The position numbers and the translations under genes were made by a program. From assembly GCA_003973265.1 (NCBI GenBank), contig QNYZ01000036.1, positions 3,434-67,433 of the forward strand: a stretch of 64,000 nt of DNA, given 5' to 3'. Of this stretch, positions 1 to 64,000 are shown piece after piece. Below the pieces are notes generated by a model that saw only the letters and a list, made by a program, of their open reading frames with translations, was not told the origin of the DNA and made no database searches. The stretch's first letter is position 1. The number at the start of each line of letters is the position of its first letter. Source of the DNA: Deltaproteobacteria bacterium. Its GTDB lineage: Bacteria > Desulfobacterota > Desulfobacteria > Desulfobacterales > QNYZ01.

Positions 1-958
1 AGGCCGTCAGAAAAGCTGCATAAATCGGGTCATCGGCCACATCCGGCCCGGACGGGACCACCTGAATGCGGCTGTCTCCGCACGATGATGTGGGGGACAT
101 GCGGTACACTGCCGGGGCCGGTCCCTCAACAGCAAACTGCCAATCCGCCTCAAAAATGGTTCGATAGGTCGATATCACCGGCCCCTGCTGGCAAAAACTG
201 AGATCGATCCAGCAATCGGCCGGACAATGTGGCCCCAGGTATTCAACCGCCAGATTTCTTCCGCCGGTCCAGACCTTTTTCTGATCCACGATAACCATTT
301 TTCTGTGATTGCGCAGGTTCGTTCTCCCCCGCAGCGGCCGGTGCAACACGGGAATAAACCGGGCCACCTCTCCCCCGTTTCGAATAAGCGGATTCAAATC
401 ACTTTGGGCTGTTTTGAAGGACCCGACACCATCCAGCAACAACCGGACCTGAACACCCTGGGCCGCCTTTTCCGTCAACCGGGATAAGACCGCCTTCCCC
501 ACCGGATCGTCTCCCAGAATAAAGATGGCAATATCAATGCTTTCCCGTGCACTACCAAGCAAATCGCTTAGCGCCTGCCAGGCGGCCTGTCCATTTTGAT
601 GAAACTGGACAGCATTGTTTTCGCTGGACGGAGAAATGCCAAGAGACGTCAGGAGTGAATGGACCGGGTGGGGATGGGCCTCCGGTGATTCCGGCAGATG
701 GATCTGTGCCTTTCCTGCAATCCTGGTCACGATCTTAAGCTTACGTTCACCAAAGGCCAGATAAAGCGGAATACCGATCAGGGGCACAAAAACAATCACC
801 AGAATCCAGCCCATGGAGACCGCGGGTTTACGGGGGGTGCGCAGTATCTGGGAAATCAGGATGACGGCCAGAAGGACAGTAACTATCGTGGACAAATGAA
901 GCAGTAGCGGCCAGATGTTGCCAATCATCGAATGCAGTCCGGACGTTGTGTGGGGCAT
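1..958 (-). CDS. cls: Cardiolipin synthase (phospholipase D / HKD family), N-terminal ~319 aa; the 3' end runs off the window
   Basis: Absent from the ORF track because it is open to the window edge. Manual reverse-complement translation from ATG 958: MPHTTSGLHSMIGNIWPLLLHLSTIVTVLLAVILISQILRTPRKPAVSMGWILVIVFVPLIGIPLYLAFGERKL... There are two N-terminal TM helices followed by the first HKD motif, NHRKMVIVD. I saw no stops in my manual translation down to position 1. Confidence 0.8.
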   Translation of the reverse strand, partial: MPHTTSGLHSMIGNIWPLLLHLSTIVTVLLAVILISQILRTPRKPAVSMGWILVIVFVPLIGIPLYLAFGERKLKIVTRIAGKAQIHLPESPEAHPHPVHSLLTSLGISPSSENNAVQFHQNGQAAWQALSDLLGSARESIDIAIFILGDDPVGKAVLSRLTEKAAQGVQVRLLLDGVGSFKTAQSDLNPLIRNGGEVARFIPVLHRPLRGRTNLRNHRKMVIVDQKKVWTGGRNLAVEYLGPHCPADCWIDLSFCQQGPVISTYRTIFEADWQFAVEGPAPAVYRMSPTSSCGDSRIQVVPSGPDVADDPIYAAFLTA

Positions 959-989
959 CTTGTTTTTCCCTTGATGGAAAACTGTCGGA

Positions 990-1397
990 TTAGTGGTCGA
1001 CCGTTACAAAAAGGCTGATCAGGGTAAGAATGGTGCATCCAGCCAATGCCAGACTATATGCTTTGATCAGCCATCTCGGTGTCATGTCCAGATCAAGATC
1101 TTCCATGCGTAGATGTAAATGACTATACCGCCAGGCGGCCTGCAGAAAAGAGACCGTGCTGAATGAAAGCAGAATCGTGGCAATGGCCAGCAATACCCAC
1201 GGTGGGATATCACCCTTTAAAAATTTTTCGATCCCCAGTCCGGCCGCAAAGGTTGAAACGCCCGTTCTCACCCATGCCTGGTAGGTTCTCTCGTTGGCCA
1301 GAACAGTCCGATCCAGTGCCAGCTTGACCGAATCCGTTTTCAAAGCTTGCGGGTTGATTTTATTTTTTTCAGATGACCGGCCGTGTTGTATGTTCAT
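990..1397 (-). CDS. DUF202 (YidH-like) small inner-membrane protein
   Basis: 135 aa. The LANERTYQAWVRTGVSTFAAGLGI motif is typical of DUF202, and there are three hydrophobic helices. Confidence 0.7.
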   Translation of the reverse strand: MNIQHGRSSEKNKINPQALKTDSVKLALDRTVLANERTYQAWVRTGVSTFAAGLGIEKFLKGDIPPWVLLAIATILLSFSTVSFLQAAWRYSHLHLRMEDLDLDMTPRWLIKAYSLALAGCTILTLISLFVTVDH

Positions 1398-1650
1398 TTA
1401 TTATTCCCTGTCAGTTGCTGTTAAGGGATCATATCACCTTCAGATATAGATTACCCATCTTACCAGACAATATCAAGAACGGGATAAAAGATACGAAACG
1501 ATTGACACCTCTTATTCCACCGGACGACGAAATACCTGGCACGGAAAGACCTGCTAAAAAAATGGCTTGAAGTGACAATATATAATTGAGTACATTTAAT
1601 GAGGCAAGAGGAAATGTGCCTTTAAATCCGCGGAAGTGAGGGGAAAATCA

Positions 1651-2535
1651 ATGACGAGAACCAGGGCGCTGTTTTTCGGCATGACCACCATCGACTGTAT
1701 CTATCTGGCCGACCAGCCGCCCGGTTGCAACGAAAAGATCGTGGCGGACCGGCAACTGATCTGTGCCGGCGGCCCCGGTACCAACGCGGCCATGACCTTC
1801 AATGCCCTGGGCGGAAAGGCCACGCTCATCAGCTGCCTGGGTTTGCATCCATTGGCATCGGTTGCGCACAATGAGCTAAAACTCCACGGAGTCGATCATA
1901 TGGAGCTTTGCCCGGAGTTTTCATCGGTTCCCACGATGTCGTCGATTCTTGTATCAAAAGACACCGGTGACCGGTCCGTGGTTTCGGTCAATTCAAATCC
2001 TATCCAAAGCCATTATCCGGACATGACGAAAATATCCCTCCACGGATATACCGCGGCGCTATTTGACGGGCAGTATATGACACTGGCGACCGCCCTGGCC
2101 GGCGCCTGCCGTCAGGCCGGCATTCATACCGTTCTGGATGGCGGCAGCTGGAAGCCGGGCACCGAAAAATTGATTCGCCATATTGACACGGCGATCTGTT
2201 CATCAAACTTCATGCCACCGGGCATTTCGGATTCTGAAAATATTCTGATATGGCTTCAAAACCGGGGGGTTTCAGAAGTTGCGATCACCCGGGGCGCCGG
2301 CCCGATCCTGGCGGCTGAAAACGGAACGCGGTTTGAGGTATTGCCCCCGCAAATCACTTCGGTTCGGGACACATTGGCCGCCGGCGATATCTTTCACGGC
2401 GCGTTTACCTATTACTATTCAAAAAATCCGGCCGGAAAATTCAGCGACCATCTGAAAAAGGCCGCGGTGATTGCCGCCGGATCATGTATCCATTTCGGGC
2501 CCCGGAAGTGGATGAACGATCTGCCTGCAGGGTGA
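1651..2535 (+). CDS. PfkB-family (ribokinase-like) carbohydrate kinase
   Basis: N-terminal GGPGTNAA and C-terminal DTLAAGDIFHGAF (the DTxGAGD ATP/anion-hole motif). ATG 1651 is preceded by GAGGGG. The track ORF begins at 1636. Confidence 0.75.
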   Translation: MTRTRALFFGMTTIDCIYLADQPPGCNEKIVADRQLICAGGPGTNAAMTFNALGGKATLISCLGLHPLASVAHNELKLHGVDHMELCPEFSSVPTMSSILVSKDTGDRSVVSVNSNPIQSHYPDMTKISLHGYTAALFDGQYMTLATALAGACRQAGIHTVLDGGSWKPGTEKLIRHIDTAICSSNFMPPGISDSENILIWLQNRGVSEVAITRGAGPILAAENGTRFEVLPPQITSVRDTLAAGDIFHGAFTYYYSKNPAGKFSDHLKKAAVIAAGSCIHFGPRKWMNDLPAG

Positions 2536-2589
2536 TCAATTATCGGTATCAACGTAAAGCAGAACAACCAGTGGCCCTGGGACCACGGC

Positions 2590-4116
2590 CTATTCAACCC
2601 AGTCAAAGGTCCGGTCCACGGCTTTCTGCCATCCACGGACCCCTTTTTCACGATCCACCGGTTTCATATCGGGCTGCCAGGTTTTATCTTCGGCCCAGTT
2701 TTGTCGCAATGATTTCAGATCCGTCCAGTACCCAACAGCCAACCCCGCCGCATAGGCCGCGCCCAGGGCCGTGGTTTCGGCCACTTTGGGACGAATCACC
2801 GGGACATTGAGGATATCGGCCTGGAACTGCATGAGCAGTTCATTGGCCACCATGCCGCCGTCTACTTTGAGGTGGGTCAGGTCAATGCCGGCATCTTTGT
2901 TCATGGCATCGACAATATCCATGGTTTGATATGCACAGGCTTCGAGTACGGCACGGGCCACATGGCCCTTGTTGACAAAGCGGGTGAGCCCGGCAATCAC
3001 CCCGCGGGCATCCGGGCGCCAGTACGGGGCAAACAGGCCGGAAAACGCCGGCACAATATACGCGCCGCCATTGTCATCAACAGTCTGCGCCAGGGTTTCC
3101 ACCTCCGGTGCGCTGGCGATAAGCCCCAGGTTGTCCCGCAGCCATTGCACCAGCGCCCCGGCCATGGCTACGGACCCTTCCAGACAATAGACCGGCTTTT
3201 CACCGCGGATCTGATACCCCACCGTGGTGAGCAGGCCGTGGCGGGATACGACCGGTGTCTCACCGGTGTTGAGCAGGAGAAAACAGCCGGTCCCGTAAGT
3301 GTTTTTGGCCTCGCCCGCGTCAAAACAGGCCTGGCCCACCAGGGCGGCCTGCTGGTCACCCACGGCGCCGCACACGGGAACGGCCGCGCCCAGGGCGCTC
3401 TCTTTCGATGTCAACCCCCAGGGAACGGTATCGACGGATGGAACGATGGTCGGCAGCATTTGGCGGGGAATCTCCAGGGCGTCCAAAATTTCTTCGTCCC
3501 AGGCAAGGGCTTTTAAATTCATCAGCAGGGTACGGCTGGCGTTGGACACATCGGTGACGTGGGCGCCGCCGTTCGGCCCGCCGGTGAGCCACCAGATAAT
3601 CCAGCTTTCAATGGTGCCAAAGAATGCGTCGCCGGATCTGGCCGCCGACTTTGCCTCGGGGACGTGGTCGAGGATCCATCGGATTTTAGGCCCGGAAAAG
3701 TAGGTACTGACGGGCAGCCCGGTTTTTTCCCGGAACCGGTCCGGTCCGGATTCGCCGGCCAGCTGGCGGCAGATTTTATCGGTGCGGGTACACTGCCAGA
3801 CAATGGCGTTGTAAAAGGGCCGGCCGGTGCGTTTGTCCCATACCACCGTGGTTTCCCGCTGGTTGGTGATCCCGATGGCGGCAAGGGCATCACCGGCGAT
3901 TCCGGCATTTTTCAGGGCCCCGGCGATGACTTTTTCGGTGTTTTTCCAGATCTCCATGGGGTCGTGTTCGACCCACCCCGGCTTGGGAAAAATCTGCGCG
4001 TGTTCCATCTGCTCCAGACCGATGATCCGTCCCTCGTGGTCAAAGATAATAAACCGGTTGCTTGTCGTCCCTAAATCAACCGCGCCGATGTATTGATTCC
4101 CGATGGTTCGATTCAT
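2590..4116 (-). CDS. glpK: Glycerol kinase
   Basis: [31 protein letters not shown] and [10 protein letters not shown] are canonical FGGY/GlpK signatures. ATG 4116 follows GAAGGAGGAA and overlaps the upstream stop as ATGA. Confidence 0.95.
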
Positions 4117-4970
4117 GGGGTTCCTCCTTCGGTAGGTGTCCATTGTATCCGGTTTTCATTCATCCCCAGCCCGGCCGGTGCGATGCCCAGCGCAAGGCCC
4201 AGCAGCTGCGGATATAAAACCGCGGGGATCGGCGGGGCATGCGGAAGGGTTTCCAACCGTACCTGATCGAATTGATGCTGACAATAGGTGCAGGCCGTGC
4301 AGATCATATCCGCCCCGGCCTGATCGGCATCCTCGATTTTTTTCTGCATCAGCCGGGTCGATATTACGCGGTTTTTTTCCCACAGGGGCGCTCCGCAGCA
4401 GTTGAGCCGCAGGGGCCAGTCAACGGCCGTGGCACCGGTTACGGCAATCAGGTCTTCAAAAATCGTTGGTGCCTGGGGATCGTCAAACCCGACAATATTA
4501 GCCGGCCGCAGGGCATGGCAGCCGTAATGAGCGGCAACCCGGATGTCCTTTTGAGGGTGAACCACGGCCGTGGCGACAGCAGCCAGGCCGAGGTCCTCCT
4601 TTAATACCTGCAGAAGATGCCGGACCCGGATGCCCGGTTTCCAGCGCAGATTTTCTTTTCTCAGGATCGCGTTGACCCGGCGGCGCAGCACGCGGTTTTC
4701 CCCGAGCCAGTACTGGGCATGCCGGAGGTTTCCATAGCAGCACTGGCACGGCGTCATCAGCGGTGCGCCGATCTGATCGGCCAGCGCCAGGACCCGGGCC
4801 GAGGATAATAACGACGCTTCCAGATGCTGATGCCGGACGGGATAGCCGCAGCAGTTGAATTCAGAATCGACCAGATCGATGCCGAGCGCTTTAAATATCC
4901 CGCGCGTGGCGCGGTCATAGGCCGGCAGCCAGGCCGGAATTTTACATCCGGGAAAATAGACATATTTCAT
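4113..4970 (-). CDS. HdrB-like / GlpC C-terminal-like protein with two CCG cysteine-rich domains
   Basis: 285 aa. Two CCG motifs ([16 protein letters not shown]), each with accompanying Cys clusters ([15 protein letters not shown]). Start and stop overlap both neighbouring genes. Confidence 0.8.
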
Positions 4971-6706
4971 GGGGCGGCCTCCGGGGCTTCCTCTTTCGGC
5001 CGGTGGGAAATCGATTGCGAATCCAGGTGATGAACGGTGTCAGGATAAAACCGCCGGTAGGCGATATTTCTCAATTCATAGAGGACGTCGGCCACCCGGA
5101 CGCCCTGGGGGCAGTGTTCCTGGCACATATAGCAGGTGACGCAATTCCACACCATCCGTGCGCCCAGAGCATCGTCGGCCATCTGAAGGCGCAGCAGGTT
5201 CATAATCTGCTGGGGCGTCAGGTCGAGTTCCCGGGCCGGATCGTCGGCGGCTTCCACCACCGGGCAGACCGTTGTGCAGATCGTACACTGGATGCATCCC
5301 CTGAATGTTTCCGGCCGGTCGGTCAGATGAATTGCCGGAAAGGTTTTCTTGAAAGACGGCCCGGATGCGACCGATCGTTCCGACGCCAGGTGTGCCCATT
5401 CATGGGCCGGCTTTTTCATGATCCAGTGGTGGGCCTCGGTAAATCCCTGTCGCCGCAGGTCCTGCTTCGATGCCTGCCAGATATCTTTCAAATCGATTCC
5501 CGACGGGCAGACCTCCGTACAGCGACCGCAGTCGGTACAGATGAAGCTGCCTTCGGCCAGGAGCGCGGCCTCGGCCTCAGATCCGTGCCGGTGGCGGACA
5601 TGACGTGCGAACCCGGCCAGTTTTTCCGATGGCAGAATGGTGATGTTGTCGATCAGTAACTGGATGGGAGCTACCTTGCAGTGCAGGCTGCAAATGCCGC
5701 AATGGGTACATGCGTCCAGCCCAAGCGCACGTCGGTTGGCCAGCTGGGCGGGGGAAACGGTATCGGTAGTACGGCTGCCGCAAATCAGCAGGTTGACCGG
5801 TGTGGCAATCAGATGGAAAAATTTGCCGAACGGCAACCAGGCCAGGGCGGCAAAGGCGGACAGGAAATGGATATACCACAGCCAGGTATCCATACGAATA
5901 CGGTTAAAGCGCCGGGCCACCGGCCGGATGAACCGGGCCACGGGATAACTCATAAAAGCTGATACCGGGCGGGAATGACAGGAAATGCAGTATTCGTCGT
6001 GCGTTTCATACCCCTCGGCAAGTACGGCCGGATCGTCGGTGTCGACCGGGTTTTCAAAAACCACCCCGTATTGGGACGCCCAGTACGCCCGGAGCGGGGC
6101 CAGTATTTCCTCGTCGTCTTCGTCCAGGTACTCGTCCACCATCTCGTTGAAGATCGGTTCCGAAACGATCTGGACGGCCTCAAGCATCATACCGGAAACA
6201 ATGACCATACCGATGAAAAAAAGGGTAAAGGTATCCATGGCGCGGGTCATCTGGCGCAGCCGATGGCCGGCCACCCGGCGAATCATCGCAATCCCCGCCC
6301 CGGCCAATACCATCAGCCCGAATAGATCGCGGAGCCACAAAAAGGGGTTGAGCGTCGATTCATAATCCGGAAAAAAAGTACGCGTCAGCGGATCGTCGAG
6401 GGCATGCATCAGAATCAGCAAGATCATTCCGTAAAACAGGCAGATATGCATAATCCAGCGCCAGAAGCTCTGGTGGAGGATATTGAGCTGCAGCAATACG
6501 TCGGTAATAAATATGCCGATCAGCTTGAAAACCCGGCGGCTGACCAAGGCGCGAATCGTCTGGCCGGTGGCAGCCGTGATTCGGGCGCCCACGGTCAGGG
6601 TATCGGTTTCCGGGCCGATGCGGAGGGTTACCCATCTTTGCGTCCGGAAAAGGATGCCTGCCACACAAATCCCCAGCGCCAGATATAGTGAAATGGTAAA
6701 TATCAT
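4967..6706 (-). CDS. Membrane-integral cytochrome-b-like (NarI/HdrE/DsrM-type) domain fused to a poly-[4Fe-4S] ferredoxin (HdrC-like) domain
   Basis: 579 aa. The N-terminal half has ~5-6 hydrophobic helices with conserved His (WRWIMHICLFYGMILLILMHALDD, WYIHFLSAF, FFHLIATP). The C-terminal half carries four Cys cluster motifs: CTHCGICSLHC, CTDCGRCTEVCP, CIQCTICTTVCP and CVTCYMCQEHCP. Confidence 0.7.
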   Translation of the reverse strand: MIFTISLYLALGICVAGILFRTQRWVTLRIGPETDTLTVGARITAATGQTIRALVSRRVFKLIGIFITDVLLQLNILHQSFWRWIMHICLFYGMILLILMHALDDPLTRTFFPDYESTLNPFLWLRDLFGLMVLAGAGIAMIRRVAGHRLRQMTRAMDTFTLFFIGMVIVSGMMLEAVQIVSEPIFNEMVDEYLDEDDEEILAPLRAYWASQYGVVFENPVDTDDPAVLAEGYETHDEYCISCHSRPVSAFMSYPVARFIRPVARRFNRIRMDTWLWYIHFLSAFAALAWLPFGKFFHLIATPVNLLICGSRTTDTVSPAQLANRRALGLDACTHCGICSLHCKVAPIQLLIDNITILPSEKLAGFARHVRHRHGSEAEAALLAEGSFICTDCGRCTEVCPSGIDLKDIWQASKQDLRRQGFTEAHHWIMKKPAHEWAHLASERSVASGPSFKKTFPAIHLTDRPETFRGCIQCTICTTVCPVVEAADDPARELDLTPQQIMNLLRLQMADDALGARMVWNCVTCYMCQEHCPQGVRVADVLYELRNIAYRRFYPDTVHHLDSQSISHRPKEEAPEAAP

Positions 6707-6781
6707 TTTGAATCGGTGTTGTTTCTACTCCGTTACCCGTTGTCGCAAATGATTTTTTCTAATGAGCCCCACGGGTAGAGA

Positions 6782-8095
6782 TCATCCGGAAATAAACCGC
6801 TGGAAAGCGTTAACAGCCGCGAACGCGGTGGTGATCCCAAGGCCGGCCCCACATTTTTGCCGGACCCAGTCCTGGTGGGCCAGGATCGATCCGGCGGCGA
6901 ACAGGCCGGGGATTGCCGGGTGCCGGTTATTATTCAGCGGCCGCCATTGATCGTCGGTGGTGATGCCGAACCGGTTGATCGGATGCCCCCTCGGATCGAG
7001 AAACGATTTTTGGTGCCACTCGGAACGGGTGACCGGTTGAAACACCGGCAGGTTGAACAGGGTCTCACGAACCGATTTGCGATCTGTGGTCAGCCCCCCG
7101 CCGATGAACCGGCCACTGGCCAGAATGGCCCCTTTGGCCGTGATAACGCGCCGCAGGTGGTCCCGGCCGACATCAAAGCGGAAGCCGTTTCGGCCCTGTT
7201 TATCAACCGCGGTTATTTTTTGCTGATAATGGGTACGGACAAAAAGGCGGGGCAGGGCCTTTTCAAAGGCCGCTTTTATCCGCAGCCCGCCGATGGCCGG
7301 CGGCATGGTCGGGATCTCAAATACCGGCCGGTTCAGTTGTTTCTGCAGATCTTCAAAGACCGCCATCGGCCGGTACATCCCCAGAATCGCCGGCAAAGCC
7401 ACATATTCGGCCGAATGGATGTGGGGCGCTATCTCGCCGGCCAGCTGGGCCCGGCATTCGGGGCTTTCAAGAGACAGGGCCATATGCTCGGGCAGCAGCT
7501 CGCCGGATGTATCGGGAAACGAAATCCGCCGGGTCGTGAGGTTCGGCCAGGTTTTATCAAGTGTTTCAACGATCTGTCTGCCGCTGAATCCCTTGAGCCC
7601 GTGAAAATCAACCACCAGGCAAGACGCCTTTTCAGCCAGGGCCCGGACGCCGTTTTGAACCGTGGCCGGCACGGCATAAGTGGTTTTAAGGGTACCGGTC
7701 GGTGTGATCATGGCGAGGTTCTTCCCGGGCTCGGTATAATAGGGCAGACCATGGGCCGCTAAAAAAGAAACAAAGCCGGAAAGCGCAGACTGTATATCCT
7801 TTTTATCTAAAAAGGCGTACGGGTGCCGGGGGTGTTCTGCAACCAATGCCCCGATGCCGTCAAAGGGACGATCCCATATGCGGCCGTCTTCAACCGGGTG
7901 GACGCCCAAAAGATCGAGAAAGCCGCTGGCAAAGCCCAGTTCCCCGGCCCGGCCCACCTGTACCGTATCTATTCCAAGATTTGCGGCAAACAGCGCGGCG
8001 GCCATGCCGGTGATGCCCGATCCGATCACCAGTAGATCGCAGCTTATTTCCGGTAAATTATCCATAAAGTCGTTTTTCGATGACGAAGCGTACAA
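6782..8095 (-). CDS. glpB: Anaerobic glycerol-3-phosphate dehydrogenase subunit B
   Basis: FAD fold DLLVIGSGITGMAAAL plus ASGFLDLLG, both typical of GlpB, and a position directly after glpA. The start is either TTG 8095 or ATG 8065. Confidence 0.85.
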   Translation of the reverse strand: MYASSSKNDFMDNLPEISCDLLVIGSGITGMAAALFAANLGIDTVQVGRAGELGFASGFLDLLGVHPVEDGRIWDRPFDGIGALVAEHPRHPYAFLDKKDIQSALSGFVSFLAAHGLPYYTEPGKNLAMITPTGTLKTTYAVPATVQNGVRALAEKASCLVVDFHGLKGFSGRQIVETLDKTWPNLTTRRISFPDTSGELLPEHMALSLESPECRAQLAGEIAPHIHSAEYVALPAILGMYRPMAVFEDLQKQLNRPVFEIPTMPPAIGGLRIKAAFEKALPRLFVRTHYQQKITAVDKQGRNGFRFDVGRDHLRRVITAKGAILASGRFIGGGLTTDRKSVRETLFNLPVFQPVTRSEWHQKSFLDPRGHPINRFGITTDDQWRPLNNNRHPAIPGLFAAGSILAHQDWVRQKCGAGLGITTAFAAVNAFQRFISG

Positions 8096-8121
8096 AATCC
8101 GCCGGACGCGTTCGCGTCATG

Positions 8122-9768
8122 TTATGCGTTAACGCGTCCGGATGGGCCCCCGCCTGCACCCGGTTTATCCGGTTGCCCTTTCGGATCGTTTAGTTCAAGG
8201 CCAAAGAGGCCGCAATGCATGGCTTCCTGCAACTGGGCCTGAATCAGCGGGACGTCCCACAATAACGGATGCTGGCCGCGCCAGCGTTCACTTAAAAACT
8301 GATGGAGGTTGACGATCCCCTCGTTTTTTTTAAAAACGCCCCGATCGTACAGATGGGCGGTGAGGCGCTGGCTGCAGAAAGCACCCTGGCAGGGCCCCTT
8401 GCCGACCCGGCTGCGCAGACCGATGGCTTCCAGTGTGGGGGTGATGTTTAATCGGCCCATGTTGCGGATGATCTGATCGACCGTATGCCGGGAGACCATT
8501 TCGCATTCGCATAATAACAGGTCCGTGGGATCGTTTTGTTTCATCCATTGATGCGGGGCCAGCCCCGGCTCGGTCCATTGTCCATCGGTGGAGGCCGGCA
8601 GCGGTTCGGTACAGGTCTGGCACGCCGGATCAATCCCCAGCCTTTGGCATACCAGATTGGCTGCTTTTTCGGCCATGAATCGATACGTGGTCAGTTTACC
8701 GCCGGTAATGGTGATGAAATTATCCACATGGTCGCGGGTATGATCGATGAGAGCATACCCCCGGCTCACCTTCCGGTCGTCACCGCTGTTTGCGTCGCCC
8801 ACCAGCGGCCGGACGCCGCAATAAGCCCGGATATAGCGGGTGGTTTCAAGAACCGGTATCATCATGGCACCTTCTTCGATGATGTGATCGATTTCCTCGA
8901 TCTCCGGATAAATATTGTCGGGCGTTTCGGTGCGGACCGACGTCGTTCCGAGGATCGATACGGTGCCGCCCGGCACGAGAATATCGGCATCCGTGGCCAG
9001 GCGCAGCCGATTGACCACCCGCCGGGTGATCCGGCTCTGGGTAACCAGCAGGCTGCCCTTGGAATAGATCATCGGGATGGAAATACCGGCCTGCGCGGCC
9101 ACCTGGTCGGCCCAGGCGCCGGCCGCATTGACCACGATCTCGGCCCGGACCGTATATTCCCGGCCCGTTCGGGTGTCGACCAGGTGAACGGCCGTTATTT
9201 CCGACTGTTTAACGGTCAATCCCGTGACACGGGTAAAGCGAAAAAACCGGGCGCCCTTGTCCACCGCCTGGGCGATATTGTCGAGGGTCAGGCGGAAAGG
9301 ATCGATGGCAGCGTCATCCACAGCATAGGCGGCAATGAGCCTGTCCGACAGGGCCGGCTCCATTTCCCGGGCATCGGCCAGATCGACGGCACGGGCGGAA
9401 ATGCCGCTTTGGGCGCATAGTTGGGGGAAATCGGCAATATATTTTTCATCATCACCCGCAACCGCCACAAACAGACCGCCGCAGGTATCGATACAATGGG
9501 GGGCCAGCTTTTTGAGAATATGGTTTTCTTTCCGGCATTCCACCGCCGAGGCCGGGTCGGACTTGATATACCGCGCGCCGCTGTGCAGCAGGCCATGATT
9601 GGCACCCGACGCCCCGGCCGTCAGGTCTTTCTGCTCGACCAGGATACATCCAATCCCGCGCAGGGTTAAATCCCGGACCAGGCCGGCACCGGTTACCCCC
9701 GCACCGATAATCAGGACCTGGGTGTGGATAGGCGGCTGGCATGATCCGGGTGTGTTCAAAATCGACAT
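8122..9768 (-). CDS. glpA: Anaerobic glycerol-3-phosphate dehydrogenase subunit A (FAD, with C-terminal BFD-like [2Fe-2S] domain)
   Basis: VLIIGAGVTGAGLVRDLTLRG...GASGANHGLLHSGARY at the N-terminus. C-terminal Cys pattern LLCECEMV...GKGPCQGAFC. Confidence 0.9.
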   Translation of the reverse strand: MSILNTPGSCQPPIHTQVLIIGAGVTGAGLVRDLTLRGIGCILVEQKDLTAGASGANHGLLHSGARYIKSDPASAVECRKENHILKKLAPHCIDTCGGLFVAVAGDDEKYIADFPQLCAQSGISARAVDLADAREMEPALSDRLIAAYAVDDAAIDPFRLTLDNIAQAVDKGARFFRFTRVTGLTVKQSEITAVHLVDTRTGREYTVRAEIVVNAAGAWADQVAAQAGISIPMIYSKGSLLVTQSRITRRVVNRLRLATDADILVPGGTVSILGTTSVRTETPDNIYPEIEEIDHIIEEGAMMIPVLETTRYIRAYCGVRPLVGDANSGDDRKVSRGYALIDHTRDHVDNFITITGGKLTTYRFMAEKAANLVCQRLGIDPACQTCTEPLPASTDGQWTEPGLAPHQWMKQNDPTDLLLCECEMVSRHTVDQIIRNMGRLNITPTLEAIGLRSRVGKGPCQGAFCSQRLTAHLYDRGVFKKNEGIVNLHQFLSERWRGQHPLLWDVPLIQAQLQEAMHCGLFGLELNDPKGQPDKPGAGGGPSGRVNA

Positions 9769-9790
9769 CGTATCACGGCTGATTTTTCTA

Positions 9791-9805
9791 TTGCGAAAAT
9801 ATAAT
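9791..9805. promoter_or_regulatory. Candidate GlpR half-operator in the glpA/glpR divergent region
   Basis: TTGCGAAAATATAAT nearly repeats the right arm of the 10856-10893 palindrome (TTGCGAAAATATTAAT). Confidence 0.45.
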
Positions 9806-9927
9806 TCTCATGCTACCTATTTTACCGTCTAATTCAACTAGTTCAACAGGCATCTTTCGGTTATTTTAACGCATTCGGACAGATTTGTCACCATTTATTT
9901 TCTAAAGTAAACATATTTTACAATTTA

Positions 9928-9946
9928 TTTTCGAAAACGAACACAT
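9928..9946. promoter_or_regulatory. Candidate GlpR operator
   Basis: The 10-bp palindrome TTTTCGAAAA is followed by CGAACACAT. AACGAACA resembles the E. coli GlpR half-site (TGTTCG/CGAACA), as I recall it. Confidence 0.5.
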
Positions 9947-9979
9947 GATCCCTGAAATACTCATAAAGGATGGCGTACC

Positions 9980-10840
9980 ATGAATCAGGTTCCGGAAAAA
10001 CGGGATCGGGATAATCCTGAGACAGCCCCGACTTCTCCGATTATGCTAAATGGCCGCCAGGCACCGGTTCGGCAGCGGCAGCAGGCAATTTTGAAACTCG
10101 TTCGGGATAAGGGATATGTAACCAACGAATCGTTGGCACGCCATTTTTCGGTGACCCCCCAGACCATTCGGCGCGATATTAATTCCCTGTGCGACAACGG
10201 CTGGCTGCAGCGCTACCATGGGGGCGCCGCCCCCGCGTCGAGCATTGAAAACGTGGCCTATAACGACCGGCGGATTATCTGCCTGGAAGAAAAACAGCGG
10301 ATCGGCGAGATGGTGGCTGCTCAGATTCCCGAAAAAGCCTCGCTTTTCATCAATATCGGCACCACCACTGAAGAGGTGGCCAAAGCGCTTTGCGGCCACC
10401 GCCACCTGCGGGTAATTACCAATAATATCAATGTGGCGGTTATTCTCAGCAAAAACGAAGATTTCGATATCATGGTCACCGGTGGAAAGATTCGCAACCG
10501 GGATTGCGCCCTGTCCGGCGAGGCCACCGTCGATTTTATCCGGCAGTTCAAGGTCGATTACGGGATCATCGGTATCAGTGGGATCGATTCGGACGGCTCG
10601 CTGATGGATTTCGATTATGGCGAAGTTCGGGCAGCCCGGACGATCATCGACAACTCGCGCCGGGTATTCCTGGTGGCCGATCATACCAAGTTCGGCCGCA
10701 AGGCCATGGTGCGTCTGGGCAATATGACCGAAATTGATGCCTTGTTTACCGACCGGGAGCCACCGGTACCCGTGGTGAAGATGATGAAAAACGCCGGCGG
10801 GCAGATCTATACAATCGAAAAATTGCCCCGGGGAAAATAG
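9980..10840 (+). CDS. glpR: DeoR-family glycerol-3-phosphate regulon repressor
   Basis: HTH region RQQAILKLVRDKGYVTNESLARHFSVTPQTIRRDINSLCDNGWLQRYHGGA followed by a DeoR C-terminal sensor domain. AAGGA lies 9 nt upstream of ATG 9980. An alternative start is ATG 10043. Confidence 0.85.
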   Translation: MNQVPEKRDRDNPETAPTSPIMLNGRQAPVRQRQQAILKLVRDKGYVTNESLARHFSVTPQTIRRDINSLCDNGWLQRYHGGAAPASSIENVAYNDRRIICLEEKQRIGEMVAAQIPEKASLFINIGTTTEEVAKALCGHRHLRVITNNINVAVILSKNEDFDIMVTGGKIRNRDCALSGEATVDFIRQFKVDYGIIGISGIDSDGSLMDFDYGEVRAARTIIDNSRRVFLVADHTKFGRKAMVRLGNMTEIDALFTDREPPVPVVKMMKNAGGQIYTIEKLPRGK

Positions 10841-10855
10841 CGATAAAGAACATTC

Positions 10856-10893
10856 AGGGATTAATATTTTCGCTTGCGAAAATATTAATCCCT
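10856..10893. promoter_or_regulatory. Perfect 18-bp inverted repeat between glpR and the glycerol-type ABC operon (candidate GlpR operator)
   Basis: AGGGATTAATATTTTCGC-tt-GCGAAAATATTAATCCCT. It is AT-rich and lacks a following T-tract, so it is unlikely to be a terminator. Confidence 0.6.
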
Positions 10894-10963
10894 TGGTATC
10901 TGTAAATACAGGGAACAAACACCTGAGGCGAACGCCATCGTATGCGAAAGGAAAGCCTTCCCC

Positions 10964-12037
10964 ATGGGTCTGACATTAAAAGATGTCGATAAGGTTGTCG
11001 GCCGGGAAATTTATCTGAAAGATATCAACCTGCATCTGGAGCCGGGTTCACGCAACGTCATCCTGGGGCGGACACTGGCCGGCAAAACCACGCTGCTGCG
11101 GATCATGGCCGGGCTGGACCGCCCCGGCCGGGGACGGATTCGGGTCGGTGAAAAAGACGTAACCGGCGTGTCGGTCCGCAAGCGCAACGTGGCCATGGTT
11201 TACCAGCAGTTTATCAACTACCCTTCCCTGTCTGTTTTTAATAATATTGCCTCACCTTTGAAGCTGGCCGGTCTGAAAAAAGATGAAATCAGCCGGCGCG
11301 TAAATGAAACCGCGGCGATGCTTCATATCGAGGACCTGCTCGACCGTCTTCCCGCCGAGCTTTCCGGCGGTCAGCAGCAGCGCGTGGCCATTGCCCGCGC
11401 CCTGGTCAGAGAAACCGACCTGCTGTTAATGGATGAACCACTGGTCAATCTCGACTATAAGCTCCGCGAAGAACTGCGAATCGAACTTCAGGAAATTTTC
11501 GTCCGGGGAAGGGCGATCGTGGTTTATACCACGACGGAACCGACCGAAGCCCTGATGCTGGGCGGAAATGTCATCGTCATGGATGAGGGCCGCATCCTTC
11601 AAACCGGTCCGACGCCGGAGGTATATCGCCATCCGGCATCGATCCGGGTGGCGGAAGTTTTCAGCGACCCCCCGATTAATTTTTTAAAGGGCACAGTGGC
11701 ATCCGGTTCCGTGCAGATCGGCGAGCGGATGACCATTCCCCTGCTGGGTCATTTGAGAGCGCTGGGCGATGGCGCTTATACGTTCGGCGCCCGTTCCAAC
11801 CACCTTTTCCTGACGCCGAACAACGAAGACGATGTTAAAATTCCGGCCAGGGTGGAATTAACGGAAATCAACGGGTCGGAAACCTTTATCCACGCCCGAT
11901 ATGATGACTTCAGGCTGGTGGTCCAGGAAAAGGGGGTTCGCCATGTGGCCATCGGGAGCGACATCGATATCTATGTCAATCCTGCCGGTTTTTTTGCCTA
12001 TGATGCCGACGGCATCCTGGCGGCGGCACCTGCGTAA
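10964..12037 (+). CDS. ABC transporter ATP-binding protein (MalK/UgpC-like), glycerol-type importer ATPase 1
   Basis: Walker A GRTLAGKTT, signature LSGGQQQRV, Walker B LLLMDEP, and a C-terminal MalK-like regulatory domain. Confidence 0.85.
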   Translation: MGLTLKDVDKVVGREIYLKDINLHLEPGSRNVILGRTLAGKTTLLRIMAGLDRPGRGRIRVGEKDVTGVSVRKRNVAMVYQQFINYPSLSVFNNIASPLKLAGLKKDEISRRVNETAAMLHIEDLLDRLPAELSGGQQQRVAIARALVRETDLLLMDEPLVNLDYKLREELRIELQEIFVRGRAIVVYTTTEPTEALMLGGNVIVMDEGRILQTGPTPEVYRHPASIRVAEVFSDPPINFLKGTVASGSVQIGERMTIPLLGHLRALGDGAYTFGARSNHLFLTPNNEDDVKIPARVELTEINGSETFIHARYDDFRLVVQEKGVRHVAIGSDIDIYVNPAGFFAYDADGILAAAPA

Positions 12038-12110
12038 GCGGTTTTTTGAAAAATAAAACCTTAAATTGAGCGAGAGAGAAATCGCGCCATTCAGCAGCAA
12101 GGAGATGGAA

Positions 12111-13199
12111 ATGGCTCGCATCGAGCTGAGTAAAATTGCCCACAGCTACCACCCGAACCCGGCGGAGCCGGCCGACTATGCCTTAAAGCGGATCCACACC
12201 GTCTGGAAAGACGGCGGTGCCTACGCGCTGTTGGGGCCGTCGGGCTGCGGGAAAACAACGCTGCTCAATATCATCTCCGGCCTGGTAACGCCCAGCCGGG
12301 GGCAGGTGCTTTACGATGATCGGGACGTCACCCCGCTGCCACCGGAAAAGCGGAATATCGCCCAGGTTTTCCAGTTTCCCGTCCTCTACGACACCATGTC
12401 GGTATACAATAATCTGGCGTTTCCCCTGCGAAACCGGAAGATGAGTGACGCCCGGATCAAAGAACGCGTCCTGGAAGTGGCCGACAGCCTTGATTTGACG
12501 CCTTTTCTTAATAAGAAGGCCGCCGGGCTGGCGGCGGATGCCAAGCAGAAAATTTCCCTGGGCCGAGGCCTGGTAAGAAGCGATGTGGCGGCGATTCTTT
12601 TTGATGAACCGCTGACGGTCATTGATCCCCAGATGAAATGGGAGCTGCGCCGCAAGCTCAAGGAGATCCACGAGCAACTCAAACTGACATTCATTTACGT
12701 AACCCATGATCAGACGGAAGCACTGACCTTTGCCGACCAGGTAGCGGTGATGTTTGAAGGGGAGATCGTCCAGCTCGGGTCCCCTCAGGATCTTTTCGAA
12801 AATCCCGAACATCGGTTCGTCGGCTATTTCATCGGCAGCCCGGGAATGAATTTTCTAAAATGCACGATCGAGGGAGCCAGCGCGCACATCGACGGCGCCG
12901 GCTGCATCGAACTTGCACCGGAAATCGCCGAAAAGGGACGAAAGGCCGATGGAAAACTGGAGATCGGCATCCGGCCCATGTACCTTAAGATTCACACCCG
13001 CTGGACCAAAGGCATGCTCAAGGCCGGAGTGAAAGGGGTTGAGGATCTGGGTAGTTACCGGATTGTCACCCTGGATGTGGCCGGAAGAACGTTAAAGGCC
13101 ATGCTCTCCGAGAGCGAAGCCGTACCCGAAGGAACGGTGGGCGTTTCTTTTCCCCGCCAGTGGATCCGGCTGTTCGAAGATGGCTGGTTAATCAAATAA
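12111..13199 (+). CDS. ABC transporter ATP-binding protein (MalK/UgpC-like), glycerol-type importer ATPase 2
   Basis: Walker A GPSGCGKTT and Walker B ILFDEP. AAGGAG lies 7 nt upstream of ATG 12111. The track ORF starts at TTG 12066. Confidence 0.85.
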   Translation: MARIELSKIAHSYHPNPAEPADYALKRIHTVWKDGGAYALLGPSGCGKTTLLNIISGLVTPSRGQVLYDDRDVTPLPPEKRNIAQVFQFPVLYDTMSVYNNLAFPLRNRKMSDARIKERVLEVADSLDLTPFLNKKAAGLAADAKQKISLGRGLVRSDVAAILFDEPLTVIDPQMKWELRRKLKEIHEQLKLTFIYVTHDQTEALTFADQVAVMFEGEIVQLGSPQDLFENPEHRFVGYFIGSPGMNFLKCTIEGASAHIDGAGCIELAPEIAEKGRKADGKLEIGIRPMYLKIHTRWTKGMLKAGVKGVEDLGSYRIVTLDVAGRTLKAMLSESEAVPEGTVGVSFPRQWIRLFEDGWLIK

Positions 13200-13211
13200 A
13201 GGAGTCAATGC

Positions 13212-14087
13212 ATGGAGAAATGGCCCGATAACAAGGCCTGGCTGCTGGTATTGCCGGTGTTTGTCATTGTTGCCTTCAGTGCCATCATACCGCTGTTAAC
13301 CGTGATCAACTATTCGGTTCAGGATATCTTCGGACCGGGGCAGAGCGTATTTGTCGGGGTCGACTGGTTCCGGGAAATGCTGCAGGACTACCGGTTGCGC
13401 GAAGCCCTCTGGCGGCAGTTTCTCTTTTCCGGCCTTGTCCTGATTATCGAGATCCCGCTGGGCGTGCTCATCGCCCTGGCCATGCCGAAACGGGGGTGGA
13501 AAGCCTCGGCTGCGCTGGTCACCCTGGCATTACCGCTGCTGATTCCCTGGAATACCATCGGTACGATCTGGATTATTTTCACCCGTCCGGATATCGGTCT
13601 GCTGGGTGCCGTAATCAACAATCTGCTGGGCATCCCGTTTGACCATACGGCCAGCCCTCTTGATGCATGGATTACGGTGATGCTGATGGAAGTCTGGCAC
13701 TGGACCCCGCTGGTCGCCCTGCTGGCCTATTCGGGATTGCGTGCCATCCCGGAAGCATACTACCAGGCCGCCCGGATTGACGGCGCCTCCGCCTGGTCTA
13801 CTTTTTTGTATGTCCAGCTCCCCAAGATGCGGGGCGTCTTAACCATCGCTTTTCTGCTCCGCTTTATGGACAGCTTTCTGATTTACGCGGAACCGTTTGT
13901 TCTAACGGGGGGCGGACCCGGAAATTCAACGACCTTTCTCTCCCTCTACCTGGTCAAAATTGCCCTGCTGCAGTTTGACCTGGGGCCGGGCGCGGCATTT
14001 TCGCTGATCTACTTTATCATCGTTCTGCTGTTCAGTTTCATCTTTTATCAGGCCCTGCAACGTGTCGGCAAAGGAGAAACCGTATGA
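13212..14087 (+). CDS. ABC transporter permease (MalF/UgpA-type)
   Basis: 291 aa, multiple TM helices, EAA-like loop AYYQAARIDGASAWSTFLYVQLP. Confidence 0.85.
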   Translation: MEKWPDNKAWLLVLPVFVIVAFSAIIPLLTVINYSVQDIFGPGQSVFVGVDWFREMLQDYRLREALWRQFLFSGLVLIIEIPLGVLIALAMPKRGWKASAALVTLALPLLIPWNTIGTIWIIFTRPDIGLLGAVINNLLGIPFDHTASPLDAWITVMLMEVWHWTPLVALLAYSGLRAIPEAYYQAARIDGASAWSTFLYVQLPKMRGVLTIAFLLRFMDSFLIYAEPFVLTGGGPGNSTTFLSLYLVKIALLQFDLGPGAAFSLIYFIIVLLFSFIFYQALQRVGKGETV

Positions 14088-14887
14088 AAGTAAGGAAACG
14101 AAGCATCGCTCTGGGCATCTACTATTTCCTTTTGCTGCTGCCGATTTACTGGATGCTCAACATGTCTTTGCGGACCAACGCCAGTATCCTGGCTACGTTC
14201 TCGCTTTTTCCCACCGACTTCACGTTGGAAAACTATATCAAAATTTTCACCGACGCATCCTGGTACATGGGATATGTCAATGCAATTATCTATGTCGGTA
14301 TGAACACGGTCATTTCCCTGACCGTGGCCCTGCCGGCGGCCTACGCGTTTTCCCGCTACCAGTTTGTCGGCGACAAACAGATGTTTTTCTGGCTGCTGAC
14401 CAACCGCATGGCGCCGGCGGCGGTTTTTGCACTCCCTTTTTTCCAGCTCTACTCCTCGGTGGGTCTGCTCGATACGCATATCGCGGTAGCGCTGGCCCAT
14501 TGTCTGTTTAACGTGCCGCTCTCCGTCTGGATCCTCGAGGGGTTCATGTCGGGGGTTCCCAGGGAGATAGATGAGACCGCCTTTATCGACGGGTACAGTC
14601 TTCCCCGGTTTTTTATCACGATCTTTATTCCACTGATCAAAGCCGGGGTCGGCGTAACGGCTTTTTTCTGCTTCATGTTCAGCTGGGTGGAACTGCTTCT
14701 GGCCCGAACCCTGACGGTGACCAACGCCAAACCGATCTCGGCCATCATGACGCGTACCATCAGCGCCACCGGGCTGGACTATGGCCTGCTGGCCGCCGCC
14801 GGTATTCTGACGATTCTACCGGGAGCGCTGGTCATCTGGTTTGTGCGCAATTATATGGCCAAGGGATTTGCCCTGGGAAGGGTGTAG
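14084..14887 (+). CDS. ABC transporter permease (MalG/UgpE-type)
   Basis: 267 aa, EAA loop IDETAFIDGYSLPRFFITIFIPL. The start overlaps the upstream stop by 4 nt. Confidence 0.85.
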   Translation: MKVRKRSIALGIYYFLLLLPIYWMLNMSLRTNASILATFSLFPTDFTLENYIKIFTDASWYMGYVNAIIYVGMNTVISLTVALPAAYAFSRYQFVGDKQMFFWLLTNRMAPAAVFALPFFQLYSSVGLLDTHIAVALAHCLFNVPLSVWILEGFMSGVPREIDETAFIDGYSLPRFFITIFIPLIKAGVGVTAFFCFMFSWVELLLARTLTVTNAKPISAIMTRTISATGLDYGLLAAAGILTILPGALVIWFVRNYMAKGFALGRV

Positions 14888-15001
14888 GGATTGGTGGCTG
14901 AAGTATCTCAAATAACACGCAGATCACAATTGTAATTAAAGTATTAACAGCACAAAACGATTTCCGGAAACAGGAAATCGTCAATTAAAGGGGTTTTCAC
15001 G

Positions 15002-15286
15002 ATGACGTTCACTTTGAAATGGATGGAATGGACCTTACCGACGGCGATTTTCTGCGGGACAATTTTTTTGACCGTAATCGCTATGACAATCTGGCAGACG
15101 GTATCGCCCTCCATGGAACGCCGTGGGTTTTTACCGATCCCGACGACACCGGGTGACCGGCTCTTTATCGGCATCCTGTCGAGCTGTTACCTTTTCCTGG
15201 CCTGGGTCGGATTCACCCAATGGAATCTCTGGGTTCTGCCCGCCATTATTCTCTGCTGGATTCTGGTGGTAATGCGCTGGGGGTAA
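15002..15286 (+). CDS. DUF2160 small integral membrane protein (accessory subunit of glycerol-type ABC importers)
   Basis: 94 aa. WMEWTLPTA...ERRGFLPIPTTPGDRLFIG...VVMRWG matches the DUF2160 pattern as I recall it, and the gene sits in the conserved position between the permeases and the binding protein. Confidence 0.75.
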   Translation: MTFTLKWMEWTLPTAIFCGTIFLTVIAMTIWQTVSPSMERRGFLPIPTTPGDRLFIGILSSCYLFLAWVGFTQWNLWVLPAIILCWILVVMRWG

Positions 15287-15406
15287 GGACGATGAACAAG
15301 ACGATTTTTCCAGGGATATATCTGCCGGTGTCTGTGGGCCTTCGCACCGGCTATATTTTCCTGGGCGTAAAAAAACAACGATTGAAGGCCTAGAGGAGGT
15401 GACCCC

Positions 15407-17155
15407 ATGCGTGGGAAATTATTAAAGAAAGCAGGTCGGATAGTGTTCATGGGCGCCATGCTGGCGGCGATGATCGGGTTCCTTGCCGGGCCGGTGAATG
15501 CGGATATGGCGGCCGCAAAGAAATGGGTAAACGACGAATTTCAGCCGTCGACCCTGACCAAGGCAGAACAGATGAAGGAGATGGAGTGGTTTATCAAAGC
15601 CGCCGAACCGTTTAAAGGTATGCATATCAAGGTGGTATCGGAAACCATACCGACCCACGAGTACGAATCCAAAGTGCTGGCCAAGGCGTTTGAAGAGATT
15701 ACCGGAATCAAGGTTTCCCATGACCTCATCCAGGAAGGGGACGTCATCGAGAAGCTGCAGACCCAGTGGGCATCAGGAAAGAACATCTACGATGCCTACA
15801 TCAACGATTCCGACCTGATCGGCACTCACTGGCGGTATGATTTCGTGGTTCCCCTAAGCGATTTCATGGCCGGCGAAGGCAAGGACGTGACGCTTCCGAC
15901 CCTGGACGTCGATGACTTTATCGGGAAATCGTTTACCACCGGACCGGACGGCAAGCTCTACCAGCTTCCCGATCAGCAGTTCGCCAATCTCTACTGGTTC
16001 CGGTATGACTGGTTTAAACGGCCGGATTTCAAAAAGCAGTTTAAAGAAATCTACGGGTACGAGCTGGGCGTTCCGGTTAACTGGTCGGCCTATGAAGATA
16101 TCGCCGATTTTTTTACCAACCATGTCAAGGAAATCGACGGGAAACGGGTCTACGGGCATAACGACTATGGCAAGAAAGCCCCGGATCTGGGATGGCGGTT
16201 TACCGATGCCTGGCTCTCCATGGCCGGTGCCGGTGACAAAGGACTTCCCAATGGCAAGCCGGTGGACGAATGGGGCATCCGGGTCGATGAAAACGACCGG
16301 CCTGTGGGCTCCAGTGTCTCCAGGGGCGGTGCGGCCAACGGTCCCGCGGCCAAGTACGCACTCCGGAAATATATGGAATGGCTCCGCAAATACGCACCGC
16401 CGGGCACGCTCGGAATGGATTTTTATACCTACCTGCCGTTTCTGGCCAAGGGTAACGTGGCTCAGCAGATTTTCTGGTACACGGCCTTTACCGCCACCAT
16501 GGTTAAACCGGGCCCCACGGTTAACGAAGACGGCACCCCCAAATGGCGGATGGCGCCCTCACCCCATGGCCCCTACTGGGAAAAAGGGATGAAACTGGGG
16601 TATCAGGATTGCGGTTCATGGACACTGTTTAAAAGCACCCCCCTGAAGCGCCGCAAGGCGGCATGGCTCTATGCGCAATTCTGTGTCGCCAAGACCACGT
16701 CGCTCAAAAAGAGTCACGTTGGGCTGACGATCATCCGGGAAAGCGATATTCAGGACGAATCTTTCACCAAACGGGCACCCAAGCTCGGCGGGCTGGTAGA
16801 ATTCTACCGCAGTCCGGCGCGGGTGGCCTGGACGCCGACCGGTACCAACGTGCCGGACTATCCGAAACTGGCCCAGTTGTGGTGGCAGAATATCGGTGAG
16901 GCGGTTTCCGGTGAAGTGACCGTCGATCGGGCCATGGATAATCTGGCCCGGGAGCAGGACAAGGTCATGGCGCGGATTGAACGCTCCGGCGTTCAGGGGA
17001 ACAAGGGACCCAAGCTGAACAAAGAGAAAGATCCCTCTTACTGGCTGAAGCAACCGGGTTCGCCCAAGGCGAAGCTTGCCAATGAGAAACCCAAAGGCCA
17101 GACTATTGACTACGACAAGTTGATTCAGGCCTGGCGCGAGGGGCGGGTTCAGTAA
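15407..17155 (+). CDS. Large extracellular solute-binding protein of the glycerol-type ABC importer
   Basis: 582 aa with a signal peptide (GRIVFMGAMLAAMIGFLAGPVNA) and a GAGGAGG RBS. It is the last gene of the six-gene transporter cluster. Confidence 0.85.
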   Translation: MRGKLLKKAGRIVFMGAMLAAMIGFLAGPVNADMAAAKKWVNDEFQPSTLTKAEQMKEMEWFIKAAEPFKGMHIKVVSETIPTHEYESKVLAKAFEEITGIKVSHDLIQEGDVIEKLQTQWASGKNIYDAYINDSDLIGTHWRYDFVVPLSDFMAGEGKDVTLPTLDVDDFIGKSFTTGPDGKLYQLPDQQFANLYWFRYDWFKRPDFKKQFKEIYGYELGVPVNWSAYEDIADFFTNHVKEIDGKRVYGHNDYGKKAPDLGWRFTDAWLSMAGAGDKGLPNGKPVDEWGIRVDENDRPVGSSVSRGGAANGPAAKYALRKYMEWLRKYAPPGTLGMDFYTYLPFLAKGNVAQQIFWYTAFTATMVKPGPTVNEDGTPKWRMAPSPHGPYWEKGMKLGYQDCGSWTLFKSTPLKRRKAAWLYAQFCVAKTTSLKKSHVGLTIIRESDIQDESFTKRAPKLGGLVEFYRSPARVAWTPTGTNVPDYPKLAQLWWQNIGEAVSGEVTVDRAMDNLAREQDKVMARIERSGVQGNKGPKLNKEKDPSYWLKQPGSPKAKLANEKPKGQTIDYDKLIQAWREGRVQ

Positions 17156-17183
17156 CCGTTGGAATTGTAACTTTTCAAAAAAC

Positions 17184-17213
17184 AAAGGGTGGTTCCGCAA
17201 GGGGCCGCCCTTT
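17184..17213. terminator. 13-bp GC-rich hairpin with a GCAA (GNRA) tetraloop; the strong T-tract lies on the minus-strand side
   Basis: AAAGGGTGGTTCC-GCAA-GGGGCCGCCCTTT (three G:U pairs). Read on the plus strand it is followed by only TTT-C. Read on the minus strand it is followed by GTTTTTTG. Confidence 0.55.
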
Positions 17214-17234
17214 CTGCCTAGGGCAAAAAACAGT

Positions 17235-17566
17235 ATGCAGCTTCAACATATCAGCCGTATCCACGACCAATCCTTCCTCATCGACGCCTTTGTTCATGAT
17301 GATCCGGATCAACGCACGCTGGCAACATTGATCGATCACGTGGATCGGGTGGGGATTGACCATGTGGGCATCGGCCTTGACCTGTGCGACCATGTCAACG
17401 ACTACCATCACACCCCAAAGCGTTCGTTACCCGTGATCTCATCCCGGATCATGGCCACCTGGTCGATATCACGGCCGGATTAATTGAACGGGGATATACG
17501 GACGACGATATCATGGCCATCCTTGGCGGTAATTTTCGCCGTGTTTTTACGCAAATTAGCGGATAG
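17235..17566 (+). pseudogene. Remnant of a membrane dipeptidase (peptidase M19): C-terminal third only, with an internal frameshift
   Basis: Frame A reads ...TLATLIDHVDRVGIDHVGIGLDLCDHVNDY.... Frame B, from ~17415, reads ...RDLIPDHGHLVDITAGLIERGYTDDDIMAILGGNFRRVF. Together these match the conserved M19 C-terminus (IDHVGIGSDFDG ... L.RGYSEEDI.KILGGNFLRVF). No N-terminal ~220 aa is present. Confidence 0.6.
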
Positions 17567-17711
17567 TCCGATCCTTTATCTGTGACCGGAAAAGATTCGG
17601 TTCAACGACCGATTCTTGACTAATGACCGGATAACCGCTATCTCCTTGATGCACAAAGATGAAACGAGACATCATGGAAATCGAATTGACGAAACACAAA
17701 AGGAGGATGTT

Positions 17712-18938
17712 ATGAAGATGAACAAGCGATTGCCGGTGGTTTTCGTCGCAATCTTGTTAATGGGCCTGGTTTTTGCGCCCCTGGCGCCGGCCGCGACGCC
17801 GGTAAAAATCGGATTTGTCTACATCATGTCCGGACCGTTTTCCGCCTATGGCCAATTTGCCAAAAAAGGTGCCGAACTGGCCGTGGCTGAAATCAACGCG
17901 GCCGGCGGAATCAACGGCCATCCGGTGGAGGCCTATTTCGAAGATTCAACCGGGAAACCGGATGTCGCCATCCGCGCCTTTCGCAAACTGGTCTTCCAGG
18001 AGAAGGTTAACTATCTCATCGGACTTGATTCAAGCGGCGTGGCCAAAACGGTAGTCCCCTCGATCCCCCAGATGAAAACCCCCCTGATTATCACCCATGC
18101 CGCCACCCCGGATGTCACGGGCAGCGTGTGTAACCGGTATGTGTTTCGGATTTCGGTCAATCTTGCCCAGAATGTGAAGGCCGCTTCGCTTCTGGCCGCT
18201 GAAACCGGCGCCACGACCTGGACCACCGTGGGACCGGATTATGCCTTCGGTCACCAGTCGTGGGAATACTTTGAAAAATATTTAAAGGCGATCAAGCCTG
18301 GCATGACTTTTCTGCCCAAGGATGAAGTGGCCTTTCCGCCTTTTAAAACAACGGATTTCAGCCCGTATATCAACAAGGTCATGCAGTCCAAAGCCGATGG
18401 TGTTCTGGTCTCCCTGTGGGGCGGCAACCTGATCGATTTTGTTCGCCAGGGCAAGGAAATGGGGCTGTTCAACGGCAAAAAACAGATCCTGATTACCCTG
18501 GGCGCGGCTGTCGAGGTGCTGGGCGCCCTGAAAGACAAAATGCCCGAGGGCCTCTGGGTCGGTACCCGCTACTGGTTTCTGGCCAATGATTCGGCCCGCA
18601 ACACGGCCTTTGTCAAGGCCTACCATGACCGGTACGGCGAATACCCCTCCTACAACGCCCACGGGGCCTACGGCGCGGTTTATACGTATAAAGCCGCCGC
18701 CGAAAAAGCCGGTTCCATTGACAAGGAAAAAATCATCGATGCCCTCGAGGGTCTGACCGTGGAACTTCCCGTGGGCAAGATCACCATCCGCCCCGAAGAT
18801 CATCAGGCCCTGACCGATGCCTGCTGGGGAAAAACCGCCGCGGATCCCGCCTACCCGATCCGGGTGCTGAAGCCGATCAAGATATTCAAGGCCGCGGATG
18901 TTACCCCGTCTGTGACAGACGCCGGGTGTAAGAAATAA
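17712..18938 (+). CDS. LIV-type (type I periplasmic binding fold) ABC substrate-binding protein
   Basis: AAGGAGG RBS before ATG 17712. Signal peptide MKMNKRLPVVFVAILLMGLVFAPLAPAA, then the VKIGFVYIMSGPFSAYG pattern typical of LivK/amide-urea-type binding proteins. Confidence 0.8.
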   Translation: MKMNKRLPVVFVAILLMGLVFAPLAPAATPVKIGFVYIMSGPFSAYGQFAKKGAELAVAEINAAGGINGHPVEAYFEDSTGKPDVAIRAFRKLVFQEKVNYLIGLDSSGVAKTVVPSIPQMKTPLIITHAATPDVTGSVCNRYVFRISVNLAQNVKAASLLAAETGATTWTTVGPDYAFGHQSWEYFEKYLKAIKPGMTFLPKDEVAFPPFKTTDFSPYINKVMQSKADGVLVSLWGGNLIDFVRQGKEMGLFNGKKQILITLGAAVEVLGALKDKMPEGLWVGTRYWFLANDSARNTAFVKAYHDRYGEYPSYNAHGAYGAVYTYKAAAEKAGSIDKEKIIDALEGLTVELPVGKITIRPEDHQALTDACWGKTAADPAYPIRVLKPIKIFKAADVTPSVTDAGCKK

Positions 18939-18973
18939 TCATCACCGGAGGGTCATCATCCGCTGGTTGCCCG

Positions 18974-19006
18974 CTTGCGTCCCTCTTTTTCCCGGGGGGA
19001 CGCAAG
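18974..19006 (+). other. Intercistronic stem-loop between the binding-protein gene and the permease genes
   Basis: CTTGCGTCCC-N13-GGGACGCAAG, a 10-bp perfect stem. This is the typical position for elements that stabilise or attenuate the upstream SBP transcript. Confidence 0.5.
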
Positions 19007-19089
19007 GTGGTATGCTTAGTGGTGAATCATGCGCCTGTCCATTGATTTGCCGGTGGGAAACGGCGCTGCAGACGAAGAAACACGCATAA

Positions 19090-19950
19090 ATGGAAAGCTT
19101 TATCATTAACCTGCTCAACGGGCTCAGCTGGGGGATGCTCCTCTTTCTGATCTCCGTGGGGCTGACCACCGTTTTCGGCGTATTGGGCGTGCTCAACTTC
19201 GCCCATGGGTCGTTTTTCATGCTCGGCGCCTATCTGTGCATGCAGGTAATGCATATTGTCCCGTCTTTCTGGGTCGGTCTGCTCGTCGGCCCCCTGGTGG
19301 TGGCGCTGTTGGCGGCGCTGGTCGAAAAACAACTGCTCCGGCGGGTGTATGGCCGCGATATCGCCTTCCAGCTCTTGCTGACCTTTGCCATTTTACTGGT
19401 ACTCGACGACGGCGTTCGGATTATCTGGGGACCGGGTTACCACGTGGTAGAGCCGCCGGCAGTGCTGGCCGGCGTGTTTTCCCTGTTTGACAATACCTAT
19501 CCGATCTACCGACTATTCCTTGTTTTTGCCGGACCGGTCATCGGCCTGATGCTCTGGGCTTTTTTCCGATTCAGTCGCTGGGGGAAACGCATCCGGGCAG
19601 CCGCCATGGATCCGGAAATGGCCGAGGGTATCGGCATCCGGGTGCCGCTTTTGTTTACTGCCGTTTTTGCCCTGGGATGCTGGCTGGCCGGCATGGGTGG
19701 CGCCCTGGCCGCGCCCCATCAGAGCCTGGCCCCTGCCATGGGCGAACGGATCATTATCGAAAGTTTCATCGTTGTGGTGGCCGGCGGTATGGGGAGTTTT
19801 CCCGGGGCATTTATCGGCGCCCTGGCCCTGGGACTGTTCGAATCTTTTGGTACCGTTTTTCTCGGCCGTGTGCAGATGGCCATTCCCTATATTGTCCTGG
19901 CAGCGGTTTTGCTGATCCGGCCCCGGGGCCTGTTTGGGCAGGAGGACTGA
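19090..19950 (+). CDS. livH: Branched-chain amino acid-type ABC permease (LivH family)
   Basis: 286 aa, polytopic. The N-terminus LLNGLSWGMLLFLISVGLTTVFGVLGVLNFAHGSFFMLGAY is diagnostic of LivH. Confidence 0.85.
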   Translation: MESFIINLLNGLSWGMLLFLISVGLTTVFGVLGVLNFAHGSFFMLGAYLCMQVMHIVPSFWVGLLVGPLVVALLAALVEKQLLRRVYGRDIAFQLLLTFAILLVLDDGVRIIWGPGYHVVEPPAVLAGVFSLFDNTYPIYRLFLVFAGPVIGLMLWAFFRFSRWGKRIRAAAMDPEMAEGIGIRVPLLFTAVFALGCWLAGMGGALAAPHQSLAPAMGERIIIESFIVVVAGGMGSFPGAFIGALALGLFESFGTVFLGRVQMAIPYIVLAAVLLIRPRGLFGQED

Positions 19951-19952
19951 AG

Positions 19953-20933
19953 ATGAACGGGGCGGCATATGTGAAAAAAACCATCCTTCTGATCCTTGGC
20001 ACGGCGCTTTTGCTGGCTGCCCCGGCGATCCTGCCGCTCTACTGGATCATGATTACGACGGAAGTGCTGATCATGGGACTTTTTGCCATGGGGTTTAACC
20101 TGCTTTTGGGATATACCGGGCTGCTCTCCTTTGGCCAGGCCGGGTTTTTCGGTGTGGGGGCCTATACGGTGGCGCTGATCCTGTCCCATGGCGGAACCTC
20201 TGTTTTACTCTCTTTGGGCGCGGCGGTCGTTGTCGCGCTGATCACGGCGGTCGTCATCGGTTACCTGTGTGTGCGCCGGGACGAAATCTTCTTTGCGATG
20301 ATTACCCTCGGTTTCGGCATGATGCTCTACACCGTGGCCCACAACTGGGTGGAATTGACCGGCGGCAGCGATGGCCTGCCGCTGATGATGGTGCCGCCTC
20401 TGTCGTTTTTTGGCTGTGAGATCAGTCTCTTTGACCCCGTACAGATGTATCGCTTTGTTCTGGTTATGGTGATAATCGGAATATGGATTCTCTGGCGGAT
20501 TGTCCAGTCGCCTTTCGGCCTGATGCTTACCGCCATCCGGGAAAACAGGGAACGGCTCGCCTTTGTAGGGGCCAACGTGCGACAGCTTCGCCTGGCGGCC
20601 TTTGTCATCGCCGGCGGGGTGGCCGGACTGGCCGGCGGTCTGTTCGGTCTTTTCAACGCCATGGCCACGCCGGATATCATGCACTGGAGCTTTTCCGCCC
20701 GACCCGTGTTGATGACGGTGCTGGGAGGAATGGGGATCTTTTTCGGTCCCATGGCCGGCGCGGCCATCTATTTCGGTTTAGAGCAGATGATGACCCACCT
20801 GACCCAGAACTGGATGATTTTTCTGGGGCTGGCCCTGATCCCGGTGGTCATCTATTTTCCAAAAGGTATCCTTGGATCACTGGTTGCCTGGAAAAAAACA
20901 GTGCCGCAAAAACGAAAGAAGCCCCTCCCGTGA
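19953..20933 (+). CDS. livM: Branched-chain amino acid-type ABC permease (LivM family)
   Basis: ATG 19953 lies 3 nt after the livH stop and is preceded by GGAGG. Contains LLGYTGLLSFGQAGFFGVGAY. The track ORF's 5' extension (19677) overlaps livH and is judged an artefact. Confidence 0.85.
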   Translation: MNGAAYVKKTILLILGTALLLAAPAILPLYWIMITTEVLIMGLFAMGFNLLLGYTGLLSFGQAGFFGVGAYTVALILSHGGTSVLLSLGAAVVVALITAVVIGYLCVRRDEIFFAMITLGFGMMLYTVAHNWVELTGGSDGLPLMMVPPLSFFGCEISLFDPVQMYRFVLVMVIIGIWILWRIVQSPFGLMLTAIRENRERLAFVGANVRQLRLAAFVIAGGVAGLAGGLFGLFNAMATPDIMHWSFSARPVLMTVLGGMGIFFGPMAGAAIYFGLEQMMTHLTQNWMIFLGLALIPVVIYFPKGILGSLVAWKKTVPQKRKKPLP

Positions 20934-21694
20934 CCGATACGCCCATCTTGGATATTCAAAACCTGGGCCATGCCTACGGCGATTATCTCGTGATCCGGGA
21001 CATCTCCATTTCCGTGGCACCCGGCGAGTTAACGGCCCTCATCGGCCCCAACGGCGCCGGGAAAACGACCTTCTACAATGCCGTCTCCGGGCGATTCAGG
21101 CCTTCCCGGGGCCGGGTATTTTTTGATGGTACCGACATCACCGGCACACCGGCACACAAAATCGTTCCCATGGGGCTGCTGCGGTCATTCCAGATCACCA
21201 ATATCTTTCCAAACCTGACTGTGGCGGAAAATGTGCTGGTGCCGCTGACCCTGCACCATGGCAAAGGCTTTTCGATGTTTAAACCGCTTTCCGGCCAGGC
21301 GGCCCTGTTTGACGAAGCGCACGCCGTACTGGCGCGTGTCGGCCTGTCCGATGTGGCTCACCGGCCGGTTCATGAGCTGGCTTATGGCGATAAGCGCCTG
21401 GTGGAAATGGCCATTGTGCTGGCCCGGCAGCCAAAGCTGGTTCTTCTCGATGAGCCGACCGCCGGAATGAATCCCGAAGAAACCGATCGGATGATTGCGC
21501 TGATCAAGGCGCTGGCCGCAGATTCCGGAACCACCTTTTTCCTGACCGAACACGATATGAAAGTGGTTTTTTCCGTGGCATCAACGATCTGTGTCCTCCA
21601 CCAGGGAAAACTGCTCGCCAAGGGCGATCCCCATGCCATTCAATCCGATCCCAGAGTCCGGGAAGCCTACCTGGGAGGGTCGCTCGATGATTGA
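20930..21694 (+). CDS. livG: ABC ATP-binding protein (LivG family)
   Basis: GTG 20930 overlaps the livM stop (GTGA). Contains ILDIQNLGHAYGDY, Walker A GPNGAGKTT and Walker B LVLLDEPTAGMNPEE. Confidence 0.85.
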   Translation: MTDTPILDIQNLGHAYGDYLVIRDISISVAPGELTALIGPNGAGKTTFYNAVSGRFRPSRGRVFFDGTDITGTPAHKIVPMGLLRSFQITNIFPNLTVAENVLVPLTLHHGKGFSMFKPLSGQAALFDEAHAVLARVGLSDVAHRPVHELAYGDKRLVEMAIVLARQPKLVLLDEPTAGMNPEETDRMIALIKALAADSGTTFFLTEHDMKVVFSVASTICVLHQGKLLAKGDPHAIQSDPRVREAYLGGSLDD

Positions 21695-22385
21695 GGTCAA
21701 AGATATCCATGTCTATATCGGTGACAGCTATATCCTCCAGGGAATGAGCCTGGAGATAAGAGACGGGGAGATCGTCTGCCTGCTCGGCCGAAATGGCGCC
21801 GGCAAGACCACGACGCTGCGGGGAATCATCGGCTACAATTCGCCGGCCCGGGGTGCGGTCCGGTTTGACGGTGAGGATATCACCGGGCGGCCGGTTTACG
21901 AAAATGTCCGGCGCGGCATCGGATTCGTTCCCGAGGATCGACGGGTCTTCCCGGATTTGAGTGTGGTTGAAAATCTGGAAATCGCCCGGCTCCCCCCACG
22001 TCCCGGCCAGTCGGCCTGGACGCGCGAACGGGTATTTACCCTGTTTCCCGAGCTGAAAAAGCTTGCAAACCACAAGGGCGGGCGGCTCAGCGGCGGCGAA
22101 CAGCAGATGGTATCCATTGCCCGGGCGCTGATGGGCAATCCGCGTATTTTATTGCTGGATGAACCCTGTGAAGGCCTGGCACCCCTGGTGGTGGAACGGC
22201 TGGGAGAGATCATCCGTCATCTCAAAGCGGATATGCCCATCCTGCTCACCGAACAAAACGCCCGCTTTGCTTTGGAAATCGCTCAGCGGGGCTATGTCAT
22301 TGACAAGGGGCGGGTGCGCTACGAAGGAACCACTGACGATCTGTCCACCAACGAAGAGATCCAGCAACGGTATCTGGCTGTTTGA
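21687..22385 (+). CDS. livF: ABC ATP-binding protein (LivF family)
   Basis: ATG 21687 overlaps the livG end. Walker A GRNGAGKTT, signature LSGGEQQMV, Walker B LLLLDEPCEGLAP. Confidence 0.85.
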   Translation: MIEVKDIHVYIGDSYILQGMSLEIRDGEIVCLLGRNGAGKTTTLRGIIGYNSPARGAVRFDGEDITGRPVYENVRRGIGFVPEDRRVFPDLSVVENLEIARLPPRPGQSAWTRERVFTLFPELKKLANHKGGRLSGGEQQMVSIARALMGNPRILLLDEPCEGLAPLVVERLGEIIRHLKADMPILLTEQNARFALEIAQRGYVIDKGRVRYEGTTDDLSTNEEIQQRYLAV

Positions 22386-22609
22386 TCCGGATGAAAGAAT
22401 GTCTTAGCCGACTATTACAGCGCCAAAAGAGACCTTGCCGGCTGGTATATCGGTTACCCGGCTGTTTTGAAACGTGATTTTGCAGAAAAATATATTCCAG
22501 GAATGCTGTGACCCACGGTTGATTTACTTTTAGTTCTTCAGCGAGAATTGCTGCTCCGGCGAAAATCATCAACCGATTGATACGCGTTTATCCTTCATCG
22601 ACGGAAGAT

Positions 22610-23446
22610 ATGAATATGATTGATCATCAAAGACCGCCGCATTTATCCACCCCGTGGCGAAAGTGGCTTTACGAAACGATTTTTGAAACCGACACGGCTG
22701 CGGGAAGATGGTTTGATATCCTGTTGATAATAAGCATCATTTTCAGCGTCATCGTGGTGATGCTCGACAGCGTGAACAGTATCCAGGTAAACTGGGGACA
22801 TTTCTTCTTTGTCCTGGAATGGTGTTTTACGCTGCTTTTTACAGCAGAATATGTGCTGCGGTTGATCTCCATCGGCAAGCCCGTCAAATATGCGGCCAGT
22901 TTCTGGGGAATCATTGATCTTCTGGCCATTATTCCCACCTATATCAGTATTCTTGTTCCACACAGCAAATTTCTACTGGTCATCCGGATTATTCGGCTGT
23001 TAAGAATATTCAGGGTTCTGAAACTGGTACGTTACATGAAGGAAGCGCAGCAACTGCGGGTGGCCATGCACGCCAGCCGCCACAAAATCGTGGTCTTCCT
23101 CTGTGCGGTGCTGGCGATGGTGATTATTTTCGGTTCCATCATTTATATCGTTGAAGGCGAGCAAAACGGATTTACGAGTATCCCCCGAAGCATCTACTGG
23201 GCCATCGTCACCCTGACCACGGTCGGCTATGGGGATATTTCCCCGAAAACCGATATCGGACAGGTATTGGCCGCCCTGGTCATGATCCTCGGTTATGGTA
23301 TTATCGCTGTTCCTACCGGTATCGTTACCGTAGAAATGACCCACGCCATGCAGCACAAGGCCATTACCCAGGCCTGCCCGGACTGCAGCAGCCAGGGGCA
23401 TGATTCAGATGCCGTATATTGTAAATACTGTGGCGCCCGCCTGTGA
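22610..23446 (+). CDS. Voltage-gated (6TM, Kv-type) potassium channel with a C-terminal zinc-ribbon tail
   Basis: S4 helix LLVIRIIRLLRIFRVLKLVRY, selectivity filter TLTTVGYGD, and C-terminal CPDC-x13-CKYCG. The start is ATG 22610 or 22616. Confidence 0.85.
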   Translation: MNMIDHQRPPHLSTPWRKWLYETIFETDTAAGRWFDILLIISIIFSVIVVMLDSVNSIQVNWGHFFFVLEWCFTLLFTAEYVLRLISIGKPVKYAASFWGIIDLLAIIPTYISILVPHSKFLLVIRIIRLLRIFRVLKLVRYMKEAQQLRVAMHASRHKIVVFLCAVLAMVIIFGSIIYIVEGEQNGFTSIPRSIYWAIVTLTTVGYGDISPKTDIGQVLAALVMILGYGIIAVPTGIVTVEMTHAMQHKAITQACPDCSSQGHDSDAVYCKYCGARL

Positions 23447-23485
23447 TCCTTTAAAAAAACAACGGCCGGAAATCCGATTTTTTTC

Positions 23486-23513
23486 TTGACATTCCGGCCG
23501 TATCCTTTAATAT
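23486..23513 (+). promoter_or_regulatory. Sigma-70-type promoter of the arsR-permease operon
   Basis: TTGACA (23486-23491), a 16-nt spacer, then TAATAT (23508-23513). The -10 element lies inside the operator palindrome. Confidence 0.6.
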
Positions 23514-23547
23514 ATGAATAAATGTTCATATATTAAAGGATACGGCC
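23496..23547. promoter_or_regulatory. Perfect 23-bp inverted repeat, a candidate ArsR/SmtB operator
   Basis: GGCCGTATCCTTTAATATATGAA-taaatg-TTCATATATTAAAGGATACGGCC, abutting the ATG of the arsR-family gene. The core TGAA-N6-TTCA resembles SmtB/CzrA-type operators. Confidence 0.7.
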
Positions 23548-23922
23548 ATGTCCGCTGCCCCCCAAATCTGTATAGATGACGATTTTTGCCATGTTCGCTT
23601 TATTCACCTCAACCGCGTCCGCGCGGCACGGCTTGCCAAGCTCTCCGACAAAGAGACCGCCAAAATGGCGGCGATTTTCAAAGTTCTGGGAGATCCGACC
23701 CGGCTCAGCATCGTGTCGGCCCTGCGCGATGGCGAAATGTGTGTATGTGATCTGGCCGCCTTTTTAAAGATGACGGAATCGGCTGTCTCGCATCATCTCA
23801 GACGGCTTCGGGATCTGTCACTGGTTAAAAACCGGCGGGATGGCCAGGTTCTTTATTATTCACTGGATGATGATCATGTCCAGGCCCTGGTAACCATGGC
23901 GCTGGACCATGTGCGGGAATAA
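23548..23922 (+). CDS. ArsR/SmtB-family metal-sensing repressor carrying both alpha3N (CadC-like) and alpha5 (SmtB/CzrA-like) ligand sets
   Basis: GEMCVCDLAAFLKMTESAVSHHLRRL (CVC in alpha3) plus N-terminal Cys8/Cys14. The C-terminal DDH-x10-H-x2-E (DDHVQALVTMALDHVRE) matches the alpha5 motif DxHx10Hx2E. Confidence 0.85.
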   Translation: MSAAPQICIDDDFCHVRFIHLNRVRAARLAKLSDKETAKMAAIFKVLGDPTRLSIVSALRDGEMCVCDLAAFLKMTESAVSHHLRRLRDLSLVKNRRDGQVLYYSLDDDHVQALVTMALDHVRE

Positions 23923-24007
23923 CTGCAATCATTGATCAATGCACCGGAGTTTCCATGTTTTTTTGGAAAACCGCCTCACAGACAACCGTTACATAAAAAG
24001 GCAAGAA

Positions 24008-25123
24008 ATGAATTTGTTACTCAATATACTCCTTGAGGCATGGCATCTGCTCACCGAATCGGCCGTCTATGTTCTATTCGGGCTGCTGGTCAGCGGATGG
24101 CTGCATGTCTTTTTAAACCCCGGTACCGTGGCCAGGCATCTGGGCCAGGGGCGATTCCGGTCCGTCTTCAAAGCCGCCCTGTGGGGAATTCCGATTCCAC
24201 TCTGTTCATGCGGCGTTCTGCCCGCTGCGGCGTCTCTCAAGAAACAGGGAGCCAACACCGGTGCCACCACGGCATTTCTCATATCCACGCCTGAATCCGG
24301 CGTGGATTCCATCGCCATTACCTATGCCCTGCTGGACCCATTGATGGCTGTAGCGCGCCCGGTGGCCGCCTTTATTACCGCCACGGTGGCCGGTATGACC
24401 GAAAATCTTTTTCCCGGCTCAAAAACGGCGGAAATAGCACCGGACCTGTCCTGCCCCGTTGACGGCTGCTGTGATGGAATCGACTGCCCGCCCGATACCC
24501 ACAATCACCACCACAGCCTGGCCGATAAAATACGATCCGGATTCACCTATTCCGCCACGGAAATATGGGGAGACCTGGCCCGCTGGTTTTTCCTGGGCCT
24601 GCTCCTGGCCGGAATCATCAGCGCCACCATCCCGGCCTCTTTTTTTGAGAAACACCTCGGAGCCGGACTGCCGTCCATGCTGCTGATGCTGGCCGTCGGT
24701 GTTCCGTTATATATCTGTGCCACCTCCTCCACCCCCATCGCCGCCGCGTTGATTTTAAAGGGCGTCAGCCCGGGCGCCGCCCTGGTTTTTTTGCTGGCCG
24801 GTCCCGCTACCAATATCACGTCGCTGACCGTATTGATCGGCGTTCTGGGCCGCCGGGCCACTATTATCTATCTTGCCGCCATTGCCATCATGTCAGTAAT
24901 TTTCGGAATGATGCTTGATCAGGTCTATGCCATGCTCGACATCTCCGCCAGGGCGGCCGCGGGTGCGGCCGGGGAAATCATTCCCGCCTGGGTCGAACTG
25001 GCCGCAACAGGCATCCTGCTGGCCTTGTCCGTTAAGCCAATCCTGGGCGGGCTGCTGAAACACGGCCCGTCTGAAGAGAAGGGCCATTTAACACACAGCC
25101 ATGGTCCAGCAGGGTCTACATGA
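24008..25123 (+). CDS. DUF318/SO_0444-like permease with a Cys/His-rich loop (putative metal transporter)
   Basis: Polytopic. Contains LCSCGVLPAAASLKKQGANTGATTAFLISTPESGVDSI, the loop CPVDGCCDGIDCPPDTHNHHHS and the His-rich tail GHLTHSHG. It lies directly downstream of the metal sensor. Confidence 0.7.
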   Translation: MNLLLNILLEAWHLLTESAVYVLFGLLVSGWLHVFLNPGTVARHLGQGRFRSVFKAALWGIPIPLCSCGVLPAAASLKKQGANTGATTAFLISTPESGVDSIAITYALLDPLMAVARPVAAFITATVAGMTENLFPGSKTAEIAPDLSCPVDGCCDGIDCPPDTHNHHHSLADKIRSGFTYSATEIWGDLARWFFLGLLLAGIISATIPASFFEKHLGAGLPSMLLMLAVGVPLYICATSSTPIAAALILKGVSPGAALVFLLAGPATNITSLTVLIGVLGRRATIIYLAAIAIMSVIFGMMLDQVYAMLDISARAAAGAAGEIIPAWVELAATGILLALSVKPILGGLLKHGPSEEKGHLTHSHGPAGST

Positions 25124-25188
25124 GGGTGCAATTAAGATTCGGTCGAATCTTTACAAGACGGCGTAAATAGAATCCCCGCGTATTTTTT

Positions 25189-26250
25189 CTACTGCGACTG
25201 CCCCCGGATACCCGAGGATATCTTTCCCGGGCCATCGACCTGTTTCAGCCGTAGACGAAATGCATCGTACTTAACATTTCCCTGCCAATGACCAGTCACC
25301 CGCGCCAGATAAATGGAACCAAAAAACAGCCCCAGAATCACCACGGCAACGGAAGCGGTGGACCAGACAGTCTGCCAGAGGCCGAATGTTTTCAGCTCCA
25401 GGGTGTTGGGGACCGGGCAAACCCGGACACACTCCATACAGCCACTGCATTCGGGGCTGAATATCTTTGTTTTCTGATCCACCGGCAGGTTGTACGGGCA
25501 TTGCCGGGCACACTTTCCGCAATGGATACAATTATCGGCATGGCGACGGATACGGGTGGGGCCGAAAAAGGCCAGAATCCCCATGAGGGCACCATAAGGG
25601 CAGAGGTAGCGGCACCAGAAATTTTTAATGAACACCGAGACGGCTATGAGGAAAATGAGAACCCCGGCCGTAAAAGCGGTCATCCGGGTAAAAAAATGGA
25701 GCATTTTAACATCGGACATCTGATAATACGGGCTGTGGATAAAAACCTCAATCGTGGCCCGATCCATTTTAAGAATCGCCCAGACGAAAAAACCCAGCAA
25801 TACGTATTTAACGGCCCGCAGGAGATAATCGGCCCATATCGGCAGTCGAAAATTCCGGCCGAACCATCGCTGGCCGAGCTGCCACATCCACTCGGAAAGG
25901 GTCCCCACCGGACAGACCCACCCGCAAAAGGATTTTCGCAACCCAAAGGAAATAAGCGCGGCGAAACCAAGGATCACCATGGCGGCCGGATGGACCGGAT
26001 CCCAGGTACCGGTCGTGAAGAAAAGTTTGAATCCCATCAGTGCCCCGATGGGTAAGAACCCCTCTACCCCGGGTGGTCGCTGAACGGTTATGGCTGATAG
26101 TTCGCCTGCCTGGAAAACGAAAATGGCAAACTGAACCCCCACGGCAAGGGTCAAAATAAAAAACACCAGCTGCACCCGGCGGCGAAGCGGCCAACGAAAA
26201 TGACCGGTCTGCCGGGGAGCCGGTTTTAAAGAGGTCTGTTGGTTTTCCAT
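25189..26250 (-). CDS. NapH/MauN-like membrane polyferredoxin (4Fe-4S binding protein)
   Basis: Two CX3CP motifs in the membrane part (FCGWVCPVG, FWCRYLCPYG) and two ferredoxin motifs (CIHCGKCARQCP, CSGCMECVRVCP). The start is ATG 26250, or 26301 in the track. Confidence 0.7.
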   Translation of the reverse strand: MENQQTSLKPAPRQTGHFRWPLRRRVQLVFFILTLAVGVQFAIFVFQAGELSAITVQRPPGVEGFLPIGALMGFKLFFTTGTWDPVHPAAMVILGFAALISFGLRKSFCGWVCPVGTLSEWMWQLGQRWFGRNFRLPIWADYLLRAVKYVLLGFFVWAILKMDRATIEVFIHSPYYQMSDVKMLHFFTRMTAFTAGVLIFLIAVSVFIKNFWCRYLCPYGALMGILAFFGPTRIRRHADNCIHCGKCARQCPYNLPVDQKTKIFSPECSGCMECVRVCPVPNTLELKTFGLWQTVWSTASVAVVILGLFFGSIYLARVTGHWQGNVKYDAFRLRLKQVDGPGKISSGIRGQSQ

Positions 26251-26373
26251 AATTATATCGCCTGGAAACGATGGTCGGATGTATGTAAAATAGTGAGGCA
26301 CCGGCCACGTGAATGCCAGCTCATTTTAATTCATCGATATCTCGGGAGATTGACTTTAAATGCCGGAAGGCAC

Positions 26374-26991
26374 CTAAAAGGTCCCCATAATCTCTTCCAC
26401 CGAATTCTTGATGTGGGCGGCACTGATCGCCCGTAGTCGATCCGCGTCTTTGGCTTCAACGGCCTGAATAATCTCCAATGTTTCGGTAAAAAAGGTTTTA
26501 GGGTCAATTTTACGGGAAATGGAAAGCCAGAAACGAAGGTATTGGATCAGTATCCGTTCAAGCATCTGTGCCAGTTGATGGTTTTTGGTGGCCTGAAACA
26601 GCGTCCGGTGAAACTTGACATCCATCTCAACGAGCTGCCTGTTGGAAGGGGTATCACCGATTTCCCGGATCTCTTGGCGAATCTCCCCCAGGACGGCCAG
26701 TTCCTCCGCTGTTATTCGATCCATAGCCATGATATTGGCCTGAACTTCGATAATATTTCGGATTTCGGTAATCTCTTTCAAGCGTCCCAGGCTGAGGGGC
26801 GTCACAATAAAATGAGACCCGTGACGCAGCACCCAGCCGTCGGCCTCAAGGAGGATCAAGACCTCCTTGATGGGTGTACGGCTGACGCCGAAAGATTCGG
26901 CCAGCGCGCTCAGGTTGAGATACGCTTCCGGCAACAGGTCCAGCCAGATAATTTTTTCCCGCAATTGCCTGTAAATTTCCTCAGGTTCCAT
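26374..26991 (-). CDS. GntR-family transcriptional regulator (FadR/FCD subfamily)
   Basis: N-terminal winged HTH LNLSALAESFGVSRTPIKEVLILLEADGWV followed by an all-helical C-terminal domain. Confidence 0.8.
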   Translation of the reverse strand: MEPEEIYRQLREKIIWLDLLPEAYLNLSALAESFGVSRTPIKEVLILLEADGWVLRHGSHFIVTPLSLGRLKEITEIRNIIEVQANIMAMDRITAEELAVLGEIRQEIREIGDTPSNRQLVEMDVKFHRTLFQATKNHQLAQMLERILIQYLRFWLSISRKIDPKTFFTETLEIIQAVEAKDADRLRAISAAHIKNSVEEIMGTF

Positions 26992-27293
26992 TCCATACCC
27001 CGTTTTCAGGGACTCCCCTTTTTATCCGCCACCACCCGTGGATCCTGCCGGATCCCCAAGCGCAGATGGCAGATGTAAAAATATTTTGCCGCCCTTGCCG
27101 CCCTTGTCGTATGCACCCTAAATGCACCGTTGATTTGCGTCAAGTATTTTAACCCAGGCAAACTGAAACCTTCAGATAAAAGCACCTGTGCAAAACAGTT
27201 TCGCGCGAAATCGAAATGCCGGACGACCTGTGAATAAAATGAACCATTTTTTTGCAATAATATTTGGTGTTTACTTAAACAGCACAAAAAATA

Positions 27294-27328
27294 TTGACTT
27301 GTATCATATTTCAATATATTTTGTATCA
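27294..27328 (+). promoter_or_regulatory. Candidate promoter overlapped by two direct TTGTATCA boxes (candidate GntR sites)
   Basis: TTGACT at 27294-27299. TTGTATCA occurs at 27299-27306 and again at 27321-27328 (22-bp spacing), in the AT-rich region ~70 bp upstream of ATG 27390. Confidence 0.4.
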
Positions 27329-27389
27329 ACTTAGTATTTATAGTAAATTTATTATAGATTCCTTTCAAGTTTTCCAAAGAGATTTTATC

Positions 27390-28553
27390 ATGGACAACCT
27401 TATCTATCTTGATAATGGTGCGACCTCCTTTCCAAAACCGGAACCGGTTTATGCTTTCATGGATGAATTTTACCGGAACAATGGGGTCAGTCCCGGCCGT
27501 TCCGGATATGATCTGGCCATTGAGACCGGAAATATCGTCGAAGATACCCGGAAATCGCTCACCCGGTATTTCAACGGTACGGATCCCAACCGACTTGTCT
27601 TTTCATCCAATTCAACCGATGCCTTGAATCTTGCGATCTCCGGACTGCTCAATCCCGGAGACCACGTCATCACCACCGCGCTGGAGCACAACTCAGTCTT
27701 GCGCCCCTTATACCATCAATCTTTATACAATCATGTCGAGGTCGACTATATCCCCTTTGACGGAAACGGATTTGTCGACCCGGACGATTTTGCATCCCGA
27801 ATAAAAAGCAACACCCGGCTGATCGTGGTCAATCACGGTTCCAATGTTATCGGGACCGTGCAACCCATTAAAGAGATCGGAAAGCTTTGCAAAGGCATCG
27901 GGGCCACATTCCTGGTGGACGCATCCCAGACAGCCGGCAAACTCCCCATTGACATTGAAGCGCAGAATATCGATGTTGTCGTCTTTACCGGCCATAAATC
28001 CCTTTTGGGCCCCACGGGTATCGGCGGATTATATGTAAAAGAAAATGTGATCATCAAACAGACCCGCGCAGGGGGCACCGGCGTCAAATCCGCCAAGCGG
28101 ACCCATCTTGAAGAATATCCCTACCGCCTCGAATATGGGACCTTGAATATCGTCGGCATCGCCGGGCTGTACGCATCGCTGAACTGGCTGTTTGAAAAGG
28201 GTATTGATAATATCCACCAGCATGAAATGAACCTGACCCGGCAATTGCGGAACGGACTTGCCGAAATTGACAATGTCGTTACGTATTGTGTTGATGATCT
28301 GGCGGATCACATCGGCGTGTTAAGTTTCAATATCAAGGGGTTCGAAGCGGTCAATACCGGTACAATCCTGGATGGCGAATATGACATCGCCTGTCGAACC
28401 GGGCTGCAATGTGCCCCGCTGGTCCACGAACAGCTTGGCACGGACAGAATTCACGGAACTGTCCGTATGGGACTGGGGCCGTTTAATACCCCATCCCATG
28501 TTGAAAAGGCCATCGGTGCCATAAGGGAGATCGCATCGACTTATGGCCGGTAG
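27390..28553 (+). CDS. Class V aminotransferase-fold PLP enzyme, cysteine desulfurase/SufS-CsdA-like
   Basis: IYLDNGATSFPKP, FTGHKSLLGPTGIGGLY (PLP Lys) and RTGLQCAPLV (the group II catalytic-Cys loop, RxGHHCAQP-like). The track ORF's 5' extension lies in AT-rich intergenic DNA. Confidence 0.75.
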   Translation: MDNLIYLDNGATSFPKPEPVYAFMDEFYRNNGVSPGRSGYDLAIETGNIVEDTRKSLTRYFNGTDPNRLVFSSNSTDALNLAISGLLNPGDHVITTALEHNSVLRPLYHQSLYNHVEVDYIPFDGNGFVDPDDFASRIKSNTRLIVVNHGSNVIGTVQPIKEIGKLCKGIGATFLVDASQTAGKLPIDIEAQNIDVVVFTGHKSLLGPTGIGGLYVKENVIIKQTRAGGTGVKSAKRTHLEEYPYRLEYGTLNIVGIAGLYASLNWLFEKGIDNIHQHEMNLTRQLRNGLAEIDNVVTYCVDDLADHIGVLSFNIKGFEAVNTGTILDGEYDIACRTGLQCAPLVHEQLGTDRIHGTVRMGLGPFNTPSHVEKAIGAIREIASTYGR

Positions 28554-28683
28554 AATCGGCTTTACCGGTGGAGTTAAAAATGATGGTCCGTCTCCCGCTT
28601 ATATGATATCGTCTTGACAATGGGGTGACGCATAAAATACGTTTTGCACCTTTCCAATACCAAACGAAAAAAGGAGGTTCGGT

Positions 28684-29814
28684 ATGTTTAAGCGATTGGT
28701 TCTCTGTTCTTCATTTCTCTTCCTGGCCTTATTGCTGGTGGTCAGTGCAACGCCCTCGGCAAATGCCGCAGACACGATCAAAATCGGGCTGTCCGCTCCC
28801 CTCACAGGAGATTGGGCGGAATACGGCAACGATTTTAAACGATCGGTCACCATGGTCTTTGACGCCGCTAATAAAGCCGGGGGCATCGATGGCAAGCAAC
28901 TTGAGCTGGTCATTCTTGACAGCCGCGGCGATCCCAAGGAGTCGGTCCTGATTGCCGAAAAATTCGTCGCCAATCCAGACATCATTGCCGAAATCGGCGA
29001 TTTCAGCAGCTCCAGCTGCATGGCGGCCGCGCCGGTGTACGAAAAAGCGAACATGGTCCAGTTGTCGCCCACCTCGTCTCATATGGATTTCACCAAAAAA
29101 GGAAAAAACATGTTTCGCGTGGTGACAACCCAGGGGATTGAAGGGCCGTTTAACGCCCGCTGGGCAGTGAAAGACCTGGGCAAAAAACGCATCGCCACCG
29201 TCTACATCAATAATGACTGGGGCGTTGACGCCAATAAGTACTTTGTAGAAGAGGCCGAGAAGCTGGGCGCCGAAATTCTGACCCAGGAAGCGTTTGTCCC
29301 TGGAGAAAAAGATTTTACGGCGATCCTGACCAAAATCAAACGCCTGAAACCCGATCTCGTCTATCTGCCGGCTTTTTATGCCGACGCGGCGGCGATTTTA
29401 AACCAGGCCAAGCGTATGCACTTTAAAACCACGGTGATGGCGCCGGGCTCCCTGTTTTCGGAAAAAACCATTGAGCTTGGCGGTCAGGCCGTTGAAGGCA
29501 TCCTGGTGGCAGCTAATTATTTCAGTACCGATCCCCGGCCGGCAGCTCAGGCATTTAACAAAGCCTATCAGGCTGCTTACGGGAAAAAACCGAACATGTT
29601 TGCTGCCCTGGCCTACGATGCCGCCGGCCTGATGGTCGCCGCCCTTAAGGTGCCCGGCGTTGACAGCCGCGCCAAGGTTCGCCCGGCCCTGGAGGGGCTC
29701 AAAGGGTACAATGGGGCCACCGGTTCGATCTCCTATGCCAATGGTCATGACCCGCAAAAGGAATTGCTCAAGATAACCATCAAAGATGGCAAGTGGGTGG
29801 TTTACAACCGCTAG
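28684..29814 (+). CDS. LIV-type ABC substrate-binding protein (second system)
   Basis: AAAGGAGG RBS, signal peptide ending SANA, then IKIGLSAPLTGDWAEYG. Confidence 0.8.
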   Translation: MFKRLVLCSSFLFLALLLVVSATPSANAADTIKIGLSAPLTGDWAEYGNDFKRSVTMVFDAANKAGGIDGKQLELVILDSRGDPKESVLIAEKFVANPDIIAEIGDFSSSSCMAAAPVYEKANMVQLSPTSSHMDFTKKGKNMFRVVTTQGIEGPFNARWAVKDLGKKRIATVYINNDWGVDANKYFVEEAEKLGAEILTQEAFVPGEKDFTAILTKIKRLKPDLVYLPAFYADAAAILNQAKRMHFKTTVMAPGSLFSEKTIELGGQAVEGILVAANYFSTDPRPAAQAFNKAYQAAYGKKPNMFAALAYDAAGLMVAALKVPGVDSRAKVRPALEGLKGYNGATGSISYANGHDPQKELLKITIKDGKWVVYNR

Positions 29815-29912
29815 CCTCCTGTCGTTATCCAATCACCGGTTTCCCTGCTCACAACGGGGAAACCGTTTACTTTTAACCGATCACCCTATCGAACAACGGG
29901 AACGTTCGCGGT

Positions 29913-30803
29913 ATGTTTGAACAACTGATCAACGGCCTGACCCAGGGAAGCGTATACGCGTTGCTGGCACTGGGATTTACCCTGATTTTCGGCACCCTTC
30001 GGATGGTGACTTTCGCCCATGGCGAAATCTATATGATCGGGGCCTACGTCGGCTTTGAGATGATCCGCCTGTTTGCGCCCAGTTTTGTTCTGGCCATAAT
30101 GGCGGCCCTGGTGATCACGGCCATTCTCGGCGTCGTGGTGGAGATTCTTGCCTTTCACTTCCTGCGGGATGCGCCCCATGTCACCTCCCTGCTGGTGACC
30201 ATCGGGATATCCATCCTGCTGATCAACCTGACTCAACTGATCTGGGGGCCCGAAACAAAATCGATTCCCTACGCGCTGCTCGATAAGCTGGATTATGGCG
30301 AGTTTGAGGTCTGGGGGGTCTATATCACCTATCTTCAGATTGCCGTGCTGACGGTAACCGTACTCCTCATGGCCTTTTTATATCTCCTGATTAATAGAAC
30401 AAAACTGGGAATGGTCATCCGGGCCACGGCCCAGGATTACGAGGCGGCCTATGCCATGGGGGTCAATGTCAACGTGGTTTTTTCCACGGCGTTTGCCATC
30501 GGCTCCATGCTGGGCGGCGTGGCGGGAGTCCTTATCGGTGTGTATTACAATCTTTTTTATCCGACCATGGGCCAGCTCTACGGCCTGAAAGCCTTTTCCG
30601 CCAGTGTGGTCGGCGGCCTGATGAGCCTGCCCGGCTCGGTGGTGGCCGGTCTGCTGATCGGTGTTGTGGAAACCTTTGCGGTGGAACTCGGCGCCTCCAG
30701 TATGCGCCATATGGTTTCTTTTTTATTTATGATTCTGATCCTGCTGATTCGCCCGGGCGGATTGTTTGGCGGCAGGGAACTCATTCAGGCCCGGGGGGAT
30801 TGA
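29913..30803 (+). CDS. LivH-family ABC permease (second system)
   Basis: MFEQLINGLTQGSVYALLALGFTLIFGTLRMVTFAHGEIYMIGAY. Confidence 0.85.
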   Translation: MFEQLINGLTQGSVYALLALGFTLIFGTLRMVTFAHGEIYMIGAYVGFEMIRLFAPSFVLAIMAALVITAILGVVVEILAFHFLRDAPHVTSLLVTIGISILLINLTQLIWGPETKSIPYALLDKLDYGEFEVWGVYITYLQIAVLTVTVLLMAFLYLLINRTKLGMVIRATAQDYEAAYAMGVNVNVVFSTAFAIGSMLGGVAGVLIGVYYNLFYPTMGQLYGLKAFSASVVGGLMSLPGSVVAGLLIGVVETFAVELGASSMRHMVSFLFMILILLIRPGGLFGGRELIQARGD

Positions 30804-31816
30804 TGCCGACTTTCATCCGCACACTACTGGCCAATCTCCCCCATATTGCACTACTCGCTCTTGCCTTGATTCTACCGGCCATTATTAAAAATCAGTATCA
30901 CCTTCAGGTCGTCATTTTCATCGGGATCTATGCTATCCTGGTATTAAGTCTCAACCTGCTCAACGGTTATGTCGGTCTTTTATCCATTGGACACGCGGCT
31001 TTTTACGGAATCGGCGCCTATGCCTCGGCCAAGCTGATGATGGAAGCAGGCCTGAACTTTCCCCTGGCCATGTCTGGCGCCGGACTTATCTCTGCCGGAT
31101 TCGGGTATCTGCTCGCCAAGCCCACATTAAAGTTGTCCGGTATCTACCTGACCCTGGCCACACTCGGATTCAACATGATCCTGTTTCTGGTGCTTCAAAG
31201 CTGGATGCGCTTTACCAATGGCCCGCTGGGCATTATGTCCATTCCCGCACCATCTGTTTTTGGCTGGGAGATCACCGAAAAGGTCGATTACTACTACCTG
31301 ATTCTATTCCTGGTCGTCATGACCCTGTTCAGTATGCAGCGCCTGCTGAAATGCCGTTTCGGCCGGGCCCTTCTCGCCATCCGGGAAGACCAGCTGGCAG
31401 CCGAAGCCATGGGGGTTCACGCGGCCCGGTATAAAACCCAGGCGTTTGTTCTGGCCGCCTTTTACGCCGGAATCGCCGGCAGTTTTTATGCCCATTTTGT
31501 CAAATTCATCAGTCCGGACAGTTTTTATATTAATGAATCGTTCATCCTGCTGGCCATGCTGGCCCTGGGCGGCCAGGGAAACCTGATCGGCCCGGTGGTC
31601 GGTGCCGCCATCCTGATCCTGGTACCGGAAATATTTCGATCTCTGCAGGAATATCGAATGATCGTATACGGCAGTGTCCTGGTAATCATGATGCTGGTAC
31701 GCCGGCAGGGCCTTTTGGGCGGCAAAGCGTATAGTCTGCGCCTGTCATACTTTGACAAGAAAAAGGAAAAAGAATACATCCGGGGCGATAAATTTCTTCC
31801 CGAAGAACAGGGTTAG
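30803..31816 (+). CDS. LivM-family ABC permease (second system)
   Basis: ATGA overlap with the upstream stop. Contains LLNGYVGLLSIGHAAFYGIGAY. Confidence 0.85.
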   Translation: MPTFIRTLLANLPHIALLALALILPAIIKNQYHLQVVIFIGIYAILVLSLNLLNGYVGLLSIGHAAFYGIGAYASAKLMMEAGLNFPLAMSGAGLISAGFGYLLAKPTLKLSGIYLTLATLGFNMILFLVLQSWMRFTNGPLGIMSIPAPSVFGWEITEKVDYYYLILFLVVMTLFSMQRLLKCRFGRALLAIREDQLAAEAMGVHAARYKTQAFVLAAFYAGIAGSFYAHFVKFISPDSFYINESFILLAMLALGGQGNLIGPVVGAAILILVPEIFRSLQEYRMIVYGSVLVIMMLVRRQGLLGGKAYSLRLSYFDKKKEKEYIRGDKFLPEEQG

Positions 31817-31825
31817 TATAAAAAC

Positions 31826-32605
31826 ATGATGCCGCTTCTGGAAATTAAAAACGTCACCAAGGATTTTGGCGGACTTAAGGCCCTGCACGAGGTATCAATG
31901 CAGGTCAATGCCGGCGAAATTGTCAGCCTGATCGGACCTAACGGTGCCGGTAAAACCACATTGTTTAACTGTATTACGGGAACCATGCCCCCCTCTTCCG
32001 GGCATGTCACCTTCGAAGATAAACCGCTGGATAACCTGCCGCCCTATGAAGTAGCGGCCAAAGGTGTGACCCGCACCTTTCAGCATATCCGCCTGTTCAA
32101 CCAGATGACAGTCCTGGACAATGTCATGGTGGGTAACGATCATCGGGGCCGGACCGGTATTTTCAGCGCCCTTATCCGCCCGCCCTGGGTGGCGCGGGAA
32201 GAAAGAAAAACCCGCCAAAAAAGCCTCGACATTTTGTCGCTCTTTGGAGAACGGCTACTTCCCCGACTGAACCAGCAGGCCTGCATGTTGTCGTATGCCA
32301 ACCGCCGCCGGCTTGAAATTGCCCGGGCCCTGGTATCCGGTCCCAAACTACTGCTTTTGGACGAACCCACGGCCGGGATGAACCCCCACGAAACCCAGGG
32401 AATTGTCGATCTGATCCGTCTCATTCGCGACCGGGGACATTCCATCCTGGTTATTGAACATAAAATGAAAGTGGTCATGACGGTGTCGGACCGGATCGTG
32501 GTTCTGGATCACGGCAAAAAAATTGCCGAAGGTCTTCCGGACGAGATCGCCCACAACCAGGAAGTCATTGATGCCTACATGGGAGGCCGCCGTGTTGGAA
32601 ATTAG
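31826..32605 (+). CDS. LivG-family ABC ATPase (second system)
   Basis: LLEIKNVTKDFGGLKAL, Walker A GPNGAGKTT, Walker B LLLLDEPTAGMNPHE. Confidence 0.85.
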   Translation: MMPLLEIKNVTKDFGGLKALHEVSMQVNAGEIVSLIGPNGAGKTTLFNCITGTMPPSSGHVTFEDKPLDNLPPYEVAAKGVTRTFQHIRLFNQMTVLDNVMVGNDHRGRTGIFSALIRPPWVAREERKTRQKSLDILSLFGERLLPRLNQQACMLSYANRRRLEIARALVSGPKLLLLDEPTAGMNPHETQGIVDLIRLIRDRGHSILVIEHKMKVVMTVSDRIVVLDHGKKIAEGLPDEIAHNQEVIDAYMGGRRVGN

Positions 32606-33302
32606 CCATATCGATACTTTTTACGGCCCCATTCAGGCGCTTAAAGATGTATCCCTGACCGTGAACGAGGGAGAGATTGTCTCTCTTTTGGGCGGTAATG
32701 CCTGTGGAAAATCCACCACCATGAAGGCAATCCTCGGCCTGGTAAAACCGAGAAACGGCCATATCACCTTTAACGGCCGTCGCATTGACCACCGTCCGCC
32801 GTCGGTGGTGGTCAAAGCCGGTATCTCACCTGTACTGGAAGCCCGCCGCCTGTTTCCCTACCTGACCGTACTCGAAAACCTGCGCATGGGCGCCTACACC
32901 CGCAGGGACAAAAACGGGATCCGGCAGGATATTGAACGGATGTACGACCTGTTCCCCATCGTTAAGGACCGCCGCTGCCAGGTGGCGTCCACCTTGAGCG
33001 GCGGTGAGCAGCAGATGGTTGCCATGGCCAGGGCCCTGATGGCCCGCCCGAAACTGTTAATCATGGACGAACCGTCCATGGGATTGTCGCCGTTGTTTGT
33101 CGAAAAGGTATTTGATATCATCGAGCAGGTCAATCAAAAGGAAGGCGTGGCCATCCTGCTGGTTGAACAAAACGCTAATATGGCCCTGTCCATAGCCTCG
33201 CGGGGATATGTGCTCCAGACCGGCGAAATTGTCCTTAAAGATACAGCCCGGAACCTATTGAACAACCCATTGATGCAAAAGGCGTATCTGGGCGTCGCTT
33301 GA
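32592..33302 (+). CDS. LivF-family ABC ATPase (second system)
   Basis: GTG 32592 overlaps the livG-like end. Contains LEISHIDTFYGPIQALKDV, LSGGEQQMVAMARAL and LLIMDEPSMGLSP. The Walker A is atypical (GGNACGKST). Confidence 0.8.
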   Translation: MLEISHIDTFYGPIQALKDVSLTVNEGEIVSLLGGNACGKSTTMKAILGLVKPRNGHITFNGRRIDHRPPSVVVKAGISPVLEARRLFPYLTVLENLRMGAYTRRDKNGIRQDIERMYDLFPIVKDRRCQVASTLSGGEQQMVAMARALMARPKLLIMDEPSMGLSPLFVEKVFDIIEQVNQKEGVAILLVEQNANMALSIASRGYVLQTGEIVLKDTARNLLNNPLMQKAYLGVA

Positions 33303-33333
33303 TAGATCCTGTAATAGTAAAGAGGAGAACGAG

Positions 33334-34272
33334 ATGAATAAAATCGAAAGAGTTGATCATGTGCTGGCCGGACAAAAGGTGGACCACCCGCCCCTTTCCA
33401 TGTGGTATCATTTTGGGATACAGCACGGTTCCGGCGAGCAATTTGCCCGGATATCTCTAGAGTACTTTCATCACTATGACCTGGACTTTTTAAAAGTGAT
33501 GAACGACTACTTCTATCCGGCCCCTGAAGGGCTTGAAACAATCAAGTCTGCAGATGGTCTGAAACGTCTCCAGCCATTCGATATTGATAAAACCGACTGG
33601 CGGGAACAATTCAAAGCGCTCAAAGTCATCCAGCATGATCTGGATAAAAAAGCCTACTTCATTGACACGGTCTTTGATCCCTGGCAGAGCATCCGGCGCA
33701 ACATGGCCGGCGAAACGATCCACGACCTGATGGCCCGGTATCCCGATGATCTGCTTTCTGCACTCGATATCGTCGCCGATAACCTGATCGCCTATTGCAG
33801 GCGCTCCCTTGAACTTGGCAGTGCCGGCATCTTTTTGTCCATCGCGGCGGCCAGCGAAATTCTCAGCCGGGATGACTTTCTGAAATTTGTTAAACCACCG
33901 ACCATGAAGGTTTTTAAAGCCATCAAGGGCCTGGGAAAAATGAATACCATTCATGTTCATGGCAAAAACCTGTTCTTTAACGACTGCCTTGACTTTCCCG
34001 TGGATATTTTCAGCTGGTGGGACCGGGGCCCCAACGGCCCGTCTCTGGCATCGGTCAAAAAAAAGGTTTCCGCCTGTGTCATGGGCGGTATTGACCAGAC
34101 GATTGTCTGCCGCAAGAGCCCGGGATTTTTAAGGGAGCATGTCAAAGAGGGAATCCGGTTGGGCGGTGATCACCGGTTTTTTCTGGCCGGTGGCTGCAGC
34201 ATTGACGGGTGGACATACCCCGGGACCCTGCGCGCCATCGTTGAAACAGCGAAAGCTGCCTCTGCGCCCTGA
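33334..34272 (+). CDS. Uroporphyrinogen decarboxylase (URO-D)-family TIM-barrel protein of unknown substrate
   Basis: 312 aa with an AGAGGAG RBS. The overall pattern (N-terminal DHPP...W.H, FLKVMNDY, mid-protein GSAGIFLSIAAAS, HVHG) resembles the UroD/MtaA-like family. This is recognition by eye only. Confidence 0.55.
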   Translation: MNKIERVDHVLAGQKVDHPPLSMWYHFGIQHGSGEQFARISLEYFHHYDLDFLKVMNDYFYPAPEGLETIKSADGLKRLQPFDIDKTDWREQFKALKVIQHDLDKKAYFIDTVFDPWQSIRRNMAGETIHDLMARYPDDLLSALDIVADNLIAYCRRSLELGSAGIFLSIAAASEILSRDDFLKFVKPPTMKVFKAIKGLGKMNTIHVHGKNLFFNDCLDFPVDIFSWWDRGPNGPSLASVKKKVSACVMGGIDQTIVCRKSPGFLREHVKEGIRLGGDHRFFLAGGCSIDGWTYPGTLRAIVETAKAASAP

Positions 34273-34302
34273 ATGCGATTTTAGGGAATGAAATTATAGG
34301 CG

Positions 34303-35817
34303 ATGAATTTTCTGGTTATCGACTGCGGTACGTCATCCTGCCGTGCGGTGGTGATTTCAGGCTGCGGAAAAATCCGCTCCCAGACCCGCCTGCCGATCCG
34401 GATATCCAGGCCAGAGCCTCTCTTTGCCGAGATTGACACCGACGATCTCTGGCATCAGGTTCAACAACTCATCGCAACCGAAATTGAAAAAAATCCCGGC
34501 ATCTCTTTTGATGCCCTGGGCGTCAGCGCCATGCTGGGATATGTCTTTCTTGATAAAACCGACACGCCCCTGATGCCGGCGATCATTTACAGTGACAGCC
34601 GGGCCGTGGCAGAGTGCGAGGAGATCCGGGAACAGATCCCTGATAAGGTATTCTACGCGACAACCGGCCGTAGAATCAGCCCGTTTCTGCTGGCCCCCAA
34701 AATCAGATGGATGGCCAAATACAGACCGGAAATATTCAACCGTATTGAAACCATCGTCGGCCTTAAGGATGACATTGTCCGGCGGTTGACCGGTCAGATT
34801 CAGACCGATACTGCCCACCTTGATTATTCGGGGATGTACAATGTACATCAGGCAAGGCTGGACCCGGCGCTTCTCGATGCCCTCAAAATCGGCACGCATC
34901 TGTTTCCGTCGGTAAACTTACCGACCCGCATTGCCGGTACGCTGACTACCGATGCGGGTAAAAAGCTGAAACTGCCTCCGGGGACACCGGTAGTAACGGG
35001 AAGTACTGACGGGACTACGGCCATGTACGGTGCGGGTGTACTGGAAGAGGGAAATGCCGTTCTGGTTTCCGGGACCACGGATGTACTGATGCTCGGTGCC
35101 GACAGAGCCATTGACGATGATACCGGCACTTTGAATCTGAATACCGGTATTTTACCCGGCACGTTTCTGGTCGGCGGCCCTATGGGGTCATCGGGCGGGA
35201 CGCTCAACCGGTTCGAAAAGATGCTGGGATCCTCCGTGAACCAGCTGGCCGGGAAAATTACGGCCCTGCCGGCCGGTGCCGATGGTCTGCTCTTTTTCCC
35301 CGGATTAACCGGCGAACGGTCACCATATTGGAAAGCGTACCTGACTGGCGGGGTTGCAGGTCTGACGGCGACGCATCGCAAAGAACATCTGCTTCTGGCG
35401 ATTATGGAAGGATGCGCGTACAGGCTCGTAAGGCTTCTGGAAATACTGACCCAGAACGGTTTGTCCCCCCGGACATTGACCGTTGTGGGCGGCGGTGCCG
35501 GCAACGACATATGGAACCAGATCCGGGCCGACGTTACCGGCCGAAAGGTACTGAAACCTGCGGTGACCGAGGCCACCAGTTTAGGCACGGCACTTTTCTG
35601 CAATGCCGCACTGGACACCCGCCGGACATTGAAAGAAATAACCGCATCCTGGCAGGCGGATTCGACCCGCTGCCTTCCCCGGAAAAACCGAACGGCTGCG
35701 TACCGCAAACTGGCACAGCTGTTTACCGCTTATATCGAAAATAATGAAACACTTTACAAACGTCTGGTCAGCCTGAGCCGGCACCCCGGCGGCAACGAAG
35801 AATGGAACGACCGATGA
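34303..35817 (+). CDS. FGGY-family carbohydrate kinase (xylulokinase-like)
   Basis: FLVIDCGTSSCRAVVI (phosphate-1 motif), GSTDGTTAMYGAG and VVGGGAGNDIWNQIRADVTGRKV (the FGGY C-terminal signature). Confidence 0.85.
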   Translation: MNFLVIDCGTSSCRAVVISGCGKIRSQTRLPIRISRPEPLFAEIDTDDLWHQVQQLIATEIEKNPGISFDALGVSAMLGYVFLDKTDTPLMPAIIYSDSRAVAECEEIREQIPDKVFYATTGRRISPFLLAPKIRWMAKYRPEIFNRIETIVGLKDDIVRRLTGQIQTDTAHLDYSGMYNVHQARLDPALLDALKIGTHLFPSVNLPTRIAGTLTTDAGKKLKLPPGTPVVTGSTDGTTAMYGAGVLEEGNAVLVSGTTDVLMLGADRAIDDDTGTLNLNTGILPGTFLVGGPMGSSGGTLNRFEKMLGSSVNQLAGKITALPAGADGLLFFPGLTGERSPYWKAYLTGGVAGLTATHRKEHLLLAIMEGCAYRLVRLLEILTQNGLSPRTLTVVGGGAGNDIWNQIRADVTGRKVLKPAVTEATSLGTALFCNAALDTRRTLKEITASWQADSTRCLPRKNRTAAYRKLAQLFTAYIENNETLYKRLVSLSRHPGGNEEWNDR

Positions 35818-36326
35818 ATATCTATCTATGCGGAATGATCGGATCGGGAAAAACCACGATCGGCACCCCCCTGGCCAAAGAAACCGGCCGGGACTTTTTT
35901 GATCTGGACCAGGAGATGGACAAGCACCTTGGATATTCATTCCATCGCCTGGTCCGGGAAAAAGGGTGGGTCGCTTTCCGCGAGCTGGAATACGCCATCT
36001 GTAAGCGCTTTGCCCGGATGGATCATGCCCTTATCTGTCTGGGAGGGGGAACAGTACGCTATGAGTGGAATATGGATATCCTGCGCGGTACCGGCCTCTT
36101 TATTCTACTTACCGCCGGTCTTGACGAAATTATCCGGCGGGTGAAAATTGCCGACCGACCACGGGTGAATACCGGTACGACCCTGGAAGAAGATGTGCGC
36201 GCCATCTGGGCGGCATCTGAAAACAAATATATGGATGCCGCTGATATCGTCTATAAAACAGAGGGTAAATCCATCGGGCAATGCATTTCCGAATTAATAG
36301 CCATCATCGAAAAACATAACGGATAG
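35814..36326 (+). CDS. Shikimate kinase-family P-loop kinase
   Basis: MNIYLCGMIGSGKTTIGTPLAKETGRDFFDLDQEM...FRELE...LGGGTV. ATG 35814 overlaps the FGGY stop (ATGA). Confidence 0.75.
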   Translation: MNIYLCGMIGSGKTTIGTPLAKETGRDFFDLDQEMDKHLGYSFHRLVREKGWVAFRELEYAICKRFARMDHALICLGGGTVRYEWNMDILRGTGLFILLTAGLDEIIRRVKIADRPRVNTGTTLEEDVRAIWAASENKYMDAADIVYKTEGKSIGQCISELIAIIEKHNG

Positions 36327-36346
36327 AAGTTTAGACGGCAACCGGG

Positions 36347-36778
36347 TTATTGGGCGGATTTTCGGTTTGCCAGCTGGGTGCGTTCAGCGGACAGTTCATG
36401 GAGAAGCGAGGACAGCGTCCACTTTTCAGAGGTGGGGGTTAATGCTGCCCAGAGCGCCCCTTTCATCCCGGTCTTTCGACATATGTCCATCAACCGGTGC
36501 AATTGCTTTTCCATAATTCCCGACACAATGATCGCCCGGGGAAGATCCGAAGCCTCCCCCCGGCCATGCCCGCCGTCCAGCGCAAGTAATGTTCCCAGTC
36601 GCTGATCCTTCTGGCCGGCCATCGCCCAGACCACCGGGATGTCTGCCATATCGGCCATTTTTAACACGGTTAAAAATTTCGGCTGTGCTTCAGCAGAGAA
36701 CCCGCACACCAGCAGCCGCCTTGGCCCGTACATGGCCGTATCGGTCTGGGTAACTTTTTCAAAACCGGCATCATTCAT
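36347..36778 (-). CDS. Hypothetical protein (possibly DUF3783-like)
   Basis: 143 aa from ATG 36778, with GGAGATAGG upstream. LLVCGFSAEAQPKFLTVLKMADMADIPVVWA is reminiscent of DUF3783. No catalytic motif was recognised. Confidence 0.5.
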   Translation of the reverse strand: MNDAGFEKVTQTDTAMYGPRRLLVCGFSAEAQPKFLTVLKMADMADIPVVWAMAGQKDQRLGTLLALDGGHGRGEASDLPRAIIVSGIMEKQLHRLMDICRKTGMKGALWAALTPTSEKWTLSSLLHELSAERTQLANRKSAQ

Positions 36779-37017
36779 GGTTGCACCTATCTCCCAAATC
36801 AAAAAAAGTATCCATTTACACAGGACGACTTTCGGGCCTTTTTCAGCACGGGGCGACAGGCTGATCGCCGTACTTTTACATGCCCTTTGGACATTTCACC
36901 TGCCGGGGCCAGCCGAGCCCCCCCAATCAGGCCCTATTCCCTGATATCTCTATGTCCGGCCACCGGGGTTGCCGGATATATAAAAAGCGGATGCATATAA
37001 TCGATCCGTATTTCAAA

Positions 37018-37146
37018 TTAGAGGAAACCGCCACAATCGTCTTTAAAAACATACGAATTGATACCCGACGCCTGAAGTTTTCCGCCTGCAATCTCAGCTT
37101 CAAAATCACTGCTGAAATAGGAAATGGCTATGAGTGTGTCGGACAT
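37018..37146 (-). CDS. 42-aa ORF with a DUF2007-like N-terminus (possibly truncated)
   Basis: Below the track's length cut-off. Manual translation: MSDTLIAISYFSSDFEAEIAGGKLQASGINSYVFKDDCGGFL*. The pattern hydrophobic strand, then EAE..(K)L...GI....KD is DUF2007-like. Full-length members are ~70-100 aa. Confidence 0.3.
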   Translation of the reverse strand: MSDTLIAISYFSSDFEAEIAGGKLQASGINSYVFKDDCGGFL

Positions 37147-37178
37147 AGTTATTCCATCGGTTATTTTTCTTAAATACT

Positions 37179-37212
37179 AAAACTCAAACGGCCAGCGGCA
37201 GCAATCTGGCGA
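37179..37212 (-). terminator. Candidate rho-independent terminator after the ybaK/proX-like gene
   Basis: Read on the minus strand: GGTCGCCAG-attgctgc-CGCTGGCC(G), followed by TTTGAGTTTT. Confidence 0.4.
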
Positions 37213-37216
37213 CCGA

Positions 37217-37702
37217 TTAGGCCGGGATATCAAGAATCGTCATCTCGTGCCCGGTGGCTTCCATAAAGCGCCTGATATCTTCCCTTGAGATTACCAGCGT
37301 ACTGGTGTTTACCAGCGGGTGAAAGAGGAAGGATCCCGATTTCCATAAATCTCTGTCGATAACCACTTCTACCGCCCGCTGCGCATCGTTGTAAACCGCC
37401 AGCAGGGATACAGCCCCCGGCATGACCCCCAGGTATTTTTTCAGCCGCCGGGGGGAACCGAAACTGATCCGCTTTATGCCTAACATATTCTTAAGCGCCT
37501 TGAGGTTGACCTTTTTATCGCTTCTCACCAGGACCAGGAAATGGCGTTTGCCCTTGTCGTCTCTTAAAAAGAGATTTTTAGTTTTTGCGCCCGGTAGTTC
37601 AGGTACCAGCCGGTCGGCTTCCTCGACAGTAAAGACAGCCGGGTGGTCATGCCTTGTATAGGTTATCTGGTGAGAATCAAGAAATTCATAAAATTCCGTC
37701 AT
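37217..37702 (-). CDS. YbaK/ProX-type aminoacyl-tRNA editing (deacylase) domain protein
   Basis: 161 aa. ...HPAVFTVEEA...GAKTKNLFLRDDKGKRHFLVLV...KVNLKAL...LGVMPGAVSLL is typical of prolyl-tRNA-synthetase-associated editing domains. Confidence 0.75.
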   Translation of the reverse strand: MTEFYEFLDSHQITYTRHDHPAVFTVEEADRLVPELPGAKTKNLFLRDDKGKRHFLVLVRSDKKVNLKALKNMLGIKRISFGSPRRLKKYLGVMPGAVSLLAVYNDAQRAVEVVIDRDLWKSGSFLFHPLVNTSTLVISREDIRRFMEATGHEMTILDIPA

Positions 37703-38149
37703 TAAATTACCCTCTCTGGGGCTGGATCAAAACTTGCATGGTGACGATCTATCTTGAAATAATCCGCCACCCGCATAGTGATTTCAGAAAATATTTCACG
37801 GCACCGAATTCATAGATCCTGTCGACTACATGCCCTATTGTGTAATCAGAAAATTTCCATGGATATTTTTTTCTCCAGATTTATTTCTGTCTCCGGGTAC
37901 TTAAAGATATTATCCAGGCGATATAAAAGACTTCTTTCTGTTTATTGGCGAATACCTTCTACAGAAAACGACCCTTTGATTTGTCGTGCCTGCGGGCCCG
38001 GATCAAAGTCGATCCCGAAGTCTATTAAGGTTAACATACTGCTTATTGGAGAAGAAAGCGTAAGCAATATGCTGTTAAATAAAAATGGCGGCACTCGCCC
38101 CTGCCTTAGCTGAACTTGTTTTTTCATGCACGCCTGCCGAAAGGGCATG

Positions 38150-38602
38150 TTATGGCATGGTTGCCTTTCGAGCAAAATTCCCAAGTGCTTTTTCTATATT
38201 GGCAAGCACTTTATCACAGCCGGTAATCTCGTGTCGTTTCTTCAGGTAGATGGGGGTATTATAAGATAGCCATACCTGACCGTCGGCATCTTCCCAGATG
38301 AGCGCTTTTTGAGGAAGATCAATCGCCACACGTTGCGCACATTGCATCAAAGGTGTTCCTGCTTTTGGATTGCCAAATATAACGAGTTCAGTGGGCCGCA
38401 AGTCTTTGCCTACTTTTTTAGCTCCCCTGGAATGGTCGATCCGGATAAACACCGTCATGCCTTTTTCCTTCAGAACAGATTCAAGGCGATCGGCTGTCAT
38501 CTTGACGCCATGAGCGCTTTTTATGTTGATCAAGCCATCACTGCCGGCCAGAGCAGGTGAAACAAAGACAAACGCCAATAAAAAAATGAACAATGAGCGC
38601 AT
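38150..38602 (-). CDS. DUF302 domain protein with a signal peptide
   Basis: MRSLFIFLLAFVFVSPALA followed by GMTVFIRIDHSRGAKKVGKDLRPTELVIFGNPKAGTPLMQ, the canonical DUF302 core. Confidence 0.75.
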   Translation of the reverse strand: MRSLFIFLLAFVFVSPALAGSDGLINIKSAHGVKMTADRLESVLKEKGMTVFIRIDHSRGAKKVGKDLRPTELVIFGNPKAGTPLMQCAQRVAIDLPQKALIWEDADGQVWLSYNTPIYLKKRHEITGCDKVLANIEKALGNFARKATMP

Positions 38603-39003
38603 AATTTTCCTCCTTTTAATTTAAAGCCCTGTTACCAACCTTAATGCCTTTTTAAGGCATTGCAAGTCACACAATAGGTTCAGGCCCAGGTCAACAGGCG
38701 AAGCTTCATTCTGAATGGTGCCATCCCTTTACGAACTAAAGGCTGGAGTGAACGGATTGCCGGTACAAGGTACATGCGCCAGAACTGTCGGCTCGCACAG
38801 GTGCTGTTTGATGATGTCCTCATCAGGCCAGAGAGACAAAGAGGTATCTGGCATCTCACCACCCACACAGGGTATGGATAGAATACCTGCCAATGGCAAC
38901 CGGCAGCTATCCGGTGGGATAAAAGCCGGGTTTTGAGTTCGGCTCAACAAAAATATTCCGGGATATTCGTGACGATTGTGACGGTAATGCTTGCCGCCTG
39001 CTT

Positions 39004-39615
39004 TCAGATTTTCACCAGGTGGTATATCAGATCTACTGCCGCTTCCATCTCCAGCCGGCCCATGTTCAGCACGAGATGATAGAGGCTCGGGCTGTCGTAG
39101 TCCTGTTTTCCCAGTTTTCGGTAAAGGATCGAACGGCGACGATCCTCGGAATTGATCATCTGGATCGCCTGCCTTTCAGACAGCTTGTAATTTTTTTTCA
39201 AAAATTCGGTCCGGTTTTCAACATCGTTGATAAGCAGCACATGATAGGCATCCGGATGGTCATTCAGGACATACTGACTGCCCCTTCCCATAATCACCGC
39301 ATCGCCTTCATCCGCAATCTGGGCGATGATCAGCACAAGGTAGTCGATATAAATTTTCTCGTTCAAATAACCTCGTTTGCTTTTCGACACACGATCAGCC
39401 GGAGGCTGTGAAACCATTTTGGAAACCACCCGGCTCACGCGACTGTCGGCTTCATGTTCAAACGATGTCACCCAGTCAGTCGATACATTGGCTTCCCTGG
39501 CAATGCGCTGAATGATATCACTGTCAGCAAAAATATAATTTAATTTATCTGCCAGCAGCTTTCCCAGCGTTTTCCCGCCTGAACCATACTGCCTTGAAAT
39601 GGTAACGACTGCCAT
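39004..39615 (-). CDS. Cytidylate kinase-like family (Cytidylate_kin2) P-loop protein
   Basis: AAGGAG RBS before ATG 39615. Contains MAVVTISRQYGSGGKTLGKLLADKLNYIFADSDII. The track ORF's 49-aa 5' extension is judged an artefact. Confidence 0.75.
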   Translation of the reverse strand: MAVVTISRQYGSGGKTLGKLLADKLNYIFADSDIIQRIAREANVSTDWVTSFEHEADSRVSRVVSKMVSQPPADRVSKSKRGYLNEKIYIDYLVLIIAQIADEGDAVIMGRGSQYVLNDHPDAYHVLLINDVENRTEFLKKNYKLSERQAIQMINSEDRRRSILYRKLGKQDYDSPSLYHLVLNMGRLEMEAAVDLIYHLVKI

Positions 39616-39789
39616 CAAAATCTCCTTGTTTTCACCATTGTTTTTTGTGCCGGACTGAATAAAGCAGGTTGAAATCGATGATTTTTCCGCCAGGATTTGC
39701 GGGGCGCTGCACGGCAGCTTTTCCCGCCAGATGCTTTTGATAGAGGCTCCCGCCACACTCATCGTTGCCTGTATTTACAGGCCTGCGTT

Positions 39790-40194
39790 TCATGTCGGAT
39801 GCGAACTCAACATCCTTTTAATCACCCCGGCCAGTTCTTCTGGCTCAACCGGCTTTTCAATATAGGTCTCCGGCTCCGGGATTTTTTCGCCGCCGAATTC
39901 AGTCAGCGCATTCTGGGATCGCAGAAATGTTCTTTTGGTAATCCCGGACAACATTATCACCTTGACATTTTTTAAGGATTTATCGGTCTTGAGTTCCCGG
40001 TACAGACGGATGCCGCTCTGTCTTGGCATCAATACATCCAGAATAACCAGATCCGGTGCTTCTTCCTTGATCATTTTCAAGCCCTGTTCTCCGTTTTCCG
40101 CCTCTACCGGAATAAAGCCACTTTCTTCTACAACGGTTGCATTAAACAATCGGGCATCCGGATCGTCATCGACAATCAACACTTTCCTGCTCAT
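39790..40194 (-). CDS. Single-domain response regulator (CheY-like receiver)
   Basis: KVLIVDDDPDARL...DLVILDVLMPRQSG...IMLSG, with no output domain. Confidence 0.85.
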   Translation of the reverse strand: MSRKVLIVDDDPDARLFNATVVEESGFIPVEAENGEQGLKMIKEEAPDLVILDVLMPRQSGIRLYRELKTDKSLKNVKVIMLSGITKRTFLRSQNALTEFGGEKIPEPETYIEKPVEPEELAGVIKRMLSSHPT

Positions 40195-40307
40195 TTAACC
40201 TTCCTCCCTATGTTTTGCGCGAGGCCAATAATAGCGTTTTTCAGAGCCCGCAACGCGTATATCAAAATAGAACAACCTTTTCGCCAATGGCATCATCGTT
40301 CTCCGGG

Positions 40308-43301
40308 TCAGTCGTTTGCATCATCCTGTCTTATTGGAATACGGATGGAAAATACAGTTCCTTTTCCCGGTGTAGATGATACGTCTATGGTTCCCCCATG
40401 CTCTTCAATTAATTTTCGGGTAACCAGTAGGCCCAGGCCCGTCCCCTTAACCCCCTTGGTGCTGAAAAATGACATAAACAGCCTGGATTTTATTTCCTCA
40501 TCCATGCCGGTACCGTTGTCCTTGACGTCAAGCCGAAGCGATACGTTATCTTCAATGCTGGTTTTAATGGTTACCTGATATTTTTTACCTGCCGTATCAT
40601 CAAAATAACAGGCGTCAATGGCATTGGAGACTAAATTCATCAGGCAGCGATGCACGCTTCTTTCGTCCAGCATCATATTACCGACTGCCGGAGATAAATC
40701 TTTCACCAGCGTCACAGCATGCTCAGCCGCATTTTCCGCCACGACATCCATCACATCCGCCACAATCTCGTTCGGCTGGCTCCACTGAAATTCCGGCTCC
40801 CGTTCTTTGGAATAGCTGAGTAGATCCATAACAAGATTAGATGTGCGGTCGATGTTCCGCTGGATCATTTCCCACCCATTTTTTACCTTATCAAAATTAT
40901 TGCTGTCAATGCCGACATTGAGCAGATAGCTTCCCCCTTTATACCCGTTCAGAATATTTTTAATGCAATGCGCCATACCGGCAACGGTCTGGCCCACTGC
41001 CGCCAGTTGTTCTGAATGGATCAGCTCTCTTTCAAGGCGTTTTATTTCACGCAGATCCTGAAAGAAAACAACGCTTCCCATAACTTTACCGCCGCTGTAG
41101 AGCAGGGCGCCTGAATACATAACCGGGATAAGTGTCTGGTCATTTGAACGGATCGCTGTTTCTTCCCAGGGTTGATCTTCAAGCGACCTGGCAGTCGGCC
41201 GGTCTTTTAATAAAGAATCAATAACTTCTTCGGGGAAAATATCCCTCGCGTCTATTTTATCAACCACATCTTGATGTCTGAGACCGAACAGTTCCTGCGC
41301 CTCGGGGTTGAAAACGACAATTTTCCAGGTGTGATCGGTGGCCACAATCCCGTTGTTTGAGCTTCTGATCAGCTTCGATTGAAAATAGACTTTCTCTTTC
41401 AATTCTTCCTGGAGAATTGAATTTTCAATCGCCACCCCGATCCGGTTTCCGGTTAATTCCAGCAGATTTTTTTGTGCGTCCGTATATTTTTTAACCGAGC
41501 GGCTTCCCGACCGAATAATACCAAATGTATTTTTTTCCCTGTCAAAAATGGGCACATACGCTACAGATTTAAGGTTTTCGTTCTTCAGCATCTGAAGCTC
41601 GCTGTTTTTACTGAAATCCAGGTTTTTAAATATGGAGAGCCTTCCCTTTTGTGCCACCTTATAAATCATGCTGTTTTTATCAGCGATGGGCATTTTCCGG
41701 CAGATATTGCCGCAAACCCCGTAATTGTATTTCAGGTGGTAGAGGCCATCTTTTCCGGTAAGGTAGATACACAAAAAATCCGATTCAAGGATTTCGGCAA
41801 TCTGCCGGATGGTCAGGTTAATCCGGAAATCAATATCCAGTGGCGCCCCAAGGGTCTGGTAGATCGAACATAACGTCTGCAGTTCGTGGTTGCGGCGTTT
41901 CCTTTCTTCTTCGGCCTGTTTGTCTTCGGTCTTGTCCCAGAGAGTTTCAATCACGCCCACGGTCTTTCCGTTTGTGTCCAGGATCGGTGCAGCGGTAAAC
42001 CAGCACCATTTTCCATTTTTACCCAGATTGGGTAAAAACATTTCGGCTTCATACCCGCCTCGGGTCAGGGATGATTGTCGCCACTTGCCTTGATAGAGCG
42101 ATCTGATCTTTTCTTCCGAAAACTTGTCGAGAATGGCATCGGCCATGGATGGCCGCTCGGTTTTCCAGAAAGGCACCCATTGCTTATTGGTCCCCACGAT
42201 GTCTTCGGCTTTGTATCCGGAGAGTTTTTCCATGGCCCTGTTCCAGTGTGTCACCATATGGTCTTTATTGATCACGAATGTGGGAACAGAACTTCCTTCA
42301 ATTACCTGGGCCATTTCCTGCTGGGCGGCTGTCAGCATTTTATTTTGCCGGATGGTTTCTTCAGCCGCTTTTTTCAGTGAGGTCCGGTCCTGGAGGGTTT
42401 CGATGGCACCGATAATCTGCCCCTCTGCCCCCTTGATCGGTGCGGCGGTAAAAAACAGCCACAAACCGTCTTCCCCGAGATCAGGAAAAAATTCTTCCGC
42501 TTCGTAGGCCCCGTCAATCAGGGAGGATCGGTTCCATTTTTTCCCATAGTATTTCAGGGCGTCCTTCCGGTTGATCCCGTCCAGAACCAGGTCCGCCATA
42601 GTGGGACGTTTCTTTTTCCGAAAGGGTTTCCACTGGTCACGGGTGCCGATGACTTTTTCCGCCGGGAACCCGGTTAGCTTTTCACAGGCACGATTCCAGT
42701 GGGTAACAATATGCTCCTGATTGATGACAAAGGTCGGGATGATATTTCCCTCGATAATCTGGTCGAGCTCTTTTTTGTTCCTGTTCAACTCCCGCTCAAT
42801 GGTTTCATAGCGTTCGCATCGGCCCTGGACAAGCTGGCCGACATTATCGGCAAACCGGGTAAACAGAGATACCATGTCCGCTCTGGACATCTTTTTCTGT
42901 TCAACGACTTGCAGGATTTTGGCTTTTTCCGCCTCGATGAGCAGTGAGGACCAGAGGGTCCGACTCTTAATCTGGTCGATCAATTGAATCCCGTCCGGTT
43001 TTGTGTTTGAAATATCACTGGCGATTTTGGGGTTGTTGGTAATCTCAATCAGAACCCGAAGCCCCTTCAATCTATACAAGTCCCTGTAATCATCGGTCGT
43101 ATAGATTCCATTCTGACGCGCATAATGAATGCCCACGGCCTGGTCGTCAATGTCGGCTACGCCCAGAATTTCCGGTTTTTTCCCTGGAAAACAGTCAGAT
43201 AATAGCAATTCGAGTAACTGCTTGCAAAATTTCCCCCCACCCACGATGGCAATGGGGGTCTGGTTCGAGATCGCAATGATCGATCTGGATGCCGGTCTCA
43301 T
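40308..43301 (-). CDS. Multi-PAS/GAF sensor histidine kinase with an N-terminal Rossmann-like domain
   Basis: 997 aa. The N-terminus PIAIVGGGKFCKQLLELLL...EILGVADID...GIYTTDDYRDL...VLIEITN has a dinucleotide-binding-fold-like pattern. Two near-duplicate PAS units follow (PTFVINQEHIVTHWNRACEKLTGF / PTFVINKDHMVTHWNRAMEKLSGY), then a GAF-like region, another PAS, the H-box AAVGQTVAGMAHCIKN, the N-box NLVSNAIDA and the G-boxes DNGTGMD / GTGLGL. Confidence 0.85.
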   Translation of the reverse strand: MRPASRSIIAISNQTPIAIVGGGKFCKQLLELLLSDCFPGKKPEILGVADIDDQAVGIHYARQNGIYTTDDYRDLYRLKGLRVLIEITNNPKIASDISNTKPDGIQLIDQIKSRTLWSSLLIEAEKAKILQVVEQKKMSRADMVSLFTRFADNVGQLVQGRCERYETIERELNRNKKELDQIIEGNIIPTFVINQEHIVTHWNRACEKLTGFPAEKVIGTRDQWKPFRKKKRPTMADLVLDGINRKDALKYYGKKWNRSSLIDGAYEAEEFFPDLGEDGLWLFFTAAPIKGAEGQIIGAIETLQDRTSLKKAAEETIRQNKMLTAAQQEMAQVIEGSSVPTFVINKDHMVTHWNRAMEKLSGYKAEDIVGTNKQWVPFWKTERPSMADAILDKFSEEKIRSLYQGKWRQSSLTRGGYEAEMFLPNLGKNGKWCWFTAAPILDTNGKTVGVIETLWDKTEDKQAEEERKRRNHELQTLCSIYQTLGAPLDIDFRINLTIRQIAEILESDFLCIYLTGKDGLYHLKYNYGVCGNICRKMPIADKNSMIYKVAQKGRLSIFKNLDFSKNSELQMLKNENLKSVAYVPIFDREKNTFGIIRSGSRSVKKYTDAQKNLLELTGNRIGVAIENSILQEELKEKVYFQSKLIRSSNNGIVATDHTWKIVVFNPEAQELFGLRHQDVVDKIDARDIFPEEVIDSLLKDRPTARSLEDQPWEETAIRSNDQTLIPVMYSGALLYSGGKVMGSVVFFQDLREIKRLERELIHSEQLAAVGQTVAGMAHCIKNILNGYKGGSYLLNVGIDSNNFDKVKNGWEMIQRNIDRTSNLVMDLLSYSKEREPEFQWSQPNEIVADVMDVVAENAAEHAVTLVKDLSPAVGNMMLDERSVHRCLMNLVSNAIDACYFDDTAGKKYQVTIKTSIEDNVSLRLDVKDNGTGMDEEIKSRLFMSFFSTKGVKGTGLGLLVTRKLIEEHGGTIDVSSTPGKGTVFSIRIPIRQDDAND

Positions 43302-43519
43302 GGCCCCCTTTCCTCCACCGGATTGGCAGGTATAAAAAATACTTTATTTGTGATAGATATCAGGGATCTCAAAATCAACTCCGCTTTGTGTCGTAGAAGG
43401 CAGGAAAAAAATAGAACAAAATCGTTCCGGGGAATCTGAATAAACTATCATAACAAAACGGGTCTATCAAGAATTTAAAGCCGTTTTCAAAACCGATAAA
43501 TGAAAGCCCATATATCTTT

Positions 43520-44179
43520 ATGTTTGATCCGCGCACAAAACTGATTCTCACTTTTTTATATGCCATCTTTGTCGGCGTTACCGGGCAATTCTATTTACTG
43601 GCCGGGCAATGGATACTCCTGGCGATATTGATCGCCGGCCTGAAACAGATACGGGTGTATCTGCGCTGGCTACGCCTGGTAATCCCCATGGCGCTCTTTT
43701 TCGGTGGAGTCACCTGGTGGGCAGCCGGTGCGGCGGCGGGCGGGTTTGCCGCGTTGAAGCTGCTGACGCTTACCACGATTTTTTTTCTTTTTTTTGCTGT
43801 AACAGCGCCCGAGGACATGGCCAACTCTCTGGTTAAGGTAGGGCTTCCGTTTACGGCCGCGTTTGTGTTTTCCACCGCGATGCAGTTTGTACCGGTTATT
43901 GGCCGCAAAGCCCGGAATATTCTGGACGCCCAGCAGGCGCGGGGGATATCGATGTCACCGGGATGGGCGGCGCTCCGCCGCTATCCTGCGTTCTTGATTC
44001 CTCTGCTGATACAATCGTTTCAGCTGGCAGAGGAACTGGCCGAAGCCATGGAAGCCCGGGGGTTCAACCGGAAAGGGCGGACCTTCCTAAAAACGTATCA
44101 TTTACAATGGAGGGACTGGTCCGCTATTGTTGGCGGAGGTATTTTGATATTTATTTTTTTAGCGGGCCGCTTTGGATAG
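43520..44179 (+). CDS. Energy-coupling-factor transporter transmembrane component (EcfT/CbiQ family), orphan
   Basis: MFDPRTKLILTFLYAIFV... and ARNILDAQQARG (the conserved coupling-helix Arg region). No ECF ATPase or S component is adjacent. Confidence 0.7.
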   Translation: MFDPRTKLILTFLYAIFVGVTGQFYLLAGQWILLAILIAGLKQIRVYLRWLRLVIPMALFFGGVTWWAAGAAAGGFAALKLLTLTTIFFLFFAVTAPEDMANSLVKVGLPFTAAFVFSTAMQFVPVIGRKARNILDAQQARGISMSPGWAALRRYPAFLIPLLIQSFQLAEELAEAMEARGFNRKGRTFLKTYHLQWRDWSAIVGGGILIFIFLAGRFG

Positions 44180-44304
44180 GATGGGATCTTTTTGTATTTC
44201 TCTCCATCATTTTTATCTGAAATAAAAGCCGATTGATTTTTTAAGACCATTTTTTCCGGCAATTTCTAGTAACTGTTTTGTGTTTCGGTATACATTTTTC
44301 CGAT

Positions 44305-44610
44305 TTATTTTCTTTCCCTGTCAGCCCATGAAAAAGTTTCTTTCCGTGTTCCGACGGAAAAGCTTTCCGGCATGGCTTCGTTTTCAAGGACCGCCCTGAG
44401 TTTTTCTCCGGCGCTCCAGTCATTGGGTGTTTTCGGGATCTTGGGCATAATACCATCCGGTGAATTGGGGTAAACATAAGATGAAACGATTCCGGCTTTT
44501 CGAAGCCATTTAGAAAGCGTCGCCTGGGGGACATCAGACTGTTTGGACAGCGCCGTGGCCGACCCGGGATCGGGACCGGACATTTTTTGAATCATCCTGT
44601 TTTTGAACAT
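44305..44610 (-). mobile_element. Fragment of an IS transposase accessory (OrfA-like HTH) gene; no catalytic ORF or terminal repeats were found
   Basis: SATALSKQSDVPQATLSKWLRKAG (HTH) and PNDWSAGEKLRAVLENEAMPE resemble the N-terminal helper ORF of IS3-like elements. The reading frame ends abruptly and nothing transposase-like follows. Confidence 0.45.
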
Positions 44611-44641
44611 TTGCGAGTTCGGTATGGGCTCGAGGGGACAC

Positions 44642-45238
44642 CTATCCTGACACAGGGGGAAGTGTTTTAAAATACATATAGATTTTTTCAAGCTTGGGTT
44701 TTTGTTTTTTCTTTGATATTTCAACACTGCCGAATTCGAAAAATTTTACCTTTTTAATTCCAACGTAATTGAAGAGTGCTTTTTTCATCAGTATCTTGTG
44801 TGCGTTTCTTAAAAAAAACAGCGGGTAGTTTTTTGGACCTTTCATGGTTGAAATACATATTACAGATTTCCCTTTAAGCAGGGCTGCATGAGAATATTTA
44901 CCCGTATTCAGATAGGCGAAATGGGTTGAAAACAATTGATCAATATACCCGAGCAACATTGCCGGTGGCCGACCCCACCATATGGGATAGATAAAAACCA
45001 TTTTTTCAGCCCAGAGTATCTGTTCCCGGTAAGCTGCGAATTTTGGATCGGTGTGCATATCGCTACGCTTTTTATTCTCATCAAAAAAAAGAACCGGATC
45101 AAATTTTTCTTTATATAAATCAACTACTTTTACGTTTATTATACTTTCATTTTCTTTTATCCCTTTAAGTGTATGCTCTAAAAAGGCGTAATTTAAACTT
45201 TGATGATTCGGATGTGTATAGATAATAAGTATGTTCAT
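44642..45238 (-). CDS. Flavodoxin-like-fold NAD(P)H dehydrogenase (quinone) family protein
   Basis: MNILIIYTHPNHQSLNYAFLE...VVDLY...ILWAEKMVFIYPIWWGRPPAMLLGYIDQLF. The coding sequence is strongly AT-rich relative to the window. Confidence 0.8.
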   Translation of the reverse strand: MNILIIYTHPNHQSLNYAFLEHTLKGIKENESIINVKVVDLYKEKFDPVLFFDENKKRSDMHTDPKFAAYREQILWAEKMVFIYPIWWGRPPAMLLGYIDQLFSTHFAYLNTGKYSHAALLKGKSVICISTMKGPKNYPLFFLRNAHKILMKKALFNYVGIKKVKFFEFGSVEISKKKQKPKLEKIYMYFKTLPPVSG

Positions 45239-45254
45239 GTTGGCCCCTTTATGT

Positions 45255-45318
45255 TATCAAATGATACGTATCATAATGCACGGATAATTAATTGTCAAAT
45301 GATAATTATCAAATGATA
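45255..45318. promoter_or_regulatory. Three copies of the short palindrome TATCAaaTGATA (candidate MarR operators) in a divergent promoter region
   Basis: TATCAAATGATA at 45255-45266, TGTCAAATGATA at 45293-45304 and TATCAAATGATA at 45307-45318, between the NAD(P)H dehydrogenase and marR-family genes. Confidence 0.6.
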
Positions 45319-45358
45319 ATAAGTAAATCTTTTAATAAATTGGCCCCAGTGGAAGATT

Positions 45359-45790
45359 ATGGATAAAAAGTTATTTTTCCAAAATTTGATCCATTTTATC
45401 GGCACCGTACATGCCAGTACCCATTTTTTAATGAAGAATGCCCGTTCTGATGAAATTACACCGCAGCAGCACTCGATATTAGAGTATATTTTCTTCAACA
45501 AAGCAGTGACAACAAGTCAGGTAGCCGATTGTTTGAACATTTCCTTACCCAATGCCAGCAGGGAGTTAAAAAAGCTTTTAAATCTGGAACTGATTGTAAA
45601 GGTCGTTAATAATAAAGACAGGCGAACGAATACAATCCGTTTATCAGTTCAGGGACAAAACCTTATGCACCGCACGTTTGAAAGGATAGAAAAAAATTTT
45701 TGGGAAAGGTCAGGGGAAATGTCTGAAAAAGAGATGAAAGCCATTATTTCTTCCATAAAAATTCTTGAAAAAAAAATATTTATCCCCTGA
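45359..45790 (+). CDS. MarR-family transcriptional regulator
   Basis: 143 aa. ITPQQHSILEYIFFNKAVTTSQVADCLNISLPNASRELKKLLNLELIVKVVNNKDRRTNTIRLSVQG is a winged HTH with the DRR wing. Confidence 0.8.
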   Translation: MDKKLFFQNLIHFIGTVHASTHFLMKNARSDEITPQQHSILEYIFFNKAVTTSQVADCLNISLPNASRELKKLLNLELIVKVVNNKDRRTNTIRLSVQGQNLMHRTFERIEKNFWERSGEMSEKEMKAIISSIKILEKKIFIP

Positions 45791-45865
45791 TGAAATATCC
45801 TCGCGAGGAACCAGAATATTTACCGTATCTGTCAAAGGCTGCCTTCTCAGGCAAGGTATTTATTA

Positions 45866-47578
45866 TCAGGCAGGTATGATTTCCGGGTAGCTTAACATAA
45901 GCATGCCGTAGCCACCCTGGATATTCCGGGTACGGGTAATCCCCCTGCTCCCTAAAAAAATCTGGGTTTCAAATGAACGGAGGCCTGTATCACATAATAG
46001 GCAGAGGGGTTGATCTACCGGCAGTTCTCCAAAGCGGTCCGGCAACTCCTCCTGGGGAATGTTTATCCACCGGTCTCCATATTTTTCAATAAATGGCCGG
46101 GATTCGATCTTCCCCCGCACATCCAGCACCCTTACCTCATTTTTCTCCAGCTTCTTTACCAGATCCGCCACATCAATGGGGATATTTCTGCCGAGAATAA
46201 TATTTTCAAGGGTGTTTCCTGCGGCGTTGACGACATCCATGGCCGAAGCATAGGGCGGTGCATATGATACTTCAAGGTTGGAAACTCCGGAGACATCCGC
46301 GTTGTATTGGAAAAGGGCTGCCACCGCATCCACCCGCGCTTTGACTGCATCCCCTTTTGATCCGACAGCTTCTATCCCTAATAATTTTCTCGTGTTACGG
46401 TCGGCAATCAGTTTAATAAATATCAACGCATGATCCGGATAAAAATGAGCATGTTCAGACTGAGCGACGACGGCATAGACCGGATCAAAGCCGGCATCTT
46501 CTGCCTGCTTGACGGTCAGCCCGGCCCGGGCAATACCCATGTCGAAAACTTTGAGACAAAAAGTGCCTACCGTCCCTTTGAATTCCTCCCATCCACCATT
46601 GAGGTTGGTGCCGATAATCCTGCCCTGGCGGTTGGCCAGCGATCCCAGGGGCATGGGTAGACGCTGACCGCTCACCAGGTGGGTCATTTCGATACAATCC
46701 CCGCCCGCATAAATATTGGGATCAGTTGTTCGCAAACGCTTATCCACCAGTATCCCCCCGTACATGCCGATGGCAAGTCCGGCTTCCCTGGCAATCTGTG
46801 AACTGGGTCGTACCCCCACCGCCACGATTACCAAATCACAGGGAATTTCAGATTTATTGGTTTTAACACCGGTTACACCGGTTTTTTCATCGCCCAGGAT
46901 GCGGGTCACGCCTTCTTCAAGGAGAATATTGACCCCTTTTTCCGTCATATGATTTTCAATCAGACGGCTCATGTCTTTTCCAAAAGCCGGAGGGAGCAGT
47001 TGATCCATCATCTCAATCAATGTGGTTTCAACATCCCATAGATCGGTAAGGGATTCGGCCAGTTCCACACCGATGGCACCGCCACCGATCACGACCGCCC
47101 TGCTGACCTTGCCTTTGGATATCATGTCTTTAACCTGGATGGCGTTGTGCAGATTGGCCATCACCGTCACGCCCGGAAGGTCGACACCGGGAATCGGCGG
47201 CTGAACCGGGGTGGAACCGGTGGCCAGAACAAGCCGGTCATATGCCATCTCTTCGGTTTCGTCGTTATCCAGGTGCCGTACAAGGGCTATTTTTGCCTTT
47301 CGATCAATCGAGATCAGCTCGGTACGGCAGAGCAACTTCACATCTTTGCATTTTTCAAAAAACTCCCGGTCTCTCACATGGTGGGAGGCAGTAGAATAAA
47401 GACCTTCGATGTCTGTGACATCGCCTCCAACATAATAAGGAATGCCACATCCGCCATATGAAATCAGATAGTCTTTATCAATAATGGTTATCTCGGCGGA
47501 TGGATCCAGCCGTTTCAACCGGCAGGCAGCCTTGGGCCCGAGGGCCACCGCTCCCACAACGAGAACTTTGCGTGACAT
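45866..47578 (-). CDS. CoA-disulfide reductase / NADH-dependent persulfide reductase-type flavoprotein with a C-terminal rhodanese domain
   Basis: KVLVVGAVALGPKAA (FAD), SYGGCGIPYY (the redox Cys of the Nox/CoADR family), VIGGGAIGVELAE (NAD), and the C-terminal rhodanese loop LLCDTGLRS. AAAGGAG lies before ATG 47578. Confidence 0.8.
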   Translation of the reverse strand: MSRKVLVVGAVALGPKAACRLKRLDPSAEITIIDKDYLISYGGCGIPYYVGGDVTDIEGLYSTASHHVRDREFFEKCKDVKLLCRTELISIDRKAKIALVRHLDNDETEEMAYDRLVLATGSTPVQPPIPGVDLPGVTVMANLHNAIQVKDMISKGKVSRAVVIGGGAIGVELAESLTDLWDVETTLIEMMDQLLPPAFGKDMSRLIENHMTEKGVNILLEEGVTRILGDEKTGVTGVKTNKSEIPCDLVIVAVGVRPSSQIAREAGLAIGMYGGILVDKRLRTTDPNIYAGGDCIEMTHLVSGQRLPMPLGSLANRQGRIIGTNLNGGWEEFKGTVGTFCLKVFDMGIARAGLTVKQAEDAGFDPVYAVVAQSEHAHFYPDHALIFIKLIADRNTRKLLGIEAVGSKGDAVKARVDAVAALFQYNADVSGVSNLEVSYAPPYASAMDVVNAAGNTLENIILGRNIPIDVADLVKKLEKNEVRVLDVRGKIESRPFIEKYGDRWINIPQEELPDRFGELPVDQPLCLLCDTGLRSFETQIFLGSRGITRTRNIQGGYGMLMLSYPEIIPA

Positions 47579-48005
47579 CGCGACTCCTTTCAAAATTACA
47601 ATATAATCTTTTGCAATGAGATAATTTCATGCACCCCATCTCTATTTTTAAATCCGCTTCGATTTACCCCACGCAATGAAGCCGGTCAAGGAACAATTCT
47701 TTATCGTAATTATTCAGCGAAATACACACCAAGTACCATTCCTGGACCCGGTTCTGCAGGGATTATTATCCGTCAGGGATCGAACTCACCATGGTTGTAG
47801 CCTATCTGATCCTTTCCGGTTGACACTTCTGACGGCATCGGGTTATCTGGATCAGGCGCTTCAACTGATATGATCGAAAAAGAGCAGAGCGGAAGAAAAC
47901 GCCACCGGTGCCGGAAACCTGAATAATCGCGTCCGATTCGGCCGTATTGACCAACCTGCTACCGATAAGTGGCTTTTTATCATTAACGGATTGCTTGAAG
48001 AGATA

Positions 48006-48863
48006 ATGCAAATGTCGTCAACGAGCGGGAATCATTCGGTTTTATCATACATTGTCCTGATGTGCACCGTGCTGCTGTTCCGTCCCCCCGGTGCGTATGG
48101 CGGATGGTCGCCTGCACCGGGAACGACTTGGCAGTGGCAGCTTTTCGGGCAAATCGACACGTCCATCGATGTTCAGATGTATGATATCGATCTGTTTGAT
48201 ACGGCGCAATCGGTCATTGACCGGCTGCACGCCGACGGCCGTGTCGTCATCTGTTACTTCAGCGCCGGATCCCTGGAAGATTGGCGGCCGGATGCGGGAA
48301 ATTTTCCACCAGAAGTTGTCGGTAAACCGTTGGCCGGATGGCCCGGTGAAAAATGGCTGGATATCCGCCGCATCGATGTTCTCGGGCCGATCATGCAGGC
48401 GCGTCTTGATCTGGCCGTCAGCAAACAATGTGACGGCGTGGAGCCGGACAACATGGATGCCTATCAAAACGATGCAGGATTTCCCCTGACTGCGTCCGCG
48501 CAACTGGCGTACAATCGTTATATTGCGCACCAGGCACATCTGCGGAACCTCTCCGTCGGCCTGAAAAACGATCTCGACCAGGTTCCACAACTGGTGGGTG
48601 ATTTCGACTGGGCGCTGAATGAAGAATGTTTCGCCTATAACGAATGCGATGCGCTTGATCCGTTCATCCAGGCGCGCAAGGCCGTGTTTGGCGTAGAGTA
48701 CCAGGGGCATCCTGGTGTGTTCTGTCCGCAGGCCGCGGCAAAACATTTCAGCTGGATGAAAAAAAGCTTGATTCTCGACGCATGGCGGGTGGCCTGCCCG
48801 GTTGATCCCGTATCGGGCGCCGATCCCGCCCCGTTGGCACCGATACTCTATCTCCTGCAATGA
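48006..48863 (+). CDS. Secreted glycoside hydrolase family 114 (endo-alpha-1,4-polygalactosaminidase-like)
   Basis: Signal peptide ...VLMCTVLLFRPPGAYG, then WQWQLFGQIDTS...YDIDLFD...VICYFSAGSLEDWRPD...GEKWLDIR...DGVEPDNMDAY...LSVGLKNDL...ALNEECFAYNEC, the GH114 pattern. Confidence 0.75.
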   Translation: MQMSSTSGNHSVLSYIVLMCTVLLFRPPGAYGGWSPAPGTTWQWQLFGQIDTSIDVQMYDIDLFDTAQSVIDRLHADGRVVICYFSAGSLEDWRPDAGNFPPEVVGKPLAGWPGEKWLDIRRIDVLGPIMQARLDLAVSKQCDGVEPDNMDAYQNDAGFPLTASAQLAYNRYIAHQAHLRNLSVGLKNDLDQVPQLVGDFDWALNEECFAYNECDALDPFIQARKAVFGVEYQGHPGVFCPQAAAKHFSWMKKSLILDAWRVACPVDPVSGADPAPLAPILYLLQ

Positions 48864-48986
48864 TACGAATAAAAGCGGGGTTTACATATCAGCGATGAAT
48901 ATTCAGCCGTGGTACCCGGCGGCCACCGGGAGCGGGTGATAAGCCCATATTGAGCTGGTTGATATGGCTGACCGATTAAGCGGCAG

Positions 48987-49274
48987 GTGTCCAAACGAGG
49001 ATCGGTGATGACAAGGAATTTACTTTCAGAAAAGATAAGAGATCTTGCCGGTTCCACGGATAATAAGATTGAACTGACATGGCTAAAGGCCCGGGAAAAG
49101 CCTTATGGCCTCGGAGACGAAGAATTCCACATTGCCTTCATCGCTGACGAATTTAATACAGCCCATGCCCTGCACACGGAAATGGACTGCATCTGTTACG
49201 AAAACAGGGAAATGGGCATCTATTTCATCAAAGACCCGGATGGATACTGGCTTGAAATTGTTCCTAAAAGATAA
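48987..49274 (+). CDS. VOC/glyoxalase I-like protein, apparently lacking the N-terminal beta-alpha-beta module (possible pseudogene)
   Basis: IELTWLKAREKPYGLGDEEFHIAFIADEF...GIYFIKDPDGYWLEIVPK aligns with the second half of glyoxalase I-type proteins. A possible N-terminal piece (HIELVDMADRLS) lies upstream in another frame. Confidence 0.45.
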   Translation: MSKRGSVMTRNLLSEKIRDLAGSTDNKIELTWLKAREKPYGLGDEEFHIAFIADEFNTAHALHTEMDCICYENREMGIYFIKDPDGYWLEIVPKR

Positions 49275-49343
49275 TCATGTTTTCTGTAAAAAAACATGAC
49301 AACGCATCGCAAATCTGTCTTGAATCAGAGGGTTTTATATTTT

Positions 49344-49802
49344 TTACCATACCTCGGTATAGGCAATATCCACAAAGCTTTGTTCCATCTTAAATTTATG
49401 CGCTCTTTCCATGGAAGCAAGGTCGAGAAAGACGGCTTTTAATTCCGGGTTCTCGCAATTTTCTGCAAGGCTGGTATATTTTTTCATGGCGATCTCTTCG
49501 CTTTTCATGGCGAGTGCGATGGCTTCCTTCAGGTCCATTTCATCATTGACTTCAGGCATTTCAATCGTTTCCGACACCTTGTAATCTTTTTCAAAGTCAA
49601 AATGGAGGCGTTGCAGTTTCCCCTGATTTAAAATATCGTTTAAAATTATCTCATGTTTCTCTTCTTCTTTGGAAAATTTCTCAAACACCCCCTGGAGGTA
49701 CGGATCTTTTATCTTCTTTGAAATTTTAGCGTAAAATTCCTTGGCTTCAATTTCATTTTTAATGGCATCTGAAATCACACTTTTGTATTCTTCAAAATCC
49801 AT
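49344..49802 (-). CDS. Ferritin-like / rubrerythrin-family diiron four-helix-bundle protein
   Basis: MDFEEYK...EIEAKEFY...KEEEKHEIIL...SEEIAMKKY...MERAHKF, i.e. two E...ExxH half-sites. AT-rich gene. Confidence 0.7.
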   Translation of the reverse strand: MDFEEYKSVISDAIKNEIEAKEFYAKISKKIKDPYLQGVFEKFSKEEEKHEIILNDILNQGKLQRLHFDFEKDYKVSETIEMPEVNDEMDLKEAIALAMKSEEIAMKKYTSLAENCENPELKAVFLDLASMERAHKFKMEQSFVDIAYTEVW

Positions 49803-50009
49803 GGCGGCCCTCCTGACGATGATATTCAAAATGATTTGTCCCACGAATCAAAATTTAGCTTTAATGTCTAAATGTCAATATTTCTAGATATCTTATCTTA
49901 TAAGAAATGTGACTGCAAGCAGAATGGATTTTTTCATGGACAGGGTAAATCTGAGGCCGGCCCGTGGATATGGTGCCTGATTTGTCGCTCTTTCCTGATA
50001 AAGGATCTG

Positions 50010-50044
50010 AAAAAGCTGCCGGACGATCATTTGTGTCCGGCAGC
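50010..50044 (-). terminator. Rho-independent terminator downstream of the lipoprotein gene
   Basis: GCTGCCGGAC-N10-GTCCGGCAGC (perfect 10-bp stem), followed on the minus strand by TTTTTC. Confidence 0.75.
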
Positions 50045-50060
50045 CGCGATACGCCTTTTT

Positions 50061-50789
50061 TTACAGGTCGAATACCAGTGAATGGACCTTCCCGGTTTCC
50101 TTTTCAATCAATTGAATTCTCAGTTTTCGAACGGATGTGGCCTCGCCGGGGAAAAACAGCACGCCGTAAGCCAGCGATCCAGGTGAAATCTCTTTGTTTT
50201 CCAGCGATTTGGAACGAAGATCCTGGGCAATATAGTGCATGGCCTGGTTGTCGCTATAGCCTTCAATACCGCCCATGGTCCCGCCGGCTGCCCCGCCGAC
50301 CGCAGCCCCCTTGCCGATTGCCTCAAGGACATCCTCGCCGGTGACAATGCCGACCGCCGCACCGATCACCGCCCCGGCCACGGCACCCAGCAGGCCTTTT
50401 TGGGCTCCCTGTTTGAATGCTTCGTTCGTATGGGCGTATTTGGTGGCGCGTTCATGGGCGATGGCCTGGTTCAATATCGGCCACAGGTTGCCGTCTGATT
50501 CTTCCAGCAGGGCCTCTGCGGCATTCATTTCCAGGTGGTTCGTTCCCTGGTTATCAATGATTACCTGGACCGGGAGGATACCGGCCCCGCGAATATCAAA
50601 TCCAAAGGCCTTCCATGCCGTTTCGTTGTCGACATACGCCCGGGCGGCAATTTGGACGCCATCCAGCGTTACCACGTTCGGGTATGCCGATGGCGCCTTG
50701 AAGGGAATGGGTGTCGCTTTATATGCGGTGGCACAGCCGGATATAACAAAGGCAATCAAAACAACGATGATAGATACTGATTTTTTCAT
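50061..50789 (-). CDS. Lipoprotein with a central glycine-zipper segment, unknown function
   Basis: Lipobox LIAFVISGC, AAGGAGAAAAA RBS, and GLLGAVAGAVIGAAVGIVTG...GKGAAVGGAAGGTMGG. Confidence 0.65.
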   Translation of the reverse strand: MKKSVSIIVVLIAFVISGCATAYKATPIPFKAPSAYPNVVTLDGVQIAARAYVDNETAWKAFGFDIRGAGILPVQVIIDNQGTNHLEMNAAEALLEESDGNLWPILNQAIAHERATKYAHTNEAFKQGAQKGLLGAVAGAVIGAAVGIVTGEDVLEAIGKGAAVGGAAGGTMGGIEGYSDNQAMHYIAQDLRSKSLENKEISPGSLAYGVLFFPGEATSVRKLRIQLIEKETGKVHSLVFDL

Positions 50790-50967
50790 TTTTTCTCCTT
50801 AAAGATAACTGTCTGGCATGGCATGTTTCTATCAAACAGGATATGGACCGGGTTTCGGGTTCGTCATTCTCTTTGACAGGATGACGATGATATCGACTTT
50901 TGTCAACCGGTTACGGGGCTGTCGAGTGTTGTCATACGATCTAATCCGTTTATTCATATTGCCCCCT

Positions 50968-51951
50968 TCAGCTCCGGTAATAAAAAGTCTCCCCGTGATT
51001 CAGGGGGATATAGCGATCCAGCAGCCCGGCTGATTCAAGTTCCCGGCGAAGTTCAATGGGGGGAAGGTAAACCGGTTCATTGCCCAGCCGGAAAGTTCCC
51101 CAGTGGACAATGATCAGGCGTCTGGCGCCCAACTCTTGAAATGCCTGCACGGTTTCCGCCGGGTCAAGGTGCTGATTTTTCATGAACCAGCGAGGGGCAT
51201 AGGCGCCCAGGTTGATAATGGCCAGATCAATGGAAAACTCTTTTCCGATATCACGGAAACCATCGAAATAGGCCGTATCTCCCGAGACATAAATAGTGGG
51301 GCCGCTGGCGGTCTTTATCAGGTACGATCCCCACAAGGATCGGTTGGGGCCGGTGACGGGATTACGCATCGTCCAGTGCTGGCAGGGAAGCAGGGTGATT
51401 TCCCGTTTTCCCTGCCGAAAGGATTCAAACCAGTCCAGATGGGTCCGGTTTTTCATCGACAGACCATTAAAAATATCGTTGTAACCCAGGGGTGAAATCA
51501 GGTGGGTCTCCCTGGAAAATGACGCCAGCGTCGGTTTGTCCAGATGGTCGTAATGACCATGGGAAATCAGGATATGATCGGGCCGGGGCATCTCTTTGAC
51601 CGCATGGGTCAGGGGGGTAAAATCCTTGATGAAAAAGTTAAGTCCGAAAAAAACAGGATCAACGAGAAAATATGTCTCCATATCCTTGATCATCAGACTG
51701 GCGTGATTTAAAAAGGTAACCGATAGTCCCTTTCCCTGTTTTACCGGCGTCCAGTCAATGGAAACCGGCATTTCGCGTTCTTTATTATACTCTGTTTTGA
51801 AATGATTTTTTGCAAAGAATTTCCACTTTAAAACCGGCCAGATACTTCCGGGAACTTTATCAATAAACGGGCTTATGAAATGATCCCCGTTATGATGAAT
51901 TTTTTTCCGCGCCATCTCTTTCAGCGACAACCCCTTCCATTCGGCGGTCAT
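50968..51951 (-). CDS. MBL-fold metallo-hydrolase (NAPE-PLD-like subgroup)
   Basis: ILISHGHYDHLD (HxHxDH) plus downstream His/Asp ligands (CQHWTMR, SGDTAYF, VHWGTF). Confidence 0.75.
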   Translation of the reverse strand: MTAEWKGLSLKEMARKKIHHNGDHFISPFIDKVPGSIWPVLKWKFFAKNHFKTEYNKEREMPVSIDWTPVKQGKGLSVTFLNHASLMIKDMETYFLVDPVFFGLNFFIKDFTPLTHAVKEMPRPDHILISHGHYDHLDKPTLASFSRETHLISPLGYNDIFNGLSMKNRTHLDWFESFRQGKREITLLPCQHWTMRNPVTGPNRSLWGSYLIKTASGPTIYVSGDTAYFDGFRDIGKEFSIDLAIINLGAYAPRWFMKNQHLDPAETVQAFQELGARRLIIVHWGTFRLGNEPVYLPPIELRRELESAGLLDRYIPLNHGETFYYRS

Positions 51952-52096
51952 TTACCCTCCTTTTTCCGTAGTATGAGAAATATTGAGACGTCCGCCAGAA
52001 GACAAAAGGCTCGATATCGTTAGTATCTTTCCCCCAAAATAATCTTTTTAATGAATCGCCGATGGGTCATGATCGGGCGCTTTTTGCCGCTTCAGT

Positions 52097-52349
52097 TATT
52101 TTCCTAAGACCGATCCTCCCTTCGCTGTCAGGGAGTAGATGTGTCGATCCGGTTTGCTCTCTTTTGTTTTTCAACCGACCGGGTGGCCAGTTCCTGATCG
52201 GCCAATCGTTTGAGAATCGGGTAAATTTGGCCGTAACTCCCGTTCCGGAAATTGCCGGTAATTTTTTCAAATTTCTTCATGATATCATAGCTGGACACGG
52301 CCCCCATGCCAAGCAGGCCCAATACGGCGTATCTGCTGTTTTCTCTCAT
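52097..52349 (-). pseudogene. PadR-family regulator with an apparent frameshift near the wing
   Basis: The track ORF (52128-52349) reads MRENSRYAVLGLLGMGAVSSYDIMKKFEKITGNFRNGSYGQIYPILKRLADQELA...KRANRIDTSTP*. The conserved wing/C-terminus continues in another frame (IYSLTAKGGSVLGK*, compare the PadR RKYYSLTEKG), with the shift near 52140. Confidence 0.5.
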
Positions 52350-52486
52350 CGTTTGTTTCCAGGCGTAATTATATATCTAAACAAGATCTATCTTTAAGAT
52401 ACAGATAGCGATTGATTTTGTCACGGTTATATTCAGGTGGTATCTTTTGATCCATCGCCATCATTTAAGGAAATAACAATTACAAT

Positions 52487-52528
52487 TATTTGCGCATATC
52501 AGCCACATATTGATGATATGCGCAAATA
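52487..52528. promoter_or_regulatory. Perfect 15-bp inverted repeat: candidate enhancer (UAS) for a sigma-54 activator, or a PadR operator
   Basis: TATTTGCGCATATCA-N12-TGATATGCGCAAATA, with a third half-site ATTTGCGC at 52533-52540. The centre is ~118 bp upstream of the -24 GG. Confidence 0.55.
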
Positions 52529-52623
52529 TCTCATTTGCGCCGATGATCAACCGCCGAGTAGAAGCAAGCATCCGGGCAGACATTATCGATGTTTCAGTAC
52601 AACGGGCATCATTCAGAATTTTC

Positions 52624-52638
52624 TGGCACGGTGTTTGC
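52624..52638 (+). promoter_or_regulatory. Sigma-54 (-24/-12) promoter
   Basis: cTGGCACGgtgtTTGCg gives GG-N10-GC spacing and matches the consensus YTGGCACGrNNNTTGCW at every specified position except the final W. It lies ~125 bp upstream of ATG 52763 on the same strand. Confidence 0.75.
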
Positions 52639-52762
52639 GTTCAGATGGGTGAACAGTTACCTCCTGCGCCTGCCGGCCAACCACCCGGAGCGGCCCACTG
52701 AGCCCGGCAAAATTTTGAGGGTGGATTGATTGGCATTTTGACGAGATTCTGAATGAGAGCTG

Positions 52763-53281
52763 ATGATGGAAAATTCAAAGCCGGACGATAAAAAAGAGCG
52801 GAGAAAGTCCCCCCTGGAAAATATTAACGGCCAGGTTTTCGAAAAATACAAAGAAGTGTTGAAGCGATTGCCCGACATCGGTCCGGTTTTGATGCTTTAT
52901 ATGCAGTCGGGTCACCGAAAATTTAACTTTATCAGCGATCTGGAATGGCTTTTGCTGCCGCCATTGATGCTGAAACAATGTAAATTGTATACGGAAAAGG
53001 GATTTCCAGTCAGCTATATTTCATGGGCCTTTCTCAATGAAACGGTAGAAAAACGTCTGATCAAGAACTGCGGCCGACTGTCGCCGGAAGACTGGAAATC
53101 CGGAAGCCGGTTGTGGTTGATTGACGTGGTGGCGCCGTTTGGCGGGGTTGAGCGAATGCTGGCCGACATCCGATTCAATCTTTTTCCGGATCGGCCTGTC
53201 CGGATTCTGGCCCGGGATCCGGCCACCGGTGGTGTCCACCTTCGAGAGTTGCCAATACCTGCAAAAAAGGAAGCAGATTGA
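52763..53281 (+). CDS. HlyC/RtxC-family toxin-activating lysine acyltransferase (orphan)
   Basis: 172 aa aligning by eye along E. coli HlyC: SGHRKF (HlyC PLHRNW, catalytic His), FPVSYISWAFLN (YPVAYCSWANLS), EDWKSGSRLWLIDVVAPFGG ([20 protein letters not shown]). Confidence 0.85.
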   Translation: MMENSKPDDKKERRKSPLENINGQVFEKYKEVLKRLPDIGPVLMLYMQSGHRKFNFISDLEWLLLPPLMLKQCKLYTEKGFPVSYISWAFLNETVEKRLIKNCGRLSPEDWKSGSRLWLIDVVAPFGGVERMLADIRFNLFPDRPVRILARDPATGGVHLRELPIPAKKEAD

Positions 53282-53411
53282 GGCCGCGGGCGTGACAGGA
53301 ACAGGCGGAAAACAAACCCAAGGGGCTATTGGCAGATCCTGGGCAGGCCGGGGTTTTCCCGGTGTAATTATTGATCACCCTCTTTGGCGGGCGGGCTGGA
53401 AAATTTCAAAA

Positions 53412-54572
53412 TCATCCCAGCAGATCCAACGCGGTTCGGCAATACATTTCAACACCCGTGGCCAGGATTTTTTCGTTAAAATCAAACCGGGCGTTATGGA
53501 TGGGCGATCCATTTTCACGGCCGGTTCCCAGGCAGAAGAAGCATCCCTTTGATCGTTCCAGGAAATAGGCCATGTCTTCGGCACCCATGGATGGGTTTGG
53601 TACAAGGGTCTGCTCTTTTCCCACGGTTGCCTCGGCACACCGACGTACCACCCTTGTCATTTCCGGATCGTTGATTAGCGGCGGGAATCCTTTTTCGAAC
53701 TTAAACTCGTATTGTGCATCCATGGCATTGCAGATTCCGGCAATAATCTTTTCGAGCCGCGAAGGCCAGGAATCCCAGACCTCTCGATCAAAGGTCCGCG
53801 TCGTGCCGCTCATCGTGGCGGTGTCGGGGATAACGTTAAATACAGTACCCGCATGAAAACTGCCCACGGTCACCACGGTCGGCGTGAGCGGGTTTATATG
53901 CCGGCTGGTAATTCGTTGAAGGGCGCCCACGACCTGACAACCGATCTCAAGGGCATCGACACACTGGTGGGGATAGGCGCCGTGACCGCCTTTGCCGATA
54001 ACAGTCAAATCAAATTGATCCATGGCAGCCATTAATACCCCGTCGCGCACGCCGATGGTCCCTTCCGGAATATCGGGCCAGACATGACATCCCACAGAAT
54101 AATCAACGGCCGGGTTTTTCATCACACCTTCCTCGATCATCGGCAGAGCGCCACCCGGCCCTTCCTCGGCCGGTTGAAAGACAAACCGGACCGTCCCGGA
54201 AAGCTGATCAGACAGCTCACAGATAATCTTTGCGGCGGTCAACACCATCGCCATATGCGCATCATGCCCGCAGGCGTGCATCACGCCATCATTCGTGGAG
54301 GAAAAGGGCCGGCCCGTCTTTTCGGTGATGGGCAGGGCGTCCATATCGGCCCGGATAAGCAGGTTTAACCCCGGTCTGCCGGTATCGAGAAATCCGACCA
54401 CGCCATACCCGGCAATGCCGGTTCGAAGGTCAAGCGGTAATTTATTCAGACAGTCGGTGACATACGCAGCCGTTTTTTCTTCGGAAAAGGCCAGTTCCGG
54501 AATACGATGCAAAAACCGACGATGCTCGACCACTTTCGACAGGTTTTTTTGGGCGATTTGTTTAATATTCAT
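53412..54572 (-). CDS. M20D-family amidohydrolase (aminoacylase / hippurate hydrolase-like)
   Basis: HRRFLHRIPELAFSE, IRADMDALPI and GVMHACGHDAHMAM. GGAG lies before ATG 54572. The track ORF's 5' extension overlaps the ABC ATPase gene. Confidence 0.8.
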   Translation of the reverse strand: MNIKQIAQKNLSKVVEHRRFLHRIPELAFSEEKTAAYVTDCLNKLPLDLRTGIAGYGVVGFLDTGRPGLNLLIRADMDALPITEKTGRPFSSTNDGVMHACGHDAHMAMVLTAAKIICELSDQLSGTVRFVFQPAEEGPGGALPMIEEGVMKNPAVDYSVGCHVWPDIPEGTIGVRDGVLMAAMDQFDLTVIGKGGHGAYPHQCVDALEIGCQVVGALQRITSRHINPLTPTVVTVGSFHAGTVFNVIPDTATMSGTTRTFDREVWDSWPSRLEKIIAGICNAMDAQYEFKFEKGFPPLINDPEMTRVVRRCAEATVGKEQTLVPNPSMGAEDMAYFLERSKGCFFCLGTGRENGSPIHNARFDFNEKILATGVEMYCRTALDLLG

Positions 54573-54595
54573 GGTAACTCCAATGATTCCTGTTA

Positions 54596-55639
54596 TTAAA
54601 AACGATTTTCTTCCACCGCATGACAGGCGACGCGGCGGTTTTTCCCGTCTGCCCGTAACATCGGTACTTCTCTTAAGCAACGATCATTTTTCAATTGGCA
54701 GCGGGGATGAAAGGTACACCCGCTGGGCGGATTCAGCGGGTTGGGAATTTCGCCCTGAACCGGCGACCGGGTGCGTCCGGTCATCAGGATATCAGGAATG
54801 GTATCGAATAGCAGCCGGGTATAAGGATGCCGCGGATGATCGAACAGCTCATCCGCCGGGGCAACCTCACACAGGCGGCCCAGATACATTACACCCACCC
54901 GGTGGGCCATGTGGCGCACGACGGCCAGGTCGTGAGAGATAAATAGATACGACAAACCCAATTGTTCCTGAAGATCTTTCATCAGGTTTAAAATCTGGGC
55001 CTGGACGGAGACATCCAGCGCCGAGGTCGGTTCGTCACAAACAATAAAATCAGGCTCACTGGCCAGAGCCCGGGCAATGGAAATACGCTGCCGCTGGCCA
55101 CCGGAAAATTCATGAGGAAATTTATCCCCGTCCCGGGCGGTCAAACCGACCTGGCGCAGCAACTCGGCAGTGCGAGTTAAAACAGCCTCTTTTTTCTGAA
55201 GCAGGCCAAACGCCCGGATCGGCTCGCTCACAATCCGGGTAACTCGCCAGCGGGGATTTAAACTGGCATAGGGATCCTGAAAAATCATGGCCATGCGGCG
55301 ACGCAGCTTCAGCGCTTCGGATCGGTCCGCCAGGGAGGCCATATCAATACCGTCAAAGTAGATCTTCCCGGCGGTAGGGGTATAAAGCCCTACGACCATA
55401 TAGGCGACCGTTGATTTGCCGCATCCAGACTCGCCCACCAGAGCGAAGGTTTCTCCCGAATTGATAGAGAAAGCAACGCCATCTACGGCCTTTAAAAATT
55501 GACGGGGAATCCGTTCAATTAAACGGTTCATAAAGGGTTTGGATACATCAAAGCGGCACTTCAGGCCGGTGGCTTTCAACAGCGGTTTTGTGTCGGTTAC
55601 GGGCATCGACTTTTCATTCGGGTTGATGGGTGTCATCAT
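54596..55639 (-). CDS. Peptide/nickel-type ABC ATP-binding protein (DppF/OppF-like)
   Basis: Walker A GESGCGKST, FSGGQRQRI, FIVCDEPTSALDVS and a C-terminal oligopeptide-ATPase extension (GCTFHPRC). An alternative start is ATG 55606. Confidence 0.85.
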   Translation of the reverse strand: MMTPINPNEKSMPVTDTKPLLKATGLKCRFDVSKPFMNRLIERIPRQFLKAVDGVAFSINSGETFALVGESGCGKSTVAYMVVGLYTPTAGKIYFDGIDMASLADRSEALKLRRRMAMIFQDPYASLNPRWRVTRIVSEPIRAFGLLQKKEAVLTRTAELLRQVGLTARDGDKFPHEFSGGQRQRISIARALASEPDFIVCDEPTSALDVSVQAQILNLMKDLQEQLGLSYLFISHDLAVVRHMAHRVGVMYLGRLCEVAPADELFDHPRHPYTRLLFDTIPDILMTGRTRSPVQGEIPNPLNPPSGCTFHPRCQLKNDRCLREVPMLRADGKNRRVACHAVEENRF

Positions 55640-56603
55640 AAAGCCAGCAGGCCACCTGGACAGGGCCGTTTTTGATTAAGTTCGGTCGTTTTTCCCGACA
55701 AATGGCCATACACTTCGGACAGCGGGGATGAAATGCACACCCGCCGGGGATGTCAGTTAATCGCGGCATGTTGCCGTCAATCTGGACCAACCGCGATTGA
55801 TGTTGATGAAGCGACGGAATGGCATTCATCAGCCCCCGTGCATATGGATGGGTCGCTTGTTTCACAACCCGCCTTACCGTGCCGACTTCTACTAACCTTC
55901 CGGCATACATCACCGCTACGCGATCCGCAGTTTCGGCGATGACCCCCATGTCGTGTGTGATAAGAATAACAGCTGCCCCGTACTCGGCGCACAATTGCTT
56001 GAGCAGGGCGATAATCTGGGCCTGGATGGAAACATCGAGTGCCGTGGTCGGCTCGTCTGCAATAATCAGCGCGGGATTTACGCAAAGCGCCAGGGCAATA
56101 ACCACGCGCTGACGCATCCCGCCGGAAAATTGATAGGGGTAATGGTCTATTCGACTTTCCGCCGCCGGAATGCCAACTTCTTCCAGCAGGTGGACGGCGT
56201 GCGAACGGGCCCTGGAAGCAGACATATCGGTATGAGTCTGGATCGTTTCCACCAGTTGCTGGCCGACGGTATACAGCGGATTCAGGCTGGTGAGCGGGTC
56301 CTGGAAAATCATCCCGATCTGTTTGCCCCGGATTTTCCGCATCTGGGCATAGGGCAAATTGTCTATCCGGCGGCCGCTTAAAGCGATATGGCCAGCGGTG
56401 ATGTGGCCGGGGGGTTCCAGTAGCCCGATAATGGCCTGCCCGGTCAGAGATTTTCCGGCGCCCGATTCTCCCACGATGCCGAACACCTCTCCGGGAGCAA
56501 TGGCAAAAGAAATATCTTCTACGGCGACCAAAGGCCCCCTTCGGGTGGCAAATTCGATGCGGAGATGGTCAACGGTGAGTAGTGGTACTGTCATCCCCGT
56601 CAT
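55614..56603 (-). CDS. Peptide/nickel-type ABC ATP-binding protein (DppD/OppD-like)
   Basis: GESGAGKS, FSGGMRQRV, LIIADEPTTALDVS and GCAFHPRCP. Confidence 0.85.
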   Translation of the reverse strand: MTGMTVPLLTVDHLRIEFATRRGPLVAVEDISFAIAPGEVFGIVGESGAGKSLTGQAIIGLLEPPGHITAGHIALSGRRIDNLPYAQMRKIRGKQIGMIFQDPLTSLNPLYTVGQQLVETIQTHTDMSASRARSHAVHLLEEVGIPAAESRIDHYPYQFSGGMRQRVVIALALCVNPALIIADEPTTALDVSIQAQIIALLKQLCAEYGAAVILITHDMGVIAETADRVAVMYAGRLVEVGTVRRVVKQATHPYARGLMNAIPSLHQHQSRLVQIDGNMPRLTDIPGGCAFHPRCPKCMAICREKRPNLIKNGPVQVACWLYDDTHQPE

Positions 56604-57565
56604 CTTAGTTTCGGGTTAAGCGCATCGCGCAGCCAGTCGCCCAGCAGGTTCACGGACAATACCAGTACCGCCAGGAAAATGCTGGGAAAAATCGTAATCC
56701 ACCATTCACCGGAAAATAAAAAATCGTTTCCAATCCGGATAAGCGTTCCCAAGGATGGCTCGGTGGGCGGCACCCCGACGCCAAGAAAAGAGAGCGTGGC
56801 CTCGGTGATGATTGCCACGGCCAGATGGATGGTGGCAATAACCAATACCGGCCCCATAACGTTGGGAAGGATATGACGCCACATAATTAAACCCGGCCGG
56901 ATACCGATGACCCGGGCAGCCTGGACATATTCCTTGTTTTTTTCCACCATCGTGGAACTTCTCACCGTCCGGGCGTATTGGACCCAGCCGGAGATCCCGA
57001 TGGAAAAAATTAAGACACTGACCGAGAGTCGTTCCACATCGGTACCGGGGATCATGGTGCGCATGATTCCATCTACCAGAAGCGCAATTAAAATAGCCGG
57101 AAAACTGATTTGAATCTCGGCGACCCGCATGATGACGGCATCCACTGTACCGCCGATATACCCGGATATCACGCCCAGGCTGACACCGAGCGTCAGAGAA
57201 AAGATCACGCTTGAAAACCCCACCAGAAGAGAAATACGTGAACCGTAAAGAATGGCAGAAAAAAGATCGCGTCCCTGATCGTCGGTTCCCAGCATATAGC
57301 GGCTGTCACCTCCGGCATCCCAGGCCGGGGGAATATGGGAATCGAGCAGGTCGAGGCTGGCCATATCAAAGGGGTTTTGGGGGGCAATCCATGAGGCACC
57401 TGCAGCACTGATAAATATCAGCAACGTGATGATGGATGCAATGATGGTTATCGGTGACTGTCGGTAGGAATAAAAGATATCACCATCAAAGAAACGTTTC
57501 AGGGTGTCGGTCAGGCGATGCCACCGGGTGGGCGCAAGGGAATTCGTCGGCACTGGTTTATGCAT
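56600..57565 (-). CDS. Peptide ABC permease (DppC/OppC-like)
   Basis: Polytopic. Contains GTDDQGRDLFS and EYVQAARVIGIRPGLIMWRHILPN. ATG 57565 overlaps the upstream stop by 8 nt. Confidence 0.85.
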   Translation of the reverse strand: MHKPVPTNSLAPTRWHRLTDTLKRFFDGDIFYSYRQSPITIIASIITLLIFISAAGASWIAPQNPFDMASLDLLDSHIPPAWDAGGDSRYMLGTDDQGRDLFSAILYGSRISLLVGFSSVIFSLTLGVSLGVISGYIGGTVDAVIMRVAEIQISFPAILIALLVDGIMRTMIPGTDVERLSVSVLIFSIGISGWVQYARTVRSSTMVEKNKEYVQAARVIGIRPGLIMWRHILPNVMGPVLVIATIHLAVAIITEATLSFLGVGVPPTEPSLGTLIRIGNDFLFSGEWWITIFPSIFLAVLVLSVNLLGDWLRDALNPKLR

Positions 57566-58547
57566 GTCCACCTGCTCTGCCCATATCAACCCGCAACCGG
57601 GGATCGACCACATAATACAGAATATCAACAATCAGGTTGATCACTACAAAAAAGAATGCCACCAGAATCAGATAGGCAGCCATGATGGGGATATCCACAT
57701 TGTGAATCGCCTGGAGAAACATCAGCCCCATACCGGGCCACTGAAAAACCGTTTCGGTAATAATGGCAAATGCAATGATCGATCCGAGCTGGAGCCCCGT
57801 GATGGTAATAACCGGGACCAGCGTGTTTTTCAGGGCATGGCCGAAATGAATGGCCCGGTCGGTGAGTCCTCGCGCCCGGGCAAACTTGATGTAATCGGTC
57901 CGGAGGACCTCGAGCATTTCCGAGCGGACCAGTCGCATGATCAGGGTCAATTGAAACAGGCCCAGGGTCACGGCCGGCATGATCAGCGCTTTCAGACCGG
58001 TTTGGGTCAGCAGGCCAGTGGTCCACCAGCCCAAGTGAACCACATCCCCCCGGCCATACGACGGCAGCCATCCAAGGATCACGGCAAAAATAAAAATCAG
58101 GAGAATCCCGATTAGAAAGGTCGGCAGCGATACGCCCACAAGGGAAAAAGCCATAAAGAGCCGGCTGAGCCATCCCTTGGGCTTTAATCCCGTATATACA
58201 CCCATGGGCAGCCCGATCACCAGGGCCAGAAACGCCGCCACAAAGGAGAGCTCCAGTGTCGCCGGTAATCTTTCCTTAAAAAGCTCGGTAACAGGTCGCT
58301 TGTGCTGGTAGGAGAGGCCAAATTCTAACCGGGCGGTATTGCCCACAAACCGGATGAACTGGACGACCGCCGGGTCATTTAAGCCGAGATCTTCACGCAG
58401 TTTTGCCCGCTCAGCAAACGAGGTTTCAATCCCCACCATCTGGTGAACCGGATCACCCACATAATTAAACATGAGGAACGCCACCATCGCCACGAAAAAC
58501 ATGACAACCAGGGACTGGATCAGTCTGCGGATAATGAATGCGAGCAT
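57558..58547 (-). CDS. Peptide ABC permease (DppB/OppB-like)
   Basis: MLAFIIRRLIQSLVVMFFVAMVAFLMF... and DYIKFARARGLTDRAIHFGHALKN. Confidence 0.85.
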   Translation of the reverse strand: MLAFIIRRLIQSLVVMFFVAMVAFLMFNYVGDPVHQMVGIETSFAERAKLREDLGLNDPAVVQFIRFVGNTARLEFGLSYQHKRPVTELFKERLPATLELSFVAAFLALVIGLPMGVYTGLKPKGWLSRLFMAFSLVGVSLPTFLIGILLIFIFAVILGWLPSYGRGDVVHLGWWTTGLLTQTGLKALIMPAVTLGLFQLTLIMRLVRSEMLEVLRTDYIKFARARGLTDRAIHFGHALKNTLVPVITITGLQLGSIIAFAIITETVFQWPGMGLMFLQAIHNVDIPIMAAYLILVAFFFVVINLIVDILYYVVDPRLRVDMGRAGGHA

Positions 58548-58701
58548 ATGTCAGGCCAGAAATAATACCCGTTCGGGTATTGAGCTTTAAGTATCGCCAG
58601 CAGATCCAACCGCATCCGCCGGTTCAACAGGCCGTGCCGGAACACCCGTCAACAATATTGAACAGGTTGCCGGCAACGGCATATTCAGGGGGAAAAACGG
58701 C

Positions 58702-60294
58702 TTATTTAACCGTCACATAATAAAGCATAAACTGGTTATCGGCCCGCTGGACCAGGTTGATATTGTCCTTTTTACCCCAGGCCAGCGCCTGCTGATGAAG
58801 GGGGATATAGCCGATATCGTTGTTGAGAAGCTCGTAGGCTTCCTTGATCATCTGGTTCCGCTTGTTTAGATCCGTTTCGCTCAGGATTTGGTCGGTCAGC
58901 TCATCGATCCTGACATTGGCGTAACCGCCCAGGTTGAATTTTCCCCGACCGGATTCCTTATCGCGGCTGTCGATCAGATTGTAGAGGACATTGTAGCTGT
59001 CAAAACTCGACGGCGTCCATCCCAGCAGATAAAACTCAGTATCATAGGCCAATACTTTCTTAAAGTATTGTGCCTTGGGCTGGGCTTTCAGGTTTACTTT
59101 TACACCAACTTTAGCCAGCATGGAGACCACTGCCTGGCAGATCTGTTCGTCGTTCACATAGCGATTATTGGGGCAGTCCATACATAGATTAAAACCATCC
59201 GGATATCCGGCCTCGGCCAGTAGTTTTTTAGCGGCCGCAGGATCGTAGGGCAGCCGTTTGAAATCCTTGCCAAACGGCTGAAACAACTTGGGCGATATCA
59301 TGATCGCCGACGGTTCACTCAGACCCCGCATGATTTTTTTCTTGATGGCATCGATATTGATCGCCTGGTAAAAAGCCTGGCGCACCCGCTTGTCTTTTAG
59401 CGGATTTTTCCCTTTAATATTGGAACACTTAAGCTCGTCATCCGCCTGGTTGAATCCCAGAAAAATCGTCCGCAGTTCCGGGCCGGACAACACCGATGTG
59501 CCTGGATGGTCGTTGACCCGCTTGATGTCCTGAACCGGTACCGGATACATCATGTCGATTTCGCCGGACAGCAGGGCTGCAACCCGGGTGGCATCTGAAG
59601 AAATGGGCGTAAAAATGACTTCGGTGAGATTGTGTTTGGGTGTATCCCACCATCCATCAAACGGCTTCATGACCGTCTTTACATCGGTTTGTCTTTCCGT
59701 GATGACAAAAGGACCGGTTCCATTTTCATGACGGGTGGCATAATTCTCTTTACCTGATTTTATGTTGGTCGATTCAACAGCGTCATTTTTTTCACACCAC
59801 TCCTTGTCCATCATGTACCAGGTGGACCATTCGGATATCAGGATGGGATTGGGTTGGGTGGTAATAAAATCGACGGTATAATCATCGATCTTGACGACTT
59901 CCTTGATCGTGGATACCCGGGTTTTGAAATCAGACCCCTCGGACCGGGTTCTTGCGACGGTGAATATCACGTCATCCGCATTAAAATCATTACCGTTATG
60001 AAATTTAACCCCTTTGCGCAGGTAAAAGCGCCAGCGGGTCGGCTCCACCATTTTCCAGCGCTCGGCCAGGCACGGCTCGGTTTTCAGATCCGGTCCTCTT
60101 CGAACCAGCCCTTCGTAGACGTTGCCAAGAAAACCGATCAGAAATGTTTCATTTAAAGAATGGGGGTCCAGGGAATTGGCATCCCCCTGGAACGCCCACT
60201 TAAAAGTTTTAGCTGAGGCCGAGCCGGGAAATACCGTCAGCGCCAATCCGACAACCAGAACGGCCGTCATGAGCAGCAATAGCTTTTTTCGCAT
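58702..60294 (-). CDS. Family 5 (peptide/nickel) ABC substrate-binding protein
   Basis: 530 aa with signal peptide ...VFPGSASA, an AAAGGAGG RBS, and the typical SBP_bac_5 length and pattern (RWKMVEPTRWRFYLRKGVKFHNG). Confidence 0.85.
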   Translation of the reverse strand: MRKKLLLLMTAVLVVGLALTVFPGSASAKTFKWAFQGDANSLDPHSLNETFLIGFLGNVYEGLVRRGPDLKTEPCLAERWKMVEPTRWRFYLRKGVKFHNGNDFNADDVIFTVARTRSEGSDFKTRVSTIKEVVKIDDYTVDFITTQPNPILISEWSTWYMMDKEWCEKNDAVESTNIKSGKENYATRHENGTGPFVITERQTDVKTVMKPFDGWWDTPKHNLTEVIFTPISSDATRVAALLSGEIDMMYPVPVQDIKRVNDHPGTSVLSGPELRTIFLGFNQADDELKCSNIKGKNPLKDKRVRQAFYQAINIDAIKKKIMRGLSEPSAIMISPKLFQPFGKDFKRLPYDPAAAKKLLAEAGYPDGFNLCMDCPNNRYVNDEQICQAVVSMLAKVGVKVNLKAQPKAQYFKKVLAYDTEFYLLGWTPSSFDSYNVLYNLIDSRDKESGRGKFNLGGYANVRIDELTDQILSETDLNKRNQMIKEAYELLNNDIGYIPLHQQALAWGKKDNINLVQRADNQFMLYYVTVK

Positions 60295-60434
60295 GGTTTC
60301 TACCTCCTTTTAGATAATTGATCTGGCATTCCGGTATCATGTCTGAATGCCTGACCTGCCTGCGTTGATAGATTCTCCTATTGTTTTTTAACAATGGAGA
60401 TCCGGAATGTTTTTGCTGTTATATCGCTGTTATA

Positions 60435-61547
60435 TCAAGGGACAACTCCCGGCGCTTTTTCCATAAACGCATCCAGCCGGTCGTAGAGCGCAAACAGGCT
60501 GTCGAGCCGGACATGCTCTGTCAGGGTATGGGCGCTGTTATCGCCTTCCGGTCCCCACACAATTCCCCGTATGCCCCGCACAGATAAAAACCGGGCGTCG
60601 CTGGCGCCGTGCTCGTTACCCACAACGATATCGCCGTACATATCGACGAGCAGGTCCAGATAGGGCGATTCTCCGCCGAGAAACATCGGTTCCTTTTCTT
60701 CAATCACCAGCTCTCCGCTAGTTTTTTCCTGCAGCAACCGGAACAGTGTTTCCGGATCATCATCTTCTGTATACCGGATGTCGAATATCGCTTCGGCCCG
60801 GTCGGGTACCTGATTGAAAGATTGACCCGCCTGGATCTTGGAAAAATTCAAGGTCCGGTGCCAGTGACCGGGACCGGTCTGATTGAATTCAGCCTTGATG
60901 GTGTTAAAGTCGGCAATCAGGTTTTCAATGGCATTTTCACCCAGCCACGGCCGGGCACCATGGGCGCTTTTTCCGTTGGCGATCAGTTTTAAGGTGAGCA
61001 ACCCTTTTTCCCTGGAGACCACCTTGTTCAGGGTGCCGCCGTCCAGGGCGATACAAAAATCAACCTTGACATCGGCCAGCACTTTTTCGGCACCGTCATG
61101 GCCGCCGACCTCCTCGTCACTGGTTATCAGTATTCCGAACGGCAGGGCATCGACCCCCTTGCCTGCTTTTTCAAGGCGCTGGATATGTTCTTTCAGGAGC
61201 ACCAGTGACAATGCCGCCGCATACTTATCATCGATGGCGCCCCGGCCGTAGAGGCTTCCGTCTTTTTCAGCCGGGTCAAAAAGTGATTCCGGCGCGTCAA
61301 CCACATCAATATGACTCATCAACAGGATGGGGGCATCATCCGGCCGGGGGAGGATCAGGATGGATGGGTACCCGTTGTGCTCAAATGTCTGGTGGTGGAT
61401 ATGATGGCCTTTCAGATAGTCCGAAATAAAATCGGCACACCGATGAATCTCATCGGGTGCCGAGTGCATGGTTTTAAATCGGATCAGGTCTTTTGTCAGG
61501 CGAAGGATTTCCGCCGCAGTAGTTGGATGAATTGTCTTGTTTTCCAT
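60435..61547 (-). CDS. M20/M25/M40-family metallohydrolase (ArgE/DapE/CPG2-like)
   Basis: LLMSHIDVVD, GRGAIDDKYAAA, LITSDEEVGG and the dimerisation-domain pattern. Confidence 0.8.
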   Translation of the reverse strand: MENKTIHPTTAAEILRLTKDLIRFKTMHSAPDEIHRCADFISDYLKGHHIHHQTFEHNGYPSILILPRPDDAPILLMSHIDVVDAPESLFDPAEKDGSLYGRGAIDDKYAAALSLVLLKEHIQRLEKAGKGVDALPFGILITSDEEVGGHDGAEKVLADVKVDFCIALDGGTLNKVVSREKGLLTLKLIANGKSAHGARPWLGENAIENLIADFNTIKAEFNQTGPGHWHRTLNFSKIQAGQSFNQVPDRAEAIFDIRYTEDDDPETLFRLLQEKTSGELVIEEKEPMFLGGESPYLDLLVDMYGDIVVGNEHGASDARFLSVRGIRGIVWGPEGDNSAHTLTEHVRLDSLFALYDRLDAFMEKAPGVVP

Positions 61548-61641
61548 AAATTTCCGTATCCAGATTATTTATTAATGATTATATTTATCCCGAAGTGATC
61601 GATATATAAACAGGATTCACCCATAGTTAAATCCCTGCCGG

Positions 61642-61669
61642 ATGTCAAGCAGCGGATTTCAAGCAGCGG
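61642..61669. repeat. Tandem 14-bp duplication in a divergent intergenic region
   Basis: ATGTCAAGCAGCGG | ATTTCAAGCAGCGG, with one mismatch. On the minus strand each copy contains a TTGA(C/A)AT -35-like hexamer. Confidence 0.6.
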
Positions 61670-61768
61670 GCAACAGTCAGAATCTCAGAACAGATCGCAA
61701 AACCACCGGGGTGAACCGATTTTTCCTGCGACCTTTTCATTTCCTTAAAGACCGGTTAAACTGATAAA

Positions 61769-62548
61769 ATGGTTTCTTCGCATTCCAGACGAAAAAAGAA
61801 ACGACGAAAAAACAAACCCTCTTCCAGGAAGGGATGGGCCCGGCGCCTATCCACGGTTTTTTTTCGCATCCTGGCAGGATGTCTACTCATCAGCTTTTTG
61901 TCTGTTCTGTCCCTGCGCTGGATGAACCCGCCGGCCAGCATGATGATGATCCTTCAACGTTATGATGCAGCGGTGGGTCACCGAACAGATTTCCGTATCG
62001 ATTACCGCTGGGTGAACTGGGTAGAGATCGCCGATTATCTTCCCCTGGCTATCATTGCCGCCGAAGACCAGAAATTTGCCACCCATCATGGGTTTGATTT
62101 TGATTCCATTGCCGACGCCGTTAAGACCCGGATGCGCGGTGGCCGCCTGCGCGGGGCGTCCACCATTTCCCAGCAGGTGGCCAAAAACCTTTTTCTCTGG
62201 CCGGGAAAATCCCTGCTGCGCAAGGGAATCGAGGCGTATTTTACTGCATTGATCGAGATGCTCTGGAGCAAACAGCGCATTCTGGAAGTGTATATGAACA
62301 TCGCTGAATTCGGCGATGGTATTTTTGGCGTGGAGGCGGCCAGCCGGAGATTTTTTAAAAAACCGGCCCGGCGGATTCGTCTGGGAGAGGCGGCGCGACT
62401 CGCGGCTGTATTACCGAACCCCAGGGCCATGCGCCCCGATCACCCGTCACCGCATGTAGCCAGACGCGCCCGGTGGATCCGACGTCAGATGGGACGGATG
62501 GGTGGCAGGCATGTGATAGACAATATTCAAATACATCACGCCCGCTAA
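61769..62548 (+). CDS. mtgA: Monofunctional peptidoglycan glycosyltransferase
   Basis: Basic N-terminus plus a TM helix, then IIAAEDQKFATHHGFDFDSI, GASTISQQVAKNLFLW and RILEVYMNIAEFG. Confidence 0.9.
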   Translation: MVSSHSRRKKKRRKNKPSSRKGWARRLSTVFFRILAGCLLISFLSVLSLRWMNPPASMMMILQRYDAAVGHRTDFRIDYRWVNWVEIADYLPLAIIAAEDQKFATHHGFDFDSIADAVKTRMRGGRLRGASTISQQVAKNLFLWPGKSLLRKGIEAYFTALIEMLWSKQRILEVYMNIAEFGDGIFGVEAASRRFFKKPARRIRLGEAARLAAVLPNPRAMRPDHPSPHVARRARWIRRQMGRMGGRHVIDNIQIHHAR

Positions 62549-62747
62549 AAAATATGCTTTTCGGTTTTTTAAGGTGGTGGCCGGAAGGTATGCATGGTAA
62601 ACTTGTAGAAAGAGTGGGCGCTGCCATAAAAAAGCATTGCCCGTTAAACGGATTTATTATCCTCGCCTGAACATTCAACCGGCCCGCAGGCGCAGCGCCG
62701 GGTTTACCGTTGCACCGGATCGAATAATCTATCATTTTAAGGTAGCC

Positions 62748-64000
62748 ATGGATCGATTCAACACAAGCAGTATCTCCGATTTCAGTAAATGGGTGGAAGA
62801 AGCTGGAAACGGCGTGGTCATGATTGACCATCGCGGGATGATCATGGTTTTCAACCGCATTGCCCGAAGACTGCTCGGTAAATCTCTTGTCAACCCTGTG
62901 GGTCGTTTTATCAAGGATATTTTTCCTGATTCATGGGATGATCTAAAAAATATTCTAAGCAGTGGTCAGGCCCAGATCGCCAAACGGGTGGAGTTCGAAA
63001 ACGGCACCATTATCGCCAATCGGACGCCGATTATGGAAAAGGGTCGACCCGTGGGCGTGCTCAGCATTTTTCAGGATATTGGCGAATATGAACGCATCCT
63101 GACACAGCTTGAAGCCTACAAGCAACTGAATGAGGAACTGAACGTCATCATCAACTCTTCCTATGATGGACTCTGGATTTGCGATCACGAGGGGAAAGTT
63201 ATCCGGGTCAACCGTGCCTCTGAAAAAATGAGCGGACTCAAGCAGTCGGATGTACTGGGAAAAAAGATGGAAGAGCTGGTACAAGAGGGTTTTTTTGACA
63301 AATCTGCCACCCTGGAAGTGCTAAAGCTCCGTACGGCCGTAACCCTCATCCAGAAAATCAAGGGGGGGCGGCATGCCATGGTAACGGGCAACCCCGTGAA
63401 AGATGCGGAGGGAAATATTCGCCTGGTCGTGGTAAATGCCCGGGATATTTCCGAGTTGAACCGCCTGCAGGCGGAACTCGAACAAAGCCGTCAGCTCAAC
63501 TATCAATACAGTTCCGAACTCAACCACCTCCATCGCTACCAACACCAGCATGCCAAGGTGATCTTCCGTAGCCCGATCATGAAACGTATCTTTGAAACTG
63601 CCATGCGCGTGGCCCGGGTGGACTCCAGCGTGCTTATCTCTGGCGAATCTGGCGTTGGAAAAGGACTCTTTGCAAAACTGATTCACGAGGCCTCCAGCCG
63701 GGCCGATGCCTCGCTGATTCATATCAACTGTGGCGCCATACCGGAAACCCTGATTGAGGCAGAACTTTTCGGATATGAAAAGGGGGCTTTTACCGGTGCC
63801 TGCACCCGTGGCAAACCCGGTTATTTCGAAATGGCTGACGGTGGAACCCTTCTGCTCGATGAAATTGGAGAACTGCCCCTCAGTGTCCAGGTAAAACTGC
63901 TCCAGTTTTTAGAGGACAATCGCTTCATGCGAATCGGTTCGACCCAAACACGAAAGATCGACACCCGTATTATTGCCGCCACCAATCGCGAACTGGAAGA
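62748..64000 (+). CDS. Sigma-54-dependent transcriptional activator with two N-terminal PAS domains; the 3' end runs off the window
   Basis: Absent from the track because it is open at the edge. Manual translation from ATG 62748: MDRFNTSSISDFSKWVEEAGNGVVMIDHRGMIMVFN... (PAS), ...SYDGLWICDHEGKVIRVN... (PAS), then the AAA+ core VLISGESGVGKGLFAKLIH and ELFGYEKGAFTGA (GAFTGA). Confidence 0.85.
   Translation, partial: MDRFNTSSISDFSKWVEEAGNGVVMIDHRGMIMVFNRIARRLLGKSLVNPVGRFIKDIFPDSWDDLKNILSSGQAQIAKRVEFENGTIIANRTPIMEKGRPVGVLSIFQDIGEYERILTQLEAYKQLNEELNVIINSSYDGLWICDHEGKVIRVNRASEKMSGLKQSDVLGKKMEELVQEGFFDKSATLEVLKLRTAVTLIQKIKGGRHAMVTGNPVKDAEGNIRLVVVNARDISELNRLQAELEQSRQLNYQYSSELNHLHRYQHQHAKVIFRSPIMKRIFETAMRVARVDSSVLISGESGVGKGLFAKLIHEASSRADASLIHINCGAIPETLIEAELFGYEKGAFTGACTRGKPGYFEMADGGTLLLDEIGELPLSVQVKLLQFLEDNRFMRIGSTQTRKIDTRIIAATNRELE

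Follow-up and report, generated by a model that had tools for sequence, protein, structure and literature searches.

Escherichia coli GlpC (TIGR03379/NF008369), which works with GlpA and GlpB in the GlpABC system, is one polypeptide of about 400 residues with an HdrC-like dicluster domain and two CCG motifs, and it has neither transmembrane (TM) helices nor haem. [quoted passage not shown] One form consists of two genes, called hdrF2F2' in the main text and HdrF1/F1' in a supplement legend of that paper. A glycerol gene cluster of Pseudodesulfovibrio methanolicus and other sulfate-reducing bacteria followed in 2024, in the legend of Fig. S8 of PMC11505543. This cluster is known by annotation, and the part of the paper that presents it does not discuss the membrane cytochrome nature or the cofactor content of its products.

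The closest characterised analogue is EMO/EtfD, the ETF:(methyl)menaquinone oxidoreductase of S. aciditrophicus (cryo-EM preprint, 10.64898/2026.08.18.745454) and M. smegmatis (PDB 9OJN, PMC13083937). In it, electrons from a cytoplasmic flavoprotein reach (methyl)menaquinone first through non-cubane and cubane clusters and finally through haem b (bioRxiv 10.64898/2026.08.18.745454). A single polypeptide holds three domains: a NarI-like one with five helices and haem b, one that resembles HdrC and carries two cubanes, and one that resembles HdrB and carries the non-cubane clusters. HdrED, DsrMK and HmeCD likewise join cubane and CCG clusters to a membrane subunit with two b haems, in the service of a quinol-driven reduction of disulfides or trisulfides.

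The glp operon and its missing GlpC

The window, a 64,000-nucleotide stretch of a deltaproteobacterial genome of the sulfate-reducer type, carries on its minus strand an operon in the order glpA, glpB, a 579-residue membrane/iron-sulfur gene, a 285-residue double-CCG gene and glpK. Here, glpAB is followed by a cytochrome/Fe-S fusion and an HdrB-like gene, and there is no glpC. GlpA (8122..9768, 548 residues) scores 588.7 bits against TIGR03377 (cut-off 552.8) and shows an FAD domain with a C-terminal BFD-like 2Fe-2S domain (Pfam DAO, Fer2_BFD), while GlpB (6782..8095, 437 residues) scores 549.6 bits against NF003725 (cut-off 345); both are thus equivalogs, common to this system and to that of E. 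coli. Translation of glpB likely starts at ATG 8065 rather than at TTG 8095, which opens the reading frame. The 579-residue protein (4967..6706) and the 285-residue protein (4113..4970) come next, and glpK (ORF 2590..4143, 517 residues) encodes a glycerol kinase above the equivalog cut-off (764.7 bits, NF000756). An ATGA stop/start overlap joins the 579-residue gene to the 285-residue gene at 4967-4970, and another joins the latter to glpK at 4113-4116; this second overlap puts the likely glpK start at Met10 (4116), and a GGAGGA ribosome-binding site precedes it. To judge from the two overlaps, the three genes are translationally coupled.

A divergent DeoR-family, GlpR-like regulator (9980..10840, plus strand; Pfam HTH_DeoR, DeoRC) lies next to ABC transporter genes that encode a permease and a pair of ATPases, of which one bears a MalK OB domain (10964..14087, plus strand; Pfam ABC_tran twice, OB_MalK, BPD_transp_1); these genes probably serve glycerol or G3P uptake. 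As presented in its figure legend, the P. methanolicus cluster has the same layout, regulator and ABC transporter included, with glpR-glpSTPQUV arranged as the regulator and transporter genes are here (PMC11505543), and three Pseudodesulfovibrio loci that we retrieved with GlpB as seed (L049, L056, L074) share the gene order. The hallmarks of HdrF recur as well: multiple TM helices and HdrC- and HdrB-like domains in one or two adjacent genes, in a cluster with genes for a flavoprotein electron donor (glpAB or etfAB), in this case glpAB. Going by the published description of HdrF, the pair is presumably orthologous to it. As far as these accounts present it, the arrangement has been on record in genome papers (PMC2702500; PMC11505543) and is not new.

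Open reading frames and strand, four Cys motifs, the double CCG and both overlaps were all as the preliminary description had given them. It had also claimed that two genes replace glpC, and indeed no protein of the genome, which is 87% complete, reaches the TIGR03379 GlpC cut-off in a profile search. The best match to the GlpC model is a LUD, Fer4 and CCG protein similar to LdhH, a subunit of lactate dehydrogenase. The 579- and 285-residue proteins themselves score only 76.2 and 27.4 bits against NF008369 (cut-off 278) and were rejected as GlpC equivalogs; unlike GlpC, they form a pair with TM helices and predicted haem.

We consider it likely that this five-gene operon specifies an anaerobic, membrane-bound G3P:menaquinone oxidoreductase together with glycerol kinase. 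GlpAB would oxidise G3P in the cytoplasm and hand the electrons to the two non-cubane clusters of the HdrB-like subunit, instead of to a peripheral GlpC. Next would come the four cubanes of the 579-residue protein, in its HdrC-like domain and its other ferredoxin domain, and after them the NarI-type domain, whose two b haems, one proximal and one distal, would reduce menaquinone. An invariant CxxCH in a loop predicted to face the periplasm may hold a third, covalent haem beside the distal one. We infer this sequence of cofactors, the role of menaquinone as acceptor, the membrane side of quinone binding and haem c attachment, as well as a physical complex with GlpAB.

A NarI-type cytochrome fused to two dicluster domains

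In the 579-residue protein, a NarI-type five-helix domain is followed by two dicluster domains, the first a ferredoxin domain and the second HdrC-like; Pfam matches the protein to Nitrate_red_gam and Fer4 families. EMO/EtfD is the best structural match of the protein's AF2 model (pLDDT 87.3): mycobacterial EtfD (9OJN) aligned with Z 24.1 and rmsd 3.9 over 336 residues within model positions 1-527, at 19% identity (VIA-align), and Foldseek gave E 6.8e-7 for the same entry, which a phmmer search with the 579-residue protein did not detect by sequence. Among NCBIfam models for related complexes, QmoC scored 62 bits, far under its cut-off of 300, and DsrK was absent among the best 25 of 39 families.

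The membrane domain (residues 1-310, 5777..6706, minus strand) occurs once in the genome. The preliminary description had read it as a NarI-type cytochrome, and Pfam agrees (Nitrate_red_gam, PF02665, 27.3 bits against a cut-off of 22.9), with a match that covers residues 125-181 only. Four histidines, H87, H101, H280 and H298, are fully conserved in 120 relatives and kept in 63 to 65 of 65 alignment rows (H87 and H101 in 63-64), the rows being the query and 64 representatives of the family after clustering at 50% identity; we predict that these histidines bind two b haems. The family profile sets H280 and H298, 18 residues apart on helix V, opposite H187 and H205, which bind haem in NarI; PDB-wide, its E values for NarI are 6e-4 to 1e-3. 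H87 and H101 are spaced by 14 residues, as against 10 in NarI helix II, and the profile left that helix unaligned to NarI. The model matches NarI chains with Z 9.9-10.6 (170-187 of about 220 residues aligned, VIA-align), among them matches of Z 10.5 that span 177-187 residues, values that for a helical bundle are moderate evidence when taken alone. Loop charges of the domain fit the positive-inside rule.

Four Cys motifs follow: CTHCGICSLHC (333-343), CTDCGRCTEVCP (390-401), CIQCTICTTVCP (471-482) and CVTCYMCQEHCP (522-533), and all 16 of their cysteines are kept in 99-100% of the 120 relatives. The first two define a dicluster domain (residues ~320-420, 5447..5749, minus strand), in which every Cys is 100% conserved in the same set; it aligns to HdrC chains with Z 9.0-9.3 (VIA-align, with the alignment reaching as far as model residue 423), and in the model it would sit beneath the membrane domain. 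The last two belong to the HdrC-like domain (residues ~465-560, 5027..5314, minus strand), which matches HdrC 5odc_C with E 1.2e-10 by phmmer and 2.5e-15 by family profile.

These features set the system apart from EMO in several respects. EMO has two cubanes against four here, the extra dicluster domain having no EMO counterpart; it has three conserved histidines against four; its HdrB-like part belongs to the same chain, whereas here it is the separate 285-residue gene product; and its partner is ETF, the probable one here being GlpAB, as judged from the adjacent genes glpA, glpB and glpK. In HdrED, DsrMK and HmeCD the division is different again, with a cytochrome b on its own and a fused HdrC/B-like protein, as opposed to a cytochrome b-ferredoxin fusion and a separate HdrB. 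The analogy with HdrED, DsrMK and Hme drawn in the preliminary description holds for the shared logic; the nearest characterised analogue is EMO/EtfD ("HdrF"). That description had also passed over two traits, the conserved CxxCH and the dicluster domain that EMO lacks.

A CxxCH motif in the TM IV-TM V loop

A further difference from EMO is the loop of about 90 residues between TM IV and TM V (residues 181-272, 5891..6166, minus strand), which bears a CISCH motif (C240-x-x-C243-H244, 5975..5989, minus strand). The motif is invariant in 120 close relatives and in 30 of 30 locus-derived homologues, and is kept in 64 of the 65 representative rows; M189, W209 and G232 of the loop are invariant too. 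The loop is acidic (8 K/R versus 18 D/E) and four-helical, and modelled on its own it reaches pLDDT 88.8. Homology of helix V to NarI, the cytoplasmic Fe-S domains and the loop charges would all place it in the periplasm. We regard CISCH as a candidate site of covalent haem c attachment. Neither the CxxCH nor a second ferredoxin domain is mentioned in the passages of PMC2702500 that describe HdrF, and this invariant CxxCH with its Met, a candidate covalent haem c that goes without mention in the published accounts as far as they treat the module, is one of our additions to them, another being the ferredoxin domain that this protein has in excess of EMO.

Such a haem would open another path, in which electrons are exported across the membrane, instead of or besides quinone reduction. 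Electrons of G3P would pass the Fe-S chain and the two b haems, reach the loop haem c and leave for the pool of periplasmic c cytochromes, as if Tmc or Hmc operated outward. The external position predicted for CxxCH and M189 fits this path, and the surroundings of CISCH resemble the haem sites of cytochrome c1 and flavocytochrome c, at E values that are not significant (0.05-0.1, PDB search). The genome also encodes two haem c maturation proteins of the CcsA/ResC type (PF01578 matches above cut-off), and a language-model search gave a weak lead (score ~0.8) to NarI-named clusters of the same phylum whose members bear Pfam domains of multihaem c type. However, no cytochrome c Pfam model reaches threshold on the loop (best Cytochrome_CBB3, 12.7 bits against 27), and the loop modelled alone matches no known fold significantly (Z 3.5 at best), CcoP and c555 being among its top rows with Z 3.2-3.4. 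The operon contains no periplasmic cytochrome gene, and a lone haem c beside haem bD could equally serve the quinone site, as the stacked twin haem of SaEMO illustrates. We hold export to be unlikely, and retain menaquinone reduction as the preferred reading.

The HdrB-like subunit and the gene neighbourhoods of the module

The 285-residue protein carries EFNCCGYP and LNCCGAPL, and Pfam CCG matches it with 82.4 bits over two stretches. Both of its five-Cys sets (9, 40, 41, 75, 77/78 and 151, 191, 192, 227, 230) are conserved in 31 sequences, and phmmer finds HdrB 8rvv_B with E 3.6e-48. As an equivalog of CoB-CoM heterodisulfide reductase subunit B it was rejected (TIGR03288, 193.7 bits against a cut-off of 345.15). 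Since the protein is closer to the catalytic HdrB of methanogens than to GlpC, thiol/disulfide chemistry is still conceivable. The pair would then resemble DsrMK or HdrED in being a membrane-bound reductase of disulfides or trisulfides, acting for instance on DsrC or another thiol carrier, exchanging electrons with menaquinol and fed directly by G3P oxidation. The intact Cys motifs and the occurrence of the same pair apart from glpAB agree with such a role. Yet the non-cubane clusters of EMO/EtfD serve only electron transfer and partner docking, E. coli GlpC has CCG domains with no known thiol substrate, and the pair sits translationally coupled between glpB and glpK, all of which makes a catalytic HdrB-like subunit improbable next to one that relays electrons from GlpAB.

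In the neighbourhoods of glpAB, which the preliminary description had proposed to survey, the order glpA, glpB, TM/ferredoxin gene, HdrB-like gene recurs in at least 21 other loci, eight seeded with the 579-residue protein (one of which, L009, ends before the HdrB-like gene) and 13 seeded with GlpB. Next comes glpK in three of the former and 11 of the latter, 14 altogether. Carriers include Desulfosarcinaceae, Desulfosudis, Pseudodesulfovibrio, Desulfovibrio caledoniensis, Halodesulfovibrio and Desulfomicrobiaceae, at least five families of Desulfobacterales and Desulfovibrionales. This recurrence, the overlaps in the window and the absence of GlpC from the genome leave very little probability for a mere co-location of the two genes with glpAB and glpK, their redox partner being unrelated, even though no glpAB lies beside the pair in 11 of 19 loci, a majority, that the 579-residue protein seeded. 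Domains, predicted ligands, modelled fold and gene order are instead consistent with the haem b/Fe-S wire from G3P to menaquinone proposed at the outset; as the histidines are conserved, HdrC- and HdrB-like parts are present, glpAB is linked and GlpC is missing, that proposal is supported.

The wire had been called dedicated, yet the module is a general one and not exclusive to glpAB. Four of the 11 loci without glpAB adjoin Wood-Ljungdahl genes. Conversely, in six loci seeded with GlpB no Fe-S partner adjoins glpAB-glpK, and in eight Desulfobulbales loci a soluble HdrD/DsrK-like protein takes the place of the module, so that GlpAB has no strict need for it. On the tree, the glp label requires 5 changes. 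To the published picture we also add variants unlinked to glp and fused ones, the latter being relatives of 711-716 residues that occur in other genomes.

The glpAB operon and its precedents

Five co-directional ORFs occupy positions 2590-9768 of the minus strand. Three of them are named by family models: glpA (8122-9768; TIGR03377, 588.7 bits, cut-off 552.8), glpB (6782-8095; NF003725, 549.6 bits, cut-off 345) and glpK (from 4116; NF000756, 764.7 bits). Between glpB and glpK lie the ORFs of a 579-aa protein (4967-6706, minus) and a 285-aa protein (4113-4970, minus). The start of glpB is more probably the ATG at 8065 than the listed ORF opening. The sequence features quoted in the preliminary description were all recovered: the four CxxCxxCxxxC motifs of the 579-aa protein, the two CCG motifs of the 285-aa protein, and the ATGA overlaps of stop and start codons (4967-4970 and 4113-4116). 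The second of these puts the beginning of glpK at 4116, with a GGAGGA site in front of it.

Upstream of the operon and divergent from it, genes for a DeoR-family regulator and an ABC transporter (two ATPases and one permease, 9980-14087) round off an apparent locus for glycerol or G3P utilisation, and this layout of regulator and transporter agrees with the glycerol clusters of sulfate reducers (PMC11505543). Downstream of glpK we noted genes for a PfkB-family sugar kinase (1636-2535, plus), a DUF202 membrane protein (990-1397, minus) and a cardiolipin synthase-like protein with a PLD domain (2-958, minus), truncated by the window edge.

In sulfate reducers and their relatives, electrons released by cytoplasmic dehydrogenases have to reach the menaquinone pool, and the route taken bears on energy yield. 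As a kind, the arrangement in the window is already known, from genes alone, through the HdrF of 2009 and a gene cluster of 2024. Strittmatter et al. 2009 (PMC2702500) gave the name "HdrF" to an HdrD-like protein of Desulfobacterium autotrophicum that has TM helices, noted that the loci hdrF1 and hdrF2 adjoin glpAB, presented one HdrF form as the product of two genes (hdrF2F2' in the main text, HdrF1/F1' in the supplement legend), and proposed HdrF as the electron route from GlpAB; the putative orthology of our pair with this HRM2 HdrF is judged from the paper's description. The 2024 Pseudodesulfovibrio paper draws a cluster glpK, Hdr-like, glpBA, glpR, glpSTPQUV (PMC11505543). Since the literature already contains the arrangement, the locus is of modest practical value; it is a clean, widely conserved case of an EMO/HdrF-type membrane module in the place of GlpC.

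Relation of the pair to EtfD, NarI and Hdr subunits

In Pfam, the N-terminal half of the 579-aa protein matches Nitrate_red_gam above the cut-off (27.3 bits) and its C-terminal half matches several dicluster Fer4 families. An AlphaFold2 model built from 83 relatives (pLDDT 87.3) had as its top structural match, by far, EtfD of M. smegmatis (9OJN; Foldseek E 6.8e-7; VIA-align Z 24.1 for 336 aligned residues, spanning model residues 1-527), followed by E. coli NarI (VIA-align Z 9.9-10.6, 170-187 of about 220 residues, model residues 1-320). The likeness to EtfD was picked up by structure comparison only, since neither phmmer with the 579-aa protein nor hmmsearch with the family profile detected 9OJN. 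Whereas EMO and EtfD have one dicluster domain, the 579-aa protein has two (four cubane motifs, encoded at 5447-5749 and 5027-5314). Both match HdrC chains in structure (VIA-align Z 8.5-9.3), yet by sequence HdrC likeness is clear for the second, C-terminal domain only (residues 465-560, E 1.2e-10; family profile, E 2.5e-15). The membrane domain is single-copy, no second copy having been found in its own genome, which is 87% complete.

Four histidines, H87, H101, H280 and H298, are candidate ligands of two b haems. They are invariant in 120 relatives (44-80% identity) and present in 63-65 of the 65 rows of a representative alignment made of the query and 64 representatives of 50%-identity clusters. 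When the membrane-domain profile was compared with NarI of E. coli K-12, H280 and H298 aligned to H187 and H205 inside a common PF-x-x-x-x-H motif, while a single-sequence phmmer search of the PDB with helix V alone gave nothing useful. Hydropathy and loop charges agree with the topology of NarI and EMO, i.e.: N-terminus out, five helices, C-terminus in.

The 285-aa protein is matched by methanogen HdrB (E 3.6e-48), contains two Pfam CCG stretches, and keeps both of its five-cysteine sets in 31 homologues. Its score of 193.7 bits is under the 345-bit cut-off of the HdrB equivalog.

Structures of purified EMO and EtfD are available (10.64898/2026.08.18.745454; PMC13083937), and in both of them electrons pass from a cytoplasmic flavoprotein through non-cubane and then cubane clusters to haem b and (methyl)menaquinone (10.64898/2026.08.18.745454). 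By analogy, the HdrB-like subunit would most probably be the docking site of GlpAB, and electrons would run from the HdrC-like domain to the first ferredoxin domain, then to haem bP (H87/H298), haem bD (H101/H280) and finally menaquinone. With potentials of about -190 mV for DHAP/G3P and about -74 mV for MK, the step from G3P to menaquinone is exergonic.

A CxxCH motif in the TM IV-TM V loop

The preliminary description recognised the b-type cytochrome and the cysteine clusters of the membrane protein, and a further site was absent from it: a CxxCH motif at residues 240-244 (C240-x-x-C243-H244, encoded at 5975-5989). The motif is part of the TM IV-TM V loop, which is predicted to be periplasmic, is acidic and about 90 residues long, and has four short predicted helices. 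It is invariant in the 120 relatives and also, with two variable middle residues, in 30 locus-derived homologues (35-63% identity). Of the 65 rows of the representative alignment, 64 have it (a pattern scan limited by position found it in 62 of the 64 representatives), and M189, W209 and G232 are kept in 63-64 rows. The same membrane domain with its CxxCH, joined to a single dicluster domain and a pair of CCG motifs, is found in three single polypeptides of 711-716 aa (relatives P0161, P0190 and P0223); a search for related loci with P0161 returned two archaeal HdrD-like matches only.

Does this motif bind a haem c? The spacing G-x3-H/N-x3-C-x-x-C-H-S and the local sequence recall the haem sites of cytochrome c1 and flavocytochrome c, with E values of only 0.05-0.1; Pfam Cytochrome_CBB3 gives 12.7 bits, short of its threshold of 27, and the genome encodes maturation genes of the CcsA type. 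A model of the isolated loop had no Foldseek match, and the best Z of a broad VIA search, 3.5, was not significant; CcoP and cytochrome c555 were among its top rows at Z 3.2-3.4, below significance. The preprint on the EMO of S. aciditrophicus (SaEMO; 10.64898/2026.08.18.745454) reports b haems only and mentions neither CxxCH nor covalent attachment, and in a limited literature search on the combination of CxxCH, NarI and HdrC/HdrB, none of the titles and abstracts described a haem c site for this family. We give a covalent haem c at C240-x-x-C243-H244 an even chance; alternatively, the invariant motif would bind a metal or be a pair of structural cysteines.

If a haem c is indeed bound, the membrane domain of the family would be a three-haem b2c cytochrome, a proposal that we regard as evenly poised between right and wrong: two NarI-type b haems plus a covalent haem c in the TM IV-TM V loop, with M189 as a possible sixth ligand. 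The third haem would then either belong to an unusual quinone site on the P side, for which the stacked twin haem of SaEMO is the comparison, or serve periplasmic cytochromes as their point of contact. Backed by six Fe-S clusters, it would make the module's wire the longest known for any single module of the HdrD/EMO superfamily, and in sulfate reducers this wire would be shared by GlpAB and further donors. The CxxCH and the extra ferredoxin domain suggest a cofactor set unlike that of the recently solved EMO and EtfD structures, and it is this combination, an invariant motif on the predicted periplasmic face plus an additional ferredoxin domain, that deserves specialist attention.

Candidate electron outlets of GlpAB and partners of the pair

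No frame of the genome (87% complete) reached the GlpC cut-off. A canonical GlpC elsewhere was considered and rejected: the best match, below the cut-off, is a 725-aa protein with LUD, Fer4 and two CCG domains, like the lactate dehydrogenase large subunit LdhH (G000:C5:62534-63679; L001:1408-3585). Among loci found with the 579-aa protein as seed, the HdrB-like gene stands directly 3' of the membrane-protein gene in every one that reaches past its 3' end, except L017, and glpAB lies directly upstream of the pair in 8 of 19 informative loci. The preliminary description's reading of the pair as a replacement of GlpC would have suffered from a lack of conserved histidines, or from a canonical glpC alongside unrelated partners; instead, the four histidines are conserved, no GlpC was found in the genome and the linkage to glpAB is recurrent.

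Loci found with GlpB as seed (35 in total) show several outcomes. The order glpA-glpB-membrane/ferredoxin gene-HdrB-like gene is present in 13, followed by glpK in 11 of these, and its carriers belong to Desulfobacteraceae, Desulfosarcinaceae, Pseudodesulfovibrio, Desulfovibrio caledoniensis, Halodesulfovibrio and Desulfomicrobiaceae. Eight loci from Desulfobulbales (L067:7260-8576 and seven similar ones) have the order glpK-glpA-glpB and then a soluble 438-aa HdrD-type protein like HmcF, TmcB and DsrK, below the GlpC cut-off, which, judging from its sequence, gives the phylum a third type of outlet for the electrons of GlpAB. Six others (L040, L043, L046, L047, L051 and L052) have glpK directly after glpB and no Fe-S partner within about 3.5 kb downstream; the remaining eight either reach the contig edge just past glpB (four) or have no Fe-S partner downstream of it (four).

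That the glpAB-linked members of the family form one clade is not supported, the glp label needing 5 changes on a tree whose sampling is biased by the GlpB-seeded loci. The module is, as gene neighbourhoods indicate, a general one that GlpAB has taken up in many lineages and that is not exclusive to glpAB, and the locus points to its use by more than one flavoprotein dehydrogenase. Some loci of the pair have no obvious partner. In one sub-clade (L019:5496-10614, L020, L022 and L025) the pair follows not glpAB but Wood-Ljungdahl genes, directly after cdhD/acsD and a pterin-binding methyltransferase, and may serve a different electron donor through the same membrane module; in L019 the next genes are for FBPase and for NuoF-like and formate-dehydrogenase-like proteins.

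Follow-up and report, generated by a model that had tools for sequence, protein, structure and literature searches.

Lysine acyltransferases of the HlyC/RtxC/ApxC family (TAATs) normally lipidate secreted RTX-type proteins. Classical TAAT genes adjoin the genes for their substrate and for its secretion, as in hlyCABD, or are divergent from them, as in cyaC. The His/Asp mechanism and the catalytic dyad of TAATs have been described, and one member with this dyad, CdiC, lipidates a non-RTX protein, the class IV CdiA (PMC8510554). The cdiC gene sits between cdiB and cdiA, and the substrate is evident from this linkage. With regard to regulation, a 2026 review of RTX regulation makes no mention of RpoN or sigma-54, and a full-text search for HlyC together with sigma-54 returned nothing relevant; in the literature searched, sigma-54 control of a TAAT has apparently not been described.

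Here, we analyzed a 64-kb stretch of DNA (64,000 nucleotides, hereafter the window) from a Deltaproteobacteria bacterium. It contains a gene whose product shares with HlyC, CyaC, ApxC and RtxC the PF02794 domain, a GNAT-like fold (TM ~0.69 to 4WHN), the His/Asp dyad and a length of ~170 aa. However, whereas classical TAAT genes are linked to substrate and secretion genes, and whereas the substrate of CdiC can be read from the neighbouring gene, the window gene is unlinked to such genes over 64 kb, has no linked substrate and carries a predicted sigma-54 promoter of its own. The features discussed below are as follows.

52128-52349, minus strand: padR-family gene, divergent from the acyltransferase gene
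52487-52528, no strand assigned: 42-bp dyad, a perfect inverted repeat, proposed as an upstream activator site on the basis of sequence
52533-52550, no strand assigned: 'third half-site' ATTTGCGCCGATGATCAA, 83% complementary to arm 2 of the dyad
52624-52638, plus strand: sigma-54 (-24/-12) promoter core cTGGCACGgtgtTTGCg, an exact match to TGGCAC-N5-TTGC
52650-52765, plus strand: predicted 5' untranslated leader of ~116 nt, its start placed from the -12 GC
52756-52760, plus strand: GAGAG Shine-Dalgarno sequence; ATGAGAG and the second ATG are conserved in the orthologue L015
52763-53281, plus strand: lysine acyltransferase gene of the TAAT (HlyC/RtxC/ApxC) family, 172 aa, or 171 aa from 52766
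53412-54680, minus strand: M20 peptidase gene, convergent with the acyltransferase gene
62748-64000, plus strand: candidate gene for a PAS-PAS-AAA+ sigma-54 enhancer-binding protein with a GAFTGA motif, running off the window

The acyltransferase gene is the sole plus-strand gene in 52350-53411. It is separated from padR by a 413-bp intergenic region, inside which the sigma-54 core lies on the strand of the gene. No T1SS (type I secretion) gene or RTX protein was found in the 64-kb window when Pfam was applied to essentially all large ORFs; tblastn with T1SS proteins likewise found no T1SS gene there, and a gene for a giant repeat protein was also absent from the window. The gene is monocistronic, with no secretion gene linked within 64 kb, and the rtxCABD-type linkage to a substrate and to T1SS ABC and MFP genes does not occur in the window. 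An initial annotation, made by eye from the same DNA, had described the gene as monocistronic, convergent with an M20 hydrolase and without RTX or type I secretion genes in 64 kb, and this description holds. The same orphan setting was seen in L006-L009 and in the more distant orthologue L015.

Assignment to the TAAT family is well founded. The 172-aa ORF matched PF02794 (HlyC) with 122.4 bits against a cut-off of 25 (E 1.4e-35) and covered profile positions 2-117 of 127. The window protein also matched ApxC (4WHN), to our knowledge the sole member of the family with a solved structure, with an E of 1.3e-13; in the alignment, SGHRKF pairs with LHRKW of ApxC, and LWLIDVVAPFGG pairs with the matching 12-residue ApxC segment. 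An AlphaFold model of the protein, built from 25 homologues (pLDDT 83), superposed on the 4WHN chains with a TM of 0.68-0.70 and an rmsd of 2.1 A (E 4e-11), and the structural matches ranked after 4WHN were weak GNAT matches. Both residues of the predicted catalytic dyad, His51 (in SGHRKF) and Asp121 (in WLIDVVAPFG), are present in the window protein. Asp121 is invariant across the 25 aligned homologues, His51 corresponds to His24 of ApxC, and the dyad corresponds to His37/Asp107 of CdiC. Three likenesses had been noticed by eye, namely the overall resemblance to HlyC, the conserved context of the catalytic His and a conserved WxIDxxAPFG core, and the enzyme assignment drawn from them is correct. 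The window gene is a genuine TAAT in which both dyad residues are intact, and by family and fold its product is predicted to be an acyl-ACP-dependent protein-lysine acyltransferase. Its probable start codon is the second ATG (52766), because the Shine-Dalgarno spacing and the L015 orthologue agree on this position.

Close relatives of the gene were limited to two in the protein collection, a 99% strain variant and L015, an orthologue with 79% amino acid identity. L015 is located on a 1-kb contig, where the TAAT gene is followed by the 3' end of a convergent M20 gene, which makes it a second orphan. Comparison of the window gene with L015 gave a dN/dS of 0.128 and a dS of 0.97. Because dN/dS is as low as 0.13, the sequences indicate that the orphan gene is functional and under strong purifying selection, with neutral sites near saturation, and the reading of the gene as a decaying remnant is ruled out. 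L015 keeps the catalytic dyad, the -24/-12 elements and the ribosome-binding site. Its upstream region is ~50% identical to that of the window except for three islands: the dyad, the promoter, and ATGAGAG with the second ATG.

The promoter core, TGGCACGgtgtTTGC (52624-52638), is the only exact sigma-54 core in 64 kb, where 0.14 would be expected. With the -24 GG at 52625-6 and the -12 GC at 52637-8, it has the GG-N10-GC spacing that had been read at this place initially, and the core is kept in L015 as CTGGCATG-N4-TTGC with diverged flanks, the equivalent place in that orthologue carrying CTGGCATGtttaTTGCt. When an extended sigma-54 consensus was used (YTGGCACG-N4-TTGCW), CTGGCACGgtgtTTGCg (52623-52639) fitted it save for the final W; the core plus its flanks reads CTGGCACG-N4-TTGCg, and the last base alone is off the extended consensus. 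Sites with at most one mismatch numbered four in the window against five expected, and the other three had no further support. No Rfam match was found in the region. The core and its conservation suggest that the acyltransferase promoter is RpoN-dependent. The organism can be taken to have RpoN, since the window encodes an activator with a GAFTGA motif.

Upstream of the core lies the 42-bp dyad, whose arms TATTTGCGCATATCA (52487-52501) and TGATATGCGCAAATA (52514-52528) are 15 nt long, 100% complementary and separated by a 12-nt spacer. Three perfect inverted repeats of at least 15 nt with a short spacer occur in the window, and by our own arithmetic ~0.002 would be expected by chance. Both arms are themselves near-palindromic 12-mers, AT(T/A)TGCGCA(T/A)AT, and the dyad can be regarded as a pair of dyad sites spaced 28 bp apart, with arm centres at about -156 and about -128 from the predicted transcription start. 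The perfect 15-bp inverted repeat had been reported ~118 bp upstream, and its centre indeed falls 117.5 bp before the -24 GG in the window; in L015 the distance is 112.5 bp, with the GG again downstream. A dyad-symmetric site located 80-200 bp upstream of the core is therefore present and conserved in the orthologue. At 112-118 bp before the -24 element in both lineages, it stands where sites for NtrC-type activators classically sit. The 5-bp difference in spacing between the orthologues corresponds to half a helical turn and speaks mildly against strict helical phasing.

The dyad is identical to that of L015 at 34 of 42 positions, against the upstream background of ~50%, and its spacer at 10 of 12. 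GCGC has become GATC in both arms of L015, giving two compensatory pairs; equivalently, the same change has occurred in all four half-sites. The dyad of the strain L008 has a single C-to-T change in arm 1, which gives a G:T pair. Since the dyad and the promoter are conserved islands amid saturated neutral divergence, the comparison gives good evidence, as judged from these alignments, that both elements have a function. As evidence for the mode of action, conservation of the dyad is weak: the change in four half-sites together with the conserved spacer would be accounted for most simply by a protein site that comprises two dimer sites, and a hairpin, or repair of one arm templated by the other, would account for the symmetric changes equally well. 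One element of the initial annotation did not survive comparison. The 'third half-site' has no conserved counterpart in L015, and its GCGC has become GTAC in the near-identical strain L008, suggesting that it is probably non-functional. Separately, an 11-nt perfect inverted repeat (52609-52619 and 52746-52756) that flanks the promoter and the Shine-Dalgarno sequence was considered and set aside, as it is not conserved in L015.

The relatives of the gene present a different context. The nearest ones outside the orphan clade are the operon TAATs of Desulfobulbales, which belong to the same length class and have 49-64% identity. We examined ~30 such loci, and the TAAT gene was located inside a T1SS operon in all readable contexts. 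The usual gene order was C39-ABC, HlyD/AprE-type MFP, TAAT and TolC-type OEP, and wherever the flank reached far enough, a 2000-3300-aa protein composed of Cadherin_4, Cadherin_5 and Big_9 repeats adjoined the operon. These relatives include Desulfopila sp. IMCC35008, Desulforhopalus sp. 52FAK, D. singaporensis, Desulfofustis glycolicus and Desulfocapsa, along with many uncultured Desulfocapsaceae and Desulfobulbaceae MAGs. RTX nonapeptide repeats were not detected by Pfam in the one giant protein scanned, and the C-terminal module of 12 giant proteins contained no invariant lysine that could mark a conserved Gly-Lys acylation site. Even for the relatives' TAATs, the giant proteins are putative substrates.

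In a neighbour-joining tree, the orphan clade grouped with the in-operon L010, either in the Desulfobulbales clade or at its base, and more distant T1SS-linked homologues fell outside. Because the close relatives examined are T1SS-embedded and the outgroups are T1SS-linked, the orphan state is evidently derived, and by parsimony the ancestral partner would have been a T1SS-secreted giant protein. Initially, the gene had been taken to belong to a protein-lysine lipidation system whose target was unknown, the organism not being known for RTX toxins. The TAAT identity and the lack of linkage were borne out, and the framing itself is weakened by the T1SS-embedded state of ~30 relatives, which points to a displaced rtxC-like gene, a case that the initial annotation had itself listed as speaking against its reading.

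A partner locus was also sought. A scan of GTDB representatives with the TAAT alignment yielded 29 loci, none above 63% identity. The T1SS ABC homologues nearest to that of L010 (P0082-P0084) and one from an NCBI 'Deltaproteobacteria bacterium' MAG (P0175) were without exception from different samples and lineages. Three of the four ABC loci followed had a TAAT of their own in the operon, and the contig of the fourth (L053) was too short to show one. No partner T1SS or giant-protein locus was found through the ABC homologues followed. The GlpK protein of the window is nearest to those of Desulfobacterales-labelled MAGs (77-78%), and therefore the organism belongs to a broad group in which T1SS-TAAT loci are common.

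Based on these observations, we propose that a functional TAAT gene left its ancestral place in a T1SS operon in an uncultured Desulfobacterota lineage and now forms a single-gene transcription unit. It would be transcribed from the sigma-54 promoter, starting near 52650, once an enhancer-binding protein had bound the 42-bp dyad and activated the promoter. The enzyme would then most likely act in trans, its target being a giant cadherin-like protein that is exported by a T1SS and encoded at another place in the genome, and lipidation of that protein would be tied to a signal, not to its synthesis. We give this whole chain, from the displaced functional TAAT through sigma-54/activator control to trans action on a T1SS giant protein, an even chance of being correct. 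Within it, a T1SS giant protein encoded elsewhere in the genome is the likeliest target, judging by the relatives. Binding of an activator at the dyad is read from the layout of the site, and the activator itself, a partner locus and the substrate are likewise inferred.

A candidate for the activator is the gene that starts at 62748. It had been pointed out earlier as a sigma-54 activator gene with no tie to the acyltransferase gene in the sequence, and both halves of that statement stand: the product is a PAS-AAA+ protein with GAFTGA, and no sequence evidence links its gene to the dyad. The sole dyad-like match near this gene, at 63077, has three mismatches and lies inside coding sequence.

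The motif was also sought more widely. No second copy of the dyad occurs in the 64-kb window, and an exact-pattern scan of JGI metagenomes for TTTGNNCATATCA-N12-TGATATGNNCAAA gave 0 matches. L008, which is a JGI strain contig, escapes the exact pattern through its C-to-T change in arm 1. A metagenome scan with ATTTGCGCATNTCA-N{100,130}-TGGCAY-N5-TTGC returned one match, which lies in the coding sequence of a phage-like contig and was put down to chance. A literature search with the motif string found only primers and unrelated sequences. Among the relatives' T1SS loci, L018 (a Desulfopila MAG) has TGGCAT-N5-TTGC 107 nt before a Sulfatase-family gene, which is directly followed by a T1SS ABC gene, and ATTTGCGCATcTCAG, equal to arm 1 at 14 of 15 positions, lies 120 nt upstream of this promoter site. 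The probability of such a coincidence is ~0.002 by a rough estimate, but this is one case among 20 operons, and the metagenome scan for the combination gave nothing convincing. The half-site and the sigma-54-like site of L018 are suggestive of a link to the dyad at the sequence level. A comparable sigma-54 site with the motif was absent at 19 of the 20 T1SS loci of relatives that were checked. A sigma-54 match in Desulfopila IMCC35008 was discarded, as it lies inside a 16S rRNA gene.

The target and the dyad can each be read in other ways. It is conceivable that lipidation is truly stand-alone in this organism, with no T1SS or giant-adhesin partner and with an envelope protein or another secreted protein as target. 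The 64 kb without a T1SS or RTX gene would agree with this, although absence from 64 kb says little about a genome of several megabases. The orphan arrangement has been stable under purifying selection in two lineages at a dS of ~1, the giant proteins of relatives show no conserved lysine in the C-terminal module, a TAAT with a non-RTX substrate is documented (CdiC on CdiA, PMC8510554), and the Alphaproteobacteria HlyC homologues L042 and L043 have no T1SS within 10 kb on either side. However, the nearest homologues examined are T1SS-embedded, and no conserved alternative substrate is present beside the gene, retention of the M20 gene being ordinary synteny at such divergence. On balance, we consider a stand-alone role unlikely. 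The stronger claim, that a sigma-54-switched solitary TAAT lipidates a new class of target on a signal, as a free-standing system of an anaerobic sediment bacterium, seems more doubtful still.

With respect to the dyad, the palindrome could be an operator for padR, for the acyltransferase gene or for both, bound by a repressor or a sigma-70-type regulator such as PadR itself. It is located in the 413-bp intergenic region that the two divergent genes share, 138-179 bp before the start codon of padR, and PadR-family proteins bind inverted repeats. However, a 2-bp insertion relative to L009 has frameshifted padR in the window (73 vs 99 aa) and the dyad is still perfect. In addition, a sigma-70-like padR promoter (52396-52424) overlaps nearer inverted repeats (52379-52417) that are better operator candidates, and the dyad lacks a PadR operator of the ATGT-N8-ACAT type. 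The dyad is also clear of the sigma-54 core and stands at the classical activator distance in both orthologues. A PadR operator is thus possible, if less likely, and an operator function of any kind has a small chance in our estimate. The palindrome might instead form a hairpin, either as a leader stem-loop of a longer sigma-70 transcript or as a cruciform, and several properties would fit: a predicted energy of -16.5 kcal/mol with a z-score of -4.0, internal stem changes that all keep pairing (two compensatory pairs and one G:U on the plus strand), and a weak sigma-70-like site upstream (52418-52446, plus strand). However, the stem is followed by no T-tract and has no Rfam match, the 12-nt 'loop' is conserved where a simple loop needs no conservation, and the observed covariation, which comes from four distinct sequences only, was reached by 24 of 500 shuffles. 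Moreover, GCGC and GATC are self-complementary and the four half-sites changed alike, for which a site bound by a dimer of dimers is a more economical account. A hairpin is accordingly the least probable of these alternatives, and we regard it as quite improbable.

If the proposed model of a displaced, activator-controlled TAAT acting in trans is right, a secreted giant protein would be made and exported under one control and acylated under another, the latter exerted by a signal-sensing sigma-54 activator; the literature we searched describes no such layer of regulation for TAATs. The relatives also make up a whole TAAT clade of sulfate-reducing Desulfobulbales that is built into giant cadherin-like secretion operons, not into those of pore-forming toxins. 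We view the finding as a useful lead and not as a surprise.

Compared with the operon TAATs of Desulfobulbales, which are internal to a secretion operon and have a site with the sigma-54 motif in one of 20 cases, the window gene is solitary and, by its sequence, apparently sigma-54-driven. Its control region resembles NtrC-type promoters such as glnAp2 in the -24 GG/-12 GC core and would resemble them, by analogy, in having two dyad sites ~110-160 bp upstream; this comparison with glnAp2-type promoters is positional and draws on established knowledge. Unlike the sites of glnAp2-type promoters, those in the window are 28 bp apart and jointly form one perfect 42-bp palindrome. Unlinked TAAT genes, as in Alphaproteobacteria, and TAATs with non-RTX substrates, such as CdiC, already exist as precedents. 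The arrangement in the window varies a known system in its regulation and organisation, and each of its parts, be it enzyme, promoter type or enhancer layout, is of a well-known kind.

The neighbourhood of the acyltransferase gene was compared with that in contigs of closely related strains, and repeats elsewhere in the window were listed. The following window features are considered:

10856-10893: perfect inverted repeat, 18-nt arms, 2-nt spacer; intergenic, with a DeoR regulator gene on one side and an ABC transporter gene on the other
23496-23547: perfect inverted repeat, 23-nt arms, 6-nt spacer; intergenic, after an ion-channel gene
52128-52349, minus strand: padR-family gene, with an insertion near 52160
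52609-52619 / 52746-52756: 11-nt perfect inverted repeat, TCATTCAGAAT / ATTCTGAATGA
54596-60294: segment compared with 952-3295 of strain contig L008

Compared with its counterpart in strain contig L009, the padR-family gene beside the acyltransferase gene contains two extra base pairs (CT), and its product is 73 aa long rather than the 99 aa found in L009. Because the same state was present in three assemblies of one sample (the window, L006 and L007), the insertion is probably a real strain-level frameshift. A second strain difference was observed in L008, whose acyltransferase is 99% identical to that of the window. An opp/dpp-type peptide ABC transporter operon (~5.7 kb), located between two M20 peptidase genes in the window, is absent as a whole from L008, and the sigma-54 activator gene is therefore nearer the acyltransferase gene in this contig (within ~3.5 kb).

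Besides the dyad upstream of the acyltransferase gene, the only perfect inverted repeats in the window with a short spacer and arms of at least 15 nt were the first two features listed, both of which are likely terminators or operators. The 11-nt repeat flanks the sigma-54 core together with the Shine-Dalgarno region; since it was not conserved in the 79% orthologue, we rejected it as an element, and its occurrence is probably due to chance.

Homologue loci were also considered, two sets of which are as follows:

L018 1427-1561 (uncultured Desulfopila MAG, CAYTVF010000007.1): sigma-54-like site TGGCATACTATTTGC with upstream ATTTGCGCATcTCAG
L042 (Rhodospirillaceae MAG) and L043 (Arenibaculum pallidiluteum), around 10001-10380: HlyC-family genes

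In L018, ATTTGCGCATcTCAG lies 120 nt upstream of the sigma-54-like site, which is followed by a 724-aa Sulfatase-family gene and, 38 nt after it, by the T1SS ABC gene. This was the sole case of such an arrangement among 20 T1SS loci checked. A match to the sigma-54 -24 element in pattern scans of L001 proved to be a mimic, a universal 16S rRNA segment (GCTGGCACGGAGTTAGCC); in this locus, which is from Desulfopila sp. IMCC35008, a 16S rRNA gene (~4700-5600) lies shortly before the T1SS operon.

Throughout Desulfobulbales, the TAAT gene is integrated in secretion operons for giant Cadherin_4/5+Big_9 proteins (L001-L005, L010-L035, L039 and L046-L052). These proteins share a C-terminal module of ~200 aa, which is rich in DxDxDG-type motifs and contains no invariant lysine, and no RTX nonapeptide repeats were detected by Pfam in the one giant protein scanned. 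In one lineage (L046-L049), the MFP (HlyD/AprE-type), encoded directly after the ABC gene, consists of only its beta-barrel part (195-206 aa, compared to 460-535 aa elsewhere), suggesting that the secretion system is degenerate or re-arranged there, with the TAAT still kept.

Outside Desulfobacterota, the HlyC-family genes of L042 and L043 (40-41% identity) have neighbours that include glycosyltransferase, SRAP peptidase, EamA transporter and PBP1 genes, and no T1SS ABC or MFP gene was found within 10 kb on either side. Thus, TAAT genes without a linked T1SS occur in other phyla.
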